Counted from the first letter of the stretch, positions 1 to 64,000 are shown. The stretch: DNA of 64,000 nucleotides from Prolixibacteraceae bacterium (GCA_963676375.2 CAXXPT010000012.1:3035-67034); one strand, 5' to 3'. The notes: generated from the sequence alone by a model not told the origin. Numbers and translations are program-made.

Positions 1-432
1 AATTATATTTTAGATCGCTTTATGAGAGATATTACGGTGCAAGTTACTGATGGTGAGCAACTATTAGATGTTTATCAGAATTATTGGAAAAAGCCGGGAG
101 ATGTAGCTAAGTACCAACGCCTGACCTGGAAGAACAATGTGAAAATGGAAGATGGCACTATTTTGGGGTTAGGAGACCAACGTGTCTGGACCGATCAATT
201 TCTGTTTAAAGGTGACTTCGTGAAATTGAAGTCCATAAATATGGGATATACGCTGCCTAATTTATCCGGCAGTAAGAAGCTATTCAAAGCGTTCAGAATT
301 TACGCTACTATAGAAAACCTATATACGCTAACCAAATACCCCGGATGGGATCCTGAAGGACAAGGGTTGGTTAACCAATGGGACTTACCACAACTATTCT
401 CTGCAAGTATGGGAGCATCTATTAAATTTTAA
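1..432 (+). CDS. TonB-dependent receptor, SusC/RagA family, C-terminal end (5' part outside window)
   Basis: The frame is open from the window edge. The sequence ends ...SMGASIKF with a terminal aromatic residue, as in TonB-dependent barrels. A SusD-like gene follows 12 nt downstream. Confidence 0.8.
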   Translation, partial: NYILDRFMRDITVQVTDGEQLLDVYQNYWKKPGDVAKYQRLTWKNNVKMEDGTILGLGDQRVWTDQFLFKGDFVKLKSINMGYTLPNLSGSKKLFKAFRIYATIENLYTLTKYPGWDPEGQGLVNQWDLPQLFSASMGASIKF

Positions 433-444
433 AAATTAATCGAC

Positions 445-2034
445 ATGAAAAAAGTTATAATACTGGCTTGCCTTTTCCTGATGCTGGGTACAGCATGTGA
501 AAACAGGGAATTTTTTGAACTTGAAAGGCCCGTTCAAAGCCCATGGACTAAATTGGATGAATTTGACAGGGCCGTGATCGGCCCAAGTTCCTGGCTTTTT
601 GCGTGGGGAGATTGGGGAAATATTTTTAACTATTGGTATTTGTATAAAAATGCCGTTGCTGATGACGTAGCTTGGTCAACCCCGGGGGATAATGCATGGG
701 GATGGTACCGCGATACCGAAAACAACAAGCAATTTACGGATGACACATTCACTAAATCATTCCAGGTTATTTCCTCTGTAAACGATGCGCTTCGATTTGT
801 AGAAGAAAAAGGAGGTGAACCTTTCCCTAAAATGAGTGCGGACGACAAAAAGTATAATCTTGACAGGATTGTGGGCGAACTTTACTTTTTAAGAGGATTC
901 TCCTATTATATGAACGCAACTCTTTTTTGTGATGCCTATGTACCAGGCGGAGCTAACGATACCAAACAGATTCCTTTGCGGACAACAAAAGCAAGTTCTT
1001 ATGAGGATGCCTCAAATCCTAAAATAGGAACGGTACAGGAAATATGGGATCAGATTCTTGCTGATTTTCAAAAAGCTTATGAACTTTTGCCTGAACGGTA
1101 TGTCGCAGGCAAAATGCATGCTTCGTACCAGGCTGGCCGGGCCAATAAATTTGCGGCTGCCGCCATGTTAGCGCGTTCCTGTCTTGTAATGGGCAATTAC
1201 CCTAAAGCAAAAGAATATGCCAGTTTTGTTATTGATCAAAACGGAGGGGATTTCGACCTGAGTGAAGAGCCTATCGCGGCTTTTAATAAAAGCACGCTGG
1301 CCCGGGGTAAGGAAGTGATCATGTATATTCCATCTTACGATAAAACTTATGGCAAGCAGAACTTACATGCGACCACCTTTAGCCATATGTTTCAGGCAAC
1401 TCCATGTGGCTGGGTAGCCACCCATATGGATTATGCAACACTAAAACGGATTGGGTGGATGAATGATGCCAAAAATGATACTTCAATAAATATGGCTGCA
1501 AGAAGGGACAAACGGTTTTCTCAGTTAATGTTTGTCAGGGAGCCTGCAAATATACCTAAGGAACAACGAATAGCAGGACGATACTATGAAACACGGATAA
1601 ACCTGACCTGGCGTACTATTGTCGCTAATAAGTATTACAGGGGGCCGGGGATAGGATATACCAATGTTCCCCAGATAAGGCTCGCCGAAATGTATCTGAC
1701 CCGTGCAATTTGTTCATTTAAGGTTGGAGATAAGAAAAGTGCTGCCAACGATTTAAATGTGGTCAGGAAACGTGCCTGGAATGCACAGATAGCTGGTCAG
1801 GCTTATGAAGCATCATCAAACTTCGTCACAGAGAGTAATATTACAGAGCAAATGATCGGTGATGAACGGTTGATTGAAATGTTTTGTGAAGGCGACCGGA
1901 TTGATTACCTGAGAGGATTAAAGGTTAACATTGCCAACGGTGAACGGGGAGCCGGTACAGTTCCATATACCGATAAAGGATTTGTATGGCCGGTCCCGGT
2001 TGTCGAAAAAAATTTAAACAACAGTTATAAATAA
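445..2034 (+). CDS. SusD/RagB family nutrient-binding outer-membrane lipoprotein
   Basis: 529 aa with a lipoprotein signal (LMLGTAC). It lies directly after the SusC-like gene, and its size and helical character are typical of SusD. Confidence 0.8.
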   Translation: MKKVIILACLFLMLGTACENREFFELERPVQSPWTKLDEFDRAVIGPSSWLFAWGDWGNIFNYWYLYKNAVADDVAWSTPGDNAWGWYRDTENNKQFTDDTFTKSFQVISSVNDALRFVEEKGGEPFPKMSADDKKYNLDRIVGELYFLRGFSYYMNATLFCDAYVPGGANDTKQIPLRTTKASSYEDASNPKIGTVQEIWDQILADFQKAYELLPERYVAGKMHASYQAGRANKFAAAAMLARSCLVMGNYPKAKEYASFVIDQNGGDFDLSEEPIAAFNKSTLARGKEVIMYIPSYDKTYGKQNLHATTFSHMFQATPCGWVATHMDYATLKRIGWMNDAKNDTSINMAARRDKRFSQLMFVREPANIPKEQRIAGRYYETRINLTWRTIVANKYYRGPGIGYTNVPQIRLAEMYLTRAICSFKVGDKKSAANDLNVVRKRAWNAQIAGQAYEASSNFVTESNITEQMIGDERLIEMFCEGDRIDYLRGLKVNIANGERGAGTVPYTDKGFVWPVPVVEKNLNNSYK

Positions 2035-2291
2035 GAACCTTTGTTCATTTATTAAACGCTGTATTGTGCTAAGCGATAAATGAGTATAGAAGTTCAAATT
2101 TATTCATTTGTTGTTTCTTTAAGAAATAGGGGGAAAACTATCTTTCTCCTTATTTCTTACAATCAATTGATAATAAATCCATTATTGTGTATTTGGGTTA
2201 ATCCTAACCCAATAGGATATGTGTTTGATTGTGACAATACGACAACCAAATCATCATTATAAAGCATAATATATAACACAGCTAAACTTTC

Positions 2292-3752
2292 ATGAAAAAA
2301 ACTTCTTCCTTAATGATGTTTGTCTTGATGGCATTTGTATTTATAACAGCGTCCTGCAAAAAAAAAATAAACCCTCCGGAACCTATTCTTCCAATTCCCA
2401 CCGACCGCCAGTTGGCTTGGCATGGAATAGAACAATATGCTTTTGTGCATTTTACAACCAATACCTTCACCGATAAAGAATGGGGATTTGGCGATGAGAG
2501 CGAATCTGCTTTTAACCCGACCGCCATGGATGTTACACAGTGGACCAAAACGATTAAAGCTGCCGGATTAAAAGGCTTGGTTTTGACCTGTAAACATCAC
2601 GATGGTTTTTGTTTGTGGCCAAGCCAGTATACCGAACATTCGGTAAAAAATAGTCCGTACAAAGGAGGCAAAGGCAACGTAGTAGACGAGGTGGAAAAAG
2701 CCTGTCGTATTGACGGGCTGAAATTCGGTGTTTACATGTCGCCCTGGGACCGAAATCGCACCGATTATGGCTCACCTTCGTATGTTGAATACTATCGCAA
2801 CCAGCTAAAAGAGCTTTTTGCTGCACATTCACCTGTATTCGAAATGTGGTTCGACGGGGCCAATGGGGGAGACGGCTATTATGGCGGAGCAAAAGAAAAA
2901 CGAAAAATCGATGGCAAAACCTATTACGGTTGGCCAACTACGATGAAAATGGTTCGCAGCATAGAACCCAATGTGATTTTCTTTGGAGATGGAGGAGATA
3001 TTCGCTGGTGCGGTAATGAGCGCGGTTATGCAGGCGAACCGAATTGGTGTTCATTCAATTACGATTCCACTTTTTACAAGATGAATGAGAAAGAGCAAAT
3101 TACTTATTTGAATCATGGCGATGAGAAAGGGAAACAATGGGCTCCTGCCGAAGTGGATGTTTCAATCCGTCCGGGATGGTTTTATCATTCCAGGGAAGAT
3201 TCACTGGTTAAAACCCCGGAACAGCTTTTCGACATTTACCTCAATTCGGTCGGTCGCGGTGCTAACCTGATCCTGAATATTCCTCCTGACAGGCGTGGGC
3301 TAATCAACGAAATTGACGTTGCTTCTTTGCTTGGCTGGAAAAAATTGATCGATGAGAGGTTCAAAACCAATGTGGCTCTAAACAAACCAGTCAAAGCCTC
3401 AACCGTTCGTGGCAATTTGTTAGTCTATGGTGCTGAAATGACCACTGACGGAAACAAGGAAACCTACTGGGCAACCAACGATCAGGAGAAAACAGGCACC
3501 TTGGAGATTGATTTGGGGGAAAAGAAGTTGATCAGTTATGTGCTTGTTCAGGAATACATTAAACTCGGACAGCGTGTAAAAAGTTTTTCTGTAGAAATTG
3601 AAAAAGACGGCAACTGGCTGGAAGTATCAAAAGGAACCACTATTGGATACAAACGCATTCTTCGCATCAATCTGGTTGAAACTCAAAAGGTTCGGGTTGT
3701 AATTGCTGATTCAAAAGCCTGCCCTGTTATTTCGAACGTGGAATTCTATTAA
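2292..3752 (+). CDS. alpha-L-fucosidase (GH29) with C-terminal F5/8 type C (discoidin) domain
   Basis: Carries the GH29 motif TCKHHDGFCLWPS and WFDGANG, a lipoprotein signal, and a discoidin-like C-terminus (TDGNKETYWAT...). Confidence 0.9.
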   Translation: MKKTSSLMMFVLMAFVFITASCKKKINPPEPILPIPTDRQLAWHGIEQYAFVHFTTNTFTDKEWGFGDESESAFNPTAMDVTQWTKTIKAAGLKGLVLTCKHHDGFCLWPSQYTEHSVKNSPYKGGKGNVVDEVEKACRIDGLKFGVYMSPWDRNRTDYGSPSYVEYYRNQLKELFAAHSPVFEMWFDGANGGDGYYGGAKEKRKIDGKTYYGWPTTMKMVRSIEPNVIFFGDGGDIRWCGNERGYAGEPNWCSFNYDSTFYKMNEKEQITYLNHGDEKGKQWAPAEVDVSIRPGWFYHSREDSLVKTPEQLFDIYLNSVGRGANLILNIPPDRRGLINEIDVASLLGWKKLIDERFKTNVALNKPVKASTVRGNLLVYGAEMTTDGNKETYWATNDQEKTGTLEIDLGEKKLISYVLVQEYIKLGQRVKSFSVEIEKDGNWLEVSKGTTIGYKRILRINLVETQKVRVVIADSKACPVISNVEFY

Positions 3753-3773
3753 ACATACCGAAACAAGAATCAT

Positions 3774-5537
3774 ATGATCAGACAATTGATATTTTACTGC
3801 ATTATTTTTTTTTTAGCTGGTTGTCAACTGAATAAAACGAAGGAAAAAGTATTTGTAAAACCAGCGAAACCTGAATTTTATCAATTAAAAGATACAAGTT
3901 GGAAAACCTTTACGCTTCGGCAGAAAATAGGTCAAACCATGCTAATGCTCCCCGACCGGAAAAAGGAATTAGAGCTGGGCAAAGGATCTCTAAAAACGTA
4001 TTTCGAAAATTATCCTATATCGGGTTATTTTATGGGATGGAAGTTGTACGAAAATGTAAAGTATGAAGATCGTTTAAATCATATTCGGAACTCATGCAAA
4101 GAATATCAGGAAGTTAGCAATCTACCCTTGATTTTTCAGGAAGATTACGAAAGTGGGGTAGATATTGACGGGATGACATCATTTCCAAATGAAATATCGC
4201 TTGGAGCAGCCAATTCGCCCGAATTGGCTTATGACTATGGAAAAGCCATCGCTCAGGAATGTCGTTCCGTGGGTGTGAAATGGGTGTTGCATCCGGTAGC
4301 CGATCTGAACCTCAATCCATTTAATCCGATAACCAATGTCCGAAGTATCTCCGACGATCCGGATAAAGCCATCAAATTGCTTAGTCAGCAAATCAGAGGG
4401 TTGCAGCAAAATGGCGTAGCAGCTACAATCAAACACTTTCCTGGTGATGGTGTCGATTTTCGTGACCAACATCTGTTAACTTCATGCAATTCGCTGTCAT
4501 TACCAGCTTGGAAAGAAAAACATGGAAAAGTATTCAAAGCTTTGATCGATAGCGGTGTGGCCTGTATTATGCCTGGTCACATCACCTTACCAGCCTACCA
4601 GAAGGAAAAAACGAACGGAATGTGCCTGCCTGCCTCCTTATCAAAAGAATTATTGACCGGGCTGTTAAAAGGTGAACTTGGTTTCCGGGGTGCGATCGTT
4701 TCCGATGCCATGGTGATGGGAGGTTTTAGAGGATGGTACGAAAACGAACTCGAAGGCGAAATCCAGAGCTTTCTGGCCGGAGTTGATGTCCTGCTTTGGC
4801 CATCCTATGCATTTATGGACACCTTGGAAGCCAGAATAATACGCGGTGAAATTCCAATGGAACGTTTAGACGATGCCGTACAGCGAGTTTGGACTTTAAA
4901 AGAACGCTTTGGCTTACTCGATAAAACCAGCGAGTTGATAAAGGAAATATCATCCAGCGAAAAAAATGAAGCACTCAAAACCTCAAAAAAAATTTGTGAA
5001 AAAGCAGTCACGCTGGTTCGCTATACAAAAAACGCATTACCGCTAAATCCAACCATAGATAAAAATATTTTGGTTATTGGTGTCACTCCGATTTCCCGCA
5101 AAGGGGGTGACGAACATCTGAAGCAGTTGGAGAATTTCGCTCAACAATTAAGGGACAAAGGATTTCAGGTAGATTTCAGACACAATATTTTATATGAAAC
5201 TCAAGGCTGGGCTGATGATGCACCTCAAAAATACGATCGAATTATCGTAGCTGTTGCCCGTACACCACACACGCCTTTTGGCCCGTTGCAATTGTACGAC
5301 GATGAAGCTCAATCGGCTTGGGCAGTAAATGCCATGCCAAAGGAAAAAATTATTTTAGTAAACTTTGGCAGTCCCTATCTGACCAATGAATATTTCGAAA
5401 GGGTAAATACCTGCATTAATGCTTATTCCAACACTCCTGTAATGCATGCTGCAGTGATAGCTGCATTATTGGGAGAAGTAAAAATGACGGGGCTTTCGCC
5501 AGTTAACTTAGATATAAAAAATTATAATAACTATTAA
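3774..5537 (+). CDS. glycoside hydrolase family 3 (NagZ/beta-hexosaminidase-like)
   Basis: Carries the GH3 motifs KHFPGDG and IVSDAMVMGG, plus a lipoprotein signal (FFLAGC). Confidence 0.8.
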   Translation: MIRQLIFYCIIFFLAGCQLNKTKEKVFVKPAKPEFYQLKDTSWKTFTLRQKIGQTMLMLPDRKKELELGKGSLKTYFENYPISGYFMGWKLYENVKYEDRLNHIRNSCKEYQEVSNLPLIFQEDYESGVDIDGMTSFPNEISLGAANSPELAYDYGKAIAQECRSVGVKWVLHPVADLNLNPFNPITNVRSISDDPDKAIKLLSQQIRGLQQNGVAATIKHFPGDGVDFRDQHLLTSCNSLSLPAWKEKHGKVFKALIDSGVACIMPGHITLPAYQKEKTNGMCLPASLSKELLTGLLKGELGFRGAIVSDAMVMGGFRGWYENELEGEIQSFLAGVDVLLWPSYAFMDTLEARIIRGEIPMERLDDAVQRVWTLKERFGLLDKTSELIKEISSSEKNEALKTSKKICEKAVTLVRYTKNALPLNPTIDKNILVIGVTPISRKGGDEHLKQLENFAQQLRDKGFQVDFRHNILYETQGWADDAPQKYDRIIVAVARTPHTPFGPLQLYDDEAQSAWAVNAMPKEKIILVNFGSPYLTNEYFERVNTCINAYSNTPVMHAAVIAALLGEVKMTGLSPVNLDIKNYNNY

Positions 5538-5541
5538 AATC

Positions 5542-7395
5542 ATGAAAGAAAAGGCAATTGTGGGATTACTGTTGTTTTTGCTTGTTATTTCCGGATACGG
5601 ACAAGTGAGTAAGGAGGATGAAATGATATCGATGCAAAAAAAGAACAGTACTCCAGAAAAATTTCAACCTGTCAAATCCAATGAAATGCAGGACATTTCC
5701 ATAAATACCAGGCAAAATCGGAGTGTTGCATTTCAGTACAATCTCAATATGGTTCATCACAATCCCGGTGAACCACCTTTCGTTACAAAGTATAATGGCC
5801 CTTCCTATCTTAAGGATCAAGGATTTAATGGTCAGGTACCGCGAATATTTCTACCTTGTGCTATTACATACGATTCGTTCGATCCGGAACTAATGCCGAA
5901 GGGTTCAAAAGTAAGCGCGGAGGCAGAGGCCTATGCCCAAAAACTGGATCTAGAGATACGCCATGCAAAGGAAGTTGGTATGCCAATCTATCCATTCACG
6001 GATTTATTAGTCGTTCCAAAGTCGCTTCAGGAAAAATATGGCAAGGAGATGGCACCCGAGGGGAAGGTTACTGATAAAAATGTGCTTGGAGGCACCAAGC
6101 TACAGGCCAGTATTCTTCAAAAGCGGACAGAGGAAGTGTTGCGTGCGCAAATATTTGAAATTTTCAAAAGATTCCCTGACCTGGACGGTTTGACTACACG
6201 GTATGGAGAAACGTACCTACAGGAGTTTCCGGATTATGCCGGCGGAAGTCCTGCGGAAAATCCGGAAGAGCAAATTGCATTAATAAATATACTTCGAGAT
6301 GAGATTTGCGTGAAACGGAACAAGAAACTTTTCTATCGTACGTGGGACTTTGGTCATTTCCATACAAACCCTGATTATTATCTTAAAGTTACGAATGCCA
6401 TAGAGCCGCATCCCAATCTGATATTCTCTATCAAGCATGTACAGTCCGATTTTATACGCCTCAATCCGTTTAACCCTTGCCTGAGAATCGGAAAACATCA
6501 GCAGATCGTTGAAATTTCGTGCAATCCAGCAGGATTATATGGGAAAAATGCTCATCCCTATTATATTGGACAGGGTGTTATTGACGGATGGGAAGAATTT
6601 GCCTGGATTAAAAATACCGGCCCGGCCAAATGTTTGCGAGACTTATTGAAATGTCCACAGGTCGTTGGGATTTGGACATGGGCAAGAGGAGATGGTTGGG
6701 CTGGACCCTATATCAATAACGAGCTTTGGGTTGATCTTAATATTCAGGTGTTCACTCGTTTTGCCCGCGAGCCATGGCGCTCGGAGGAGGATTTGTTTAA
6801 TGAAGCGGCTCGTTCCCGTTTCGGGATTGATGGAGATGAACTAAAAAAATTGCGTAAACTTTGTTTACTCTCTGCATCGGCTGTTATGCACGGACAAGCC
6901 TCTGTTTATGCTCATGTGAGTGAATGGTGGTGCCGTGACGAGTATTTAACGGCAATCGATTTAAGTATGGTCGTCATCGCGGGCAAGACCAAAGAGGTAT
7001 TAGAAGAGAAAGCTGATGCGGTCAAAATGTGGCGGTCAATTGAAGAAATAGCCCGGACGATTCACCTGCCGAATCAGACAGATCAAGAATTTCTTGAAGT
7101 ATCCTGCACTTATGGACGCATCAAGTCTCAGATTTTTGAACAGATATGGAAGATGCAATTACTTGCTGCGGAATCTGAAATTAACAAAAAACCGCTAGAT
7201 ACCGAATCGATGCAGGCTTCCATTATTGCTTATGATCAGCGTTGGAAGGATTGGAGGAAACTCAAAGCCGATCACATATGTTGCCCGACGCTTTACCGGG
7301 ATGATAAGGCACAGCATTGTCCATTCCCACCATTTCGGGAAGTACTTGACCAGTACCGAATCAAAGTTGATAAATTGAAGGTTGAAGTAAAATGA
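5542..7395 (+). CDS. secreted hypothetical protein of the glycan locus (possible glycoside hydrolase, family not recognised)
   Basis: A 617 aa uninterrupted ORF with a signal peptide, tightly packed between PUL genes. I recognised no diagnostic motif. Confidence 0.55.
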   Translation: MKEKAIVGLLLFLLVISGYGQVSKEDEMISMQKKNSTPEKFQPVKSNEMQDISINTRQNRSVAFQYNLNMVHHNPGEPPFVTKYNGPSYLKDQGFNGQVPRIFLPCAITYDSFDPELMPKGSKVSAEAEAYAQKLDLEIRHAKEVGMPIYPFTDLLVVPKSLQEKYGKEMAPEGKVTDKNVLGGTKLQASILQKRTEEVLRAQIFEIFKRFPDLDGLTTRYGETYLQEFPDYAGGSPAENPEEQIALINILRDEICVKRNKKLFYRTWDFGHFHTNPDYYLKVTNAIEPHPNLIFSIKHVQSDFIRLNPFNPCLRIGKHQQIVEISCNPAGLYGKNAHPYYIGQGVIDGWEEFAWIKNTGPAKCLRDLLKCPQVVGIWTWARGDGWAGPYINNELWVDLNIQVFTRFAREPWRSEEDLFNEAARSRFGIDGDELKKLRKLCLLSASAVMHGQASVYAHVSEWWCRDEYLTAIDLSMVVIAGKTKEVLEEKADAVKMWRSIEEIARTIHLPNQTDQEFLEVSCTYGRIKSQIFEQIWKMQLLAAESEINKKPLDTESMQASIIAYDQRWKDWRKLKADHICCPTLYRDDKAQHCPFPPFREVLDQYRIKVDKLKVEVK

Positions 7396-7437
7396 ATATA
7401 TAATATTCCGGATTTTAAATTAAAAAACGTCAGACCA

Positions 7438-8121
7438 ATGAAGCATAAAATTCTTATAACACTTCCAATATTACTAATTTTCTTAGTAGGATGCATTTCA
7501 CAGAAAGTTACCCGTGAAGAGACCGAATGGAGCGATTTCTGGTGGGGCCACGAAGGTGATACCACGAACCCCCGTATATTATTTATCGGGAACTCCATTT
7601 CAAGAGGGTATTATTCAGCCGTTTCAACCAACTTGGCAGGAAAAGCGAACTGTGACCGGTATGCTACCTCCAGGAGTATTGAAGATCCGGCCTTATTCCG
7701 GGAAACCCAAATGGCCATGGGCAATTACCACCATGCAGTTATCCATTTTAACAACGGACTTCATGGCTGGCATCTTACCAACGAACAATACGAAGAAGGC
7801 CTGAGAAAGTATGTGGAATTTCTGAAAGCAAAAAAATCCAAAAATTGCGTTTTAATCTACTCACTTACAACCCCATATCCATCCGTAGAACTTGGGCAGA
7901 AACTGGATCCTGTCAAAAACCAGGTGGTCATAGACCGGAACCGGATTGCCCGTAAAATCATGGATGAAAACGGGATCACGGTCATCGACCTGTACAGCTT
8001 GATGGAACCGGAGTTGGAGAAATACAGTGGTTCGAAAGGCAATGTTCATTATAACAATGAAGGTTATGAGAGACTTGCCGAACGAATCAGCAATGAAATT
8101 CTAAAACTGATCGTGAAATGA
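7438..8121 (+). CDS. SGNH/GDSL hydrolase family esterase
   Basis: Block I motif FIGNSISRGY, a lipoprotein signal, and PUL context. Confidence 0.75.
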   Translation: MKHKILITLPILLIFLVGCISQKVTREETEWSDFWWGHEGDTTNPRILFIGNSISRGYYSAVSTNLAGKANCDRYATSRSIEDPALFRETQMAMGNYHHAVIHFNNGLHGWHLTNEQYEEGLRKYVEFLKAKKSKNCVLIYSLTTPYPSVELGQKLDPVKNQVVIDRNRIARKIMDENGITVIDLYSLMEPELEKYSGSKGNVHYNNEGYERLAERISNEILKLIVK

Positions 8122-9587
8122 ACCAAATACTTTTTATGCCTCACCGTTTTTTAACTGTGAAACTTCTGAAATCCGGAATTATCTATCTTACTATTAGTGT
8201 GTTATTTTTGACGTTAGTAAGTCAAAAGGTATTTTCGCAGAACCTCCATACCCCTGTTTTTAAAGATGGAGACCGGGTTTGTTTTGTGGGGAACAGCATT
8301 ACCAACAATGCGCAGTTTTATAATTTCGTCAACCTCTATTATGCGACCCGTTACCCTGAACGCAGGATTGTTTTTATCAATTGTGGCATTTCAGGAGATG
8401 TAACGCAAGGAGTCATCAACCGGATGAAAGGGGATATTTTGGTTAACAATCCCACCTGGTCGGTACTGATGATCGGAATGAACGATGTCAACCGCGATTT
8501 ATATGCCAAATCCAGGCAGAACGAAGCAGGGATTGCACAAAAAAAAGAGGAAGCTCTGGCACTTTACCTGAAAAACCTGGAAATTATTATTCAGGAATTA
8601 ACCAAAGATGGCCGGAGACTTATCATTCAAAAACCTTCCATTTACGACCAGACCAGCAAATTGGCTGCGGAGAATCTGTTCGGGGTAAATGATGCATTGA
8701 AACAATGTGCCGATTTTACTCAGGTTTTGGCTGATAAGTATAATTTGCCGGTGGTCGATTACTGGACCATCTTAACTGAAGTCAACCGAACCATCCATAA
8801 AAAAGACTCTACTGCAACCATTGTCGGTAAGGATCGGGTTCATCCCGGTGCACCAGGTCACCTGGTTATGGCCTATGAGTTTTTGAAATCGACAGGCGCT
8901 GATGAATATGTTTCGAAGATGGTGATCGGGAAGCGGGTGAAAAAAAGCAACAGGCATAGCGACAACTGTTCAATCCGGAATATCGTTTTCAGGAAAGGAA
9001 AAATTGAATTTGAGGTGAAGGAAGGGAGTTTGCCATTCCCAGTGGAACAGGATGCCAAACCTGCTCTAGACCTTGTTCCTTTCACCGATCGTTTTAACCA
9101 GGAGGTGCTTCAGGTTGCAGACATTCCGTATGGAGAATATCAGCTATCTATCGATGGACTTCAGATCGGGACCTATACTTCTATGGAATTGAGGAAAGGG
9201 ATTAATCTGGCCCTTATAGAAAATACCCCGCAATATCTTCAGTCTGTGAAGATAATGGCCCTCTACACTGAATACAGGAATACACAAGCCATTTACCGGA
9301 ATATTGTAACTGTTGAAATCTGCAATTTACCGGATTCCCTGAAAAATGCTTCACTGGAAAGAAAAGAGATTTTTCTGAACGAGGATCTGGAACAAAAACG
9401 AAAGACAGCTAACAATTATGAGTACTATAAGTGGAGATTCGGATCATACATTTCCAATAAAAATGCACAGGCTGAAATTGAAAAGAAAATACCAGAATTA
9501 ATTGAGGATGTTTCCCGGACGAATAAACCTGTATTCCATACTTTCAGTCTTGAGAAAGCTAAAACATCTATGCTTCAAAGAAAATAA
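8118..9587 (+). CDS. SGNH/GDSL hydrolase domain protein with uncharacterised C-terminal extension
   Basis: Block I FVGNSITNN and block V DRVHPGAPGH. Its ATG overlaps the upstream stop (ATGA). Confidence 0.75.
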   Translation: MNQILFMPHRFLTVKLLKSGIIYLTISVLFLTLVSQKVFSQNLHTPVFKDGDRVCFVGNSITNNAQFYNFVNLYYATRYPERRIVFINCGISGDVTQGVINRMKGDILVNNPTWSVLMIGMNDVNRDLYAKSRQNEAGIAQKKEEALALYLKNLEIIIQELTKDGRRLIIQKPSIYDQTSKLAAENLFGVNDALKQCADFTQVLADKYNLPVVDYWTILTEVNRTIHKKDSTATIVGKDRVHPGAPGHLVMAYEFLKSTGADEYVSKMVIGKRVKKSNRHSDNCSIRNIVFRKGKIEFEVKEGSLPFPVEQDAKPALDLVPFTDRFNQEVLQVADIPYGEYQLSIDGLQIGTYTSMELRKGINLALIENTPQYLQSVKIMALYTEYRNTQAIYRNIVTVEICNLPDSLKNASLERKEIFLNEDLEQKRKTANNYEYYKWRFGSYISNKNAQAEIEKKIPELIEDVSRTNKPVFHTFSLEKAKTSMLQRK

Positions 9588-9884
9588 TCATGCTTGAAAT
9601 AGATTAAACTTATTGATTTCTAATTAATTAAAACAATAGATAAAATCTATTATGCACTTATAGGATTTGAGGTTAAAGTATAAGGTATTTGTTTATCAGT
9701 CAATTTGTTCTTACAAAAAAGGCGATGGAAAATTCAGATAATCCAAAGTTCCCCTACTCTAATGAGTAAAAGATGATGTACAATTAATGGAATTTTATCA
9801 AACATACACAAGTGATTTGCATAAAATGACTTAAAAAGGCAAATACAATTAACGTTGTGAATTAAAAACTTTAAAATATTTTTT

Positions 9885-11255
9885 ATGAAAAAAACTATTT
9901 GGATTATAATGATTGCCAGCATGGCCGTCATAAAAGGACTTTCTGCACAGGAAGCTCCTTCAAAGGAATATAAAGCGAATTATGAGCAGATAATGAAACG
10001 TACCGAGTGGTGGAGGAACTCCCGTTTTGGTATGTTTATCCATTTTGGTGCTTATGCAGTTCCGGCACGCGGAGAATGGGTAAAATCGAATGAACGATTG
10101 ACTACAGAACAATATCAGAAATACATCGATGACTTTAATCCGATAGACTTCGATGCCAAAGCATGGGCAAAAACTGCGAAAGCAGCAGGAATGAAATATG
10201 CTGTTCTTACCGCTAAACATCACGATGGCTTTTGTTTGTTTGACAGCAAGTTAACCGAATACAAACTGAGTACCCGATTTGGTGGTCGTGATTTGGTTCG
10301 TGAGTTTCTTGAAGCTTTTCGAGCTGAAGGGATAAAAGTTGGCATTTATTATTCCATAATCGACTGGCACCATCCCGATTATCCGAATGTGGGTAACCAT
10401 CCTCAACGCAGTGATAAGGAATATGCCAAACGAAATTTTAACTGGGCCAATTACCTCAAATATATGCACTGTCAAGTAGAAGAACTCGTGAAAAATTACG
10501 GAAAAATTGATATTATGTGGTTCGATTATTCGTTCGACGAATACAGTGGTGAGAAATGGAAAGCGAAAGAACTGGTAGACATGGTTCGGAAGTATCAGCC
10601 TGAAATCATCTTAGATAATAGGCTTGCAACGCATGACGGTTCTTCATCCAAACAGCGGATGGTGAAAACTTTGGGCGATTTTGAAACTCCTGAACAAGGC
10701 ATTCCTGATGTTCCACTTGTGGATAAATACGGCAATCCCGTTCCATGGGAAACCTGTCTGACACTTAATGGTGGCTGGGGTTATACAGAACAGGACCATA
10801 ATTGGAAATCACCTGAACTCATCATCCATAGTTTGGTGAATTGTGTAAGCAAAAATGGCAATCTGTTGCTGAATATTGGGCCTGATGCCCGTGGAACTAT
10901 TCCGGAAGTAAGTGTTGCGATTCTGACTGAAGTAGGCAAATGGATAGACAAAAACGGCGAAAGTATATTTGGCTGCGGCATCAGCAATTTGCCTAAGCCT
11001 GACTGGGGACGATATACGCAAAAGGGCAAAACAATTTATGCACATTGGTTATACCCAAATCTTGGACAATTGAATGCTAAGGGAGTTAATTCTGAAAATG
11101 TAAAAAATGTATATCTGCTGAAATCAGGTGCCGAGTTACCCTATCAGAATACATGGTGGGGAAACACTGAAACTGGTAATTTCTTTATCACATTGGGTAG
11201 CTCAACAGAGAAACCAGTTAAATATGATACAGTTGTAAAAATTGATTTGAAATAA
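9885..11255 (+). CDS. alpha-L-fucosidase (GH29)
   Basis: LTAKHHDGFCLFDS and WFDYS motifs, plus a signal peptide. Confidence 0.9.
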   Translation: MKKTIWIIMIASMAVIKGLSAQEAPSKEYKANYEQIMKRTEWWRNSRFGMFIHFGAYAVPARGEWVKSNERLTTEQYQKYIDDFNPIDFDAKAWAKTAKAAGMKYAVLTAKHHDGFCLFDSKLTEYKLSTRFGGRDLVREFLEAFRAEGIKVGIYYSIIDWHHPDYPNVGNHPQRSDKEYAKRNFNWANYLKYMHCQVEELVKNYGKIDIMWFDYSFDEYSGEKWKAKELVDMVRKYQPEIILDNRLATHDGSSSKQRMVKTLGDFETPEQGIPDVPLVDKYGNPVPWETCLTLNGGWGYTEQDHNWKSPELIIHSLVNCVSKNGNLLLNIGPDARGTIPEVSVAILTEVGKWIDKNGESIFGCGISNLPKPDWGRYTQKGKTIYAHWLYPNLGQLNAKGVNSENVKNVYLLKSGAELPYQNTWWGNTETGNFFITLGSSTEKPVKYDTVVKIDLK

Positions 11256-11325
11256 TATAATAGATTGATTTTCCAGTCTTTGAATTGAGTTCCATTCGAC
11301 CCTAAAAATCATAATATTAACGACA

Positions 11326-12735
11326 ATGAAACGCCGAGACCTTTTAAAATCAGCCGCAGCAATTGCTGCAATGCCGTTTTTTGCGCAATGGGCAAGTGCC
11401 CATGTTTCAGGAGAAAACAATTTTTTAGAGAATCCTAATAAAGGAATAAATGGCATTCCACGTTTCGGCGATGGCCGCGACTGGTTTTTTGAACGAAGGT
11501 ATGGCATGTTTGTGCATTGGGGGGTATATTCCATTCCCGGGTGGCACGAACAACATCAATGGCGGGCAAGAGTTTCCAGGGATGAATACATAAAACTTGC
11601 GAATCAGTGGAATCCAAAGAAATTTAATCCTGAAGAGTGGCTCGATTTGGTGGAAGACGCAGGAATGAAATACATCATCATTACGACCAAACATCATGAC
11701 GGTTTTTGTTTGTGGGATACTAAACAAACGACATTTAATACAATGAATACCCCATACAAAAAAGATATTATTGGTATGCTGTCAGAAGCCTGTCACAAAC
11801 GGGAAATCCCGCTGTGTCTGTATTATTCAATAGTCGATTGGAACCATCCCAACTATCCAAATCAAGGACGCCATCATGAACTTCAACTTCAGTCGCAGGA
11901 TTCTCCTAATTGGAACAAATACTTGGTATTCCTGAAAGAACAGGTACGAGAACTTTGCACCAACTATGGCGAAATACATGGATTTTGGTGGGATATGAAT
12001 GTTTCTGAGTACAGAGATCCTTCGATCAATGCCTTGATCCGGAAACTCCAACCCAAAGCCATGATTAATAACCGAGGATTTGATGAAGGCGATTTTGGTA
12101 CTCCCGAGCGTGATTTCGATCTAGGGGCATCTACATTAAACGAATTCCAGAGGCCAGTTGAAGCTTGCCAGTCAGTTGGTATGGAAAGTTGGGGGTATAA
12201 AACCGATGAAGATTATTATTCTGATCGACATCTGATCAGCAGTTTGGACAGCTACTTGGCTAGGGATGCCAATTATTTGCTGAATGTTGGTCCAACTGGA
12301 GAAGGAGTAATTCCGAAAGAAGCAATTACCATTTTGAAACGTATCGGAAAATGGAAAAAATCGGTGGATGAATCGTTTCAAAACCTACAGGTCGATTCAA
12401 AAATAATAAGTGCTCCGGGAGTTCTAGCGACCAAACATGATCGAACACTCTACATTCATCTGAATAAAGTTCCAGTTGGGAACGGGCTTAAATTGAAGCC
12501 AATCAATGTTCTTCCGGTAAAAGCAACGCTTTTAAACACAGGTAAGCCGATTGACTGCACTGTAAATTTATGTCCCAGCGATCATGCTTCACAACAGCCA
12601 TACCTTAGATTAAGAAATCTACCTGTAAATGAGATGGCTAATTCTGTTCTGGTAGCGAAGCTAGAATTCGATAGGCCGTTTGCGCAAATTCTCAAGTCTA
12701 CCCAACAGGAAACAAATATTGAATTGACTAAATAA
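11326..12735 (+). CDS. alpha-L-fucosidase (GH29), Tat-type signal
   Basis: TTKHHDGFCLWDT motif. The N-terminus MKRRDLLKSAAAIAAMPF is twin-arginine-like. Confidence 0.9.
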   Translation: MKRRDLLKSAAAIAAMPFFAQWASAHVSGENNFLENPNKGINGIPRFGDGRDWFFERRYGMFVHWGVYSIPGWHEQHQWRARVSRDEYIKLANQWNPKKFNPEEWLDLVEDAGMKYIIITTKHHDGFCLWDTKQTTFNTMNTPYKKDIIGMLSEACHKREIPLCLYYSIVDWNHPNYPNQGRHHELQLQSQDSPNWNKYLVFLKEQVRELCTNYGEIHGFWWDMNVSEYRDPSINALIRKLQPKAMINNRGFDEGDFGTPERDFDLGASTLNEFQRPVEACQSVGMESWGYKTDEDYYSDRHLISSLDSYLARDANYLLNVGPTGEGVIPKEAITILKRIGKWKKSVDESFQNLQVDSKIISAPGVLATKHDRTLYIHLNKVPVGNGLKLKPINVLPVKATLLNTGKPIDCTVNLCPSDHASQQPYLRLRNLPVNEMANSVLVAKLEFDRPFAQILKSTQQETNIELTK

Positions 12736-12768
12736 AGCGAATAAAATTTTGAGAAACATTTTCTGATT

Positions 12769-13026
12769 ATGTCTATGCATTCTAAATTCAATCATATGGC
12801 TTTTAAAAATAATCTCTATGGTTTGGCATACGGCTGCCCATACATTGAAAGGAGAGATAATTGTCCTTTTAAAGGTATAGATCAACTTTCGTTTAAGGAA
12901 AAAGTAGAATGGATTGATAGTATGAGTGAAGAAAAGAAAAAATCAGTTTACGAGAGCCACTTGATTTGTCATTATATAATCGGAGAAAATAAAAGTAGTA
13001 CAACTCGTAGTGTTAATACCAAATGA
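12769..13026 (+). CDS. small CCHC-motif protein (paralogue of 14425-14679)
   Basis: 85 aa. It shares C-P-[YF]-x5-D-N-C-P-F ... H-x2-C, with the same spacing, with the ORF at 14425. Confidence 0.5.
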   Translation: MSMHSKFNHMAFKNNLYGLAYGCPYIERRDNCPFKGIDQLSFKEKVEWIDSMSEEKKKSVYESHLICHYIIGENKSSTTRSVNTK

Positions 13027-13267
13027 ATAAATTATTTAGTTTAATTAGGATTCCTTGGTTTTAAAGAAAAAGAAGGTCCCCGGGGGCGTTTCGATGCTCC
13101 CAGGATTAAACTTAGTACTTGAAATACTTAGAGTTACGTACATAGGTTCTGTGTAACAAAATGCGATTTTGAAAAAGAAAAAACTGAACTGTTATAGAAT
13201 TTTGGTGGATCAAATTTATTAATAAGCTTTTTTAAAGGCTTAATTATTAACAGTTTAAATTTTAGCT

Positions 13268-14116
13268 ATGGAAACATTTTGTGAAATCATCCTGGACTTG
13301 GATAATGAACTGTCCCGGATGAAAGAAGTGTCGGAAAATATTCCAGGACAGATGGAATATGCCATCGGTCAATGTAAGGTTGCATTGGACCGCATGCGCA
13401 AACTTGTTATCAGTGAAGGCTTTCCCGATCAAAAGTCGGAAATCTACTTTTTTAAGAAAATTAAACCGGCTGTTTACAGTAAATTATTATACCATCAGGC
13501 GGTCTTTGATCTGGAAAGTAAACGTCAGAAAGCCGACTCATCAGTTATCAGGAGGTACTTTCAGAAAAGGCTCTACAAAATCAATGAGTATATGGAAGAA
13601 CACCAAGTAAAAGTCCAGTACTTCAAATGTGGATTCAAGCACTTGGATGAAAAATACTTTGTCCGGGGAACGACTGAAATACCACTTGAACTCCGCGGCA
13701 GTCATCATTTGATGGACGAGGATTTTTTCACATGGCACGACCATACCTTTTCAATGATCATGGCCAACGAAATGTTGATCGATTACATCCAAAGAGAATT
13801 AGAGAAGCTGGAGCATTCTGAATTGAGTGTAAACGCACTTCCAAAGTCGCCTTTGTACTGGACGGGAAAGAATATCGAACTGGTCGAAAATTTATATGCC
13901 TGGTATTTTTCAAAGTCAGTCAACCACGGGAAGGCCACCATTAAAGACTTGGTCGAATTTATCGGGTTGGTCCTAAATATCAACCTTTCAAAAGACGTAT
14001 ACAAGTATTACTCCGAACTTCAGCAACGGAAAATTGACCAGACCAAATTCCTGGATTATTTGAAAGCTGTTTTGATACAAAAGCTGGATGAAAAAAACAA
14101 GTTTAAAAAAAAATAA
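13268..14116 (+). CDS. rteC: RteC-like regulatory protein of conjugative transposons
   Basis: 282 aa. Size, helical composition and position next to an excisionase-type HTH gene and tra genes match RteC-domain proteins of CTnDOT-like elements. The call is from memory of the family, not from a search. Confidence 0.55.
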   Translation: METFCEIILDLDNELSRMKEVSENIPGQMEYAIGQCKVALDRMRKLVISEGFPDQKSEIYFFKKIKPAVYSKLLYHQAVFDLESKRQKADSSVIRRYFQKRLYKINEYMEEHQVKVQYFKCGFKHLDEKYFVRGTTEIPLELRGSHHLMDEDFFTWHDHTFSMIMANEMLIDYIQRELEKLEHSELSVNALPKSPLYWTGKNIELVENLYAWYFSKSVNHGKATIKDLVEFIGLVLNINLSKDVYKYYSELQQRKIDQTKFLDYLKAVLIQKLDEKNKFKKK

Positions 14117-14194
14117 CCCGAGAGTGATGTGTTTTTTTTCTAACCAATCAATAAGGTATGTTTACTATATTTGTAAAATATAAATACAGTTTGT

Positions 14195-14360
14195 CAACAG
14201 AGCAGTGGTTCTGTTGAATTGAAAACATAAAAGCGTTAGCTTTTATTCTTGTCTCAAAAATCGCCAGTTTTTAAGCACCACAGGAATAATAAGAGAACGC
14301 TCACGCTAAGGGCGTGGGCTATTCTTATTAGTGGTGAGGTGTCTGGCGATACCTTGAGAC
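14195..14360 (+). ncRNA. candidate structured RNA or 5' leader (three consecutive hairpins)
   Basis: Hairpins at 14195-14216 (7 bp), 14227-14246 (8 bp) and 14251-14360 (about 37 bp in 5 helical segments). A TAtaTTTG -7-like box lies at 14166-14173, and a T-run follows at 14383-14388. Confidence 0.35.
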
Positions 14361-14424
14361 AGTAGGTAATGGTTCGCGCCTCTTTTTTGTAAAAGCATCA
14401 AATTACAATTCAAAAACTATAACT

Positions 14425-14679
14425 ATGTCAGATCTTTACACTGAAAAAATCCGCAGAAACGCCGACCTGGTTGTTCCTGTTTCGGCCTGTCCGTTTGGAA
14501 ACCCAGTCGACAATTGCCCTTTTATTCTATTTCATGGAATAGGAAACGAGAGTGAGCAAATCCTGCAAATAGATCTTTGCCCACAGGAAGAGTTAGACAA
14601 ACTTAGGACATTCCACCGTGCTTGTACACAAAGATATATGAGCGGCGAATGGAAACCAAAAAAAACAAACGGGAAATAA
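14425..14679 (+). CDS. small CCHC-motif protein (paralogue of 12769-13026)
   Basis: 84 aa with ACPFGNPVDNCPF ... HRAC. The spacing is the same as in the paralogue. Confidence 0.5.
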   Translation: MSDLYTEKIRRNADLVVPVSACPFGNPVDNCPFILFHGIGNESEQILQIDLCPQEELDKLRTFHRACTQRYMSGEWKPKKTNGK

Positions 14680-14895
14680 TATAAAAATCGCCGGAGGAAT
14701 TCCACCCTTCCTCCATGTATATCCTTCCTTTTCCAATTGAATACCGTTGGCTGTCGTTGTGTCTTCGGTTCTTCAACTACTCGTCTGAATAAAATTTCCC
14801 TATTATACTTCATATGACATCTGATTGTTTATCAGGCTTGTGTTGTATCGCCATGTGATTTATCTTAAGAACTACTTCTTTGTTTTTTTATATTC

Positions 14896-14963
14896 AACCA
14901 TAATAAACACACCACCTGAACTCGTATTGACAACAAATGATTTTTGAAGGCTTCAAATTTGGG
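14896..14963 (+). promoter_or_regulatory. conserved promoter/operator copy 1 (partner at 17913-17981)
   Basis: AACCATAATAAACACACCACCTGAACTCGTATTGACAA...CTTCAAATTTG aligns closely with the copy upstream of the tra operon. It sits 36 nt upstream of the HTH gene. Confidence 0.45.
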
Positions 14964-14998
14964 ACTATTCAAAATGTACCAATTTAAATTTTAAAGCT

Positions 14999-15295
14999 AT
15001 GCCTTCAGAAATTATTACAACTGACGATCTTCGGGAATTCAAAACCGAATTACTCACCGAGTTCAGAAAGATGCTGAAAGAGCATCATGGTCAACCCTCC
15101 AAAAAGTGGCTCAAATCCTACGAAGTCAAGAAAATGCTTGGTATTTCTCCGGGAACCCTCCAGAACATGAGAATAAATGGAACTATTCCCTTTACCAAAA
15201 TGGGCGGAATCCTTTTCTATGATTCAGAAGACATTCGTAAAATCCTGGAAGACAACAAGAATGTGCCCCGGTTCAGTTTCGACGGGAAAAGATGA
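14999..15295 (+). CDS. helix-turn-helix DNA-binding protein (excisionase/MerR-like family common in Bacteroidota mobile elements)
   Basis: 98 aa with a KKMLGISPGTLQNMRINGTIPFTKMGG HTH segment. It is the first gene of an overlapping three-gene module. Confidence 0.7.
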   Translation: MPSEIITTDDLREFKTELLTEFRKMLKEHHGQPSKKWLKSYEVKKMLGISPGTLQNMRINGTIPFTKMGGILFYDSEDIRKILEDNKNVPRFSFDGKR

Positions 15296-16332
15296 ACTAC
15301 ATCAGGCACCTGAGCGGATTCTTTATCCGACTGGCAGAAGATCAGCGGATGACACCCTATCACATCAGCCTGTATTTTGCCCTGTTCCAACAGTGGAATG
15401 CTGAACGGTTCGGAGATTGGTTTGTCATTTCCAGAAGTGAAATGATGCAACTGTCTAGGATCGGTTCTGCCAATACCTATGCCCGTTGCATGAAAGAGCT
15501 GTCTGATTGGGGGTATATCATGTATAACGCTTCATCCAACCTCCACTCAGGTAGCCGCGTCTCCTGTATCAGATTCGATACTGCAACTGATATTGCAAGA
15601 AATACAGGAACCGATACCGGTATCAAAACGAATACTTCAGCTGATACCGGTAATGATACGGGAAGAAATACCGGTATTTCAGGCAGTACCGAAAACGATA
15701 CAGGAAGTGATACCGGTACTAAATCTGATACTGCATCTGATACAACAAATGATACCGGAAGAAATACTGGTACTTCCAGCAATCTCAAAAGTGATACAGC
15801 AAACAGTACTGCAAGTGATACCGGTATCACAGCCAATACTGAAACTGATACCGGAAGAAGTACCGCAAGTGAAAAAAAAGATGCTGCCAGTATCAAAACT
15901 GATACTGGATGTGATACAGGAAGTGATACACTTCTTATAAACAGTCTAAACACAAACAAACAGGAAGAAAAGTCAGTCAGAGGAAATCAAAAATTAAATG
16001 TTGATGAAAACGAAAAAAAACAAAAACGATTCCGAACGACCAATTCTGAAAATCTTCCGAATGAGAAATTTCAGGTTCCGGATTTGTCCGAAGTCGAACA
16101 ATTTTTTGAACAGAACCAGTTTCCGCGCAGCGAGGCGCAGAAGTTTTACGCCCACTACCAGTCCTCGGGCTGGAAGACGGGAGATATGAAAAAAATAATT
16201 TCCTGGCAGGCCGTTGCCCGGAAGTGGATGAACAATACCCAAAGTTTTAAAACAGATGAACGAGAATTCAATCAAGTCGGGACCAGCAAACACAGTGTCA
16301 CCGTCAACAAAAATTACGCTGAACCCTTATGA
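15292..16332 (+). CDS. mobile-element protein with internal D-T-G-rich repeat linker
   Basis: 346 aa. Its ATG overlaps the upstream stop (ATGA). The N- and C-terminal parts are non-repetitive, and the middle is encoded by GATACCGG repeats. Confidence 0.65.
   Translation: MNYIRHLSGFFIRLAEDQRMTPYHISLYFALFQQWNAERFGDWFVISRSEMMQLSRIGSANTYARCMKELSDWGYIMYNASSNLHSGSRVSCIRFDTATDIARNTGTDTGIKTNTSADTGNDTGRNTGISGSTENDTGSDTGTKSDTASDTTNDTGRNTGTSSNLKSDTANSTASDTGITANTETDTGRSTASEKKDAASIKTDTGCDTGSDTLLINSLNTNKQEEKSVRGNQKLNVDENEKKQKRFRTTNSENLPNEKFQVPDLSEVEQFFEQNQFPRSEAQKFYAHYQSSGWKTGDMKKIISWQAVARKWMNNTQSFKTDEREFNQVGTSKHSVTVNKNYAEPL
15577..15932. repeat. degenerate GATAC(C)GG repeat tract with two perfect palindromes
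   Basis: 15 GATAC copies in about 355 bp. GATACCGGTATC is at 15613-15624 and GTGATACCGGTATCAC at 15815-15830. Two forward frames and one reverse frame stay open across the tract. Confidence 0.85.
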
Positions 16333-16984
16333 ACAGATAGCCAATTATAGCGGCGGAGTGTTTAATTTCAATTTACAGACCAGTCTGCAATGGATGGAAG
16401 AACGGGGCAAAATCCTGTTCGGGAACCACTTTGCGATAGTTCCAACGGATATAGAGCTGATCTACAAACTGCTGGTTTATGCCATCGGCGATCAGGAAAA
16501 TGCCGAAAGGCACGGGATCAACCTAAGAAAAGGTATCCTTTTGTGCGGCCCAATCGGATGCGGCAAGACCAGTTTATTAAAGCTCATTAGCTATTTTTGC
16601 CCTCGGGAGACTCAGTTTTTGGTTAAGCCCACACGGGAGATTAGTTTTGAGTTCGAAAAAGATGGTTATTCCGTGATTAACCAGTACAGCAAAGGATCGT
16701 TTGTCAGATATGCCAACATGCCTTTCATCCCCAAAGTGTATTGCTTTGATGATTTGGGATTGGAACAAACCCCGAAATATTACGGAAATGAATGCAACGT
16801 AATGGCCGAAATATTGCTGAACCGTTACGATCTTTTTATTTCAAAACGTATGCTAACACATATCACCACCAACCTTTCTGCATCAGAGTTGGAGGAGATT
16901 TACGGCAACCGGATCAGGAGCCGGATGCGCGAAATGTTTAATCTGGTTGCCTTTGACCGTGATACAAAGGACAAGCGGGCTTAG
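16256..16984 (+). CDS. P-loop ATPase (DnaC/IstB-like AAA)
   Basis: Walker A CGPIGCGKTS and Walker B-like CFDDLG. The start is uncertain: ATG 16256 overlaps the previous gene by 77 nt, and ATG 16394 is the alternative. Confidence 0.7.
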   Translation: MNENSIKSGPANTVSPSTKITLNPYEQIANYSGGVFNFNLQTSLQWMEERGKILFGNHFAIVPTDIELIYKLLVYAIGDQENAERHGINLRKGILLCGPIGCGKTSLLKLISYFCPRETQFLVKPTREISFEFEKDGYSVINQYSKGSFVRYANMPFIPKVYCFDDLGLEQTPKYYGNECNVMAEILLNRYDLFISKRMLTHITTNLSASELEEIYGNRIRSRMREMFNLVAFDRDTKDKRA

Positions 16985-17050
16985 GATAAAAGCCATAAAA
17001 AGATAAACACCAAATCAGATATTAGCCGATGTTTGGTTAGTTGGTTCTGC

Positions 17051-17090
17051 GGCCTGTTCGCGCTGTGGCTCCGCCGGGCGCGAACAAGCC
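17051..17090. other. GC-rich hairpin in ORF-free region (candidate oriT/terminator element)
   Basis: GGCCTGTTCGCGC ... GCGCGAACAAGCC forms a 13-bp stem with one mismatch. It begins 67 nt after the ATPase gene stop. Confidence 0.35.
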
Positions 17091-17912
17091 TCGATTCAGC
17101 ATGGAAGAGTGGCCCGCCGGTATAAAGCTCAATCCCTGCCATTTCATGTCTGGATTGACTTTTCCCGTCTGGGCCACACTTCCCCGTTTTTTTAGGTTTT
17201 AAATGAATTTTGAGGTTTAAAACTCCTTTTAGCAGGTATTTTCCCTGTACTCCGGCACATTCGCCACACTCGCTTTTTCGCTCCCTAATCCCGTTCGTGC
17301 CTCACCGGAATCGGTCGCTCAATTTGCTCGTTCAGCTCATAAGCCGGGTTGTACCGCACGGCAAGAGTAGCCCGATTCATTCCACTGCGCTGACCCCTCC
17401 CAAACTCCATTTCACCCGCCCGGTTTACCTATAACCACTTTCCCTGCACAAAACCGGATGCAGGGCTCCATTCCGGCCCTGCCGTCAGCTTCATTCCATT
17501 TCCGGGCTACACTTGCCTTTTGCCCGCCCGCTCTCAAAATTTTTGATCAGTTAATAGTTTTGTCAAAATCAAAAAGCAAGCCTAATTTAGCCAATCTCCA
17601 CACAACCTAACGCCGGAACAAATGCAAGACCAAGGCAAGTGTCCCGCTTTTTTTCTCATTTTGTTTTCCGTTTCAATAAGAAATTTTCCTGATTAAGCGG
17701 TACAGCCTTGCATTTCCGCCCCGATCGGCTCTTGATTGGCTTTCTTTTTCTTTTTTTGACTGTTTTTTCTTTCTCTTTTGGAATAATCTTTCACCCTCCA
17801 AATTGTATCAAATCATACGCTTTGAAATGGGATTTAAAGCCTAAACAAATCCCATCAGTATCAAAACGGTACAAAACCAATCAAAATGCAATTGACTATC
17901 AATGTGTTGCTT

Positions 17913-17981
17913 AACCATATAAAACACCCCACCTGAACTCATCTTGATAAATAATCTGATTCCGGTACTTCACCTTTGCGG
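17913..17981 (+). promoter_or_regulatory. conserved promoter/operator copy 2 (partner at 14896-14963)
   Basis: AACCATATAAAACACCCCACCTGAACTCATCTTGATAA...CTTCACCTTTG. It lies 76 nt upstream of the first tra-operon gene. Confidence 0.45.
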
Positions 17982-18056
17982 CGATGACTTGAGGGAATGG
18001 ATTGACCAAAAAACCTCAATGTCCATCGCTTTTTATCTACCAAAAACTTAAAAAAT

Positions 18057-18416
18057 ATGTTTGGAATCGATCAAATCAGTTGGGGGCAATTCGTTCAATT
18101 CATTGCAGGAGCCCTTATTTTATGGTACCTGTCAATTGTCCTTATTGCGCTTGTCAATAAAAAAAACAATCGGAAAACTCTTTTTGAGGACGACCAATTA
18201 ACTCTAGTTCTTTCAGAGGGCTTGCAACCCATTGCAGTCTCTGCACAGGATTATCCTTCTGAGCTTATCCCAATCCGGTTGGCAGAAGCGATTCTCTTAC
18301 CTGTTTCCTTGTACGAAGAAACAGGAATAGACGACGGTTATCCCATCGAATGCTTTACAAACCCCAATCATCCGCAAATGCCAAAAATCCTGGAGAACAT
18401 CCAGTTTCAGTCATAA
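18057..18416 (+). CDS. small membrane protein, first gene of tra operon
   Basis: 119 aa with one clear hydrophobic helix (FIAGALILWYLSIVLIALV), in an operon position. Confidence 0.5.
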   Translation: MFGIDQISWGQFVQFIAGALILWYLSIVLIALVNKKNNRKTLFEDDQLTLVLSEGLQPIAVSAQDYPSELIPIRLAEAILLPVSLYEETGIDDGYPIECFTNPNHPQMPKILENIQFQS

Positions 18417-18455
18417 GTCATCCTTAATTATTCATTCTTAAAAACTCAAAGTTTC

Positions 18456-18770
18456 ATGAAAACAAAAGTTCAGTATTTTTTCAAACGGGCAGAAGCCCTT
18501 GTTGCAATGCTCATTCTCAGTATTTACCAGACCATGGCTCAATCCGCTGCCGGTATTGACCAGGCTACTGCTGAAGTGAGTTCCTACGTGGATCCGATCT
18601 CGAACCTGATTATTGCCATTGGAGCGGTTGTCGGATTGATCGGCGGAGTCCGTGTATATATCAAGTGGCAGAGTGGTGACCAGGATACCCAGAAAGCCAT
18701 CATGGGCTGGTTTGGAGCCTGTTTGTTCCTGATTCTGGTGGGTGTGGTGATCAAAGCATTCTTTGTCTGA
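18456..18770 (+). CDS. traE: TraE-like (DUF4134-type, pilin-like) conjugative transposon protein
   Basis: 104 aa with a signal plus two TM helices (IIAIGAVVGLIGGVRVY..., GACLFLILVGVVIKAFF). It sits directly before TraF/TraG homologues. Confidence 0.65.
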   Translation: MKTKVQYFFKRAEALVAMLILSIYQTMAQSAAGIDQATAEVSSYVDPISNLIIAIGAVVGLIGGVRVYIKWQSGDQDTQKAIMGWFGACLFLILVGVVIKAFFV

Positions 18771-19069
18771 TGCAGGGCTACCCAGTCAAAAAGGTGGATA
18801 CCCGGTTGTATATCAAAGGGCTTTCCGGCCCTTTGGTATTCCGGGCACTGTATGGCATTATTGCTACTTTCTTTTTGTTCTCAGCACTTTACATCCTTGC
18901 GGGAGTTTTCCCGGCAGTACTGATCGGAGTCCCTGCTTTTTTCGGTTACCTCTACCGGCTGAATACCATCCAGAAGAAGTATGGTCCGGAAGGCTGGGGA
19001 AAGAAACAGACTGCGCGGAAACTGCCTCAATTCATTAGCTGCAAGCGACGAATCCATCAAATTTCTTAA
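18770..19069 (+). CDS. traF: TraF-like (DUF4133-type, VirB3-like) conjugative transposon protein
   Basis: 99 aa with two TM helices. Its start overlaps the upstream stop, and it precedes the VirB4-like ATPase. Confidence 0.65.
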   Translation: MQGYPVKKVDTRLYIKGLSGPLVFRALYGIIATFFLFSALYILAGVFPAVLIGVPAFFGYLYRLNTIQKKYGPEGWGKKQTARKLPQFISCKRRIHQIS

Positions 19070-19071
19070 AA

Positions 19072-21495
19072 ATGAAAATCAAGAATCTTGAAAGTATCCT
19101 TCCTATAATGGGATTTAACGGTGATGTTCATGTCTCCAATAACCTGGATTTGACCATCGGGTTTCGTCTTCAGTTGGCTGAAGTCCTGTCATGCAGTACA
19201 GAACAACTCTATATGCTGCATGATACTTTCCAGCGGATGATCAACCTTTTACCTGCTGGAAGTTTTATCCATAAGCAGGATTTTTTCCTGATCAACGAAT
19301 TCCATCAAATGGAATCGGAATCAGAAACAACCGGAGCAAAGGAAAGCCTGAATGAATCATACCTGGAGCACTTTGACGGAAGACGATATCTGAAACACAA
19401 CTGCTGTTTTTACATCAGTTTGCTGAATAAAGGGCTTCTGAAAAACTACCTCGAATCCGCTTTGATTTTTTCACGAAAAGAACGCAATCTGGAAAAATTG
19501 CAGTACGACAAGATCAACGAACTGCGTTCAAATGTGATTGCTATTTTTCAGCAAAACGGTATCGGATGTGAACCCATCTCCAAAGAAGAAGCCATTGGTG
19601 ATGACAAGTCGTTGGGGCTTATTGAACGTTTTCTGAGCCTCAATTTTACCGAGAACCATCCGGCTTTAGGAGGGATTGATTTTCGGGATCGGTTAAAAGT
19701 GATGGACCAGTTTGTGGAAGTATTGTCCTTATGTGATTATTCCCATATCCCTGCAGAACTCAGGCCCGCCTCGGAACATCCGCAGACCGGACTGCCCGTA
19801 TCGCTGGTCTATCCGGTAAGTTATCATCTGCCTTTTTCACACATAACCAACCAGTTTATCTACATTCCTGATCAGCAGGAGATCAAAGGCTTTCTGGAAG
19901 GAAGTTATAAGAAGATCTTCAGCCTTTCGAAATTCTCATCAGAGAACAAGGTCAATGCCGGGCTGATTGAATCCTTTCTGTACCAGGTGCAAACTTCAGG
20001 AGAAAAGATCGTGAAAACCCATTTTAATGTGATGCTTTTCGATTCAGCCCTGAAAGATTTGAAGCAACACAAAAGCGAAACCAGTTCCGCATTCTCCATG
20101 ATGAACTGCTTTCCGTATCAGCACACCCATGACCTGCCAATGCTGTTTTTCTCCTGTGTACCTTTCTCCACGCAGCTACCTGAAACCGAACTGTTCATCA
20201 CCCAGGTTCCACAGGCTTGCTGTTTGACCAACTTCGAAGGGGAATTGAAGAACAGCATTTCTGATTTTACCATCCGGCTTTCTGATAGGCTGGAAGGGTG
20301 CCCGGTGAAGATTGACATTTCGGATGAACCCATGCACAAACACCTGATCCATAACCGCAATAAGATCATTATTGGCGGATCAGGCTCTGGAAAATCATTT
20401 TTCACCAACCATTTACTCAGACAGTATGCTGAAAGCGGAAACTGCCACATCGTTTTACTGGATGTTGGCCGAAGCTACGAACTGCTTACAATCTATCTGA
20501 ACGAACGACTTAAAGACCTTGGAGGTGCAATGATGGTTGAGTTCACTACAGAAAACCCGATTTCGTTCAATCCTTTTATTTTGGAAGGAGAACTGGACAT
20601 TGAACGTAAACAAACCATACTGTCAGTGATCTATACCATTTATAAGGAAAACCTTTCCGAGATGGAAAAGGATGTTATTGCCCATTCATTGACAGCCTTT
20701 TTTGAATCAGACTTAAATGAACGGTCTTTCAATGGTTTTTACGAGTTCTGCCAAAACTATATTCCAAATCTTGTTAAAGAACAATCCATCCAATTCAACA
20801 GCAACGAGTTTTTCTTCATCCTGGGCAAATATTACCGGGGAGGCGAATATGACTATTTGCTGAATAAGGAGATGAATACGGATGAGTTTTTCCGTTGCCC
20901 TTTTATTGTCTTTGAATTGGACAACATAAAGGACCACGCAACGATTTTCCCGGTTGCCACCCTGATTATCATCGACATTTTCATGCAGAAGATGAGGCGG
21001 TTAAAGGGTGTTCGTAAGGTTCTGTGCATTGAGGAGGCCTGGAAAGCAATTGCGACTCCACAGATGGCCAGTTACATCAAATATTTCTATAAAACCATCC
21101 GCAAATTCTTTGGGGAAGCGATGGTAGTGACTCAGGAAGTGGACGATGTGATTTCCTCTCCTGTAATCCGCGATGCCATCATCAATAATGCCGATACCCG
21201 GATATTGCTTGACATGAGCAAATTCCGGAACAAGTTCCAAAGCATCAGCGACACCCTTGGACTCTCCGAGTTTCAGAAAGACCAGATACTTTCGATTAAC
21301 AAAAACTTACCATCTGGAAGAAAGCTCAAGGAAGTCTTTATCGGGCTCGGGAGCTACTCACAGGTTTATGCACTGGAGGTCAGCAAACCCGAATATTACT
21401 GCTACACCTCTGAACAAAGCGAAAAGGAATCGATCCTGAAAAAACTCGATCAGGGGCAGGATCAATCCTTTGTTGAAATCCTCAAATCCATGTAA
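19072..21495 (+). CDS. traG: TraG-family conjugative transposon ATPase (VirB4-like)
   Basis: 807 aa with Walker A GGSGSGKS. Size and position are typical of CTnDOT TraG. Confidence 0.9.
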   Translation: MKIKNLESILPIMGFNGDVHVSNNLDLTIGFRLQLAEVLSCSTEQLYMLHDTFQRMINLLPAGSFIHKQDFFLINEFHQMESESETTGAKESLNESYLEHFDGRRYLKHNCCFYISLLNKGLLKNYLESALIFSRKERNLEKLQYDKINELRSNVIAIFQQNGIGCEPISKEEAIGDDKSLGLIERFLSLNFTENHPALGGIDFRDRLKVMDQFVEVLSLCDYSHIPAELRPASEHPQTGLPVSLVYPVSYHLPFSHITNQFIYIPDQQEIKGFLEGSYKKIFSLSKFSSENKVNAGLIESFLYQVQTSGEKIVKTHFNVMLFDSALKDLKQHKSETSSAFSMMNCFPYQHTHDLPMLFFSCVPFSTQLPETELFITQVPQACCLTNFEGELKNSISDFTIRLSDRLEGCPVKIDISDEPMHKHLIHNRNKIIIGGSGSGKSFFTNHLLRQYAESGNCHIVLLDVGRSYELLTIYLNERLKDLGGAMMVEFTTENPISFNPFILEGELDIERKQTILSVIYTIYKENLSEMEKDVIAHSLTAFFESDLNERSFNGFYEFCQNYIPNLVKEQSIQFNSNEFFFILGKYYRGGEYDYLLNKEMNTDEFFRCPFIVFELDNIKDHATIFPVATLIIIDIFMQKMRRLKGVRKVLCIEEAWKAIATPQMASYIKYFYKTIRKFFGEAMVVTQEVDDVISSPVIRDAIINNADTRILLDMSKFRNKFQSISDTLGLSEFQKDQILSINKNLPSGRKLKEVFIGLGSYSQVYALEVSKPEYYCYTSEQSEKESILKKLDQGQDQSFVEILKSM

Positions 21496-21514
21496 AACAT
21501 CAACAATTACAACC

Positions 21515-22177
21515 ATGAGAACAAAAGCAACATTTTTAACCTTTCTGTTTATTGCATTTTTCTTCATTCTCTCAAGTAGGAACACCTTTGCCCAGACAGC
21601 CGCACCGGTATCTGATGTAGGGGCAGGAATCCAACGTGAAGCTTTATGGGAACAGGAAAAAGGGATACTTTCGGAAATCAACTGGTACAATGTTCTGATC
21701 AAAATCCTCAATGGCGACATCAAAGGGTTAACCCAGGAACTGGTTGGTATCGATAAAAAGAAGCTGGAAAGCCTTCAGAAAGTTTCCTACCTGATCAAGG
21801 ATTACAAGCGTATCAAGCAGACCAAGGAGATGCTCGACAAGATCATCTACATCTACACCACCAAACTGCCCTTGTTGGTTCAGGACGAAAACTTTACCAC
21901 CCGACAGGCTGCGGTGATTGTCGAATCTTTTGACCTGGTGCTGGACGACAGCCGCCAGCTGGTCACTTCCATATTGAACACCATTGTGGAAGACGATCTG
22001 TTTATGATGGATGACAAACAGCGATACGATGCCATCAACGGGATTTATATCGACGTGAAAAAGCATTACGGGACCATCTGTTACCTCTACAACAAGCTGG
22101 CCTGGGCTTCCTATCAGAGAAGCTTTAATACCGGGCAGATAGAACAGTTCGCCTTTTACTACACCCTCTATAATTAG
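21515..22177 (+). CDS. secreted conjugative transposon protein (TraH/TraI-position)
   Basis: Signal peptide (FFILSSRNTFAQ) and operon position. I moved the start to ATG 21515. Confidence 0.55.
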   Translation: MRTKATFLTFLFIAFFFILSSRNTFAQTAAPVSDVGAGIQREALWEQEKGILSEINWYNVLIKILNGDIKGLTQELVGIDKKKLESLQKVSYLIKDYKRIKQTKEMLDKIIYIYTTKLPLLVQDENFTTRQAAVIVESFDLVLDDSRQLVTSILNTIVEDDLFMMDDKQRYDAINGIYIDVKKHYGTICYLYNKLAWASYQRSFNTGQIEQFAFYYTLYN

Positions 22178-22183
22178 ACCGTA

Positions 22184-22897
22184 ATGAAGAAACATTTTTT
22201 AATCCTGATAACTGCCTTGGTATTGCTTTTTGCCGGGGAAAATCTTCAGGCACAGATTATTGCCATCAAATCATGGAATGGGACTTACCCTGAAATGAAC
22301 GGCAAATATCCGCTGACGTTTATTGCTTTCAAAGGCAATCTCTTTCCAGTTCCCCATGAGTTTATCCGGCTCTGGCCGACCCATTATTACTACGAAGTGG
22401 TATCAGTGCCAACCTATGACATCGGGGATTACGCCAGCGAACTGAAAGTAAGTTTCTTGAAGATAGCTGTCAAGCTGCTGGAAAAATCCCAGATGAAGAA
22501 AAGACATGAAGAAACTGAGCAAATCAAAAACAACACCGAAATACAACGGGAAATTGAAAAGAAGATCTTCGATTCCAATTCCGATGAGTTGCCCGATGTG
22601 TATAGTATTGCTTCCGGCTTTATCCGGCTATATGTTAGCATTGCTAATATGGACAAGCTGGACAATTGCAAATGGCTCCGGCAGACTTACCAAAAGGAAG
22701 CCGATGAACTGCTTACCCGGTTTATTTCTATCAACCTGTTTATAACCGATCACGGCAAAAAGCTGGAAGCCTTTGACGAGATCAAACAGGAACTGGACAA
22801 GCAAATTGGCGAAACCGACTATACCTACCGAAAGGTCTTGCACCTGCAGGCTTTCAACAACAATGTGCCTCAGTCTTATGCATTCCTGAAGGATTAA
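22184..22897 (+). CDS. secreted conjugative transposon protein (TraI-position)
   Basis: Signal peptide (LLFAGENLQAQ) and operon position. Confidence 0.5.
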   Translation: MKKHFLILITALVLLFAGENLQAQIIAIKSWNGTYPEMNGKYPLTFIAFKGNLFPVPHEFIRLWPTHYYYEVVSVPTYDIGDYASELKVSFLKIAVKLLEKSQMKKRHEETEQIKNNTEIQREIEKKIFDSNSDELPDVYSIASGFIRLYVSIANMDKLDNCKWLRQTYQKEADELLTRFISINLFITDHGKKLEAFDEIKQELDKQIGETDYTYRKVLHLQAFNNNVPQSYAFLKD

Positions 22898-22936
22898 CAA
22901 TTAACCATTGATCATTAACCATTTAAAACTTGATTC

Positions 22937-23887
22937 ATGCTTTTACAAGTAATGAGTACCCAAAGCTTTTTTCAATTTACCGATGTCTTGGTCCGCGGAG
23001 GCCTGGACAATGCCCAGCTCCTGGTCAATATGGCTCGCGCCATTGGTGGTATTGCCGCCTTTCTATACATCTCCAAACGCATCTATGAACAGCTGATTGC
23101 TGATAATCCCATCTCCCTGCTGCCTTTACTCCGGCCTTTTGCACTGGTGCTGGTCATCACCTTTTGGGCTCCTTTTGTTCAACTGCTGATGGTTCCCACC
23201 AAAGGACTGACCAAACTCTCTGAAGCTATTTATGCCGACAAAAAGCACATTGTAGCCGCCAAACTCGAAGAAAAGCAGGATGCGATTCTGGCTGTTGATT
23301 TGCCTTCTTTTCAGGAAAACGAAGAAAAAGAAGCCTCACTGTGGGACAAAGGGGTTAACCTGCTTTTGACCACCTACAACATAGTCTCCGGAAGGGCTTT
23401 GCAGCACCAGATCAATTTTTATTTGATGGACAGCGTCCGGCAGCTTTTGGAATCTTTTTTTGAAGCACTGGTTTACCTGATCGCCTTTCTGCGAACGGTC
23501 TTTTGTGTGCTGCTGATCATCTTTGGCCCACTGGTATTTGCCGTTTCTATCTTCGACGGTTTTCAGGAGAACTACCTGCAATGGATTGCCAGGTTCGTGA
23601 ATGTGAACCTGTATCTGCCCATTGCCATGATTGTCCTTTCATTGGTTCAGGAAGTGCTGATTTATGTGCTCGATGCTGAGATTGCTGCCACCAAATCCTC
23701 GATGATCTACCAACCCTCACTGTACTACGTTTCCAATATGGTTGTTCCGGTTTGCGGCATTGTTGGCCTGATGATGGTGCCCAAAATCGCATCGTGGATT
23801 GTCAGCGCATCAGGAACCGGAAGCGGCGGGGGACGGATGGTGAAAACCGCAGCCATGATGATGATCACCAAAGGGGCAATGAAATAA
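22937..23887 (+). CDS. traJ: conjugative transposon protein TraJ (VirB6-like polytopic membrane protein)
   Basis: 316 aa with multiple TM helices. It occupies the conserved position before TraK. Confidence 0.8.
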   Translation: MLLQVMSTQSFFQFTDVLVRGGLDNAQLLVNMARAIGGIAAFLYISKRIYEQLIADNPISLLPLLRPFALVLVITFWAPFVQLLMVPTKGLTKLSEAIYADKKHIVAAKLEEKQDAILAVDLPSFQENEEKEASLWDKGVNLLLTTYNIVSGRALQHQINFYLMDSVRQLLESFFEALVYLIAFLRTVFCVLLIIFGPLVFAVSIFDGFQENYLQWIARFVNVNLYLPIAMIVLSLVQEVLIYVLDAEIAATKSSMIYQPSLYYVSNMVVPVCGIVGLMMVPKIASWIVSASGTGSGGGRMVKTAAMMMITKGAMK

Positions 23888-23924
23888 CCAGAATTTATAT
23901 AATCTCAAATAATCCAAAATCAAG

Positions 23925-24551
23925 ATGAACAAGATTTTTGATATACAGCGCAAGTTCCGCTTTACTGTTTATGTCCTTTTGGCCATCAGCCTGCTGATGA
24001 CCGGCTTCAGCACTTTTGTTTTCACCCGTTCCATCGGACTGGTTGAACGCTCGCGCCAGAAAATCTATGTTCTGGACAACGGTAAATCCCTTTTACTGGC
24101 CCTTCGTGCCGACATTACGGACAACCGGCCTTCAGAAGCCAAAGACCATGTGAAACGCTTTCACGATCTGTTTTTTACGATGGAACCCGATAAACAGTAC
24201 ATCGAGAACAATGCACGAGAAGCACTGTATCTGGCAGACGGTTCGGCCATGAAACAGTATCAGTCCTACAAGGAAAACAACGTCTATAACCAGATCATCG
24301 CTTCCGACATCAGCATGACCCTGACAACCGATTCGGTGCAAATCGACTTTTCAGCTTATCCCTACCAATTTCGATTTTTCGGCAGACAGAAGATTGTTCG
24401 TAAATCCAACATTACTATCCGAAACCTGGAAACTTCCGGACGGCTCCGGAATATCTCCCGGACAGACAATAACCCGCACGGGTTTATGATCGAAGATTGG
24501 CTGATAACCGACAATAAAGATTTGGAAACCATGAAACGCAAGTCCTTTTAA
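23925..24551 (+). CDS. traK: conjugative transposon protein TraK
   Basis: 208 aa. The segments KIYVLDNGKSLLLAL, RFHDLFFT and SRTDNNPHGFMIE match my memory of CTnDOT TraK. Confidence 0.85.
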   Translation: MNKIFDIQRKFRFTVYVLLAISLLMTGFSTFVFTRSIGLVERSRQKIYVLDNGKSLLLALRADITDNRPSEAKDHVKRFHDLFFTMEPDKQYIENNAREALYLADGSAMKQYQSYKENNVYNQIIASDISMTLTTDSVQIDFSAYPYQFRFFGRQKIVRKSNITIRNLETSGRLRNISRTDNNPHGFMIEDWLITDNKDLETMKRKSF

Positions 24552-24568
24552 TCCTAATAACGACGATT

Positions 24569-24922
24569 ATGAATACTGAAAATAAACAATCTAAAAACCT
24601 TATGACCCGAATCAGCGAGGCCATACGCTTCCATGAATGGATCAACCGGTTGGACCGGAAGGATCAAAAACTTGACCCAGCCAAACGGAAGAAAAAGTGG
24701 ACCATCATCCTGGGTGCATCGTTCCTGATTTATGTGATTTCGTTCTTTGTTTTTCCCAAACCGGCAATCACCTACGAACCCATTCAACCGGTCAGTGAAG
24801 GAAATCCGGATATAGCGAAAACATTGAAACAAAAAAAAAACCTCTCATTCGAAATGCCCGTTGACTCGTTTGAAACCATCTTAAAACAAGAAATACATGA
24901 AAGCATACCTGAAAAGAAATAA
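24569..24922 (+). CDS. TraL-position small membrane protein
   Basis: 117 aa with one TM helix, lying between traK and traM. Confidence 0.5.
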   Translation: MNTENKQSKNLMTRISEAIRFHEWINRLDRKDQKLDPAKRKKKWTIILGASFLIYVISFFVFPKPAITYEPIQPVSEGNPDIAKTLKQKKNLSFEMPVDSFETILKQEIHESIPEKK

Positions 24923-26084
24923 GCCTTTGCTTTTCCTTCCTTTGGTTTTGATCCCTTTTATTGTTCTGATATTCTATGTATTGGGAGGGGGAGAAAAGAA
25001 GGAAAAGGAAGAACAAAAGCAAAAAGAGCAGCAAGTGGCAAAGGGTGCCAATTACACCCTTCCTGATGCTGATAAAAGCGTCGCTATCTACGATAAAATG
25101 GACAACTATTCTTCGAAAAAGGAAGTTGCTACCAGTCACGATTACAACATTGCTGGAGAGACCGATTCCACCAATGAGGAAAGCTTGGAAGAGGAAACTC
25201 TGACCGAAGAACAGCTACTTTCCGAAAAGAAGAATCTGTATAAGAACGACCCGGTTCCTGAATTGAATGCCGATGTTTCTACCGATTTGTTGGCACATAT
25301 CCGGCAAAAGGAAAAGAAGGTTAGGGAAGATTTGGAAAACAGCCAGGTTGAAACGAAATCACAAAATGAGGATGCCGACTCAAGTCAGAAAGAGAAAGAT
25401 AACAAAGAGTCAGAAGATAAAAAAGGATCAGTTTCAATTGCTCCGACCGGTATTGAAGAACTGGATAAAGTTTTCCGGCAAAACAGCAGACTGGCAAAAC
25501 AGAACGATTCATTGAATATCCGGCTAAAGGAAACCTCAGTTAAAAATGAGAAGCTGGAAGCCGAAAAGAACAAACGGTCTACCCTGGAGAAAGGGGGTAA
25601 GTCAGGGTTTAAGCCCAAAGATACGGCAGTCCCGGTTATTGAAGCTGAAGTATATGAAACCACCACGGTGCTGACCGGCAACAGGGTGAAGCTGCGGCTT
25701 CTGGAAGAAGCCTGGTTGAACGGGGTAGAAATCCCTGTCAACACCTTTTTGTATGGCATCTGTGAAGTCAGCAACGAACGCCTTCAGATCGAAGTGCTCC
25801 AAATTCCGGTTGGTGAAAAGTTTGTCCCGGTGGAAGTCACTGTTTGCGATCTGGACGGATTGCCGGGATTGTATGTTCCCGATAACGCCTCACGAAAGGT
25901 TGCCAAAGAGGTTGGAAGTAGCGCTAACACTTCCTCTATGTTCGGTGTGAGCAATAATCCGCTGACTTATATGGGAATGCAGGCAGCTGACCGGACAGCC
26001 CAATCCCTGCTAAAAATGATCCGAATCAAAAAAGTCACCATCAAAAAAAATACCCTCGTTTATTTAATCAACAAAAGCAAATAA
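24897..26084 (+). CDS. traM: conjugative transposon protein TraM
   Basis: 395 aa with an N-terminal TM helix, an E/K-rich linker and a conserved C-terminal beta domain (TGNRVKLRLLEE...), in the position before TraN. Confidence 0.8.
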   Translation: MKAYLKRNKPLLFLPLVLIPFIVLIFYVLGGGEKKEKEEQKQKEQQVAKGANYTLPDADKSVAIYDKMDNYSSKKEVATSHDYNIAGETDSTNEESLEEETLTEEQLLSEKKNLYKNDPVPELNADVSTDLLAHIRQKEKKVREDLENSQVETKSQNEDADSSQKEKDNKESEDKKGSVSIAPTGIEELDKVFRQNSRLAKQNDSLNIRLKETSVKNEKLEAEKNKRSTLEKGGKSGFKPKDTAVPVIEAEVYETTTVLTGNRVKLRLLEEAWLNGVEIPVNTFLYGICEVSNERLQIEVLQIPVGEKFVPVEVTVCDLDGLPGLYVPDNASRKVAKEVGSSANTSSMFGVSNNPLTYMGMQAADRTAQSLLKMIRIKKVTIKKNTLVYLINKSK

Positions 26085-26086
26085 CC

Positions 26087-26890
26087 ATGAAAACCTTTTT
26101 AATCATTTTGATTTGTGCATTGATCCAGATTTCGGTTGACGCACAAAATATCCTAAAAATATCCGATAGTAAAACCAGCCATCTGGTTTGCCCCGACAAA
26201 GTCAACTATGTGCAGGCCGGTGATTATTCGATAATCCAGGCCGAAGTTGTTCCCGAACTTTCAAACCTGATCAGGGTGAAAGCCACCCAGCCTTTTGACA
26301 AACCGACCTCCTTGACCGTCGTTTGTGCAGATCACATTTATTCTTTCGAATTGCAGTATGGCAACGATGCTCCGATCACTTACCCGATTGAAACTTTTGG
26401 TTCACAAAAAGCCATGACCTTTTCGGGGCAGCTGATGCCTGATTATCTTCTGAAAGACCTTTGCGATCAGGTTTTGGATCAACACAGGCATAAGTTTCGG
26501 AAGCGCAAGACCGAAAAAGACGGAATCAAAATCCGGCTCAATTCCATTCATCTGAAAAACGATGCACTCTTTTTTGAGCTTCAGATCACCAATAAGACCA
26601 ATATGGCTTATGATGTGGAAAGTTTTAATTTCTGGATCACCGATAAGAAAAAGGCCAAGGCAACCAATGTGCAGGAATATCAGGTTTTTCCGCAGTATCA
26701 GCGGAACAAGGTACTACGTATTCCGGGAGAAGTCACGGTTCGGGAAGTATTTGTGATTGAAAAGATGACCATTCCCGATCAGCGTATCCTAAAGATCGAA
26801 CTCAATGAAAAGGCACTGGGCAACACAGGGCGAAAACTCAGATTTAACCTGAAAAATAAGGATATTCTCAAAGCCAGGTCCCTGAAGTAA
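26087..26890 (+). CDS. traN: conjugative transposon protein TraN
   Basis: 267 aa with a signal peptide, directly after traM. Confidence 0.8.
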   Translation: MKTFLIILICALIQISVDAQNILKISDSKTSHLVCPDKVNYVQAGDYSIIQAEVVPELSNLIRVKATQPFDKPTSLTVVCADHIYSFELQYGNDAPITYPIETFGSQKAMTFSGQLMPDYLLKDLCDQVLDQHRHKFRKRKTEKDGIKIRLNSIHLKNDALFFELQITNKTNMAYDVESFNFWITDKKKAKATNVQEYQVFPQYQRNKVLRIPGEVTVREVFVIEKMTIPDQRILKIELNEKALGNTGRKLRFNLKNKDILKARSLK

Positions 26891-26989
26891 TCACAGGGAA
26901 TCCAACTAGTCTCAAAGTAAAAAGAAAATAGAAACAGCTTTTCTGAACCCTTCTATCCGGAGGATTCAGAAAAGTTAAAAGCAAAAACT

Positions 26990-27999
26990 ATGTCAATGAC
27001 TGAAGGAAGAGAACTGGAAAAACTGCACGAAGGGTTTCGGTTCTTCAGCTATTTGTTACTGTTTTTATCCATGTACCTGAACCAGTTGGGTTACTTTACA
27101 GTGCATGGGATAAACATCCCGGCATTTAATCCATTGGTAGCCAAAATGCAAAACCTGACATTTCTGGTAAACGTTTATAAATCCAAGACCGTTTGTTTGG
27201 TTTTTCTGGCTATTACCTGTGTGGGGACCAAAGCCCACAAAGACCGAGAACTGGCTGTTTCTACCATAGTCGGGCAGGTGATTGCCGGTCTTATTTTGTA
27301 TTGGGGAAGCCTGATCCTTTTCAAATCTTATCCGGTATCTTATCTGACCTTGACTTTCTTTGGCTTTGTTTTACTGAATATCGGCTTTGACAACATCTCC
27401 AAACTGATCAACGTCAATTTGATGAAAGACCGCTTTAACGTGGAGAACGAAAGCTTTCCGCAGGAAGAAGTTTTAAGGAAGAACGAGTACTCTGTCAACC
27501 TGCCGACAGTTTACCAGCATAAAGGCAGCGAGCACAATGGCTGGATCAACATTGTCAATCCGTTTCGGGCCACAATGGTGATTGGCACTCCCGGCTCCGG
27601 AAAATCTTTTTCGGTAGTATTGCCCTTTATTCGGCAACACCTGAATAAAGGGTTCTCGATGTGTGTCTATGACTTTAAGTATCCGGATTTATCGCTGGTT
27701 ACTTACAACCATTTCCTGAAAGCGAAGAAAAATGGGAAGTTGCCAGAATCCACCCGGTTCTACGTGATCAACTTTGAGAATATTCAAAAATCCTACAGGT
27801 GCAACCCACTGGCACCGGAGTGGATGGAAAGCCCTATCGATGCCTTTGAATCATCCCGGACGGTACTGTACAACCTGAACAGGGAATGGATACGCCAGCA
27901 GGGTGAGTTTTTCTCCGAATCCGCCGTTTCCTTTTTTGCGGCTGTAATCTGGTTTTTGAAAAAGTACAAGGATGGTCGGTTTTGCACTTTGCCCCATGC
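26990..27999 (+). pseudogene. type IV coupling protein (TraG/VirD4 family), 3'-truncated by IS21-family insertion
   Basis: N-terminal TM helices plus Walker A GTPGSGKS. The reading frame runs into the IS inverted repeat at 28000, and the C-terminal half is absent downstream of the IS. Confidence 0.8.
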
Positions 28000-28007
28000 T
28001 GTAAATT

Positions 28008-28073
28008 CCGGTCAAAGTGACCACCCTGTGCCGATTCAAATTGACCATGCGTTGCCGATTTAAATTGACCACC
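28008..28073. repeat. IS21 subterminal repeats, left end (3 copies of AA(A/T)TGACCA(C/T))
   Basis: Three copies are visible: caaagtgaccacc, caaattgaccatg and taaattgaccacc. Confidence 0.7.
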
Positions 28074-28136
28074 TAAAAATGCCATCTAAAAGCTACCTTT
28101 TTTTCATGCCGTAATTCATATTCAAAATTGTAAAAA

Positions 28137-28874
28137 TTATTCCTTGTTGATACTTTTTTTCTTTCTCATTGATTCTCCATGTAATTCGATGCGGTGAGCC
28201 TGATGAATCAGCCTGTCTAATACCGCATCAGCAATGGTTTTTTCTCCAATAATATCATACCATCCCTGAACCGGTATTTGTGAAGTAACGATTATAGAAC
28301 CCTTATTGTGTCTGTCTTCAATGATTTCCAACAGCGTTATCCTGTTCTGACTGTCGAGTGCCTGGAGTCCAAAATCATCGAGTATAATAACATCTTGCCT
28401 TTCGATTTTCGCTAGTTCCTTCAAGTATGAGCCATCGGCTTTTGCCATTTTTAACTTGGAAAACAGCTTCGATGTATTGAAGTAATTTACCCGGTATCCC
28501 TGGATACATGCCTGATAACCCAGTGCCGTTGCCAAATAACTTTTACCCACACCAGTACTTCCTGTGATTAAAACGTTCTCGTTCTTCTCTACGAACTCAC
28601 ACTCTCCAAGTCGTAAAATGAGGTTGCGTTCCAAGTTCCGTGATTGATCAAAAGTGATGCTTTCGATGTTTGATTTGTAATGGAACTTGGCATTTCTAAT
28701 TAGTCTCTCTATTTTTCGGTTGTGGCGCTCGTCCCATTCGGCATCAATAATCATGGACACAAACTGATCGATGGTGTAATGGTCTGTTTTCCCGGTTTCG
28801 ACTGCAGTTTTAAATGCACCATGCATTCCGGAAAGCTTCATTTGTCTCATTTTCGTTAACGTTGATTCATTCAT
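28137..28874 (-). CDS. istB: IS21-family helper ATPase IstB
   Basis: Walker A GSTGVGKS and Walker B IILDDFG, with the typical N-terminus MRQMKLSGM. Confidence 0.9.
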   Translation of the reverse strand: MNESTLTKMRQMKLSGMHGAFKTAVETGKTDHYTIDQFVSMIIDAEWDERHNRKIERLIRNAKFHYKSNIESITFDQSRNLERNLILRLGECEFVEKNENVLITGSTGVGKSYLATALGYQACIQGYRVNYFNTSKLFSKLKMAKADGSYLKELAKIERQDVIILDDFGLQALDSQNRITLLEIIEDRHNKGSIIVTSQIPVQGWYDIIGEKTIADAVLDRLIHQAHRIELHGESMRKKKSINKE

Positions 28875-28892
28875 AATAATTTGATTTTAAGT

Positions 28893-30440
28893 TTATTTGT
28901 AATAGTTTTTCCCTCGTATGTTGTTGTGTTCGGGCAATTCCGGATCTTCTGTTGTCTCATCCTTAATCATATCCAGGTTGTTTTCAAGGATGTTTTGTAT
29001 GGCTTTAAAACTATAGGTTCCAAAGTCAAGAGCACGTTTGCAGGCATTGATAAGTCTTTGTTTGCCAACCTTCTTTTCAAACGAAAGTATTCCCATACAA
29101 CTTTTAAACGCCTGCTCAGGATGGTTTCGGCTTTCAATGATTTTAAAGATATATTCCCCGGCAACCGGGTCGATACTGTTTGCCCAATTGATAAACCGGG
29201 GAGCAGTCCAATCGGTTACAAATTGATGGGTGCTCGCTAAATGTTCGGGTGTGGTTGTGTAGCTGTAAAGTGCGTAGTCCCGGGGATGGGTAGCCAACCG
29301 ATTGTATTTAAAGTAAATCTCGACCGTTGTTCTGGTGTACATCACCTTCACCTTTTTGCGGATGTATTGATACGGCACGCTATAAAAATGTTTGTCACAA
29401 CTAAGCTGCACATGACCATTTTGCATGACCGTTGCCTGCGCCTGATACTTGATCTCAAAGCGTTGGATGGGCAGTGGCGACAGTTTGTCCTTCTCGATGT
29501 CATTGTATAGCTCAAAACGTGTGTATGGACGGCCGGTGAGCTTTCTGTTGTTGTGTGCATCCAACAGGTCGCCAACGCGATCGTTCAGTTCCGCGATGGA
29601 GAAAAACGTTTCGTCCTTCAGTGCAGCATAAATCCTGCGGTATAATATTTTAACAGCACCTTCAACTAATGATTTGTCCCGTGGTTTATAAGCTCTGGCG
29701 GGTAGAATAGTGGTTTCGTAATGTTCTGCCAGATCTACCAGTGTTTCGTTGATGGTGGGCTCAAAACGGCTGCTTTTTATCACCGCTGACTTTAGATTGT
29801 CCGGAACTATGGCTGCCGGAACGCCTTCAAAAAAACGCATGGCATTTTCTACCGATACAACAAAATCTTCCTTCTTTTGGCTGGGCGTGGCTTCTGCATA
29901 GGTATATTGGCTTGCTCCTAAAACAGCAACAAAAAATTCTACTTCACTTACCTCTCCTGTATCTTTTTCAACCACAGATAGCTTCTTGCCTGCATAATCA
30001 ACAAACATCTTGTCGCCTGCCTTGTGGTTCATGTGCATCACCGGGTTTACCTTCTGGCTCCACAGTTTGTAATACTCCCGGAACTGAGAGCTTTGATAAC
30101 CCCCGGGATATTTTTTAATGTACTCTTCCCACATACACTGGCCCGTGACGCCAACCCGTTTGAGCTCCCGTTCCATATGAGGGAAAAACTCATATAGCTT
30201 TTGTAATCGAGGGCTAATGGACTCTTCCGGAGGGTGTGAAAACAACGTTTCCAACTCAAGGTCAGTCCTTTGATTGATCTCTTCAATGGTCAACCCCTGA
30301 ACTTCAAAAAGGGAAATATACTTCTTTACTGTATTTCTTGATAAGGATAAATATTGGCTTATAAACAGCTTACTTTTCCCGCTGCAATGCAACTTAATCG
30401 CTTTTCTAATTTTACTCATGTCCGTTAATTTATTTGCCAT
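28893..30440 (-). CDS. istA: IS21-family transposase IstA
   Basis: 515 aa with an N-terminal HTH and a DDE integrase core. It lies immediately upstream of istB. Confidence 0.9.
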   Translation of the reverse strand: MANKLTDMSKIRKAIKLHCSGKSKLFISQYLSLSRNTVKKYISLFEVQGLTIEEINQRTDLELETLFSHPPEESISPRLQKLYEFFPHMERELKRVGVTGQCMWEEYIKKYPGGYQSSQFREYYKLWSQKVNPVMHMNHKAGDKMFVDYAGKKLSVVEKDTGEVSEVEFFVAVLGASQYTYAEATPSQKKEDFVVSVENAMRFFEGVPAAIVPDNLKSAVIKSSRFEPTINETLVDLAEHYETTILPARAYKPRDKSLVEGAVKILYRRIYAALKDETFFSIAELNDRVGDLLDAHNNRKLTGRPYTRFELYNDIEKDKLSPLPIQRFEIKYQAQATVMQNGHVQLSCDKHFYSVPYQYIRKKVKVMYTRTTVEIYFKYNRLATHPRDYALYSYTTTPEHLASTHQFVTDWTAPRFINWANSIDPVAGEYIFKIIESRNHPEQAFKSCMGILSFEKKVGKQRLINACKRALDFGTYSFKAIQNILENNLDMIKDETTEDPELPEHNNIRGKNYYK

Positions 30441-30501
30441 AATCCGTTCCTTTTTTGAACGAAAGTATGGGTAACGACATGAAAAAAAGTAACTGATTTT
30501 A

Positions 30502-30612
30502 GGTGGTCAGTTTCCTCCGGAAACAGTGGTCAATTTGCTCCGGAATCTAGTGGTCAGTTTGCCCCGGAAATGGTGGTCAATTTAAACTGGAATCAGGTGG
30601 TCAATTTCACCG
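30502..30612. repeat. IS21 subterminal direct repeats, right end (5 copies, about 22-bp period)
   Basis: Five copies of (A/G)GTGGTCA(G/A)TTT, each followed by a CCGGAA-like or CTGGAA spacer. Confidence 0.75.
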
Positions 30613-30888
30613 TTTTTTCCACTGACATAATAACGTAAAGTTTTACAAGTTTACAACCTCAGTTTCGATTGAGATTTTTCATAATTGTTGTAGATTGTCG
30701 CGTGAAATTGATTGATCAATAATAATTGTCAAATAACTGATACAAAAAATAATATCATTCATAAGTATGGATAGCTACCCTAATCTTGCTGTATACCCTT
30801 TCTTTTGGTAGCGATACAAAATAGTTACATGCAATAATTTAACTTGCAAACGAAGAGATTGATAATTGATTCACAATAGAGCATAAAA

Positions 30889-31704
30889 ATGGCAGCAATA
30901 CCTAAAATTCCGATAGAGATATTAAGAAAGTTATGCGACATTATTGGTGAAACATCTAATGGGCTTTCAAATACTGAGATATCTAAGATGCTCGCTGACT
31001 GTCAAATCAATGATGTTGCCCCAACCCTTAATAAAAGGACAAGAGTATATGAGGCTTTAATTAATAAACAAAATCAAGACAATTGCTCAAATAATATTTT
31101 GAAATTTATTACAACATTTGTTAGTCCAGTAAGCTATATCGGAAATAAGAATCTACACACTGAAAGACTTGGTTACATTAATGAAGTTTTATTATTTGCA
31201 GGATTACAAATTGATGAGAGAGGAACTTTATTAAAGGCAACTGCAGCAAAGACAATAGACGAAGCACAAGAACGCGCTGGTCGTTTAAAGAAAAAACTTG
31301 TTGATAGAGCCGTTCATTCCGATGTCATCAGATTTTGTAACGCAGAACTTCTTCAAGAGAATTATTTTCATGCTGTCTTTGAATCAACAAAAAGCGTAGC
31401 AGATAAGATCAGGGAAAAAACAGGTTTGACACTTGATGGCGCAGACCTTGTAGATAAAGCATTTGGACTTGGACCAACGAACACTCCTAAACTTGCATTT
31501 AATTCCTTGCAGACAGAATCTGAACAAAGTGAGCATAAAGGATTTGCTAATTTACTCAAAGGATTATTTGGAATGTTTAGAAATGTGACAGCACACGTTC
31601 CAAAAATAAAGTGGACGATTAATGAAGAAGATGCACTTGATAGTTTAACAATGGCTTCACTATTACATAGAAAACTTGATAAATGCGTACCGACAGGATA
31701 CTAA
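30889..31704 (+). CDS. HEPN-superfamily protein (Ymh / TIGR02391-like)
   Basis: 271 aa. The C-terminal domain carries an Rx4H motif, R231-NVTA-H236 (FGMFRNVTAHVPK), as in the Ymh clade of HEPN. Confidence 0.65.
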   Translation: MAAIPKIPIEILRKLCDIIGETSNGLSNTEISKMLADCQINDVAPTLNKRTRVYEALINKQNQDNCSNNILKFITTFVSPVSYIGNKNLHTERLGYINEVLLFAGLQIDERGTLLKATAAKTIDEAQERAGRLKKKLVDRAVHSDVIRFCNAELLQENYFHAVFESTKSVADKIREKTGLTLDGADLVDKAFGLGPTNTPKLAFNSLQTESEQSEHKGFANLLKGLFGMFRNVTAHVPKIKWTINEEDALDSLTMASLLHRKLDKCVPTGY

Positions 31705-31769
31705 AAACTGTTTGTAATATGTAGGACTTTAAGCGGTGCGCAGTACCAAGCGTGAAGTCCCGGTTGAAC
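31643..31769 (+). other. attC-like imperfect palindrome after the HEPN gene
   Basis: GTTTAAC-aatgg-CTTCAC ... GTGAAG-tcccg-GTTGAAC. It has a 7-bp outer stem (one G-T), symmetric 5-nt spacers and a 6-bp inner stem, 127 bp in total. The boxes fit RYYYAAC/GTTRRRY. Confidence 0.45.
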
Positions 31770-32014
31770 TACATCCGCATACAGTATCTATTATGGGCTT
31801 ATCAAGGGTATATTGATTCTGATCAGATTGAAATTCGGTAGCTTTCCCCAATTTGGGGGCTTAAACTTACCTTTTTCGCGTTCTGAGGGAAAACTTTTCG
31901 CGAAAATTGCCTGGCCATTCTTCGGAATTGCTTTTTTATTGACTCTTTTTGTCCGGATTAGGCCATACGGCTCCGGCCCTTCCGGATGAAAGGGTTTTGG
32001 TCAGGATGGATGTT

Positions 32015-33166
32015 TTATTGGTGGTTCCGGATATTTTGTGCGTAAAAGCTTGTTGGAGAACGGACCCGTGGCAATTCCTCGACCCGTTGCATGGTTCCCT
32101 GTTTGCAATACGGACACCGACATACATCGAAGCCCGTCAACCGTTTGATTCGCTCCCGCACGTTTTCTTTGGGCTTGAGGCTGATCTCCGTTTTAGGGTT
32201 TTGCTTTTGCTTCAATGCCCTTGCACGGCTGCTGTAAATGCCATACCGGCGTATCTTTACAAAACGGTGCGGCAAAATGTGCTGGCAAAACCTCCGGAGA
32301 AATTCCACCCCGGTGAACGTGACTGGTTTTTGTTTAGCTCCATTGCGATAATCTTTGTGGCGAAAAGTCACACCTGTTTGGTCAACTTTAATTATCCGCT
32401 GGTTGGTAATGGCCACCCGATGTGTGTATTGTCCCAGGTACCTAACCACATGTTCTGCTTTAGCCAGCGAGGGTTCACAATTCACCGACCAGGGTTTGTT
32501 TCTTGCCGCTTTGAGCAAAGGTTTGTACTGCTCATATAACGATTGTTTTTTTAGCCGGCTTTCGATGCATTCCATCAGCTTTCCCCGAAATACCGAGCTT
32601 AACTGTCTGACCGGATACAGGTATTTTCCACTACTCCCAATGTGCTTCATATTTCCGGCAAGTGTTTCCCCTGCTGCCGGAACAATGCAATGAATGTGAG
32701 GGTGCAGACTCAGGTTTTGCCCCCAGGTGTGCAGCACACACACTGCTCCTGTTTCCACCCCGAAACGAGTATAACCCAGTTGGCGCAGGGTTTCCCAAAC
32801 AGCGGAAAACAAACGAATGTAAAACCATTGGCTGTCCAACAGGCAAATGGCATTCAATTCGTGCGCAACCGTGAACACAATATGGTAATGTTTTACCTCA
32901 AGTGTGGTTTCAAGTAAGTCTTCTACCCAGAATGCCTGCTTTGATCCCTGACATTTGGGGCAGTGGCGGTTGCGACAACTGTTATAGCTGATCCGATGTT
33001 TGCCACAGCAATCACATACCTCTTTATGGCCACCTAATTCCGAACTACGGCAAATGCTCAGGGCATTCAGTACCCTTTGCTGGTAACTGTTGGGATGATA
33101 TTCCGATGTAAACTGCGCTCCAAATTGCCGGATTACATCGGCAATCTCGTATTGCGGGCGATTCAT
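32015..33166 (-). CDS. IS91-family (HUH, Y2) rolling-circle transposase
   Basis: N-terminal zinc-binding CDCCG...CRNRHCPKCQ, an HUH-type LHPHIHCIVP, and a Y2 region VVRYLGQYTHRVAI. Confidence 0.9.
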   Translation of the reverse strand: MNRPQYEIADVIRQFGAQFTSEYHPNSYQQRVLNALSICRSSELGGHKEVCDCCGKHRISYNSCRNRHCPKCQGSKQAFWVEDLLETTLEVKHYHIVFTVAHELNAICLLDSQWFYIRLFSAVWETLRQLGYTRFGVETGAVCVLHTWGQNLSLHPHIHCIVPAAGETLAGNMKHIGSSGKYLYPVRQLSSVFRGKLMECIESRLKKQSLYEQYKPLLKAARNKPWSVNCEPSLAKAEHVVRYLGQYTHRVAITNQRIIKVDQTGVTFRHKDYRNGAKQKPVTFTGVEFLRRFCQHILPHRFVKIRRYGIYSSRARALKQKQNPKTEISLKPKENVRERIKRLTGFDVCRCPYCKQGTMQRVEELPRVRSPTSFYAQNIRNHQ

Positions 33167-34065
33167 TTCTTTACCCGGTACAGCGTATCCAGAGGGCTGT
33201 GTGCCTTAATCAGCGGACATTGGGCAACGTGAAGATAAATCATCGTGGTGGCAATGTGTGCATGCCCCAGAAGTTCTTTTAGGGTAACAATGTTCAGACC
33301 TTCTTCCAGCAAATGGGTGGCATAGGTGTGCCGTAGCGAATGCAGGGTGACCTCTTTTCGGATCGCGGTTTTCTTCAGCGATTCGCGCATTACCCACGAC
33401 AGACCCCGAACGCTGTAGCGGCCATCGGGTTCATGCCCGTTAAAAAGCCAGATGTGCGGATGCTCTGCCTGAAGGTACTTCTTCAGCCCTTTGGCCATAT
33501 TATCAGCCAGCGGAACGATACGGTCTTTCTTGTACTTGCTTTGCCGGATGTGAATGGTTCGGCGCTCGAAGTCGATGTCCGACAGTTTCAGGTTGACCAC
33601 TTCCTGCCCACGGAGCCCGGCCGAATAAATCAGCGTTAACACAATGCGGTGTTTGAGCAGCGTGGGTGCCTTAAACAGTTCTTTCAGCTCCGAACGGTTC
33701 AGGATAACGGGCAACTTTGCCTCCTTTTTGAGTGAGGGCAGGGAAATGACTCTTTTGTTTTGTCCGATCAGCCTGAAATAATACCGCAATCCATACACAG
33801 CATGCTTAAACGTGCTTCGCGAAGCTGATTTAGCAGACAAGGCAAGCCCGGTTAGGTATTCGTTGATTTCCTCATCCATGACATGTTCGGGCAACCGTTC
33901 AAAATGAAGCGAGATTTGCGCAATGCGCCGGATGTAATTATCAAGGGTGCTATGGCTTTGGCCACGAAGGGTAACTTGTTGATTAAGCAATTTCAAGGCA
34001 GCAGCAAAGCCTTCAATGGTTTCTGTGGCATGTTCCACGATTGTTTGTCCTGATTTCTTTCTCAT
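33163..34065 (-). CDS. tyrosine recombinase with integron-integrase-like C-terminus
   Basis: Catalytic LRHTYATHLL and LGHAHIATTMIYLHV. HV is followed by 9 residues then SPLDTL, the same spacing as IntI1 (HV-x9-SPLDAL). It lacks the roughly 40-aa IntI-specific insertion. Its stop overlaps the transposase ATG (ATGA). Confidence 0.85.
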   Translation of the reverse strand: MRKKSGQTIVEHATETIEGFAAALKLLNQQVTLRGQSHSTLDNYIRRIAQISLHFERLPEHVMDEEINEYLTGLALSAKSASRSTFKHAVYGLRYYFRLIGQNKRVISLPSLKKEAKLPVILNRSELKELFKAPTLLKHRIVLTLIYSAGLRGQEVVNLKLSDIDFERRTIHIRQSKYKKDRIVPLADNMAKGLKKYLQAEHPHIWLFNGHEPDGRYSVRGLSWVMRESLKKTAIRKEVTLHSLRHTYATHLLEEGLNIVTLKELLGHAHIATTMIYLHVAQCPLIKAHSPLDTLYRVKK

Positions 34066-34167
34066 TGGGAAAACTTTTTAAATTAGTAATCCCGGAAAGT
34101 TCTCAAATCATACTTTATGTTTATATTAGTGAAGATGAAAAAAGCTATCCGCCAGTTGGCGGATTTA

Positions 34168-34297
34168 GTTCAACATCAGCTACTCGGCCAAGTTCGGCAA
34201 CAGGGTTTTCGGTGTGTATCTTTCCGCTTGGGCTGTTTTTCGTCTTGACAGCAAATTGCCCGCAGTCCGCTTATGTGTGTAGCTTTTTGAGTTATGC
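34168..34297 (+). other. attC/attI-like site between recombinase gene and Mrr-like gene
   Basis: GTTCAAC-atc-AGCTAC ... GTAGCT-ttttga-GTTATGC. The 6-bp inner stem is perfect, and the outer boxes pair only partly (4 Watson-Crick pairs plus 1 wobble). Confidence 0.35.
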
Positions 34298-34329
34298 GCA
34301 ATTAGACTTAACCACGAATTAAGCAACAT

Positions 34330-35898
34330 ATGAATGATGAATTAAAATATATATTGACAGATTTTCTCAATATTAAAACCGATTCCTTTAAGAAAGAAAT
34401 TTCAGACGGAATTGAGTTTAGTTTATCATTTCCTCTTCCTTCGATAGGTTTTTCAAATAGTAGGATTGATATTATTAGAGATTATACTGAGGTTTCATAT
34501 TGCTGTGAAGAAATAGCTCCTTTTATAACAATACTAAATTCAGATTTTGTTACAAGGGAGAAATATTATAAGGACTTTAAATTTTCATGTATAGCCAATG
34601 ATGTAGAATCCCTAACAGAGAAATTAGTATTCTTTGCTGAAATGTTACATGGAGACTCTTCTGATTATGATGATATTGATAGAATATGCTTCTTTGATGA
34701 GCTTTCTGAATATGAAGAAAGTTATTCAAAAAGAGAATTTGTTTTTCCTGAATTAATTAATAATTACTGGGCAAACCTAATTAATGGAGCATATTGGGAG
34801 TTCGCATCAGAATATGAGGAATCTGAAAGTAAATTCTTCGCTAAAACATATAAAAAATATCCAGAGCACAGATACGGATTTTGGAAAAGTCCTCTATCCA
34901 AAGATTTTAAAGAGCCAATTTTTTTCTCAACTGAAAACTGGATTATACCACCAAAAACAGACTTGATTGAATCTTTAAAAATTTACTCAGGTTTAGAACA
35001 TAAATTAGTTTTAGAAGCAGCAGATAGAATTGACTACCAAGATCAAATAATATTGTTAAGTAATTCAACTGCTGTTCGTTTTTCTCAGGAAAATGACTTG
35101 ATAAACTCAATAAAATGTACCGAAAGAGCTCTGATGCTTAAAAACAATAAGATTGATAGTGTTAAAGTAACCAATTTGAATAAAACTATTGTACAGAAAG
35201 ATCTATTTGGAGAAGAAGTTCAGCAAAAGAAAGTGAATAAACGAATTAGGCATAATGACAATATCCAAGTTGATTATTCAAAATTAAAATTCAGTCTTTC
35301 AGAATATGGTGATTTAGTAACAGTTGAATACAATAATTATACTCATGTATTCTTTTATAATGAGCCACTTACATTTGATAAAATCAAAGACTTAAATTCT
35401 TATTTGTATCCTGCATTTTCAAAAACACAGAAATTAATTGACAATTCAATAACTGGTACTTGTGACTGGACAAAGTTAGACGATGATTCTTTTGAGGAAC
35501 TATGTTATGATATTTTATATTGTCACCCTCATTTTGATTTCACTACAATAAAAAAAATGGGAAAGTCAAAGTCGAGAGATGGTGGACGTGATATTACAAT
35601 AAAAACAAGAAGGACTCCTACTAAAGAACCAGAACTCTATATATTTCAATGTAAGTTTTTATCCGAAAAGACATCATTATCGACTTCTAAATTACCAAAT
35701 GCGGGAAATGTAATAATGCAATTTGGAGCAAAAGGATATGGCGTTTTTACAAGTACTGTAATTGACTCTACTTTGTATGACATGTTGGATGGATTTAGTC
35801 GGAATATGCATGTTGATACTTCATTTAGTTGGTCGAAGTATGAACTTGAAAGACATCTAAATAAAAATGTAATGATTAAGGATAAACATTTCAAATAA
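34330..35898 (+). CDS. Mrr-type (PD-(D/E)xK) restriction endonuclease domain protein with uncharacterised 370-aa N-terminal region
   Basis: The C-terminus FEELCYDIL...SRDGGRDITI...LYIFQCKF matches the Mrr_cat pattern. The gene is very AT-rich. Confidence 0.65.
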   Translation: MNDELKYILTDFLNIKTDSFKKEISDGIEFSLSFPLPSIGFSNSRIDIIRDYTEVSYCCEEIAPFITILNSDFVTREKYYKDFKFSCIANDVESLTEKLVFFAEMLHGDSSDYDDIDRICFFDELSEYEESYSKREFVFPELINNYWANLINGAYWEFASEYEESESKFFAKTYKKYPEHRYGFWKSPLSKDFKEPIFFSTENWIIPPKTDLIESLKIYSGLEHKLVLEAADRIDYQDQIILLSNSTAVRFSQENDLINSIKCTERALMLKNNKIDSVKVTNLNKTIVQKDLFGEEVQQKKVNKRIRHNDNIQVDYSKLKFSLSEYGDLVTVEYNNYTHVFFYNEPLTFDKIKDLNSYLYPAFSKTQKLIDNSITGTCDWTKLDDDSFEELCYDILYCHPHFDFTTIKKMGKSKSRDGGRDITIKTRRTPTKEPELYIFQCKFLSEKTSLSTSKLPNAGNVIMQFGAKGYGVFTSTVIDSTLYDMLDGFSRNMHVDTSFSWSKYELERHLNKNVMIKDKHFK

Positions 35899-35903
35899 TA
35901 AAA

Positions 35904-36037
35904 GCGCATAACACTGTATATACAAAATGGGCGAGATTGTAGTAAGTTAAATGGTTGTAGCCCGCTTTAAATTGTCTCGGTTTGATTAGTTTGAAGCCCG
36001 CAATCGCTCGCTTTGCATATACTTGTCCGTTGTGCGT
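35904..36037 (+). other. attC-like imperfect palindrome after the Mrr-like gene
   Basis: GCGCATAAC-act-GTATATAC ... GCATATAC-ttgtcc-GTTGTGCGT. The 9-bp outer stem has 2 wobbles, the 8-bp inner stem has 1 mismatch, and AAA/TTT and GCGAG/CTCGC pair further in. It is 134 bp long. Confidence 0.5.
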
Positions 36038-36091
36038 CAGGATACGAATTAGCGGAATCTATTTTGCATTATTGACTTAAATATTTAGAAT

Positions 36092-36643
36092 ATGAAAATT
36101 GCATGTTTAGGTTGGGGATCATTAATTTGGCAACCCAAAAACCTACTTATTAGGAGAGAATGGTTTTCGGATGGACCGTTTTTACCAATCGAATTTGCAA
36201 GAAAATCACAAGATGGCAGATTAACACTTGTGATAACGGAGACAGCTAAACCGATTCGGACATTGTGGGCATTAATGGCGACAGAAAATCTCGATACTGC
36301 TAAAAATTCTTTGCTAGTTCGAGAAGGAATTCCCACAAAAAATATAGATAGTTCTATCGGATCAATAACAATAACAGAAGAAACTGAGAACAAGATAAAG
36401 TTGATTATAAGGGACTGGGCAAATAGGCAGGGACTAGATGCTGTTATATGGACAAACCTTCCACCAAAGTTTGATGCGAACACTTGTGAACCCAGTTTAA
36501 TTCAAGCAATTGATTATTTAAAATCTTTAGATATAAATTCAAGATCAAATGCCGAGGAATATATCAGAAAAACGCCGAAACAAATTGATACGGATTTTAG
36601 ACGGAAATTTGAATCAGAATTTGATTGGACATTTGTTTCTTAA
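36092..36643 (+). CDS. gamma-glutamylcyclotransferase-like (ChaC/GGCT fold) protein, tentative
   Basis: The N-terminal ACLGWGSLIWQP resembles the ChaC/GGCT signature [FY]GYGSLIW. The protein is 183 aa. Confidence 0.4.
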   Translation: MKIACLGWGSLIWQPKNLLIRREWFSDGPFLPIEFARKSQDGRLTLVITETAKPIRTLWALMATENLDTAKNSLLVREGIPTKNIDSSIGSITITEETENKIKLIIRDWANRQGLDAVIWTNLPPKFDANTCEPSLIQAIDYLKSLDINSRSNAEEYIRKTPKQIDTDFRRKFESEFDWTFVS

Positions 36644-36683
36644 CGCACGAACGCACAACATCCAGAAGGTGGAAGATTTGAGC

Positions 36684-36902
36684 ATGCTTATCGAAAAATG
36701 GCGCAAGCCCACCGAAACCAGAAGGAACCTGCAAACCTTCTCTCTGGGAGCAGATGGGTTGGGTGCAACAGTATTCCTTTGGGACGCATCAGGAAAAGAG
36801 GTTAAAACTTCTAACACTCCGGTAGTATTCGCTGTGATGGAAGAAATCAAAACGACTTTGGATGAACGGATCAAAGAAGTTGAAACCCAGATCAAGTTCT
36901 GA
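36684..36902 (+). CDS. small hypothetical protein or gene fragment (72 aa from ATG 36684)
   Basis: The ORF lies in a locally GC-richer segment and is followed directly by a strong hairpin. The upstream part of track ORF 36549 overlaps the previous gene and is probably not translated. Confidence 0.3.
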   Translation: MLIEKWRKPTETRRNLQTFSLGADGLGATVFLWDASGKEVKTSNTPVVFAVMEEIKTTLDERIKEVETQIKF

Positions 36903-36904
36903 AA

Positions 36905-36933
36905 AAAGAAAGAGGCGAAATGCCTCTTTCTTT
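36905..36933 (+). terminator. stem-loop terminator candidate
   Basis: AAAGAAAGAGGC-gaaat-GCCTCTTTCTTT forms a perfect 12-bp stem starting 2 nt after the stop codon. Confidence 0.55.
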
Positions 36934-37042
36934 AAGAGTATGAATAGAGTACTTTTATTAGTCAGAAAACAAAAAATAGTAATTGACAATTGACTCTTAT
37001 TGTTTATCTTTGATATAATATTAAAATTCAATTACAACTCCA

Positions 37043-38320
37043 ATGTATATTATTACGGTACTTAAGGATAAATCCATCAAAGAGGAAATCAGTAAATTAT
37101 TCAGCATTAGAGATTCTTATGATACCATACACATAAAACTCCCTTTAATAGAGTGGATTAGTGCGAATAGCCTGAATTTTCTTGTGACATTTATTGTCTC
37201 CAATAGATATCATTTCCATTTTAAAAAGATTATTATCGAGCTTTTTGAAGCTAAAATTATCTCAGACGTATTAGAAGAAAATGATGTTTCTGAGGAAATA
37301 CTTGACTCATTGACCAAAAAATTAATATTCTATGAGTCGATGGAGTTATATGAGAATATAAATTATGATTATGTTATACAGTTTCCAAACTGCGATACCT
37401 TAAAAAAAGTGAAGGAGTTATTGGTTTCTCATGAATATGAAAAAAAATGGATGTATTCTTCCAAGATGCTGGCGCTTAATCCTCTAATTAATGACGAAAA
37501 AGAACAAATATATCTTACTGCCCGGCTAAATACATTGACAAATATTATATTTCATAATCTATATGGTAAAGTAGATTATGGTGAGGCAAGAGAGGCTAGC
37601 TCCCAGATAATGTATGAACTCGTGAAGAATATATATCAACACGCATATAGTGAGGATATTAGTGCCAGACTGGAGAAACACGGTATAGCCTGTGCGCAGA
37701 TTAATAAATTTCCAATTATCCAAAATAAAGAATATAGTTTAAAGGATATTAGCGGAATTTTAGAATTGGTTAAAAAAAGGACGAAAGGCAAAGTCTGGAA
37801 ATTTTTATCCATTTCGATTTGTGATTTCGGTGTTGGTATTAATTCAGTAATTAGAACAGATTTGAAAAGTAAGTTGACAAGTGAGAAAAGCGATTTTACG
37901 ATCGGTGAATTTACTGTGAATGAAGAATTATTGGCGGATGACTATAAGTTGATCGAGATCCCCATAAGAACTGAGTATAGTACCAAGACTTTATCCGACA
38001 AAAGAGAAGATTGGACAATTAGTAAAGAAAGAAAACTGGTACTTTCTAGAAGGGGGCGGGGATATATTTTCTGCATTTGCTTCGTTGGCGAATTTTTTGG
38101 AAGGATGCAGATTCGAAGCAATAATTATGTATTGGATGTCTTTGCCAAAGAAAGTGCTGCATTGAGAAGTACTAAGTGGAGAACAGAACCCGAAGAATCA
38201 CTTGCTATCATTGAGAAAGAATTTGGGAATTACTTTCAAATAATACAAAAAAAAGAAAAAGGATTTTTCCCAGGAACTCAAATCATAATCGAAATTCCAG
38301 TCGAAGTTTTTCAAAATTGA
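37043..38320 (+). CDS. GHKL-type ATPase-like protein (histidine-kinase/anti-sigma-kinase-like ATP-binding fold)
   Basis: N-box-like E192-LVK-N196-IYQHA, G1-box-like D261-F-G-V-G265, RRGRGY, and the terminal GTQIIIEIP typical of HATPase_c ends. The N-terminal 180 aa are uncharacterised. Confidence 0.55.
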   Translation: MYIITVLKDKSIKEEISKLFSIRDSYDTIHIKLPLIEWISANSLNFLVTFIVSNRYHFHFKKIIIELFEAKIISDVLEENDVSEEILDSLTKKLIFYESMELYENINYDYVIQFPNCDTLKKVKELLVSHEYEKKWMYSSKMLALNPLINDEKEQIYLTARLNTLTNIIFHNLYGKVDYGEAREASSQIMYELVKNIYQHAYSEDISARLEKHGIACAQINKFPIIQNKEYSLKDISGILELVKKRTKGKVWKFLSISICDFGVGINSVIRTDLKSKLTSEKSDFTIGEFTVNEELLADDYKLIEIPIRTEYSTKTLSDKREDWTISKERKLVLSRRGRGYIFCICFVGEFFGRMQIRSNNYVLDVFAKESAALRSTKWRTEPEESLAIIEKEFGNYFQIIQKKEKGFFPGTQIIIEIPVEVFQN

Positions 38321-38330
38321 CATTATTACA

Positions 38331-40334
38331 ATGAGTTATAATTGGAACGAAGTAGCATTGGTTGATTTAAAAAATCAGCCTTTTAGAAATAATAATGGTA
38401 TTGAAATAAATTTATTGGATTATCTGTTTAATCAGATTAATCTAATTGTTAAGCAACAAGAGCTTAGTCAAAAAAATAGTTTTGAAAAATTCAGGCAAAG
38501 TCGCTGTTTGATTTGTTTGGATTCGGTAAATATATCAAATGAAGATTGCTCGCTTTTGGACACTCTTATCCCAGTAAGTGAAAAACATCCATTTATTTTA
38601 ATCAATTGTTCTGTTGATTCTATCAATCTTTTTTCACTTGCATTACATGCCGATTTTCAAAGGCTGGGGTACATTTTACCCATATTTGGACAATTAACAC
38701 CAATTGATCCTGTTTATGTCAAAGAAAAGTATGGAATCAAATTTTATGAATTTTTAAATGGAGAAGTTGACACGCTTTCAATCTCGGATTTAAAAGATCC
38801 CGACAAAGTTTTGGTTGATGATATTCTTAGAAGGTATTCATATCTCGAATGCATAAATGATGTTTTAAGGTTTGTGGATAATCACATTGAATGGTTGGGG
38901 GTCAAATCTAAAAAATTCAAAGACCTGCTAAATCATTTATATTCAAGTAATAGGGAATGTTTTGATCCCCAGTGGGCAGTCAATACTTTTGGTGTCTCTG
39001 AAAGTGAATTAAATCGTTATAGCCAAAGTTCAATGCTGTTCAGCAAAGAAGGTGATCAAATCAGGTTCAGATTTCTAAAAAGCAATTTGTTTTTAAAGAT
39101 TCAGTCAAAACTATACTACCAATTTGAAGAAAAAATGATCGAAGCCGAAGCTTTGCAGGTCTATAGAAAAACCAAAGCAGGCGAAAGCAGTTTTAATGAG
39201 TATCATAATATTGGGAGGGTCTTTGAAAATACAGATCGGTATAAGCTTAAGTTACTGGCGGCATTCAAGAAGAAAATAGCATATCATTTTCCGGACTTTC
39301 TCTATCCTCAGCAGAAATCAATTATCTTGATTGATAACGGTTATGAATCAGGAATGTATTTCCTGCTAAAAAAGTATTTCCCCAGCAAAAAGGTAACCAG
39401 AATTCTGAATTGCCATGATCATCCAATAATTTACCCGTTTGATGAAGAGATTAATAGTTCAGATAACGCAATTGTGGTAATTGATCTCATCAATACCGGT
39501 AATTTTCTTAGTAAAGTAGTCAAAATGGTAAAGGATATGTATAAAGCGGAAATCTTCGCAGTTTATACATTCGTTATTAATGGCTCAATAGCGACAAATC
39601 AGATCAGTTCCGCACCTATTTTTTCATATGTGGAAAAGAAACTTGAAAAGTCAGATGAAATAAAGGATATCTTACATGCAACCAGAGACAATGCTCGTGA
39701 CAATTTCAGATATAAAAGCTTTTGGCAAATCATTAATAATGTGGGCAGCATTGATGGGAAAATTCAACAAAATGTCGTTAGAAAGGGAGGTTCTATTTTT
39801 TATACACTATACAGAAACAAGATTTTTGTTGACGTAAAAAATCCTTCTTTTGAAACGACTGATTTTAATGTTTTTTTGGGAACAATAATAACATCGAATA
39901 ACATTAATAAAATAATTTTTCTCAGCGAGAACTCGAAATCGTTTTTCCATTCACTGAATGATTTTTCTAAGTATACGGTTAACTCGGTGATTTTTAATAG
40001 TAAAAGCAAAACATTTTCATCCCAAATTTTTGACTCGGATCGGATTCTAATTTTGGATGTTACCTTATTAAGCGGACACAACATCGAAGCTTGTTTAACT
40101 GAATTAGATAAAAAAGAATACCATAATCGTAAAGTTTTTGTCGCTGTTTTCTTTGAGAAAAGGATTATCGATGAAAATGTTATTGGTAAAATTGATTCTT
40201 TAGTTAATCTGCACCCGGAATTGAAGGGAAAAATCTTTAAATATTACACAAGTAATATTCCTTTTTATAAAATTGATAAAGACTCAATTAATTCAAGCAG
40301 AATAAAAAATAGTTTAGAAAAATATAAGAAATGA
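38331..40334 (+). CDS. protein with two phosphoribosyltransferase-like (type I PRTase) segments
   Basis: AIVVIDLINTGNF (aa 380-392, nt 39468-) and RILILDVTLLSGH (aa 571-583, nt 40041-) resemble the PRPP-loop pattern (hydrophobic x4, acidic, xxx[TS]G). Each is preceded by a beta-strand/Gly segment (SIILIDNGYESG). Each has one acidic residue rather than two. Confidence 0.45.
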   Translation: MSYNWNEVALVDLKNQPFRNNNGIEINLLDYLFNQINLIVKQQELSQKNSFEKFRQSRCLICLDSVNISNEDCSLLDTLIPVSEKHPFILINCSVDSINLFSLALHADFQRLGYILPIFGQLTPIDPVYVKEKYGIKFYEFLNGEVDTLSISDLKDPDKVLVDDILRRYSYLECINDVLRFVDNHIEWLGVKSKKFKDLLNHLYSSNRECFDPQWAVNTFGVSESELNRYSQSSMLFSKEGDQIRFRFLKSNLFLKIQSKLYYQFEEKMIEAEALQVYRKTKAGESSFNEYHNIGRVFENTDRYKLKLLAAFKKKIAYHFPDFLYPQQKSIILIDNGYESGMYFLLKKYFPSKKVTRILNCHDHPIIYPFDEEINSSDNAIVVIDLINTGNFLSKVVKMVKDMYKAEIFAVYTFVINGSIATNQISSAPIFSYVEKKLEKSDEIKDILHATRDNARDNFRYKSFWQIINNVGSIDGKIQQNVVRKGGSIFYTLYRNKIFVDVKNPSFETTDFNVFLGTIITSNNINKIIFLSENSKSFFHSLNDFSKYTVNSVIFNSKSKTFSSQIFDSDRILILDVTLLSGHNIEACLTELDKKEYHNRKVFVAVFFEKRIIDENVIGKIDSLVNLHPELKGKIFKYYTSNIPFYKIDKDSINSSRIKNSLEKYKK

Positions 40335-41470
40335 TAGAAAACATTGAAGACCAATTAATATCCAATTCAATGGATATCTTGTCAAAACTCAGGGATGATG
40401 AGATGCTTGTTTCTGTATTTTTTATTGATCAGATTAATTTTTATAGAGATAAGAAATTAGCATCTTATTTTATTAACAAGATTCTAAGTGAAAATCAAAA
40501 ATTTGGAAGAATAAAAATTGCTGGAATTGTTGATGCAATTTATGAATATCAACTAAGCTCTTCAATTTCAGAGGAAGTTGTAGAAAGCTTAATTCGACTG
40601 GTTGAAAATTACTTTTATGATAATGACTCATCGGACACTTCTTGGATAAATAAGGTTCTGGATATCGTGCTTAATTCATACAGCCCCAGAAAATTGGAAA
40701 TGCTTATTGATATTTTGAGTTTGCGGTTTAAGCCCTATCCTGAAAAGCATTTTGGGATTTTTTCAGAAAAATTGCTGAAAACGATCTTAATAGAAAAAGA
40801 ATTAAATGTCAATTTTAAATATCAAGCCAAAATTTACAAACTTAAAATTGAGGATGCAAGTAAAGAAGAGGAAGAAAAAAACATAAAACATCATATAAGT
40901 CGAATAATTAAAGAATTAAGTATGATCCCATCAAAAAAAATTATTGATGTTTTTATTTCATATTCTCATGAAGGTGATGAGCATAAAACTAAGGTGATCG
41001 AATTTACCAATCATTTAAGAAAGTTAGGCTTTAACGCCAAGTGTGATTTCTTTTTAAAACAACAGGAAACATCCATTGATTTTGATGAAATGATGTTGGA
41101 CCAGATATCACGTTCTGATAAAATAATTTTAGTACTAACCGAAGAATATAAAAGGAGAGCTGATGATACAAAGCAATCTGGTATTAAAGATGAAATGAAA
41201 TTAATAAAACAGATACTTGAAAAGAGTGATAATAAAATAATTTTGGTCTCATTCAAGTCTCTGCCACAACAGATAAAACCCGACCAAATTACTCCACTTT
41301 GGTTAGCATCTAGGGAAGTGATCGATCTAAAAGATGACATGAATCACGGTTTACGAACCTTAATCTCAAAATTGAAAGAAATTGAATTATTGAATTTTGT
41401 CGAAGTAAATTCAGAGCAAAGTGAAATTGAATCAGAGAAAATAGGGAATTTTACTCTCGATGATATTTAG
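40331..41470 (+). CDS. TIR-domain protein with helical N-terminal region
   Basis: DVFISYSHEGDEH at aa 206-218, ILVLTEEY, and SGIKDEMKLI containing a candidate catalytic Glu288. Its ATG overlaps the upstream stop (ATGA). Confidence 0.7.
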   Translation: MIENIEDQLISNSMDILSKLRDDEMLVSVFFIDQINFYRDKKLASYFINKILSENQKFGRIKIAGIVDAIYEYQLSSSISEEVVESLIRLVENYFYDNDSSDTSWINKVLDIVLNSYSPRKLEMLIDILSLRFKPYPEKHFGIFSEKLLKTILIEKELNVNFKYQAKIYKLKIEDASKEEEEKNIKHHISRIIKELSMIPSKKIIDVFISYSHEGDEHKTKVIEFTNHLRKLGFNAKCDFFLKQQETSIDFDEMMLDQISRSDKIILVLTEEYKRRADDTKQSGIKDEMKLIKQILEKSDNKIILVSFKSLPQQIKPDQITPLWLASREVIDLKDDMNHGLRTLISKLKEIELLNFVEVNSEQSEIESEKIGNFTLDDI

Positions 41471-41508
41471 AATAACTACAAAATTAATTTTGGTTTTTTG
41501 TATGCAGA

Positions 41509-42059
41509 TTATTTGACGTTTTTTATCAAAGTGAACTCGTCTTTTCTATTCCGAAGTTCAATTGCTTTATCAATGTAAGCTCCAACCCCCTTGATAAAGT
41601 CCACCCATTTTACTGATTCGATGTACGAACAATCTTCAGGATAAACCTAGAGTCTGTTACACAGATTTCTTTGAGGCGCTTTTGTGTTGAACATGTTGTC
41701 TATAAGTATTTTTAATAATGTCGGTGTATTTAATCTTAGGCAATTGCATATTGGATCATAGGTAATGTAATAATCATACCTGCTGTTTTCATCGGGCAGA
41801 ACAACCGCGATAACTCCGTTGGTTTTACTTCGTTGGCCTTGCCTGCAGTTCCTTTAAAGAATATGAAATTCCATGCTCTCGCCGTCGTCCTCACCATTGT
41901 AGATGTGGTCATCGTTTTCAAGCATTTCAGCTAGTTTATCTACATAATGCCGTGCTGTCGTCGGAATCTTCTGCCGAAAAAATCGACTACTTCATAAATA
42001 TTCAAATCTTCTACCAGCGAATCAGAATATTTGTATGAAACAAAGACTTTTCTTCCCAT
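41509..42059 (-). pseudogene. decayed ThsB-like TIR (DUF1863-type) gene
   Basis: The minus strand reads MGRKVFVSYKYSDSLVEDLN..., then needs frameshifts to continue TARHYVDKLAEMLENDDHIYNGEDDGES, ...SKTNGVIAVVLPDENSRYDYY..., NMFNTK... and YIESVKWVDFI. There are at least two stops or frameshifts, and a central segment is missing. Confidence 0.6.
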
Positions 42060-42061
42060 AT

Positions 42062-42655
42062 CTAAATTTGATCAATAAGTAAATCCTGAAAAAGAGACAT
42101 GTACTCATAATCGTGGAGTAAACGCTCGTTTTTTTTGACTTGCCGCAACCTATCGTAAACCAACTTTGAAGCTGCTCCGGTACTTGCTATAGGCAGGATA
42201 AGAGCTTTGGAGTTATACTTTCGGAACATTTCGTATTCTTCCAGGATTCCGTCCATACCACCAATAAAGATTGCAGCTGTGAAGTTATTCTCCGAAAACA
42301 TTCTTTCCCGCATCAATCTTACACTTGATTCTTTTGTTCCTGAAGTTCTGGTTAGAATGACATTATTAAAATCAAAATTGGACGCATGGAAATTCTCTAT
42401 GAAGAATTCCGATTGATAGAGAGTGACATGGTCTTGAATATCCATGTTCAATTTCTCCAAAACGTTATAAATAATCGGAGTGATCGACGGGTGACCTCCC
42501 CAAATTAATTTAAACCTTGGCAGTATACTAATTGCAAGGGCAATTACGGCATCCCGAATAGCAATGACATCAGCCGTTTCGAAATATTTTGGATCTCTTT
42601 CTTTTAACGGGATACTCGCGGAAAGGAATATATTTTTTAATTTGTCTGAAACCAT
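42062..42655 (-). CDS. standalone SLOG/LOG-like (STALD-type) domain protein
   Basis: 197 aa with LIWGGHPSITP, then FIGGMDGILEE (GGxxGxxxE-like) and PIASTGAA, which is the Rossmann/LOG pattern. Its start overlaps the upstream TIR gene by 19 nt. Confidence 0.55.
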   Translation of the reverse strand: MVSDKLKNIFLSASIPLKERDPKYFETADVIAIRDAVIALAISILPRFKLIWGGHPSITPIIYNVLEKLNMDIQDHVTLYQSEFFIENFHASNFDFNNVILTRTSGTKESSVRLMRERMFSENNFTAAIFIGGMDGILEEYEMFRKYNSKALILPIASTGAASKLVYDRLRQVKKNERLLHDYEYMSLFQDLLIDQI

Positions 42656-43803
42656 GATTCAAATTCTTGCTTTTTGATCGTTTTAACATCTAAATAAGTG
42701 TTAAGATAGTCTAAATGGCGTAACCACTTCTCTCTGATTCTAATATTGTCATAGATAAGAAAAACTTCGTCTACCGAGTATTGCTTGATCTCTCTCTTCA
42801 ATTCAGACGACTGATTGTAGTCGATCGACTGAGGTATACCAACAGACGGGATGAAAATTCTTCTTTTGGTTTCAGATAATTCCTCGGTTATGAACCGCTC
42901 AGGTTGTATGTTTACCCTTCTGCCGTTTTTTCTGGCTAAATTTAGGAATTCCGTGATCAGACTTTCCTCCCTGGCTGCCAGGTTTCGTGCCCTGATTGAT
43001 TCAACTTTTTGGATGATGTTGTTCACAACATCATCTGTCAGTCTCGAAAGATCCTTATCTCCATATATGTTGGATTTAAAACTATCAGTCTCTAATTGAT
43101 ATGGGAAACAAACTTCAGCCATTGGAGACAATGTCTCATCCGGCCAAATTAATTGCAATACACCAATTCGCTTGACACTTGCTTCGGCTATTTCTTTTTC
43201 ACACCATTCACTTTTTAAAAAATTTGGCGTGTTTAAAAGGACTATGACATCACAATCTGTCATTCGATGCCATAATTCTTCTTGGAAAGGTTCTCCCTGT
43301 TTGATGGAATGGGTATCGAGAAAAACGTCAAAGTTATTCTTTTCTAAGGCTTCGTATAATTGAATTGCAACGGACGAAGATTCGTCTCTCTTATAACTAA
43401 TGAAAACTTTTCTGGTGTTTCTTAATTTGCCAAAAGATTCCAGAATTAAACTAACTACTTTCTCTTTTTGGTAATGATCCCACTTAAGCCCATTCTGATT
43501 TTCAAGAATCTTTGGAATTTCATTTTTAAACGAATCATAAAAGATGGGCAGCACTATTTTACCAAGGCTGATGAGTCTTTCGACAATTGCGATATCCTCA
43601 TATTTTCTAGTAGGACTACCGAAATAAAGGGCGTAAGTCGGTTGATTGGCTTCGAAATCCCGGTCAAATTGCGATGCATAAATGACTCGGTAAAACTTTT
43701 CCTGAAGCTTTAGTTCTCTGATCCTTTGAAACAGTAAATCTATGATTTCATTAGCTAATTTTTCGGGACTTCCAAGAATAACTATTTGATATTTATATTC
43801 CAT
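42637..43803 (-). CDS. TIR-domain protein flanked by uncharacterised N- and C-terminal domains
   Basis: KVFISYKRDESSSVAIQLYEAL and NFLKSEWCEKEIAEA (a W-C-x2-E catalytic-Glu motif). The track starts at a TTG (43830), and I prefer ATG 43803 (MEYKYQIVILG). Confidence 0.7.
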   Translation of the reverse strand: MEYKYQIVILGSPEKLANEIIDLLFQRIRELKLQEKFYRVIYASQFDRDFEANQPTYALYFGSPTRKYEDIAIVERLISLGKIVLPIFYDSFKNEIPKILENQNGLKWDHYQKEKVVSLILESFGKLRNTRKVFISYKRDESSSVAIQLYEALEKNNFDVFLDTHSIKQGEPFQEELWHRMTDCDVIVLLNTPNFLKSEWCEKEIAEASVKRIGVLQLIWPDETLSPMAEVCFPYQLETDSFKSNIYGDKDLSRLTDDVVNNIIQKVESIRARNLAAREESLITEFLNLARKNGRRVNIQPERFITEELSETKRRIFIPSVGIPQSIDYNQSSELKREIKQYSVDEVFLIYDNIRIREKWLRHLDYLNTYLDVKTIKKQEFESWFQTN

Positions 43804-44317
43804 AATTTTGATCGGGGTATAATAATTCAATCGAAGTTTCCGCTCTGGTTTAACCCTTTTGGACTAGGCTTATTAGTATCATTCGAAGTAAAAAGACATT
43901 GAGTTATAGCTATTATGATTTTTCCCAACTCCAATTTTAACACAAATAATACTTCTACGGCACTTAAAATTTTTAATTTCACTGTAAATATAATAAAAGG
44001 CGATTTATCCATTGAGATGAAATCGAAATATTTTCACCTCTTTTTCTCTACTCACTCTGCCAAAGAAAGTAGCTATTTTGAATGCTCATAGATTTGATAT
44101 TAATAATCACTTTTAAGTCGCCATTACAAGAGCTATTAGAGATTGGTTATTTTTTAACTTAGATACAATTGACTTTCGTTGAAAAGCAACAGTTAGATTG
44201 TTTCACCCTTTGCATTCTATTCATTAAATTTGATTATATTTGTATTGTAATGAATTGAATATCAGGCGAGACTATATCGAGACCTGTTGAAATAAGCATT
44301 TAGTAAAACATTGATAA

Positions 44318-45115
44318 TCAGCTTGGAATAAGGATGCGTTCAAACTCCAGCTGGGTCACTTGATGAGACAAATCCAATATTGATGGATTTGTCTCATTTT
44401 TTTTGCCTTGTATTTTGCTGTTTATCAGTAGTATCAGATTCAATGCTTCATTTATATGAGTGGTTCGATATTGAAATCCGTCAAAAGTCAGTTTTTCGGG
44501 GAACATCGAACAATGATTTTTCTTTTCTATGTTATAGTTCCATTTTCATACAAAACATCCAATTGTGAATTTCTGCTGATAGCTTTATCCCATAAGGGTT
44601 CTATGTTGGTTGTGTCCGTTACTGAAGCTGATAATTTAACTTCCAGTCTGTTTATTCGTTCCTCACTTTCGGATTTTATTGTGCGGTAATCATCAGCTTC
44701 AATGTCACCACAGAGCAACAATTCTCTTGCTTTTGAAAGACTTTTATTGGCTTCTTCCAGCTGCATTTTCAATTCCTGAACTTCGTTGCGCTGGACATGT
44801 GTTTTAGTCTTATAAACACTAATAATTACCTCGTTGAATTATTTAAGCCGTGCCAAAGGTTGATCATACTCCCCGGATTTCATCCACCATCATAACATTT
44901 ACTTCCGGAGCTTTATAACGGATACCACATTCGGAACTACAATGATAATAATGGTAGTAATGATTACGTCCTTTAGAGGCGCTGGCAATTAATATCCTTC
45001 CGCAATTGGAACCTACCAGAAAAACTCTTAATGGGATGTTATCATCGGTAATTATCTTGGTTCGTTTAACTCTTCATTCATCGCATTTTCAACTATAATG
45101 AGAACAGCGTAAAAA
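44318..45115 (-). pseudogene. decayed large serine recombinase (C-terminal zinc-ribbon and coiled-coil parts only)
   Basis: The minus strand reads ...CGRILIASASKGRNHYYHYYHCSSECGIRYKAPEVN then a stop. It continues in other frames as ...LEEANKSLSKARELLLCGDIEADDYRTIKSE... and ...FPEKLTFDGFQYRTTHINEALNLI. No resolvase catalytic domain was seen. Confidence 0.6.
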
Positions 45116-45529
45116 AAGGAGTGAATTGTCATCGGGGCTGAAAATTATCCGCTGAATACAGAAAAAATGAGTCTGAAAATGAAGCTCAATTTTTTATTGA
45201 AACGCTTGGTATGTGATCTTTCCCTGATTTGGTGTACTGTGGGAACGACCTTGTAATTCCACTTCAGAAGTTATCGTGGAAAAGAAACATTTTCGGACAG
45301 TAACCTTAGAGCCTAAGCTATTTAAATGGATTGAAGTTGGCAATTCTACCTTTTCAACAAAGAATCTTAACCGAATATTTGAAAATACAAATCAAAAATA
45401 AGTATAAGGGTTAAAATAGAATGTATATTGAATAAAATAATAGAAGTTTTTAATTCTCCAATAATTTTCCTTTGCCATACATCAAGGTATTTTGAATTTG
45501 ATGATGCAATAACTAATTAACTAAATAAG

Positions 45530-48231
45530 ATGAAGAAACGCTATTCAATAATTGCCTCACTTTTTTTAGTTTTTCTGAATTCGATTCTGTTTTCCGGATG
45601 CTCAGGAAAAGATAGCTTATCTGCCTTTCGTTCAGAAGTTTTATCGGAGAATTGGAAAATGCAGCCCACCAATAAGCTGACAGGGATGGACGAAAGTCTG
45701 ATCTCGGAAAACGGATTCGATACAAAATCGTGGTACGATGCTATTGTGCCGGGAACTGTAATGGGAGCCCTTTCGACCAATAAAGTGATTGAAGATCCAA
45801 CTTTTGGTATCAATATGAAAAATGTGGATCCAATCCTATTTCAGCAACCTTGGTGGTTCCGTAGTACATTCAAATTATCGGCTGACGATTTGAAAAGGGA
45901 TGTTTCGCTCCGGTTTAACGGCATTTGTTACCGCGCAGATTTATGGGGGTGAACGGTAAAAAAGTTGTTGGAAATGATACATTTGCCGGAACATACCGCA
46001 TGTTTTCTTTTAATATCAATCCATATATTCAGGAAGGTGAAAATACGGTTGCTTTAAAAATGGTACAGTTTGCCAATGGGGAATATACCCTTGGTTTTTG
46101 CGACTGGAACCCGCTTCCCACCGACCGCAGCATGGGTATTTTCAGAGAAGTATTTCTTGAAGTCAATGATGGGATAAAAATCAGGAGCCCATTTGTTTAT
46201 TCAAAAGTGGATACTGCATCAAAAAGCGCTGCTGATCTTTACATTCAGGCTGAAATTGTGAATAGCACAGATAAGCCTGTGGAAGGAATTGTTCGTGTCA
46301 ATTACGAAGTCGGACAAGTGGAGAAAAAAGTGACTGTTGAGGCGCACGACACACTTTCGTGCAAATTTGCCCCGGCTGATTTTAGCCAGCTTTCAGTAAA
46401 AAATGTTGAACTCTGGTGGCCTAATGGAATGGGGAAAGCCAAACTGTACAACCTGAAAACCGAGTTTGTTTCCGATAACAAAATCCTCGATCAGGTTGAA
46501 AAGAAATACGGAATCCGCGAAATCCGCAGTTATCTGAACGATCATAAAGACCGAACTTTCGAAATCAACGGCAAATTCGTTATGCCTAAAGGCGGGGGCT
46601 GGGCCGATGATATTTTCCTCCGCGACACCCGTAAATCAGTAGAATCGCAAATGCGCTATATCCGTCACATGGGACTGAACAGTATTCGCTGCGAAGGTTT
46701 CTGGGGGAAAGATGAAAACCTTTACGACCTGTGCGATGAATATGGTGTTTTGGTGATGATTGGCTGGAACTGTATTTGGGAATGGGAAGAATATCTATAC
46801 AAGCCCTGTCATGAAAAATACGGCGGTGCTGTTACTCCGGAAGACATAAAGCTTCTTTCTTTGATGTGGAAAGATCAGATGCTGTGGCTGAGAAACCATC
46901 CGAGCATTTATTTGTGGATGTTAGGAAGCGATAAGTTGCCAGATCCAAGACTGGAAACGAAGTATATTGAATTGTTCAAAAAATATGATCCGTCCCGTCC
47001 ATACTCAACTTCTGCTGGTGGCGCCGGAACCGAAACAAACAAAGTTGTAGCTGAAGTGCCTATTGTTAGCGATATCAGTGGTCCAAGTGGCATGAAAATG
47101 ATGGGACCATATGCTTGGACACCGCCTCACTATTGGTTTACCGACACTACCCTGGGTGGAGCATGGGGTTTCAACACCGAAACTTGTCCGGGAGCCAGCA
47201 TTGCACCTTTGGCTTCGCTTCGTAAAATGATGCCCGAAAAAGCGCTTTGGCCAATCGATAAAACATATTGGGAGTACCATACCGGCCGTAACGAATTTAC
47301 TTCGCTCGACCGCGATATAAACGCTATTGATCAACGCTACGGCAAATCTGCCAATATTGAAGAGTTTGCCTTTAAAGCTCAGGTGAACAACTACGAAATT
47401 ATGCGCCCCCAGTTCGAGGCTTTCATCGCCAACAAACCTAAAAGCACAGGGTTGGTGCAATGGCAGCTGAATTCGGCATGGCCGAAACTGATTTGGCAGT
47501 TGTACGATACTTATCTTCAACCGAACGGATCGTTTTATGGGGTGAAGAAAGCTTGTACGCCTCTTCATGCCATTTACAGATATGGGTTTGATGACATCTA
47601 TCTGGGGAACGAAGATTTGCAGACAGCCAAGAACCTGACTGTGAAAATCCGGGTTCTGGATATTCATTCCAAAGAAATATTCGCGGACCAGTGGACCGGA
47701 GAGATTCCTTCCAATATTTCGAAGTTCATATACAAACTTCCGGAAATTAAAAATCTAACTCCGGTTTATTTCCTTGATCTGCGGGTTTTCAATGCTGAAA
47801 ACAAAGAAGTGGACAACAGCATTTACTGGTTATCAACCAAAAAAGATGTGTTGGATTATGACGGATATAAAAAACTGTCATGGCCATTCTATACGCCAAC
47901 CAGCCAGTATGCCGATTATACCGCGTTGGATCAGTTGCCTAAAGTTAAACTCGGTTATAACTATCAATATACCAAAGACGATCAGTTTGGAAAGATTAAC
48001 CTGACCGTTAAAAACACCAGCGAATCAGTTGCTTTCTTTAATTTCTTCGATGTTCTTGATCCTCAAACAAAGTTGCCAATTCTGCCGATCTATTGGGACG
48101 ACAACTACGTGACTTTATTGCCTGGCGAAGAACGGACTTATAATGGCAGCTTCTTCCTTTCTGACTTTAACGGAGAAAAACCATTGATTGAGGTACGTGG
48201 GTGGAATGTTGAAAAAGCAACAATAAACTAA
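45530..48231 (+). pseudogene. glycoside hydrolase family 2 (beta-mannosidase/exo-glucosaminidase-like), reading frame broken at a G5 run
   Basis: The 140-aa N-terminal ORF ends ...RFNGICYRADLWG*. The 768-aa ORF continues VNGKKVVGN... in another frame. The junction lies at GGGGG 45945-45949. There is a lipoprotein signal. Confidence 0.75.
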
Positions 48232-48238
48232 TTTGAAC

Positions 48239-49168
48239 ATGGAAAATAAAAGATATGCTGTAGGAATTGATCTGGGTGGAACATTCATCAAGTTCGCCCT
48301 GGTTTCCAATTCAGGAGAAATTTTGTATACAAGCAAGCTTTCAATTGGTACTTCCGCTACCCGTGATGATATTTTAGAGACCATTCGCCGGTCAATTATC
48401 CTGAGCCTTGAAAATGCTGCTCAAAATGAAATTTCTGTTTCAGGAATAGGCATTGGTTCTCCCGGGCTTTGCTGCGATGGAATTGTGGTTGGTGGCGCCG
48501 ACAACCTGAATGGCTGGGTGGATGTACATCTGACTGAAATATTTTACTCAGAATTCAACTTGCCTGTCCTGATTGACAACGATGCCAACGTGATGGGCTT
48601 GGGTGAAGCTGTTTTTGGCGCAGCCAGGGATTGTACCGACGTAATTTTCCTGACTGTGGGTACCGGAATCGGCGGAGCCATCGTTGCCGACGGTAAACTT
48701 TACGGAGGCTATAAAAATCGGGGTACCGAAATGGGTCATGTTACCATCGACCACAAAGGAATTGCCTGTAATTGCGGTGGACGTGGTTGTCTGGAAGCTT
48801 ATGCCTCAACAGGTGCCTTGCTGCGTCAGTATTCAGAAGCTGCCGGACTGAATGAAAATGAGATTGACGGGTTTTACCTCGTTCAAAAATTCAGGGAAGG
48901 AGAGGAAGCTGCGGTGAAATGTATGGAAGAGCATACCGATTACCTGGGACACGGAATTGCCGGATTCATTAACACGTTTGCCCCACAAAAAGTAGTGGTT
49001 GGTGGCGGAATTTCAGAAGCAGGCCAGTTTTATATCGATATGATTAAAAAGTCAGCCCTAAATTATGCGATGCCCGACTGTGCTGCCAATACCGATGTGG
49101 TAGGAGCTACTCTGGGAAATCAGGCAGGTTGCCTTGGTGCCGCATCTCTTATTTTCAGGAATTGCTAA
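48239..49168 (+). CDS. ROK-family sugar kinase
   Basis: GIDLGGT, and the ROK zinc motif GHVTIDHKGIACNCGGRGCLEAYAS. I moved the start to ATG 48239 because the track start is TTG. Confidence 0.85.
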   Translation: MENKRYAVGIDLGGTFIKFALVSNSGEILYTSKLSIGTSATRDDILETIRRSIILSLENAAQNEISVSGIGIGSPGLCCDGIVVGGADNLNGWVDVHLTEIFYSEFNLPVLIDNDANVMGLGEAVFGAARDCTDVIFLTVGTGIGGAIVADGKLYGGYKNRGTEMGHVTIDHKGIACNCGGRGCLEAYASTGALLRQYSEAAGLNENEIDGFYLVQKFREGEEAAVKCMEEHTDYLGHGIAGFINTFAPQKVVVGGGISEAGQFYIDMIKKSALNYAMPDCAANTDVVGATLGNQAGCLGAASLIFRNC

Positions 49169-49268
49169 AAATTTTGAACTCTTGCTAAATCGATTTAACA
49201 GATTGAAATGCTACGGAAAAATTGGTTTCAGCTTTCCGTTTGTCAGTTAAAAAATAAACTATAAACAA

Positions 49269-50543
49269 ATGAAAAAAAATTATTTCATCGTCATCCTTAT
49301 CTTCTTTATCTTTTTTGTCATCTCATTTCTTACCAATATCATTGGCCCCCTAATTCCTGAAGTAATTAAGGGTTTCAGTGTTAGCAAAGGAATGGCAGGC
49401 CTCCTCAATTTTTCTTTTTTTATCGCCTATGGCGTGATGTCTATTCCGGCCGGAATATTAACTGAGCGCTACAAAGAGAAGAAAGTGATAACAGCAGCCT
49501 TTATTTTAGCAACAACGGGGGCTTTTTTGTTTTCGTTTTTCCCAAGTTTCGGCGTATACCTGTTTTCCTTGTTTTTGATCGGGATGGGAATGGCCATTTT
49601 GCAGGTAGCTATTAATCCATTGCTCAGGGTTTCAGGTGGAGAAGAACATTTTGCGTTTACTTCGGTACTTGCCCAGTTATTTTTCGGGGGAGCTTCCTAT
49701 CTGAGTCCGCTCATGTATTCGTACCTGGTTACCAATCTTTCAGCCGGAAATACATCCAATATATTGTTGTCAACCTTAAGCAATCTTGTCCCAGAAAATT
49801 TAAAATGGGTAGCAGTTTACTGGATTTTTGGCATGGTGGCCGCCGCAATGGTATTGGTCATCCTGGTTTCCCGGTTTCCAAAAGTTGAGCTCAACGAAGA
49901 TGAAAAAGTTGGCAGTTTAAAGACAATCAAAGAGTTGCTCAAAAACAAATATGTGATTCTTTTCTTCTTTGGAATTTTTGCTTATGTAGGTACCGAACAG
50001 GGAGTTGCAAGCTGGATTTCCAAATTTCTGGAAGAATATCATGGAATGAACGCGGAAGTGGAAGGCGCAACGGCTACTTCATGGTTTTGGGGATTGCTGA
50101 CTGTCGGTTGTTTCCTCGGACTTGGTTTATTGAAGTTAATGGACAGCAAACTGGTTTTACGGATTTTTTCCATCGCAGCCATGATTTCATTGGCTACTGC
50201 CCTGACCACAAGTAACGGAATGACTGCTTATTACGGATTTATTGGAGTAGGATTTTTTGCTTCTGTAATGTGGTCGATTGTTTTTTCATTGGCGCTTAAC
50301 TCCTTGAAAGATAATCATGGCGCTTTTTCGGGAATACTTTGCTCGGGTATCATCGGCGGAGCAGTAGTTCCGCTTATCGTTGGAGTTCTTGGCGATGCAT
50401 TCGGACTTCGTGTTGGAATGTCGTTCGTTTTCCTGACTCTTTCCTACATTTTAGGGTTGACATTCTGGGCGAAACCGTTGATTAATAATAAAACGGTAAG
50501 CATAAAAGAGGTTCTTAGGCTAATCATGCGCTCATCAAATTAA
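49269..50543 (+). CDS. MFS sugar transporter (FucP/GluP-like)
   Basis: 424 aa with about 12 hydrophobic helices, in a sugar-catabolic context. Confidence 0.8.
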   Translation: MKKNYFIVILIFFIFFVISFLTNIIGPLIPEVIKGFSVSKGMAGLLNFSFFIAYGVMSIPAGILTERYKEKKVITAAFILATTGAFLFSFFPSFGVYLFSLFLIGMGMAILQVAINPLLRVSGGEEHFAFTSVLAQLFFGGASYLSPLMYSYLVTNLSAGNTSNILLSTLSNLVPENLKWVAVYWIFGMVAAAMVLVILVSRFPKVELNEDEKVGSLKTIKELLKNKYVILFFFGIFAYVGTEQGVASWISKFLEEYHGMNAEVEGATATSWFWGLLTVGCFLGLGLLKLMDSKLVLRIFSIAAMISLATALTTSNGMTAYYGFIGVGFFASVMWSIVFSLALNSLKDNHGAFSGILCSGIIGGAVVPLIVGVLGDAFGLRVGMSFVFLTLSYILGLTFWAKPLINNKTVSIKEVLRLIMRSSN

Positions 50544-50591
50544 TAATGAAACAATTATAAACTAATCAATAATATTTAAAAACTTACCGCT

Positions 50592-51869
50592 ATGACTAAA
50601 TTAGCAATTCAAGGAGGTTCACCCGTTCGTGATACAAAAACAAACCCTTGGCCTAAATGGCCTGTATGGGATGGAAAAGAAGAAAAAGCGCTGTTGGAGG
50701 TTTTAAACAGCGGTGTATGGTCGTACAATGGCCCTAAAGAAACAGAATTTAATAAACTATTTGCTGAATATACCGGAACGAAATATGCGATAAGCGCAGC
50801 CAACGGGACGGTAACCTTGCAAATGGCTCTCGAAGCTTGCGGCGTTGGCGTTGGCGATGAGGTCATTCTTCCGGGTCTAACCTGGCAAGCAACAGCGGCG
50901 ACAATTCTGGATGTAAACGCTACTCCGGTTTTAGTCGACGTTTGCGAAGATACCTGGTGTATCGATCCGAAGGAAATTGAAAAAGCGATTACACCTCGCA
51001 CCAAAGCGATTATTCCAGTCCATTTATATGGCAGTTTTGCCGATATGGATGAAGTTTTGAGGATAGCAAAAGAACACAACCTATACGTCATTGAAGACTG
51101 CGCTCATAAACATGGTGGCGAGTGGAACGGTAAAAAAGCAGGAAGTATTGGCGATATTGGTAGTTTCAGTTACCAATTGTCGAAACATTTAACTGCCGGA
51201 GAAGGCGGTTCAGTTACTACCAATAATTTCGAATTGTACGAAAAACTGGATGCGCTGCGCAATTGTGGTCGCCGTCCGGAACCCGAAAGCGTTGCCGGGG
51301 CCGACAAAGGCGAAGGCGTTTATTTTGATGCAGGAAATTTTTACCAATCAGGTAATTACCGTATTACTGAATTTCAGGCTGCCATCCTGGTTGAAGGCTT
51401 AAAAAGGCTTCCGGAGCAAAACGCAGTCAGAGATGCCAATGCCATTTATCTGAATTCTCTTTTGGTTGATATGCCTGGCGTTATGCCAATGAAACGTGAT
51501 AAGCGTGAAACCAAAGAAGCTTATTTCAATTTTGCATTCAGGTACAATCAGGCCGAATTTAAAAATTTGCCGGTTAAAAAATTCAGGGCCGCTTTAACTG
51601 CTGAACTCGGAATTGAGGTGGCTGCCAGCTATATTCCGCTAAACAAATGCTCATTGTATGCACCACATACGAAACCGGCACGTCATAAACTGACCGAAGA
51701 ATACTGGGCTGCAATTAATCCTGAACGGTTTGAATTACCCGTTTGCGATAAAATTCACTTTGAAGGATCAGCTTGTATCCACCATAAAATCCTGATGGGA
51801 ACAAAAGCCGACATGGATTTGGTTGCTGCCGCAATTAAGAAAGTGTACGATAACGCCGAAAACCTTTAA
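50592..51869 (+). CDS. DegT/DnrJ/EryC1/StrS-family PLP aminotransferase
   Basis: GDEVILPGLTW, DCAHKHG, and SFSYQLSKHLTAGEGG containing the PLP lysine. Confidence 0.85.
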   Translation: MTKLAIQGGSPVRDTKTNPWPKWPVWDGKEEKALLEVLNSGVWSYNGPKETEFNKLFAEYTGTKYAISAANGTVTLQMALEACGVGVGDEVILPGLTWQATAATILDVNATPVLVDVCEDTWCIDPKEIEKAITPRTKAIIPVHLYGSFADMDEVLRIAKEHNLYVIEDCAHKHGGEWNGKKAGSIGDIGSFSYQLSKHLTAGEGGSVTTNNFELYEKLDALRNCGRRPEPESVAGADKGEGVYFDAGNFYQSGNYRITEFQAAILVEGLKRLPEQNAVRDANAIYLNSLLVDMPGVMPMKRDKRETKEAYFNFAFRYNQAEFKNLPVKKFRAALTAELGIEVAASYIPLNKCSLYAPHTKPARHKLTEEYWAAINPERFELPVCDKIHFEGSACIHHKILMGTKADMDLVAAAIKKVYDNAENL

Positions 51870-51870
51870 G

Positions 51871-52875
51871 ATGAAAAAAATAAAAGTAGCAGTTATTGGC
51901 TGCGGATATATTGCCAACTATCACGTTCGTGGACTTCAGTCAATCCCTGAAGTTGAAGTTGTTGCTGTTGTTGGACTTCCAATAGAGGCAGCTCAGGCAT
52001 TTGCGCAAAAATATAACATTAAAGACGCTACCGCAGATGTTGCGGATCTCTATTCGCGTGATGATATTGATGCGGTGGTTATTGGAACTCCCAATAAGTT
52101 CCATGCGCCTTATGCCATCGAATTCCTGAATCACGGTAAAGATGTATTTCTGGAAAAACCAATGGCCATGAGCGCCGAAGAAGGTTTGACCATCAAAACT
52201 GCAGCCGATGCCAATAATAAATTGGTTATGGTTGGTCATATGTGGCGGTTCGATACCGATGTAAACTATGTGAAAGATGTGGTTGATTCGGACCAAATGG
52301 GCAAGATTGTTAAGACCAAAGGCTATGGAATTCACGAAAACTGGGGACCTGCGGGTTGGTTCTCACAGAAGGAACTGGCTGGTGGCGGAGCTTTAGCCGA
52401 TATGGGTGTTCATGCCATTGATACCGTTCGATATATTTTGGGCGATCCGAAACCGACAAAAGTATATGCCAAAATCGGAACCTATTATGGGGATTTTGAT
52501 GTAGACGATTCCGGAATTATCATGATTTCGTGGGACAACGGAACCGAATCAATCATCGAAAGTGGTTGGTGGCAACCTCATATGGATGGACCGGAAGCTG
52601 CTACCGGACTTTACGGAACAAAAGGATACGCCAATGTATTTCCAACATACCTGAAATACAAAGTGGGTGGAGTTCCCGGAAAATTTGACGCTAAATTGCC
52701 GATTCGGACCGAACATTGCGAACAAGGCATGTACACCCGCCAAATGGAACATTACGTAGATTGTATCAGGTCAAGAAAACAACCTGTCCCCGGACTGACT
52801 GAAGGCCAGATTATATTGGACATAGTTGATGCAGCTTATAAATCGTCAGAAACAGGTGAAGTTGTAAATCTCTGA
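51871..52875 (+). CDS. Gfo/Idh/MocA-family NAD(P)-dependent oxidoreductase
   Basis: Rossmann N-terminus KVAVIGCGYIANYH, and EKPMA. The start is taken at ATG 51871, 1 nt after the upstream stop. Confidence 0.85.
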   Translation: MKKIKVAVIGCGYIANYHVRGLQSIPEVEVVAVVGLPIEAAQAFAQKYNIKDATADVADLYSRDDIDAVVIGTPNKFHAPYAIEFLNHGKDVFLEKPMAMSAEEGLTIKTAADANNKLVMVGHMWRFDTDVNYVKDVVDSDQMGKIVKTKGYGIHENWGPAGWFSQKELAGGGALADMGVHAIDTVRYILGDPKPTKVYAKIGTYYGDFDVDDSGIIMISWDNGTESIIESGWWQPHMDGPEAATGLYGTKGYANVFPTYLKYKVGGVPGKFDAKLPIRTEHCEQGMYTRQMEHYVDCIRSRKQPVPGLTEGQIILDIVDAAYKSSETGEVVNL

Positions 52876-52918
52876 TTTTAAATTCTGAAAACAATTTAAT
52901 TCGATAAACCTTTGAACT

Positions 52919-54325
52919 ATGACTAAGAAATACCCCCTATGGATGTTCATCGTTTTTCCATCAATCACCATGCTTCTCGGCTGGGGACTTCGCGGCTACA
53001 TTGGCGGTGGCCCGTTTGGCGCGATGATTCCAGGCGCTTTGGTTGCCCTGAGTCTATCCATGTTATTGGAACTTTCGGTTGAGGCAGCATCAGTTTTGGT
53101 CGTTTTTAGCGCAGTCGGAATTGGTATGGGTGGTGAAATGACCTACGGACAAACCCTGGGGTTTTTGAGAAATCCGGATACCATGTGGTGGGGAACACTT
53201 GGGACAACAGTCAAAGGGTCTATTTGGGGTTTGCTTGGCGGAATCGTTTTTGGACTGGGTATGATTTATCGGCGATTATCCCAAAAGACTATTATTATTG
53301 CTTTTTTATTGCTTCTGGCCGGAATGTTGGTTGGTTTTAAACTCATCAATCAGCCCATGGTTATCTATTTTTCTGATCCGGAAAAACCTCGTCCGGAGTC
53401 ATGGGCGGCTTTACTTTTTGGCGCAATTGCGATGTTCTTCTATCTGAGGAATAAAGTTGATAAAATTGATTTTAAAATTATTTCCCGCATGGCAATGTGT
53501 GGGTTTATTGGTGGGGGATTAGGTTTTGGTCTCGGTGGCTTCTGGATGGTAATGGGTAGCCGGCTCCCCAACGACGTTATTTTTAACAGTTGGTGGAAGG
53601 CTATGGAATTTACCTTCGGAATGCTGCTCGGAGCGAGTTTAGGTTTGGCTGTATGGCTCAGTCGGAAGGAAATATACTCTATTCGGGTTATTCCTTCCAC
53701 TGAACCATTTTTTGCATCTACCTCAATCTGGAAAGATCTGTTGGTTACCCTTTTTCTTGCTCTTTTAATTTTCTGGGTCATGCCCAATTATTTAGATCCG
53801 ATTGCCGATGAATATGGCAATAATCAGGGTCGCTTTTCGATGGTTAACTTTGCCGATCTGGCTAAAATGCTGAGCAACTTTGCTTTTTATGGTTTTATCA
53901 TGATTTTGGCAGTGATGCGATTTCCTAAATCGGTTTGGCAAATTGGTATTACGCTCACCTTTTGTTATTCCGCAATTGATTTGTTTCAGGACGTTTTTCC
54001 TGATGCGTCTACCGATACGCCTTTTACGCTTTACTTTTTCCTGATTTTTCTAATGACTTTAGCTGTCGCACTTTTAACCGCACGATTCCAGAGACGGGAA
54101 AAAGTACTTCGCAACATGTTCCTGATTTTAACCGGCGCCTGCATGGTGGTTGCTTTCATCCGTTTGGGACTTTTTGAAAAGTCAAAAGATACAGCCAGCC
54201 TATCGTTCTTCGTATTTGTTTGCCGACGATATTTCGTGCACATCATCTTCGCTTTGTCTACGATTTACATCTCACTGGTTTCCTTTCAGATTAGTAAAGA
54301 ATCACCTTGCCTTCAATCGAAATAA
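52919..54325 (+). CDS. polytopic membrane protein of unknown function
   Basis: 468 aa, hydrophobic throughout with at least 10 predicted helices by eye. Confidence 0.6.
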   Translation: MTKKYPLWMFIVFPSITMLLGWGLRGYIGGGPFGAMIPGALVALSLSMLLELSVEAASVLVVFSAVGIGMGGEMTYGQTLGFLRNPDTMWWGTLGTTVKGSIWGLLGGIVFGLGMIYRRLSQKTIIIAFLLLLAGMLVGFKLINQPMVIYFSDPEKPRPESWAALLFGAIAMFFYLRNKVDKIDFKIISRMAMCGFIGGGLGFGLGGFWMVMGSRLPNDVIFNSWWKAMEFTFGMLLGASLGLAVWLSRKEIYSIRVIPSTEPFFASTSIWKDLLVTLFLALLIFWVMPNYLDPIADEYGNNQGRFSMVNFADLAKMLSNFAFYGFIMILAVMRFPKSVWQIGITLTFCYSAIDLFQDVFPDASTDTPFTLYFFLIFLMTLAVALLTARFQRREKVLRNMFLILTGACMVVAFIRLGLFEKSKDTASLSFFVFVCRRYFVHIIFALSTIYISLVSFQISKESPCLQSK

Positions 54326-54334
54326 ACTGAGCAA

Positions 54335-56716
54335 ATGAAATCAAATAATGTTCTGAGGTTAGGGCTGATCTTTGTGTCAGCACAATTTATAATACATGGC
54401 TGTACCAGTAAACAAACTCAAACTCCTCAGCTAGGCAAAGATGAAATCAAATCGGTTATTGCCGCCATGACTCCGGAAGAAAAAATCGGAATGACTGTTG
54501 GCGATGGTAAATTTCTGCAGACAGGTGATTCAAAAAATATTGAGCAAGGCACCGGAATCATTATTGCCAATCAAAATTCAAAACTGGTTGTTCCAAGACT
54601 CTCAGTCTGGTCAACAGCATTTTCTGACGGACCTTCCGGATTGAATCGCGATCCTCATCCCGCCGGGGCAACTGAATTTTCATATACTACTGCTTTTCCA
54701 ACATCAACCTGTATGGCTGCAAGCTGGAACACTGAATTAATGGAAAAACTGGGAGTAGCTTTCGGGAATGAAGTGTTGGAATACGACTATGATGTGATAT
54801 TGATGCCTGCGCTAAACTTGCATCGGAATCCGAAAGATGGTCGATGTTTCGAATATTATTCTGAAGATCCGTTGCTATCCGGCAAAATGGCTGCATCAGT
54901 AGTCAAAGGTCTTCAATCCAATGGAATAGGAGCCACATTAAAGCATTTTGCTGCGCATAATCAGCAATCGAACCGGAGGGTTTACAATGCAGTAATGAGT
55001 CAGCGAGCCATGCGCGAAATTTATTTACGTGGATTTGAAATCGCTGTGAAAGAATCTAATCCTTTGGCAATTATGACTTCTTACAACAAATTGAACGGTT
55101 ATTATACCGCTGAATCGCCAGAGCTGTTAAATGACATCGTTCGTCAGGAGTGGGGATTTAAAGGACTTTTTGTTACCGATTGGGATGGTTCAGGAAGTGC
55201 TGTTGCAAAAGTTCGGGCAGGAAACAACCTACTGATGAGTGGAAGTATGGATGAGCTAAACGAGTTGACCGCAGCGCTCAAGGACAAATCGCTGGATGAA
55301 GCTACTCTCGACAAGAACCTGGTCCCAAATATGCAGCTTAAACTCAATTCGCCACGTGCCAAAGGTTATAAACCTTCGTTTAAACCCGATTTGGAAGCAC
55401 ATGCTAAAATCGCACGCGAAGCTGCAGGTGAGGGAATGGTACTTCTTAAGAATGATAAAAATACCCTTCCTTTTAAGGATATTAAGACTGTTGCTGTATT
55501 TGGGAAAATTGCCTATTACCTGATTGAAGCCGGAACCGGAAGCGGGGGAATCCGGAGTAACAAGTATGCCGTTTCGGTAAACGACGGACTCAAAGCCGCT
55601 GGATTTCAGGTGCTAAAGAATCTGGAAGACACCTATACTGCATTTAATCAGGATATCATTGAAAAAAATCTGGTGCCCGATTTTTTCAATACACCTCAAA
55701 TGCTGGCTGACAATGGCATTAAAGACGGTAAAGCACCGGGACACTTCAAGAAAAGATTAGTTCCGTTCCATGACGAAATGCCGATATCAAAGGCTGAAAT
55801 TGAAAAACAAGTTCAGAATTCGGATGTTGCGGTAGTTACTCTTGGCCGTAGTGGCGGAGAAAATTACGAAAATGGTTATTTACCAACCACTGCGCTCGAA
55901 ATTGAAATGGTAAAAAATGTTTGCGAAACTTATCATGCTGCCGGGAAGAAAGTTGTAGTGGTTCTCAATGTTGGTGATGTTTGCGAAACAGCCAGCTGGC
56001 GCGACTATCCTGATGCAATCCTCGTGGCCTGGCAACCCGGACAGGAAGGTGGCTATGCGGTTGCCGATATTCTGAAAGGAGCTGTTAATCCATCAGGAAA
56101 ATTGCCTGATTCCTTCCCAATAAAATATGAAGATGTTCCTTCAGCAAGTACTTTCCCCGGTGAACCGACAGTTAATCCGATTAATTCATTCTACAAAGAA
56201 GGCATCTATGTGGGTTATCGGTACTACGATACCTTCAAAGTTCCGACTGCTTATGAGTTTGGTTACGGAATGTCGTACACCAGTTTTGAGTACTCCGGTT
56301 TGAAATTAAGCAGTACCAATTTTACCGATAAAATACAGGTTTTGGTTACTATTAAAAATACGGGTAAGGTTGCTGGTAAGGAAGTTGTTCAGTTGTATTT
56401 ATCCGCTACAAATAATGGTCTTGAAAAACCTGATCAGGAATTGAAAGGATTTGCCAAAACAAAATTGCTTGAACCAGGCGAAAATCAGGAACTCTCATTT
56501 GAATTGGATGCCCGTTCGCTGGCTTCGTTCCAAAGCGGAATTAGTGCCTGGGTTGCCGATGCCGGGAAATATGAAGTGCGTATTGCTGCCTCATCCAGAG
56601 ATATTCGGCTGAAAGCTTCTTTCGATCTGTCCAAAACCATCATTGTGGAGAAAGTTCACGATGTGCTGTATCCAAATTTTGCCATGGAGGAATTGAGCCG
56701 AAATACAACTAAATAA
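54335..56716 (+). CDS. glycoside hydrolase family 3 (beta-glucosidase-like) with C-terminal Fn3-like domain
   Basis: LKHFAAHNQ and FVTDWDG (nucleophile region). It has a lipoprotein signal and is 793 aa. Confidence 0.9.
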   Translation: MKSNNVLRLGLIFVSAQFIIHGCTSKQTQTPQLGKDEIKSVIAAMTPEEKIGMTVGDGKFLQTGDSKNIEQGTGIIIANQNSKLVVPRLSVWSTAFSDGPSGLNRDPHPAGATEFSYTTAFPTSTCMAASWNTELMEKLGVAFGNEVLEYDYDVILMPALNLHRNPKDGRCFEYYSEDPLLSGKMAASVVKGLQSNGIGATLKHFAAHNQQSNRRVYNAVMSQRAMREIYLRGFEIAVKESNPLAIMTSYNKLNGYYTAESPELLNDIVRQEWGFKGLFVTDWDGSGSAVAKVRAGNNLLMSGSMDELNELTAALKDKSLDEATLDKNLVPNMQLKLNSPRAKGYKPSFKPDLEAHAKIAREAAGEGMVLLKNDKNTLPFKDIKTVAVFGKIAYYLIEAGTGSGGIRSNKYAVSVNDGLKAAGFQVLKNLEDTYTAFNQDIIEKNLVPDFFNTPQMLADNGIKDGKAPGHFKKRLVPFHDEMPISKAEIEKQVQNSDVAVVTLGRSGGENYENGYLPTTALEIEMVKNVCETYHAAGKKVVVVLNVGDVCETASWRDYPDAILVAWQPGQEGGYAVADILKGAVNPSGKLPDSFPIKYEDVPSASTFPGEPTVNPINSFYKEGIYVGYRYYDTFKVPTAYEFGYGMSYTSFEYSGLKLSSTNFTDKIQVLVTIKNTGKVAGKEVVQLYLSATNNGLEKPDQELKGFAKTKLLEPGENQELSFELDARSLASFQSGISAWVADAGKYEVRIAASSRDIRLKASFDLSKTIIVEKVHDVLYPNFAMEELSRNTTK

Positions 56717-56722
56717 AAACCA

Positions 56723-57823
56723 ATGAGCGCAAAAATTCTGCTGGTTATTTCACTGTTTTTACTCATTGGAAATGCAGGCCAACTGAGCGCTCAGATGTAT
56801 GACAAAATGGAAGGTGGTGGTAAACCTGATCCGCAGTTAAGCCAAAAAGATAATGATTACCTCGACCGTCAAGCCAAAGTTTTTTTAGATACCGTATCAG
56901 CTATTTTGTTCAAATTTCAGCCTACCGCTTTGCCTGAAATAAGGGAACGTGGAATGGCCAAATTACTGATGGATGCCGTATTTCACGAACATTTTTCCGT
57001 TTACCGGAAACCTGTTCAGGAGTTTTTTCATGTACGGGTCGATCAGGTAATTAAGGAATTGGAAACCACCAAAGTTGAAAAAGGTGTTCAGATCTGGAAG
57101 GTATACAACATGGCTTTCATCGCACGAACCAAATCAGTAACCATTGCCTTTGATCTGGTGAGTGGAATCACTTCTGGATCTCCCGATTTTGCTATGAGTC
57201 AGGATCAAATTGATCGTCTCGCCAAACAATGCGATGCTTTGCTGATTTCGCACCGGCATCCGGATCATGCTGATAAACCTGTTGCTGAGAAGTTCATTGA
57301 ATTGGGGCTGCCGGTAGTTGCTCCGGAACAGGTTTGGAAAGATGAACCAATTTCTTCGAAGATTACTCATTTGGAACGAACTGCCGAGAAAACTCAAAAA
57401 CTCAAACTCAAAAAATGTACACTTGATCTGGTGGTTTATCCCGGCCATCAGATGAAATCGATTGATAACAATGTTTATCTGGTAAAAACTCCGGAAGGAA
57501 TTACGCTTGCCCATATTGGCGATCAGATTAATGAAGGGGATTTTATGGTGGATTGGGAATGGATCGATCAGGTAAACAAAACCCAACGCGTCGATGTGCT
57601 CATGCCCAATGCCTGGACCACCGATATTTTCAGGATTGCAAAAGGCTTTGATCCCAGGCTGATCATACCGGGTCATGAAATCGAAATGGGACACACCGTT
57701 TGGGACAGGCTACCGTTTTGGGGCGATGATCAGTATCTGGAATTGAATTATTCGGAACTAAAGAAATCAAAATATACGGTGGCAGTGCTGGTTTGGGGCG
57801 AATCGTACCGGTATATTCCTTAA
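56723..57823 (+). CDS. MBL-fold metallo-hydrolase
   Basis: ISHRHPDHAD (HxHxDH), plus a signal peptide. Confidence 0.7.
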   Translation: MSAKILLVISLFLLIGNAGQLSAQMYDKMEGGGKPDPQLSQKDNDYLDRQAKVFLDTVSAILFKFQPTALPEIRERGMAKLLMDAVFHEHFSVYRKPVQEFFHVRVDQVIKELETTKVEKGVQIWKVYNMAFIARTKSVTIAFDLVSGITSGSPDFAMSQDQIDRLAKQCDALLISHRHPDHADKPVAEKFIELGLPVVAPEQVWKDEPISSKITHLERTAEKTQKLKLKKCTLDLVVYPGHQMKSIDNNVYLVKTPEGITLAHIGDQINEGDFMVDWEWIDQVNKTQRVDVLMPNAWTTDIFRIAKGFDPRLIIPGHEIEMGHTVWDRLPFWGDDQYLELNYSELKKSKYTVAVLVWGESYRYIP

Positions 57824-57835
57824 AAAATTAATGAT

Positions 57836-58822
57836 ATGAAGAACAGATTTGGAATGCTTTGGGCAATATGGACTTTGTTTGGCATCGCATTAATTTATTG
57901 CGTCTCTGTTTCTGATTCAAAGCTCAGCCCGATTTCAATCATTGCGAATGTTTTTAGCCTTTCGCCTTTAATCGGACTTTTGATTGCCTTAGGTTCCGGA
58001 AAAGCTTCTGGGCAGTTTAACGATTGGCTTCGTGGAAACACCAATTCGCTGGTTTATGTTGCGGGTGGAATATCGCTTCTGGCCTTGCTTCCCGGAATAA
58101 TGACCTTTAATTTCAATCCGTATTATTGGGTCATTTTTGCCGCTAGCGTTTTTGCGGTATTGGGAGTCTTAAAACAATCGAAAAACGAAGAATATACCTT
58201 TACCTGGACTGATTTGGCGCTCTGGATCCTACTTTGGATTCCTTTTGATCTCCGCTGGTCAATGGAATTACTTCCGGGAGTGAGTGAAACCTATACCTGG
58301 TGGTCGATTGCCATTTCGGTTATTGCAGTAATTGGCTGGTCAGGTTATCGCGGCGCCGATATTGGGTTTAATCTCGTCCCCAAATTCAAGGATATCCGTG
58401 TTGCATTAATTGCATTGGCAATAATCATGGCATTCGTTGTTCCACCAGGATTGATCACCGGATTTCTGAAGTTTAATGTTCCTGAATCGTACAATATCCC
58501 AAAGTTAGTCCTTCATTTTGTTGGATTGTTTCTAACTGTTGCATTGCCCGAAGAGCTCTTTTTCAGAGGAATTCTGCTTCGGGGACTGGATAAAATGTTT
58601 TCCAAAAAATGGATTCCATTGGTTATATCCTCCTTGGCTTTTGGGCTCATGCACTGGAACAATGTGAATACTTTACCCACACAAATCACCTACGTGGCTT
58701 TAGCCGCAATTGCCGGTGTGGGCTATGGTTGGGCCTTTCGGAAAAGCGGAAACAGTTTATTTGCCGCCATTCTGGTTCATACACTGGTCGATTGGGTTTG
58801 GAAATTAATCCTTGCCGGCTAA
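57836..58822 (+). CDS. CPBP-family intramembrane glutamic endopeptidase (CAAX protease-like)
   Basis: Motifs EELFFRG, FGLMHWNN and HTLVDW, in a polytopic membrane protein. Confidence 0.8.
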   Translation: MKNRFGMLWAIWTLFGIALIYCVSVSDSKLSPISIIANVFSLSPLIGLLIALGSGKASGQFNDWLRGNTNSLVYVAGGISLLALLPGIMTFNFNPYYWVIFAASVFAVLGVLKQSKNEEYTFTWTDLALWILLWIPFDLRWSMELLPGVSETYTWWSIAISVIAVIGWSGYRGADIGFNLVPKFKDIRVALIALAIIMAFVVPPGLITGFLKFNVPESYNIPKLVLHFVGLFLTVALPEELFFRGILLRGLDKMFSKKWIPLVISSLAFGLMHWNNVNTLPTQITYVALAAIAGVGYGWAFRKSGNSLFAAILVHTLVDWVWKLILAG

Positions 58823-58893
58823 TCGAGAACATTCCTGAATTTAGTATCGCATGCTGAATCAAAATAGAACACTTAGCCATTAAAAAACTGACT

Positions 58894-61824
58894 ATGCACA
58901 TCAAGAATTTATATTCCAAACTTTTTATCCTCCTGCTCCTTCTCACAGCTTGTCAGAAAAAAAAGGACTACACCCAATTGGTGAATGTTTTTGTCGGGAC
59001 AGATTTTCATGGTCATACTTTTCCGGGAGCTACCGTACCGCATGGAATGGTTCAACTGAGTCCGGATACCCGCACAACAACCTGGGATGGCTGCTCCGGA
59101 TACCATTATTCCGATCAAAGTATCATCGGTTTTAGCCATATTCATTTCAGCGGAACCGGTGCCGGAGGTGGGGCAGATATCATGCTGATGCCTTCTGTTG
59201 GCGCGGTTCAGCTGACTCCGGGCGATCCTGCCGATTCGAAATCGGGTTACCGCTCGGCCTTTTCCCATGAGCAGGAAAAAGCTTCACCCGGCTATTATTC
59301 AGTGATGTTGGAGGATGGAATAACGGCTGAACTTACGGCCAGCACACATGTTGGCTTGCATCAATATACCTTCAGTCAAACCGATTCAGGAAACATTATC
59401 CTCGACGTGACACACGGGATCAACGATCAGGTCGACAGTTTGGTTATTCAGAAAATATCAGATTCTAAAGTTGTGGGTTTCCGCCATGCGCACCGCAGTC
59501 TCGAAGGTGACCGCATCATTTATTTTGCAGCCGAATTTTCAAGACCATTTTCGTCATGCGGGCTTTATAGCAATGATCAGGTGCAGGCCAATCAGCAAGC
59601 CGTCGGAAGTAAAAATGCCAAAGCGGTATTTAGTTTCGATACCAAACAAACCAAAGAAGTACTGGTAAAAGTGGCCATTTCGAAAGTAGGTATTGCCGGT
59701 GCTGAGAATAACCTGAAAGAGATTCCGGGTTGGGATTTTGAAGCGGTTCGTGAAAATGCCCGGAAACTTTGGAACGAAGAACTTTCAAAAATTGAGGTGG
59801 AAGGCGGAACAGAAGTTCAGCAACGTACTTTTTACACGGCTTTGTATCATGCCAATATTCACCCCAACATCAACATGGACCTCGACCGCCGGTATTGCAG
59901 CACCGATCACAAAATTTATACTGCCGACCATTTCGACAATTACACCACCTATTCACTTTGGGATACGTTCAGAGCCCTGCATCCGCTTTTTACCATCATC
60001 GATCAGAAACGAACGAACCAATACATCCGGAGTTTTATTGAGCGCTACCAGCATTTCGGAAACCTGCCCATTATGGAATTTGGCGGAAATGAGGGATTTG
60101 CCATGATCGGCTATCATTCGTTGCCGGTGATTGCTGATGCCTGGGTCAAAGGAATCCGGGATTATGACGTCAATCTGGCTTATGAAGGAATGAAAAAGCT
60201 GTCGGAAGGATACCGCACCGGAAAGGACGTTTACAAAAATATGGGCTTCATTCCGTATGACAATGAAAACCAGTCGGTCTCCAAAACCCTGGAATATTGT
60301 TACGACGACTGGTGCGTATCGCAACTGGCCAAAACATACAACGAGGCTGACTATCATTTTTATTCGCAGAAAGGACAATTTTACCGGAATGTTTTTTCAT
60401 CGGAAGCCGGATTTATGCGGCCAAAGGGCAATGATTACCAGTGGCTGACTCTATTTGATCCGATGAAAATTTCGGGTCATTATACCGAAGGGAATGCTTT
60501 TCAGTACAGCACTTTTGTTCCTCATGACCTAAACAGTTTGATTGAGTTGATGGGTGGTGATCAGAAGTTTGAGAACTGGCTGGATACCTGTTTCACGAAA
60601 CAGAACGAATCCGGTAAGGCCGATCTTCAGGATGTTACCGGACTGATTGGCCAGTATGCCCAAGGCAATGAGCCCAGCCACAACATGGCCTATTTATACA
60701 ATTTTGTGGGCAAACCCTGGAAAACCCAGCAACGGGTTAGGCAAATTCTGGAAACGCTTTATACCGATCAGCCTGACGGATTGTGCGGAAATGAGGATGC
60801 CGGTCAGATGTCGGCCTGGTTTGTTTTGAGTTCGATGGGTTTCTACCCGGTCACTCCCGGCCTGGACTATTATGTCATTGGCTCTCCGCTCTTCAACAAA
60901 GTGACCATCCACCTCGAAAATGGAAAGAATTTCGTGATTCAGGCAAAAAATGCGGGTGAACAGAATAAATATATTCAATCAGCTGCCTTAAATGGTGCAG
61001 CATATACCCAATCGTTTCTCCTTCACAATGAAATCATGAATGGTGGAGATTTGGTTTTCACCATGGCCGAAAAGCCCAATCCTGAATGGGGAAGTAAAAC
61101 CGAAGACCGGCCAAAAACCACCGGATATTCATCCGTAGCTATGCCGCAGATCGTTTCAAAGGAAAAAAGTTTTCTATTGACAACCGATGTTTCTTTAGTT
61201 TGCGAAGATAGAAATGCAGTAATCCGCTACACCACTGATGGTTCGGATCCAAACGAATCTTCTGTCCTTTACAGCAAACCAATTGTTATAACTCAAACAA
61301 CAACTATAAAAGCCAGAAGCTTTATCAAAGGGAAGAATCCGAGCTATCCGGCTACCATGAACTTCGAAAAATTGTCGGTTCAGCCTGCAGTGGAGGTAAA
61401 TAATCTACAACGCGGCTTGAAATACGAATACCTTGAAGGCTATTGCATGTCGGTTGCCGATATGAAAAACTACAAGATCATTCAAACGGGTTCAATGCCC
61501 GAAATCAGCATCGACGCCATCAAAGACGACCGAGCTTTTGGTTATTTCTTTACAGGATATCTGAAAGTGCCCGTCAGCGGAGTTTATACCTTCTTCCTTG
61601 GTTCAAACGACGGAAGTAACCTGATTATCGACGATAAATTGCTGATCGATAACGATGGCGGTCATGGGAAAGATGAGAAATGGAACAAACGCGCTTTGGA
61701 AAAAGGCTGGCATTCCTTTCAGTTAAATTACTTCCAGATGGGATTGGCGAAAGCTTTAAATGTAAGCTGGCAGCCGCCCGGAAAGCAAAAGGAAAAAATT
61801 CCGGCTTCGGTATTGTTTCATTAA
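58894..61824 (+). CDS. GH92 alpha-mannosidase with C-terminal CHB_HEX_C-like and PA14 domains
   Basis: GH92 N-terminus VNVFVGTDFHGHTFPGATVPHGMVQLSPDT. PA14-like YFFTGYLKVPVSGVYTFFLGSNDGSNLIIDD. It has a lipoprotein signal. Confidence 0.9.
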   Translation: MHIKNLYSKLFILLLLLTACQKKKDYTQLVNVFVGTDFHGHTFPGATVPHGMVQLSPDTRTTTWDGCSGYHYSDQSIIGFSHIHFSGTGAGGGADIMLMPSVGAVQLTPGDPADSKSGYRSAFSHEQEKASPGYYSVMLEDGITAELTASTHVGLHQYTFSQTDSGNIILDVTHGINDQVDSLVIQKISDSKVVGFRHAHRSLEGDRIIYFAAEFSRPFSSCGLYSNDQVQANQQAVGSKNAKAVFSFDTKQTKEVLVKVAISKVGIAGAENNLKEIPGWDFEAVRENARKLWNEELSKIEVEGGTEVQQRTFYTALYHANIHPNINMDLDRRYCSTDHKIYTADHFDNYTTYSLWDTFRALHPLFTIIDQKRTNQYIRSFIERYQHFGNLPIMEFGGNEGFAMIGYHSLPVIADAWVKGIRDYDVNLAYEGMKKLSEGYRTGKDVYKNMGFIPYDNENQSVSKTLEYCYDDWCVSQLAKTYNEADYHFYSQKGQFYRNVFSSEAGFMRPKGNDYQWLTLFDPMKISGHYTEGNAFQYSTFVPHDLNSLIELMGGDQKFENWLDTCFTKQNESGKADLQDVTGLIGQYAQGNEPSHNMAYLYNFVGKPWKTQQRVRQILETLYTDQPDGLCGNEDAGQMSAWFVLSSMGFYPVTPGLDYYVIGSPLFNKVTIHLENGKNFVIQAKNAGEQNKYIQSAALNGAAYTQSFLLHNEIMNGGDLVFTMAEKPNPEWGSKTEDRPKTTGYSSVAMPQIVSKEKSFLLTTDVSLVCEDRNAVIRYTTDGSDPNESSVLYSKPIVITQTTTIKARSFIKGKNPSYPATMNFEKLSVQPAVEVNNLQRGLKYEYLEGYCMSVADMKNYKIIQTGSMPEISIDAIKDDRAFGYFFTGYLKVPVSGVYTFFLGSNDGSNLIIDDKLLIDNDGGHGKDEKWNKRALEKGWHSFQLNYFQMGLAKALNVSWQPPGKQKEKIPASVLFH

Positions 61825-61870
61825 ATCAGAATTGAATTTAAAACGAGAAACAAACATCACAACATATCCA

Positions 61871-64000
61871 ATGAAAACACTTTTCAGAATTTTCATCTTA
61901 GTACTGATGCTGAGCTCCTGCAAGGAAAAAACGGAGGTTAAAGTCGTCAACTTAAAATGCGAGTATAAGGTAAATCCGATCGGGGTGGACCTTGCCAAAC
62001 CGCGGCTGAGCTGGGTTTCCGAATCTGCTCAGCGGGGAGTTTCGCAGTCGGCTTATCAGGTACTGGTTGCATCAACTCAGAAAAATCTGGATGAAAATGT
62101 TGCCGATATCTGGGACAGCCAAAAGGTTTCGTCAGATCAATCGATTCAGATTGTTTATGAAGGAAAACCGCTCGAAAGCAATCAGACCTATTTCTGGAAA
62201 GTAAAAATCTGGGATCAGAACGGCGATGAGCATGTAAGCGAACCGGCTTTCTGGACTACCGGATTACTGAACCAATCGGACTGGAAAGCCAAATGGATTG
62301 GGTTGGACAAGGCTGTTGGGATCGATGATCCAAATACACCGCGCAAAATACTTTCTGCCAGAATGTTGAGGCACGAATTTGATCTGGATAAGAAAGTAAA
62401 ATCAGCTACTGCATTTATTTCAGGACTTGGCCTGTTTGAACTTTATCTGAACGGTGAAAAAATCGGTGATCAGGTTCTGGCTCCGGGATTGACAGAATAC
62501 AACAAGCGGGCTTTTTACCTGACTTTTGACGTGACAAAGTATTTACAAGCCGATAAAAATACACTTGGGGTCATACTCGGTAACGGGCGCTTTTATGCCA
62601 TGCGAGGTGGTGGTACCGAGAAAACAAGACATTACGGGTTTCCGAAATTGATCTGTCAGCTCGTAGTAAAATATGAAGATGGATCGGAGCAGACGATCGT
62701 TTCGGACGAAACTTGGAAACTGACAGCCAATGGTCCGATTCGCAAAAACAGTGAATACGATGGTGAGTTTTACGACGCCCGAATGGAACTGAAGGATTGG
62801 AGTAAAACAGGCTTCGATGATGCTTCGTGGATGAATGCTGAATTGGTTCAGAAACCTTGCGAAAAGATAGTTGCGCAGCCTATTGAGCCGATTAAAATAA
62901 CCGACGAAATCGCACCGGTGGGCATTAAGCAGATCAAACCCGGAACTTATATTTTTGACATGGGCCAGAATATGGTAGGCTGGTGCGAATTGCTGGTTAA
63001 GGGTAAAAAGGGCGATAAAGTGACACTCCGGTTTGCAGAGCGTTTAAATCCCGATGGATCATTATATCTGGATAATATTCGTACTGCCGAAGTTACCGAT
63101 ACTTATGTCCTGAAAGGCGAAGGCGAAGAAAGATGGGAACCCCGGTTCACTTATCATGGGTTCAAGTATGTTGAAATGATCGGGTATCCCGGAGTTCCGA
63201 CCCTTTCATCAATTAAAGGAAAAGTGGTTCATGATGCATTGGATATTTCCGGATCGTTTACCTGCTCCAATCCAATCATTAACAGTGTCTATAAAAATGC
63301 ATTCTGGGGAATCAGCGGAAATTACCGAAGTATGCCAACCGACTGTCCGCAGCGCGACGAACGGCAAGGCTGGCTGGGCGACCGCTCGGCTGAATGTACC
63401 GGAGAGAGCTACATTTTCGATATTTCGAAACTCTATAACAAATGGGTAACCGACATGAATGATGCCCAGAATGACAGCGGAAGCATTCCTGATGTTGCTC
63501 CTTCTTACTGGCCATTTTACAGCGATAACACCACCTGGCCCGGAACATTCCTGTTTGCTTCAGACATGCTTTACACGCAGTACGGCGATCTGAAAACCAT
63601 CGAAAACAACTATCCGGCCATGCAAAAGTGGATTGCTCACATGAGCCAGTTCCTAAACGATGGCATCATGCCAAAAGATACTTACGGCGATTGGTGCGTT
63701 CCGCCGGAAGATTTGACTTTTATAAATTCGAGCGATCCGCAACGGATTACGAGAGCCGATTATATCGGGACAGCCTATTTCTATTACGAATTAAAGCTCA
63801 TGGGCAAATTTGCCCGTTTGCTGGGCAAAGAAAATGATGCGGCAGGCTATTCCAAAACGGCTGAAGTAATGAAAACAGCTTTCAATAAAAAGTTTTTGGA
63901 TCCGAAGGAGTTGAAATACAGCAACAATACCTGTACCGCTAATATTTTGGCTCTTGCCTTCGACTTGGTACCTGCGGAAAACAAAGACAAAATCGTTGAT
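61871..64000 (+). CDS. GH78 alpha-L-rhamnosidase (3' end outside window)
   Basis: Translating from ATG 61871 gives MKTLFRIFILVLMLSSC..., LKCEYKVNPIGVDLAKPRLSW, and later MPTDCPQRDERQGWLGDR. The frame is open to the window end, so it is absent from the ORF track. Confidence 0.85.
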   Translation, partial: MKTLFRIFILVLMLSSCKEKTEVKVVNLKCEYKVNPIGVDLAKPRLSWVSESAQRGVSQSAYQVLVASTQKNLDENVADIWDSQKVSSDQSIQIVYEGKPLESNQTYFWKVKIWDQNGDEHVSEPAFWTTGLLNQSDWKAKWIGLDKAVGIDDPNTPRKILSARMLRHEFDLDKKVKSATAFISGLGLFELYLNGEKIGDQVLAPGLTEYNKRAFYLTFDVTKYLQADKNTLGVILGNGRFYAMRGGGTEKTRHYGFPKLICQLVVKYEDGSEQTIVSDETWKLTANGPIRKNSEYDGEFYDARMELKDWSKTGFDDASWMNAELVQKPCEKIVAQPIEPIKITDEIAPVGIKQIKPGTYIFDMGQNMVGWCELLVKGKKGDKVTLRFAERLNPDGSLYLDNIRTAEVTDTYVLKGEGEERWEPRFTYHGFKYVEMIGYPGVPTLSSIKGKVVHDALDISGSFTCSNPIINSVYKNAFWGISGNYRSMPTDCPQRDERQGWLGDRSAECTGESYIFDISKLYNKWVTDMNDAQNDSGSIPDVAPSYWPFYSDNTTWPGTFLFASDMLYTQYGDLKTIENNYPAMQKWIAHMSQFLNDGIMPKDTYGDWCVPPEDLTFINSSDPQRITRADYIGTAYFYYELKLMGKFARLLGKENDAAGYSKTAEVMKTAFNKKFLDPKELKYSNNTCTANILALAFDLVPAENKDKIVD

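Follow-up and report, generated by a model that had tools for sequence, protein, structure and literature searches.

Analysis of a 64,000-nucleotide stretch of DNA from a Prolixibacteraceae bacterium (GCA_963676375.2 CAXXPT010000012.1:3035-67034, hereafter the window) showed three collinear minus-strand features at positions 41509-43803 (ORF listing and three-frame translation), which very probably form a type III Thoeris locus with an intact core of thcB4 and thcA, in which the only accessory ThsB-like TIR gene is a long-standing pseudogene, and which would act by the TIR-SLOG mechanism proposed below. The locus is a new copy of a known, already named and curated system and not a new system. 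The first-pass annotation, made from the sequence alone, had described a TIR gene, a SLOG gene and a broken TIR gene with a 19-nt overlap and a 2-nt gap, and all of these sequence claims were correct: thcB4 and thcA overlap by 19 nt (42655-42637), and 2 nt lie between the thcA stop codon and the pseudogene ATG at 42059. Its assignment of the locus to Thoeris-type TIR signalling was borne out, as both intact genes passed the equivalog models for type III Thoeris. The implied novelty of the architecture was not: it is that of type III Thoeris, with ThcA and ThcB proteins, and the equivalog models concerned are curated ones in NCBIfam. The window itself adds little, being one partly decayed copy that standard annotation models recognise. 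The by-products for the type III mechanism are a coupled, invariant ThcB4-ThcA core, its recurrent fusion, and the variability of the other TIR proteins. A promoter and terminator scan performed no better than on shuffled sequence. The features are given in Table 1.

Table 1. Features of the type III Thoeris locus and of the adjoining convergent operon (positions counted from the first nucleotide of the window).
Feature	Residues	Position	Strand	Source or remark
thcB4, 388-aa TIR gene		43803..42637	minus	ORF listing and translation, NCBIfam, PADLOC
ThcB4 N-terminal alpha/beta domain, family not assigned	1-128	43803..43420	minus	predicted layout
ThcB4 TIR domain	~131-250	43413..43054	minus	predicted layout
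ThcB4 catalytic-type glutamate of WCxxE	E204	43194..43192	minus	
ThcB4 long helix, then C-terminal domain	~255-388			predicted layout
thcA, 197-aa SLOG-only gene		42655..42062	minus	Pfam PF18180, NCBIfam NF058525
Accessory ThsB-like (DUF1863-type) TIR pseudogene, ThcB-type partner		42059..41509	minus	tblastn with intact orthologues
Convergent operon, five proteins, last one bSEFIR-like		36092..41470		
SEFIR/TIR protein of the convergent operon		40331..41470		38 bp from the locus

The ORF listing of thcB4 reached a TTG at 43830 (397-aa form), and the ATG at 43803 gives 388 aa; since ThcB4 homologues are nearly all 386-388 aa in length, the ATG was taken as the true start. ThcB4 matched NF058526 ("Thoeris type III anti-phage system protein ThcB4", equivalog, cut-off 220 bits) with 445.7 bits (E 1.2e-133), residues 5-382 aligning to positions 1-374 of the 375 in the profile. 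The PADLOC ThsB model PDLC00434, which makes the protein a ThsB variant, spanned all of it (E 5e-123), and Pfam TIR_2 was located at aa 142-219 of the 397-aa form (E 7.7e-17). The catalytic-type motif SEWCEKEI, which had been read in the 388-aa protein at first pass, was present, with W200, C201 and E204 invariant across 31 homologues. The TIR domain shared 47% identity with TIR 4 from the type III system published for P. aeruginosa L0872 (E 4e-36), in which the catalytic glutamate is also kept, as RWTDAE.

The AF2 model of ThcB4 (pLDDT 78.5) matched SARM1 and plant TIRs on Foldseek with a probability of 1.0, in the TIR part only. The N-terminal domain was confidently predicted as alpha/beta; hhalign showed no relation of it to the TIR domain or to ThcA, and a search of PDB sequences gave no match to it. 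Neither the flanking domains nor ThcA received a structure-based fold assignment. A second-hand statement in Englert et al. (2026) has type III relying on a "NucS nuclease effector domain". Pfam and PDB sequence searches gave no NucS or PD-(D/E)xK match for the C-terminal domain of ThcB4, and the candidate acidic and lysine residues differ in conservation, not being kept from the Bacteroidota to the proteobacterial versions. In a review, NucS is assigned to different proteins from the study concerned.

ThcA was a full-length match to Pfam PF18180 LD_cluster3 (SLOG cluster 3; E 7e-57), with nothing else in Pfam above threshold, and covered positions 1-184 of the 184 in NF058525 ("Thoeris type III anti-phage system protein ThcA", equivalog, cut-off 110 bits) with 245.1 bits (E 3.8e-73). 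The 197-aa protein had been described as SLOG only on the strength of three motifs, and this description held over its whole length: WGGHPS, GGMDGILEE and PIASTGAA were found and are largely invariant across the family, and the Arg / GG / Glu / STG signature of SLOG proteins is kept, aligning with the matching part of the ThsA SLOG domain. Alignment on hhalign placed residues 113-173, in the C-terminal half of ThcA, on the STALD SLOG domain of ThsA with a probability of 80% as the single match, and the Pfam STALD score of 22.6 bits was below the cut-off of 24. The AF2 model of ThcA was mediocre (pLDDT 72.5), and Foldseek against the PDB returned nothing below E 0.01 for it, neither ThsA nor LOG; a profile search of PDB sequences with ThcA also gave no match.

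The standalone state of the SLOG domain, which the first-pass annotation had singled out, is true of this locus but is no oddity. About 2,630 ThcA homologues were found, of which the best 120 were nearly all 191-203 aa long, the source-named entries among these 120 being from Bacteroidota; as a ThcB4 gene lies directly upstream in every related locus analysed, mostly with added TIRs, the standalone form is the family norm. There is next to no chance that a common LOG hydrolase of the cytokinin type, or a piece of DprA, merely happens to adjoin TIR genes here as the 197-aa protein: the general SLOG fold and the GGxxGxxxE motif would agree with such an identity, but the full-length matches were to PF18180 and NF058525 and not to a LOG or DprA family, and thcA adjoins thcB4 in 80 of 80 loci. 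Membership of LOG (Lysine_decarbox) is already refuted by the lack of a Pfam or NCBIfam match to that family and by the linkage to TIR genes in the same 80 loci.

According to Yirmiya et al. (2025), a defensive role of type III Thoeris in P. aeruginosa was reported by van den Berg et al. (2024; Cell Host Microbe 32:1427), and in Table S1 of the former preprint (bioRxiv 10.64898/2025.12.03.692087) the L0872 system is entered with a "SLOG - Type III" effector and with four TIR domains. The same preprint describes type III as multiple TIR proteins with a SLOG effector and uncharacterised signalling, and type IX as ThsB with ThsJ, an effector in which "TIR and SLOG" are fused. The window resembles the P. 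aeruginosa type III system in its order, a ThcB4-type TIR with a standalone SLOG cluster-3 ThcA directly after it and then a ThsB-like TIR, and both of its intact genes pass the type III equivalogs. Contigs with 71%-identical proteins, obtained with the TIR 4 domain of P. aeruginosa as query (L081 and L082, proteobacterial), lie near the Pseudomonas system and show the same order as the window, with a ThcB4-like gene followed by an LD_cluster3 SLOG gene and, after this, a ThsB_TIR gene. Unlike the four TIR domains of P. aeruginosa, the window has ThcB4 and one pseudogene TIR; the distribution of homologues points to a probable Bacteroidota host, and its ThcA is only 39% identical to the SLOG proteins beside the P. 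aeruginosa-like ThcB4 genes of these two contigs.

The window carries ThcA, a ThcB4-type TIR protein with N- and C-terminal extensions, the thcB4-thcA order and the TIR catalytic glutamate, all of which are features of type III; multiple further TIR proteins of the ThcB1-3 type were absent, the sole accessory TIR gene being the pseudogene. Neither the SIR2-STALD SLOG protein of type I nor the single TIR and SLOG effector of type IX was present. With type I (ThsA SIR2-SLOG and ThsB), the locus has in common TIR proteins and a SLOG nucleotide-sensing domain, and the C-terminal half of ThcA aligns to the SLOG of ThsA; unlike type I, the window has no SIR2 domain at the locus and its SLOG belongs to LD_cluster3 and not to STALD. 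The PADLOC ThsA models gave matches only at E >= 5e-4 over about 45 residues. With type IX, going by the description of ThsJ, the locus has in common a TIR and a SLOG together alongside separate ThsB-type TIRs, and relatives of the window genes occur as ThcB4-ThcA fusions; in the window, unlike type IX, the TIR and the SLOG are two overlapping ORFs, fused forms being found in relatives only.

With one genome scanned per species, 338 genomes proved to contain relatives; 80 loci were analysed, 72 of them with complete flanks. The first-pass annotation had proposed a survey of TIR-SLOG(-TIR) synteny and had made co-conservation of the TIR and SLOG genes a test of its reading, and the survey showed such co-conservation. 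In all 80 loci the gene immediately preceding thcA encodes a ThcB4 homologue, and the overlap is again 19 nt in most of them; one to four additional intact same-strand TIR genes lay within 1.6 kb in 68 of the 72 complete loci. Of the other four, three have their nearest TIR gene in a neighbouring module, and in L036 the nearest TIRs are more than 3 kb away. The accessory TIR genes belong to three families, c2 (TIR_2) and c3 and c4 (both ThsB_TIR), which occur in 0-4 copies and in varying order. The c2 family resembles TIR 1 of P. aeruginosa, and c4, which is the family of the window pseudogene, is intact (221-252 aa) in 53 of the 80 loci. The relatives often lie inside a type I restriction-modification operon, with hsdS on one side and hsdR on the other, and also beside AbiE-like, DUF262-like, ThsA, or MazG/HMUDK/TIR/Nmad2 modules, a neighbourhood typical of defence islands; in 5 of the 80 genomes the type III locus had a ThsA gene next to it.

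When 1.84 billion representative proteins were searched with a profile, 1,154 ThcA relatives were obtained, and among the best 150 of these were fusions of 572, 592, 600 and 735 aa, consisting of a complete ThcB4 followed by a complete ThcA. The fusions form at least three to four diverged clusters and are regarded as real because three of the clusters contain several distinct members from independent assemblies. Taken together, the fusions, the invariant adjacency and the overlap speak for ThcB4 and ThcA acting as a single physical unit.

From these patterns we infer that the pair works as one TIR-SLOG module and that the variable TIR proteins are its sensors. On the proposed mechanism, the accessory TIRs would sense the phage and, upon infection, produce an NAD-derived signal, possibly of the cADPR-isomer type, which would be bound by the SLOG domain of ThcA; the signal-bound ThcA would then activate ThcB4, through the TIR NADase of the latter or through the domains that flank it, and the module would execute the response by the logic of the type IX effector, in which "TIR and SLOG" are fused. 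The variability of the accessory TIRs resembles the multiple ThsB sensors of other Thoeris types. Taken together, the coupled core, its recurrent fusion and the variable TIRs suggest that ThcB4-ThcA may be a TIR-SLOG module in two parts, with a relationship to the effector of type IX. The suggestion made at first pass that the effector could reside in the extra domains of the TIR protein is partly favoured by the natural fusions. Since all the TIR proteins keep the catalytic-type glutamate, signal makers and effectors cannot be told apart by sequence. In the preprint of Yirmiya et al. (2025), 3'cADPR is reported not to activate the fused type IX effector, so the trigger of type III may be more complex. 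One preprint reports that type III shows no abortive-infection phenotype.

A tentative alternative is that ThcA is the effector and ThcB4 its dedicated signal-making TIR, so that the two-gene remnant in the window would still be a working minimal system; ThcA could then be a LOG-type N-glycosidase degrading nucleotides or an oligomerising SLOG, and the accessory TIRs would merely widen the phage range. In the literature it is the SLOG protein and not ThcB4 that is named as the type III effector (Yirmiya et al. 2025). The GGxxGxxxE motif of ThcA, with its invariant glutamate, is LOG-like and is accompanied by R116, and N-glycosidases are described among SLOG clades (PMC9503650). However, no Pfam LOG/Lysine_decarbox match was obtained, the fusions point to joint action and not to a diffusible signal between the two proteins, and with an accessory TIR kept in nearly all complete loci, no clean natural two-gene form was seen.

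The third gene had been described as a DUF1863/ThsB-like TIR gene broken by frameshifts, stops and an internal loss, and comparison with intact orthologues confirmed this. The region matched the intact ThsB_TIR proteins of 221-252 aa in related loci with up to 52% identity (E 1e-71), and tblastn of the orthologues from L012, L019 and L009 onto the window (about 51% identity) mapped four lesions: a frameshift between ~41979 and 41955, a 45-codon in-frame deletion at ~41866/41865, and two in-frame stops, TAA at 41856..41854 and TAG at 41649..41647. The deletion (...SSVTVVLVSKG...QWIPWEISYSLKE) takes out the catalytic core, with the strand-loop region that bears the catalytic WxxE motif. The conceptually repaired product had no Pfam or NCBIfam match; it was 31% identical (E 4e-32) to one ThsB_TIR protein of the TIR 4-like contigs, and the nearest match of the pseudogene among the listed Thoeris TIR domains was a type IX ThsB. 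No remnants of the c2 and c3 accessory TIR families or of hsd genes were found in the window.

The Logan metagenomic contig L083, whose SLOG protein is 97% identical to the window ThcA, has the deletion and both stops in common with the window and carries small indels of its own. Because this independent contig has the same lesions, the decay is real and no assembly error, and it therefore predates the split of the two lineages. On the proposed model this copy has lost its only dedicated sensor and is most likely impaired, or limited to what ThcB4 senses itself; in broader terms it may be impaired, narrowed in range, or heading for loss.

ThcB4 and ThcA are encoded by full-length ORFs and keep every invariant residue. 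Where they depart from conserved columns the exchanges are conservative (Y>F, K>R, D>E), the window copy tying for the most such deviations among 31 aligned sequences. Long-term omega against a more distant relative was 0.14-0.16. Between the two pseudogene-bearing lineages, thcA differs by 6 nonsynonymous and 4 synonymous substitutions, with an omega of 0.40 versus 0.16 over the long term, a value resting on only 10 substitutions. That both genes are intact in two lineages having the dead third gene in common could mean that the pair works without an accessory TIR; this, with the low long-term omega, also speaks for ThcA as the effector of a minimal two-gene system.

A second tentative alternative is that the whole locus is a dead remnant, in which thcB4 and thcA have been drifting without a function since the accessory TIR was lost. 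A pseudogene old enough to be common to another contig, the raised thcA omega, the tied-highest deviation count and the occurrence of further decayed copies among the related loci (L026 and L033) are consistent with it, but ten substitutions are too few to tell relaxed from purifying selection, the 19-nt overlap is maintained, and the full-length frames with their invariant residues and conservative deviations speak against it. A further and improbable reading is that the pair is a split TIR-SLOG effector, like type IX in logic and perhaps in descent, which survives as an orphan and is kept because signals from other TIR systems of the cell, for example the neighbouring bSEFIR operon, can trigger it or because ThcB4 can sense phage by means of its N- and C-terminal domains.

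The preferred reading, a type III module with its own accessory sensor lost, was also compared with the first-pass suggestions that ThcA is a buffer or sponge restraining TIR signalling, or that it really partners the convergent TIR/SEFIR operon, at a distance of 38 bp, both of which are very unlikely. In favour of the first idea, signal sponges occur in phages, and in favour of the second, the SEFIR/TIR protein ends beside the locus. The thcA gene, however, is always paired with thcB4 and in some relatives fused to it, and it is the entire system, ThcA included, for which defence has been reported. The proposed partnership with the convergent operon was not upheld, as none of its five proteins, nor the 522-aa protein upstream of that operon, had a homologue in any of the 80 related loci. 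The surroundings of the locus are low in GC (~0.30-0.37, the figure elsewhere being ~0.43) and also contain IS elements and further defence genes.

In about 26-31 of the 80 type III Thoeris loci analysed, including L005, L007, L014, L018, L019, L023-L025, L027, and L031, the Thoeris genes were inserted into a type I restriction-modification operon, with hsdM-hsdS on one side and hsdR on the other. The same gap sometimes also took DUF262-like, AbiEi/AbiEii-like or Schlafen/AlbA_2-like genes. A four-gene module coding for MazG+MazG_C, HMUDK_hel (helical domain of the 5-hmdU DNA kinase), a small ThsB_TIR protein, and Nmad2 repeatedly adjoined the Thoeris genes, often in convergent orientation, and was found in about 11-14 of the 80 loci (L015, L016, L017, L028, L030, L032, L036, L039, and L048 among them).

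Among the ThcA-related proteins, full-length natural fusions of the TIR protein ThcB4 with the SLOG protein ThcA (P0265, P0371, P0400, and P0284; 572-735 aa) were obtained from several independent assemblies. ThcA was fused to ThsB_TIR in one case (P0396, 371 aa) and to a receiver domain in another (P0267, 392 aa). The ThcB4/ThcA pair was also carried by an Escherichia coli plasmid (L085), within a cluster that held a further four TIR genes along with a patatin-like gene whose annotation reads "CBASS cGAMP-activated phospholipase". Similar pairs were present on 29 plasmids, including those of Klebsiella, Citrobacter, Enterobacter, Rhizobium, and Sphingobium. Decayed copies of type III Thoeris were seen in further genomes (L026 and L033). 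Coordinates are shown in the table below.

Positions of features in the window and in related contigs
Feature	Location	Strand	Remarks
IS21-like transposase	window 28893..30440		borders low-GC island
HEPN-type protein, 271 aa	window 30889..31704	+	PADLOC PD-Lambda-3_B (E 1.9e-81); Pfam Hypoth_Ymh
IS91-type Y2 transposase	window 32015..33166		borders low-GC island
Tyrosine recombinase	window 33163..34065		adjoins IS91-type transposase; borders low-GC island
Low-GC island	window about 34000-45500		
First gene of island, 522 aa	window 34330..35898		no family match
Convergent operon	window 37043..41470, with 36092..36902 upstream	+	ORFs abutting or overlapping
Glycoside hydrolase family 2, 140-aa ORF	window 45530..45952	+	apparently split gene
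Glycoside hydrolase family 2, 768-aa ORF	window 45925..48231	+	apparently split gene
Locus with ThcB4/ThcA pair, L085	NZ_CP034659.1, 205196..214736		conjugative IncHI1B megaplasmid
Decayed Thoeris copy, L026	8602..9210 and 7279..8597		all three genes in fragments
Decayed Thoeris copy, L033	6847..8019		thcB4 broken into two

The operon convergent to the Thoeris locus of the window had no homologues in any of the 80 type III Thoeris loci. Two of its products were a 425-aa protein with no family match and a 667-aa protein with weak phosphoribosyltransferase-like matches and no others. A further product, of 379 aa, carried a C-terminal SEFIR/TIR domain that matched the PADLOC bSEFIR model (E 3e-28). 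The listing for bSEFIR gives one gene only, so the three-gene form here may merit separate attention. The two glycoside hydrolase family 2 ORFs overlap by about 28 nt, and the apparent split could be a frameshift (a pseudogene or else an error in the assembly).
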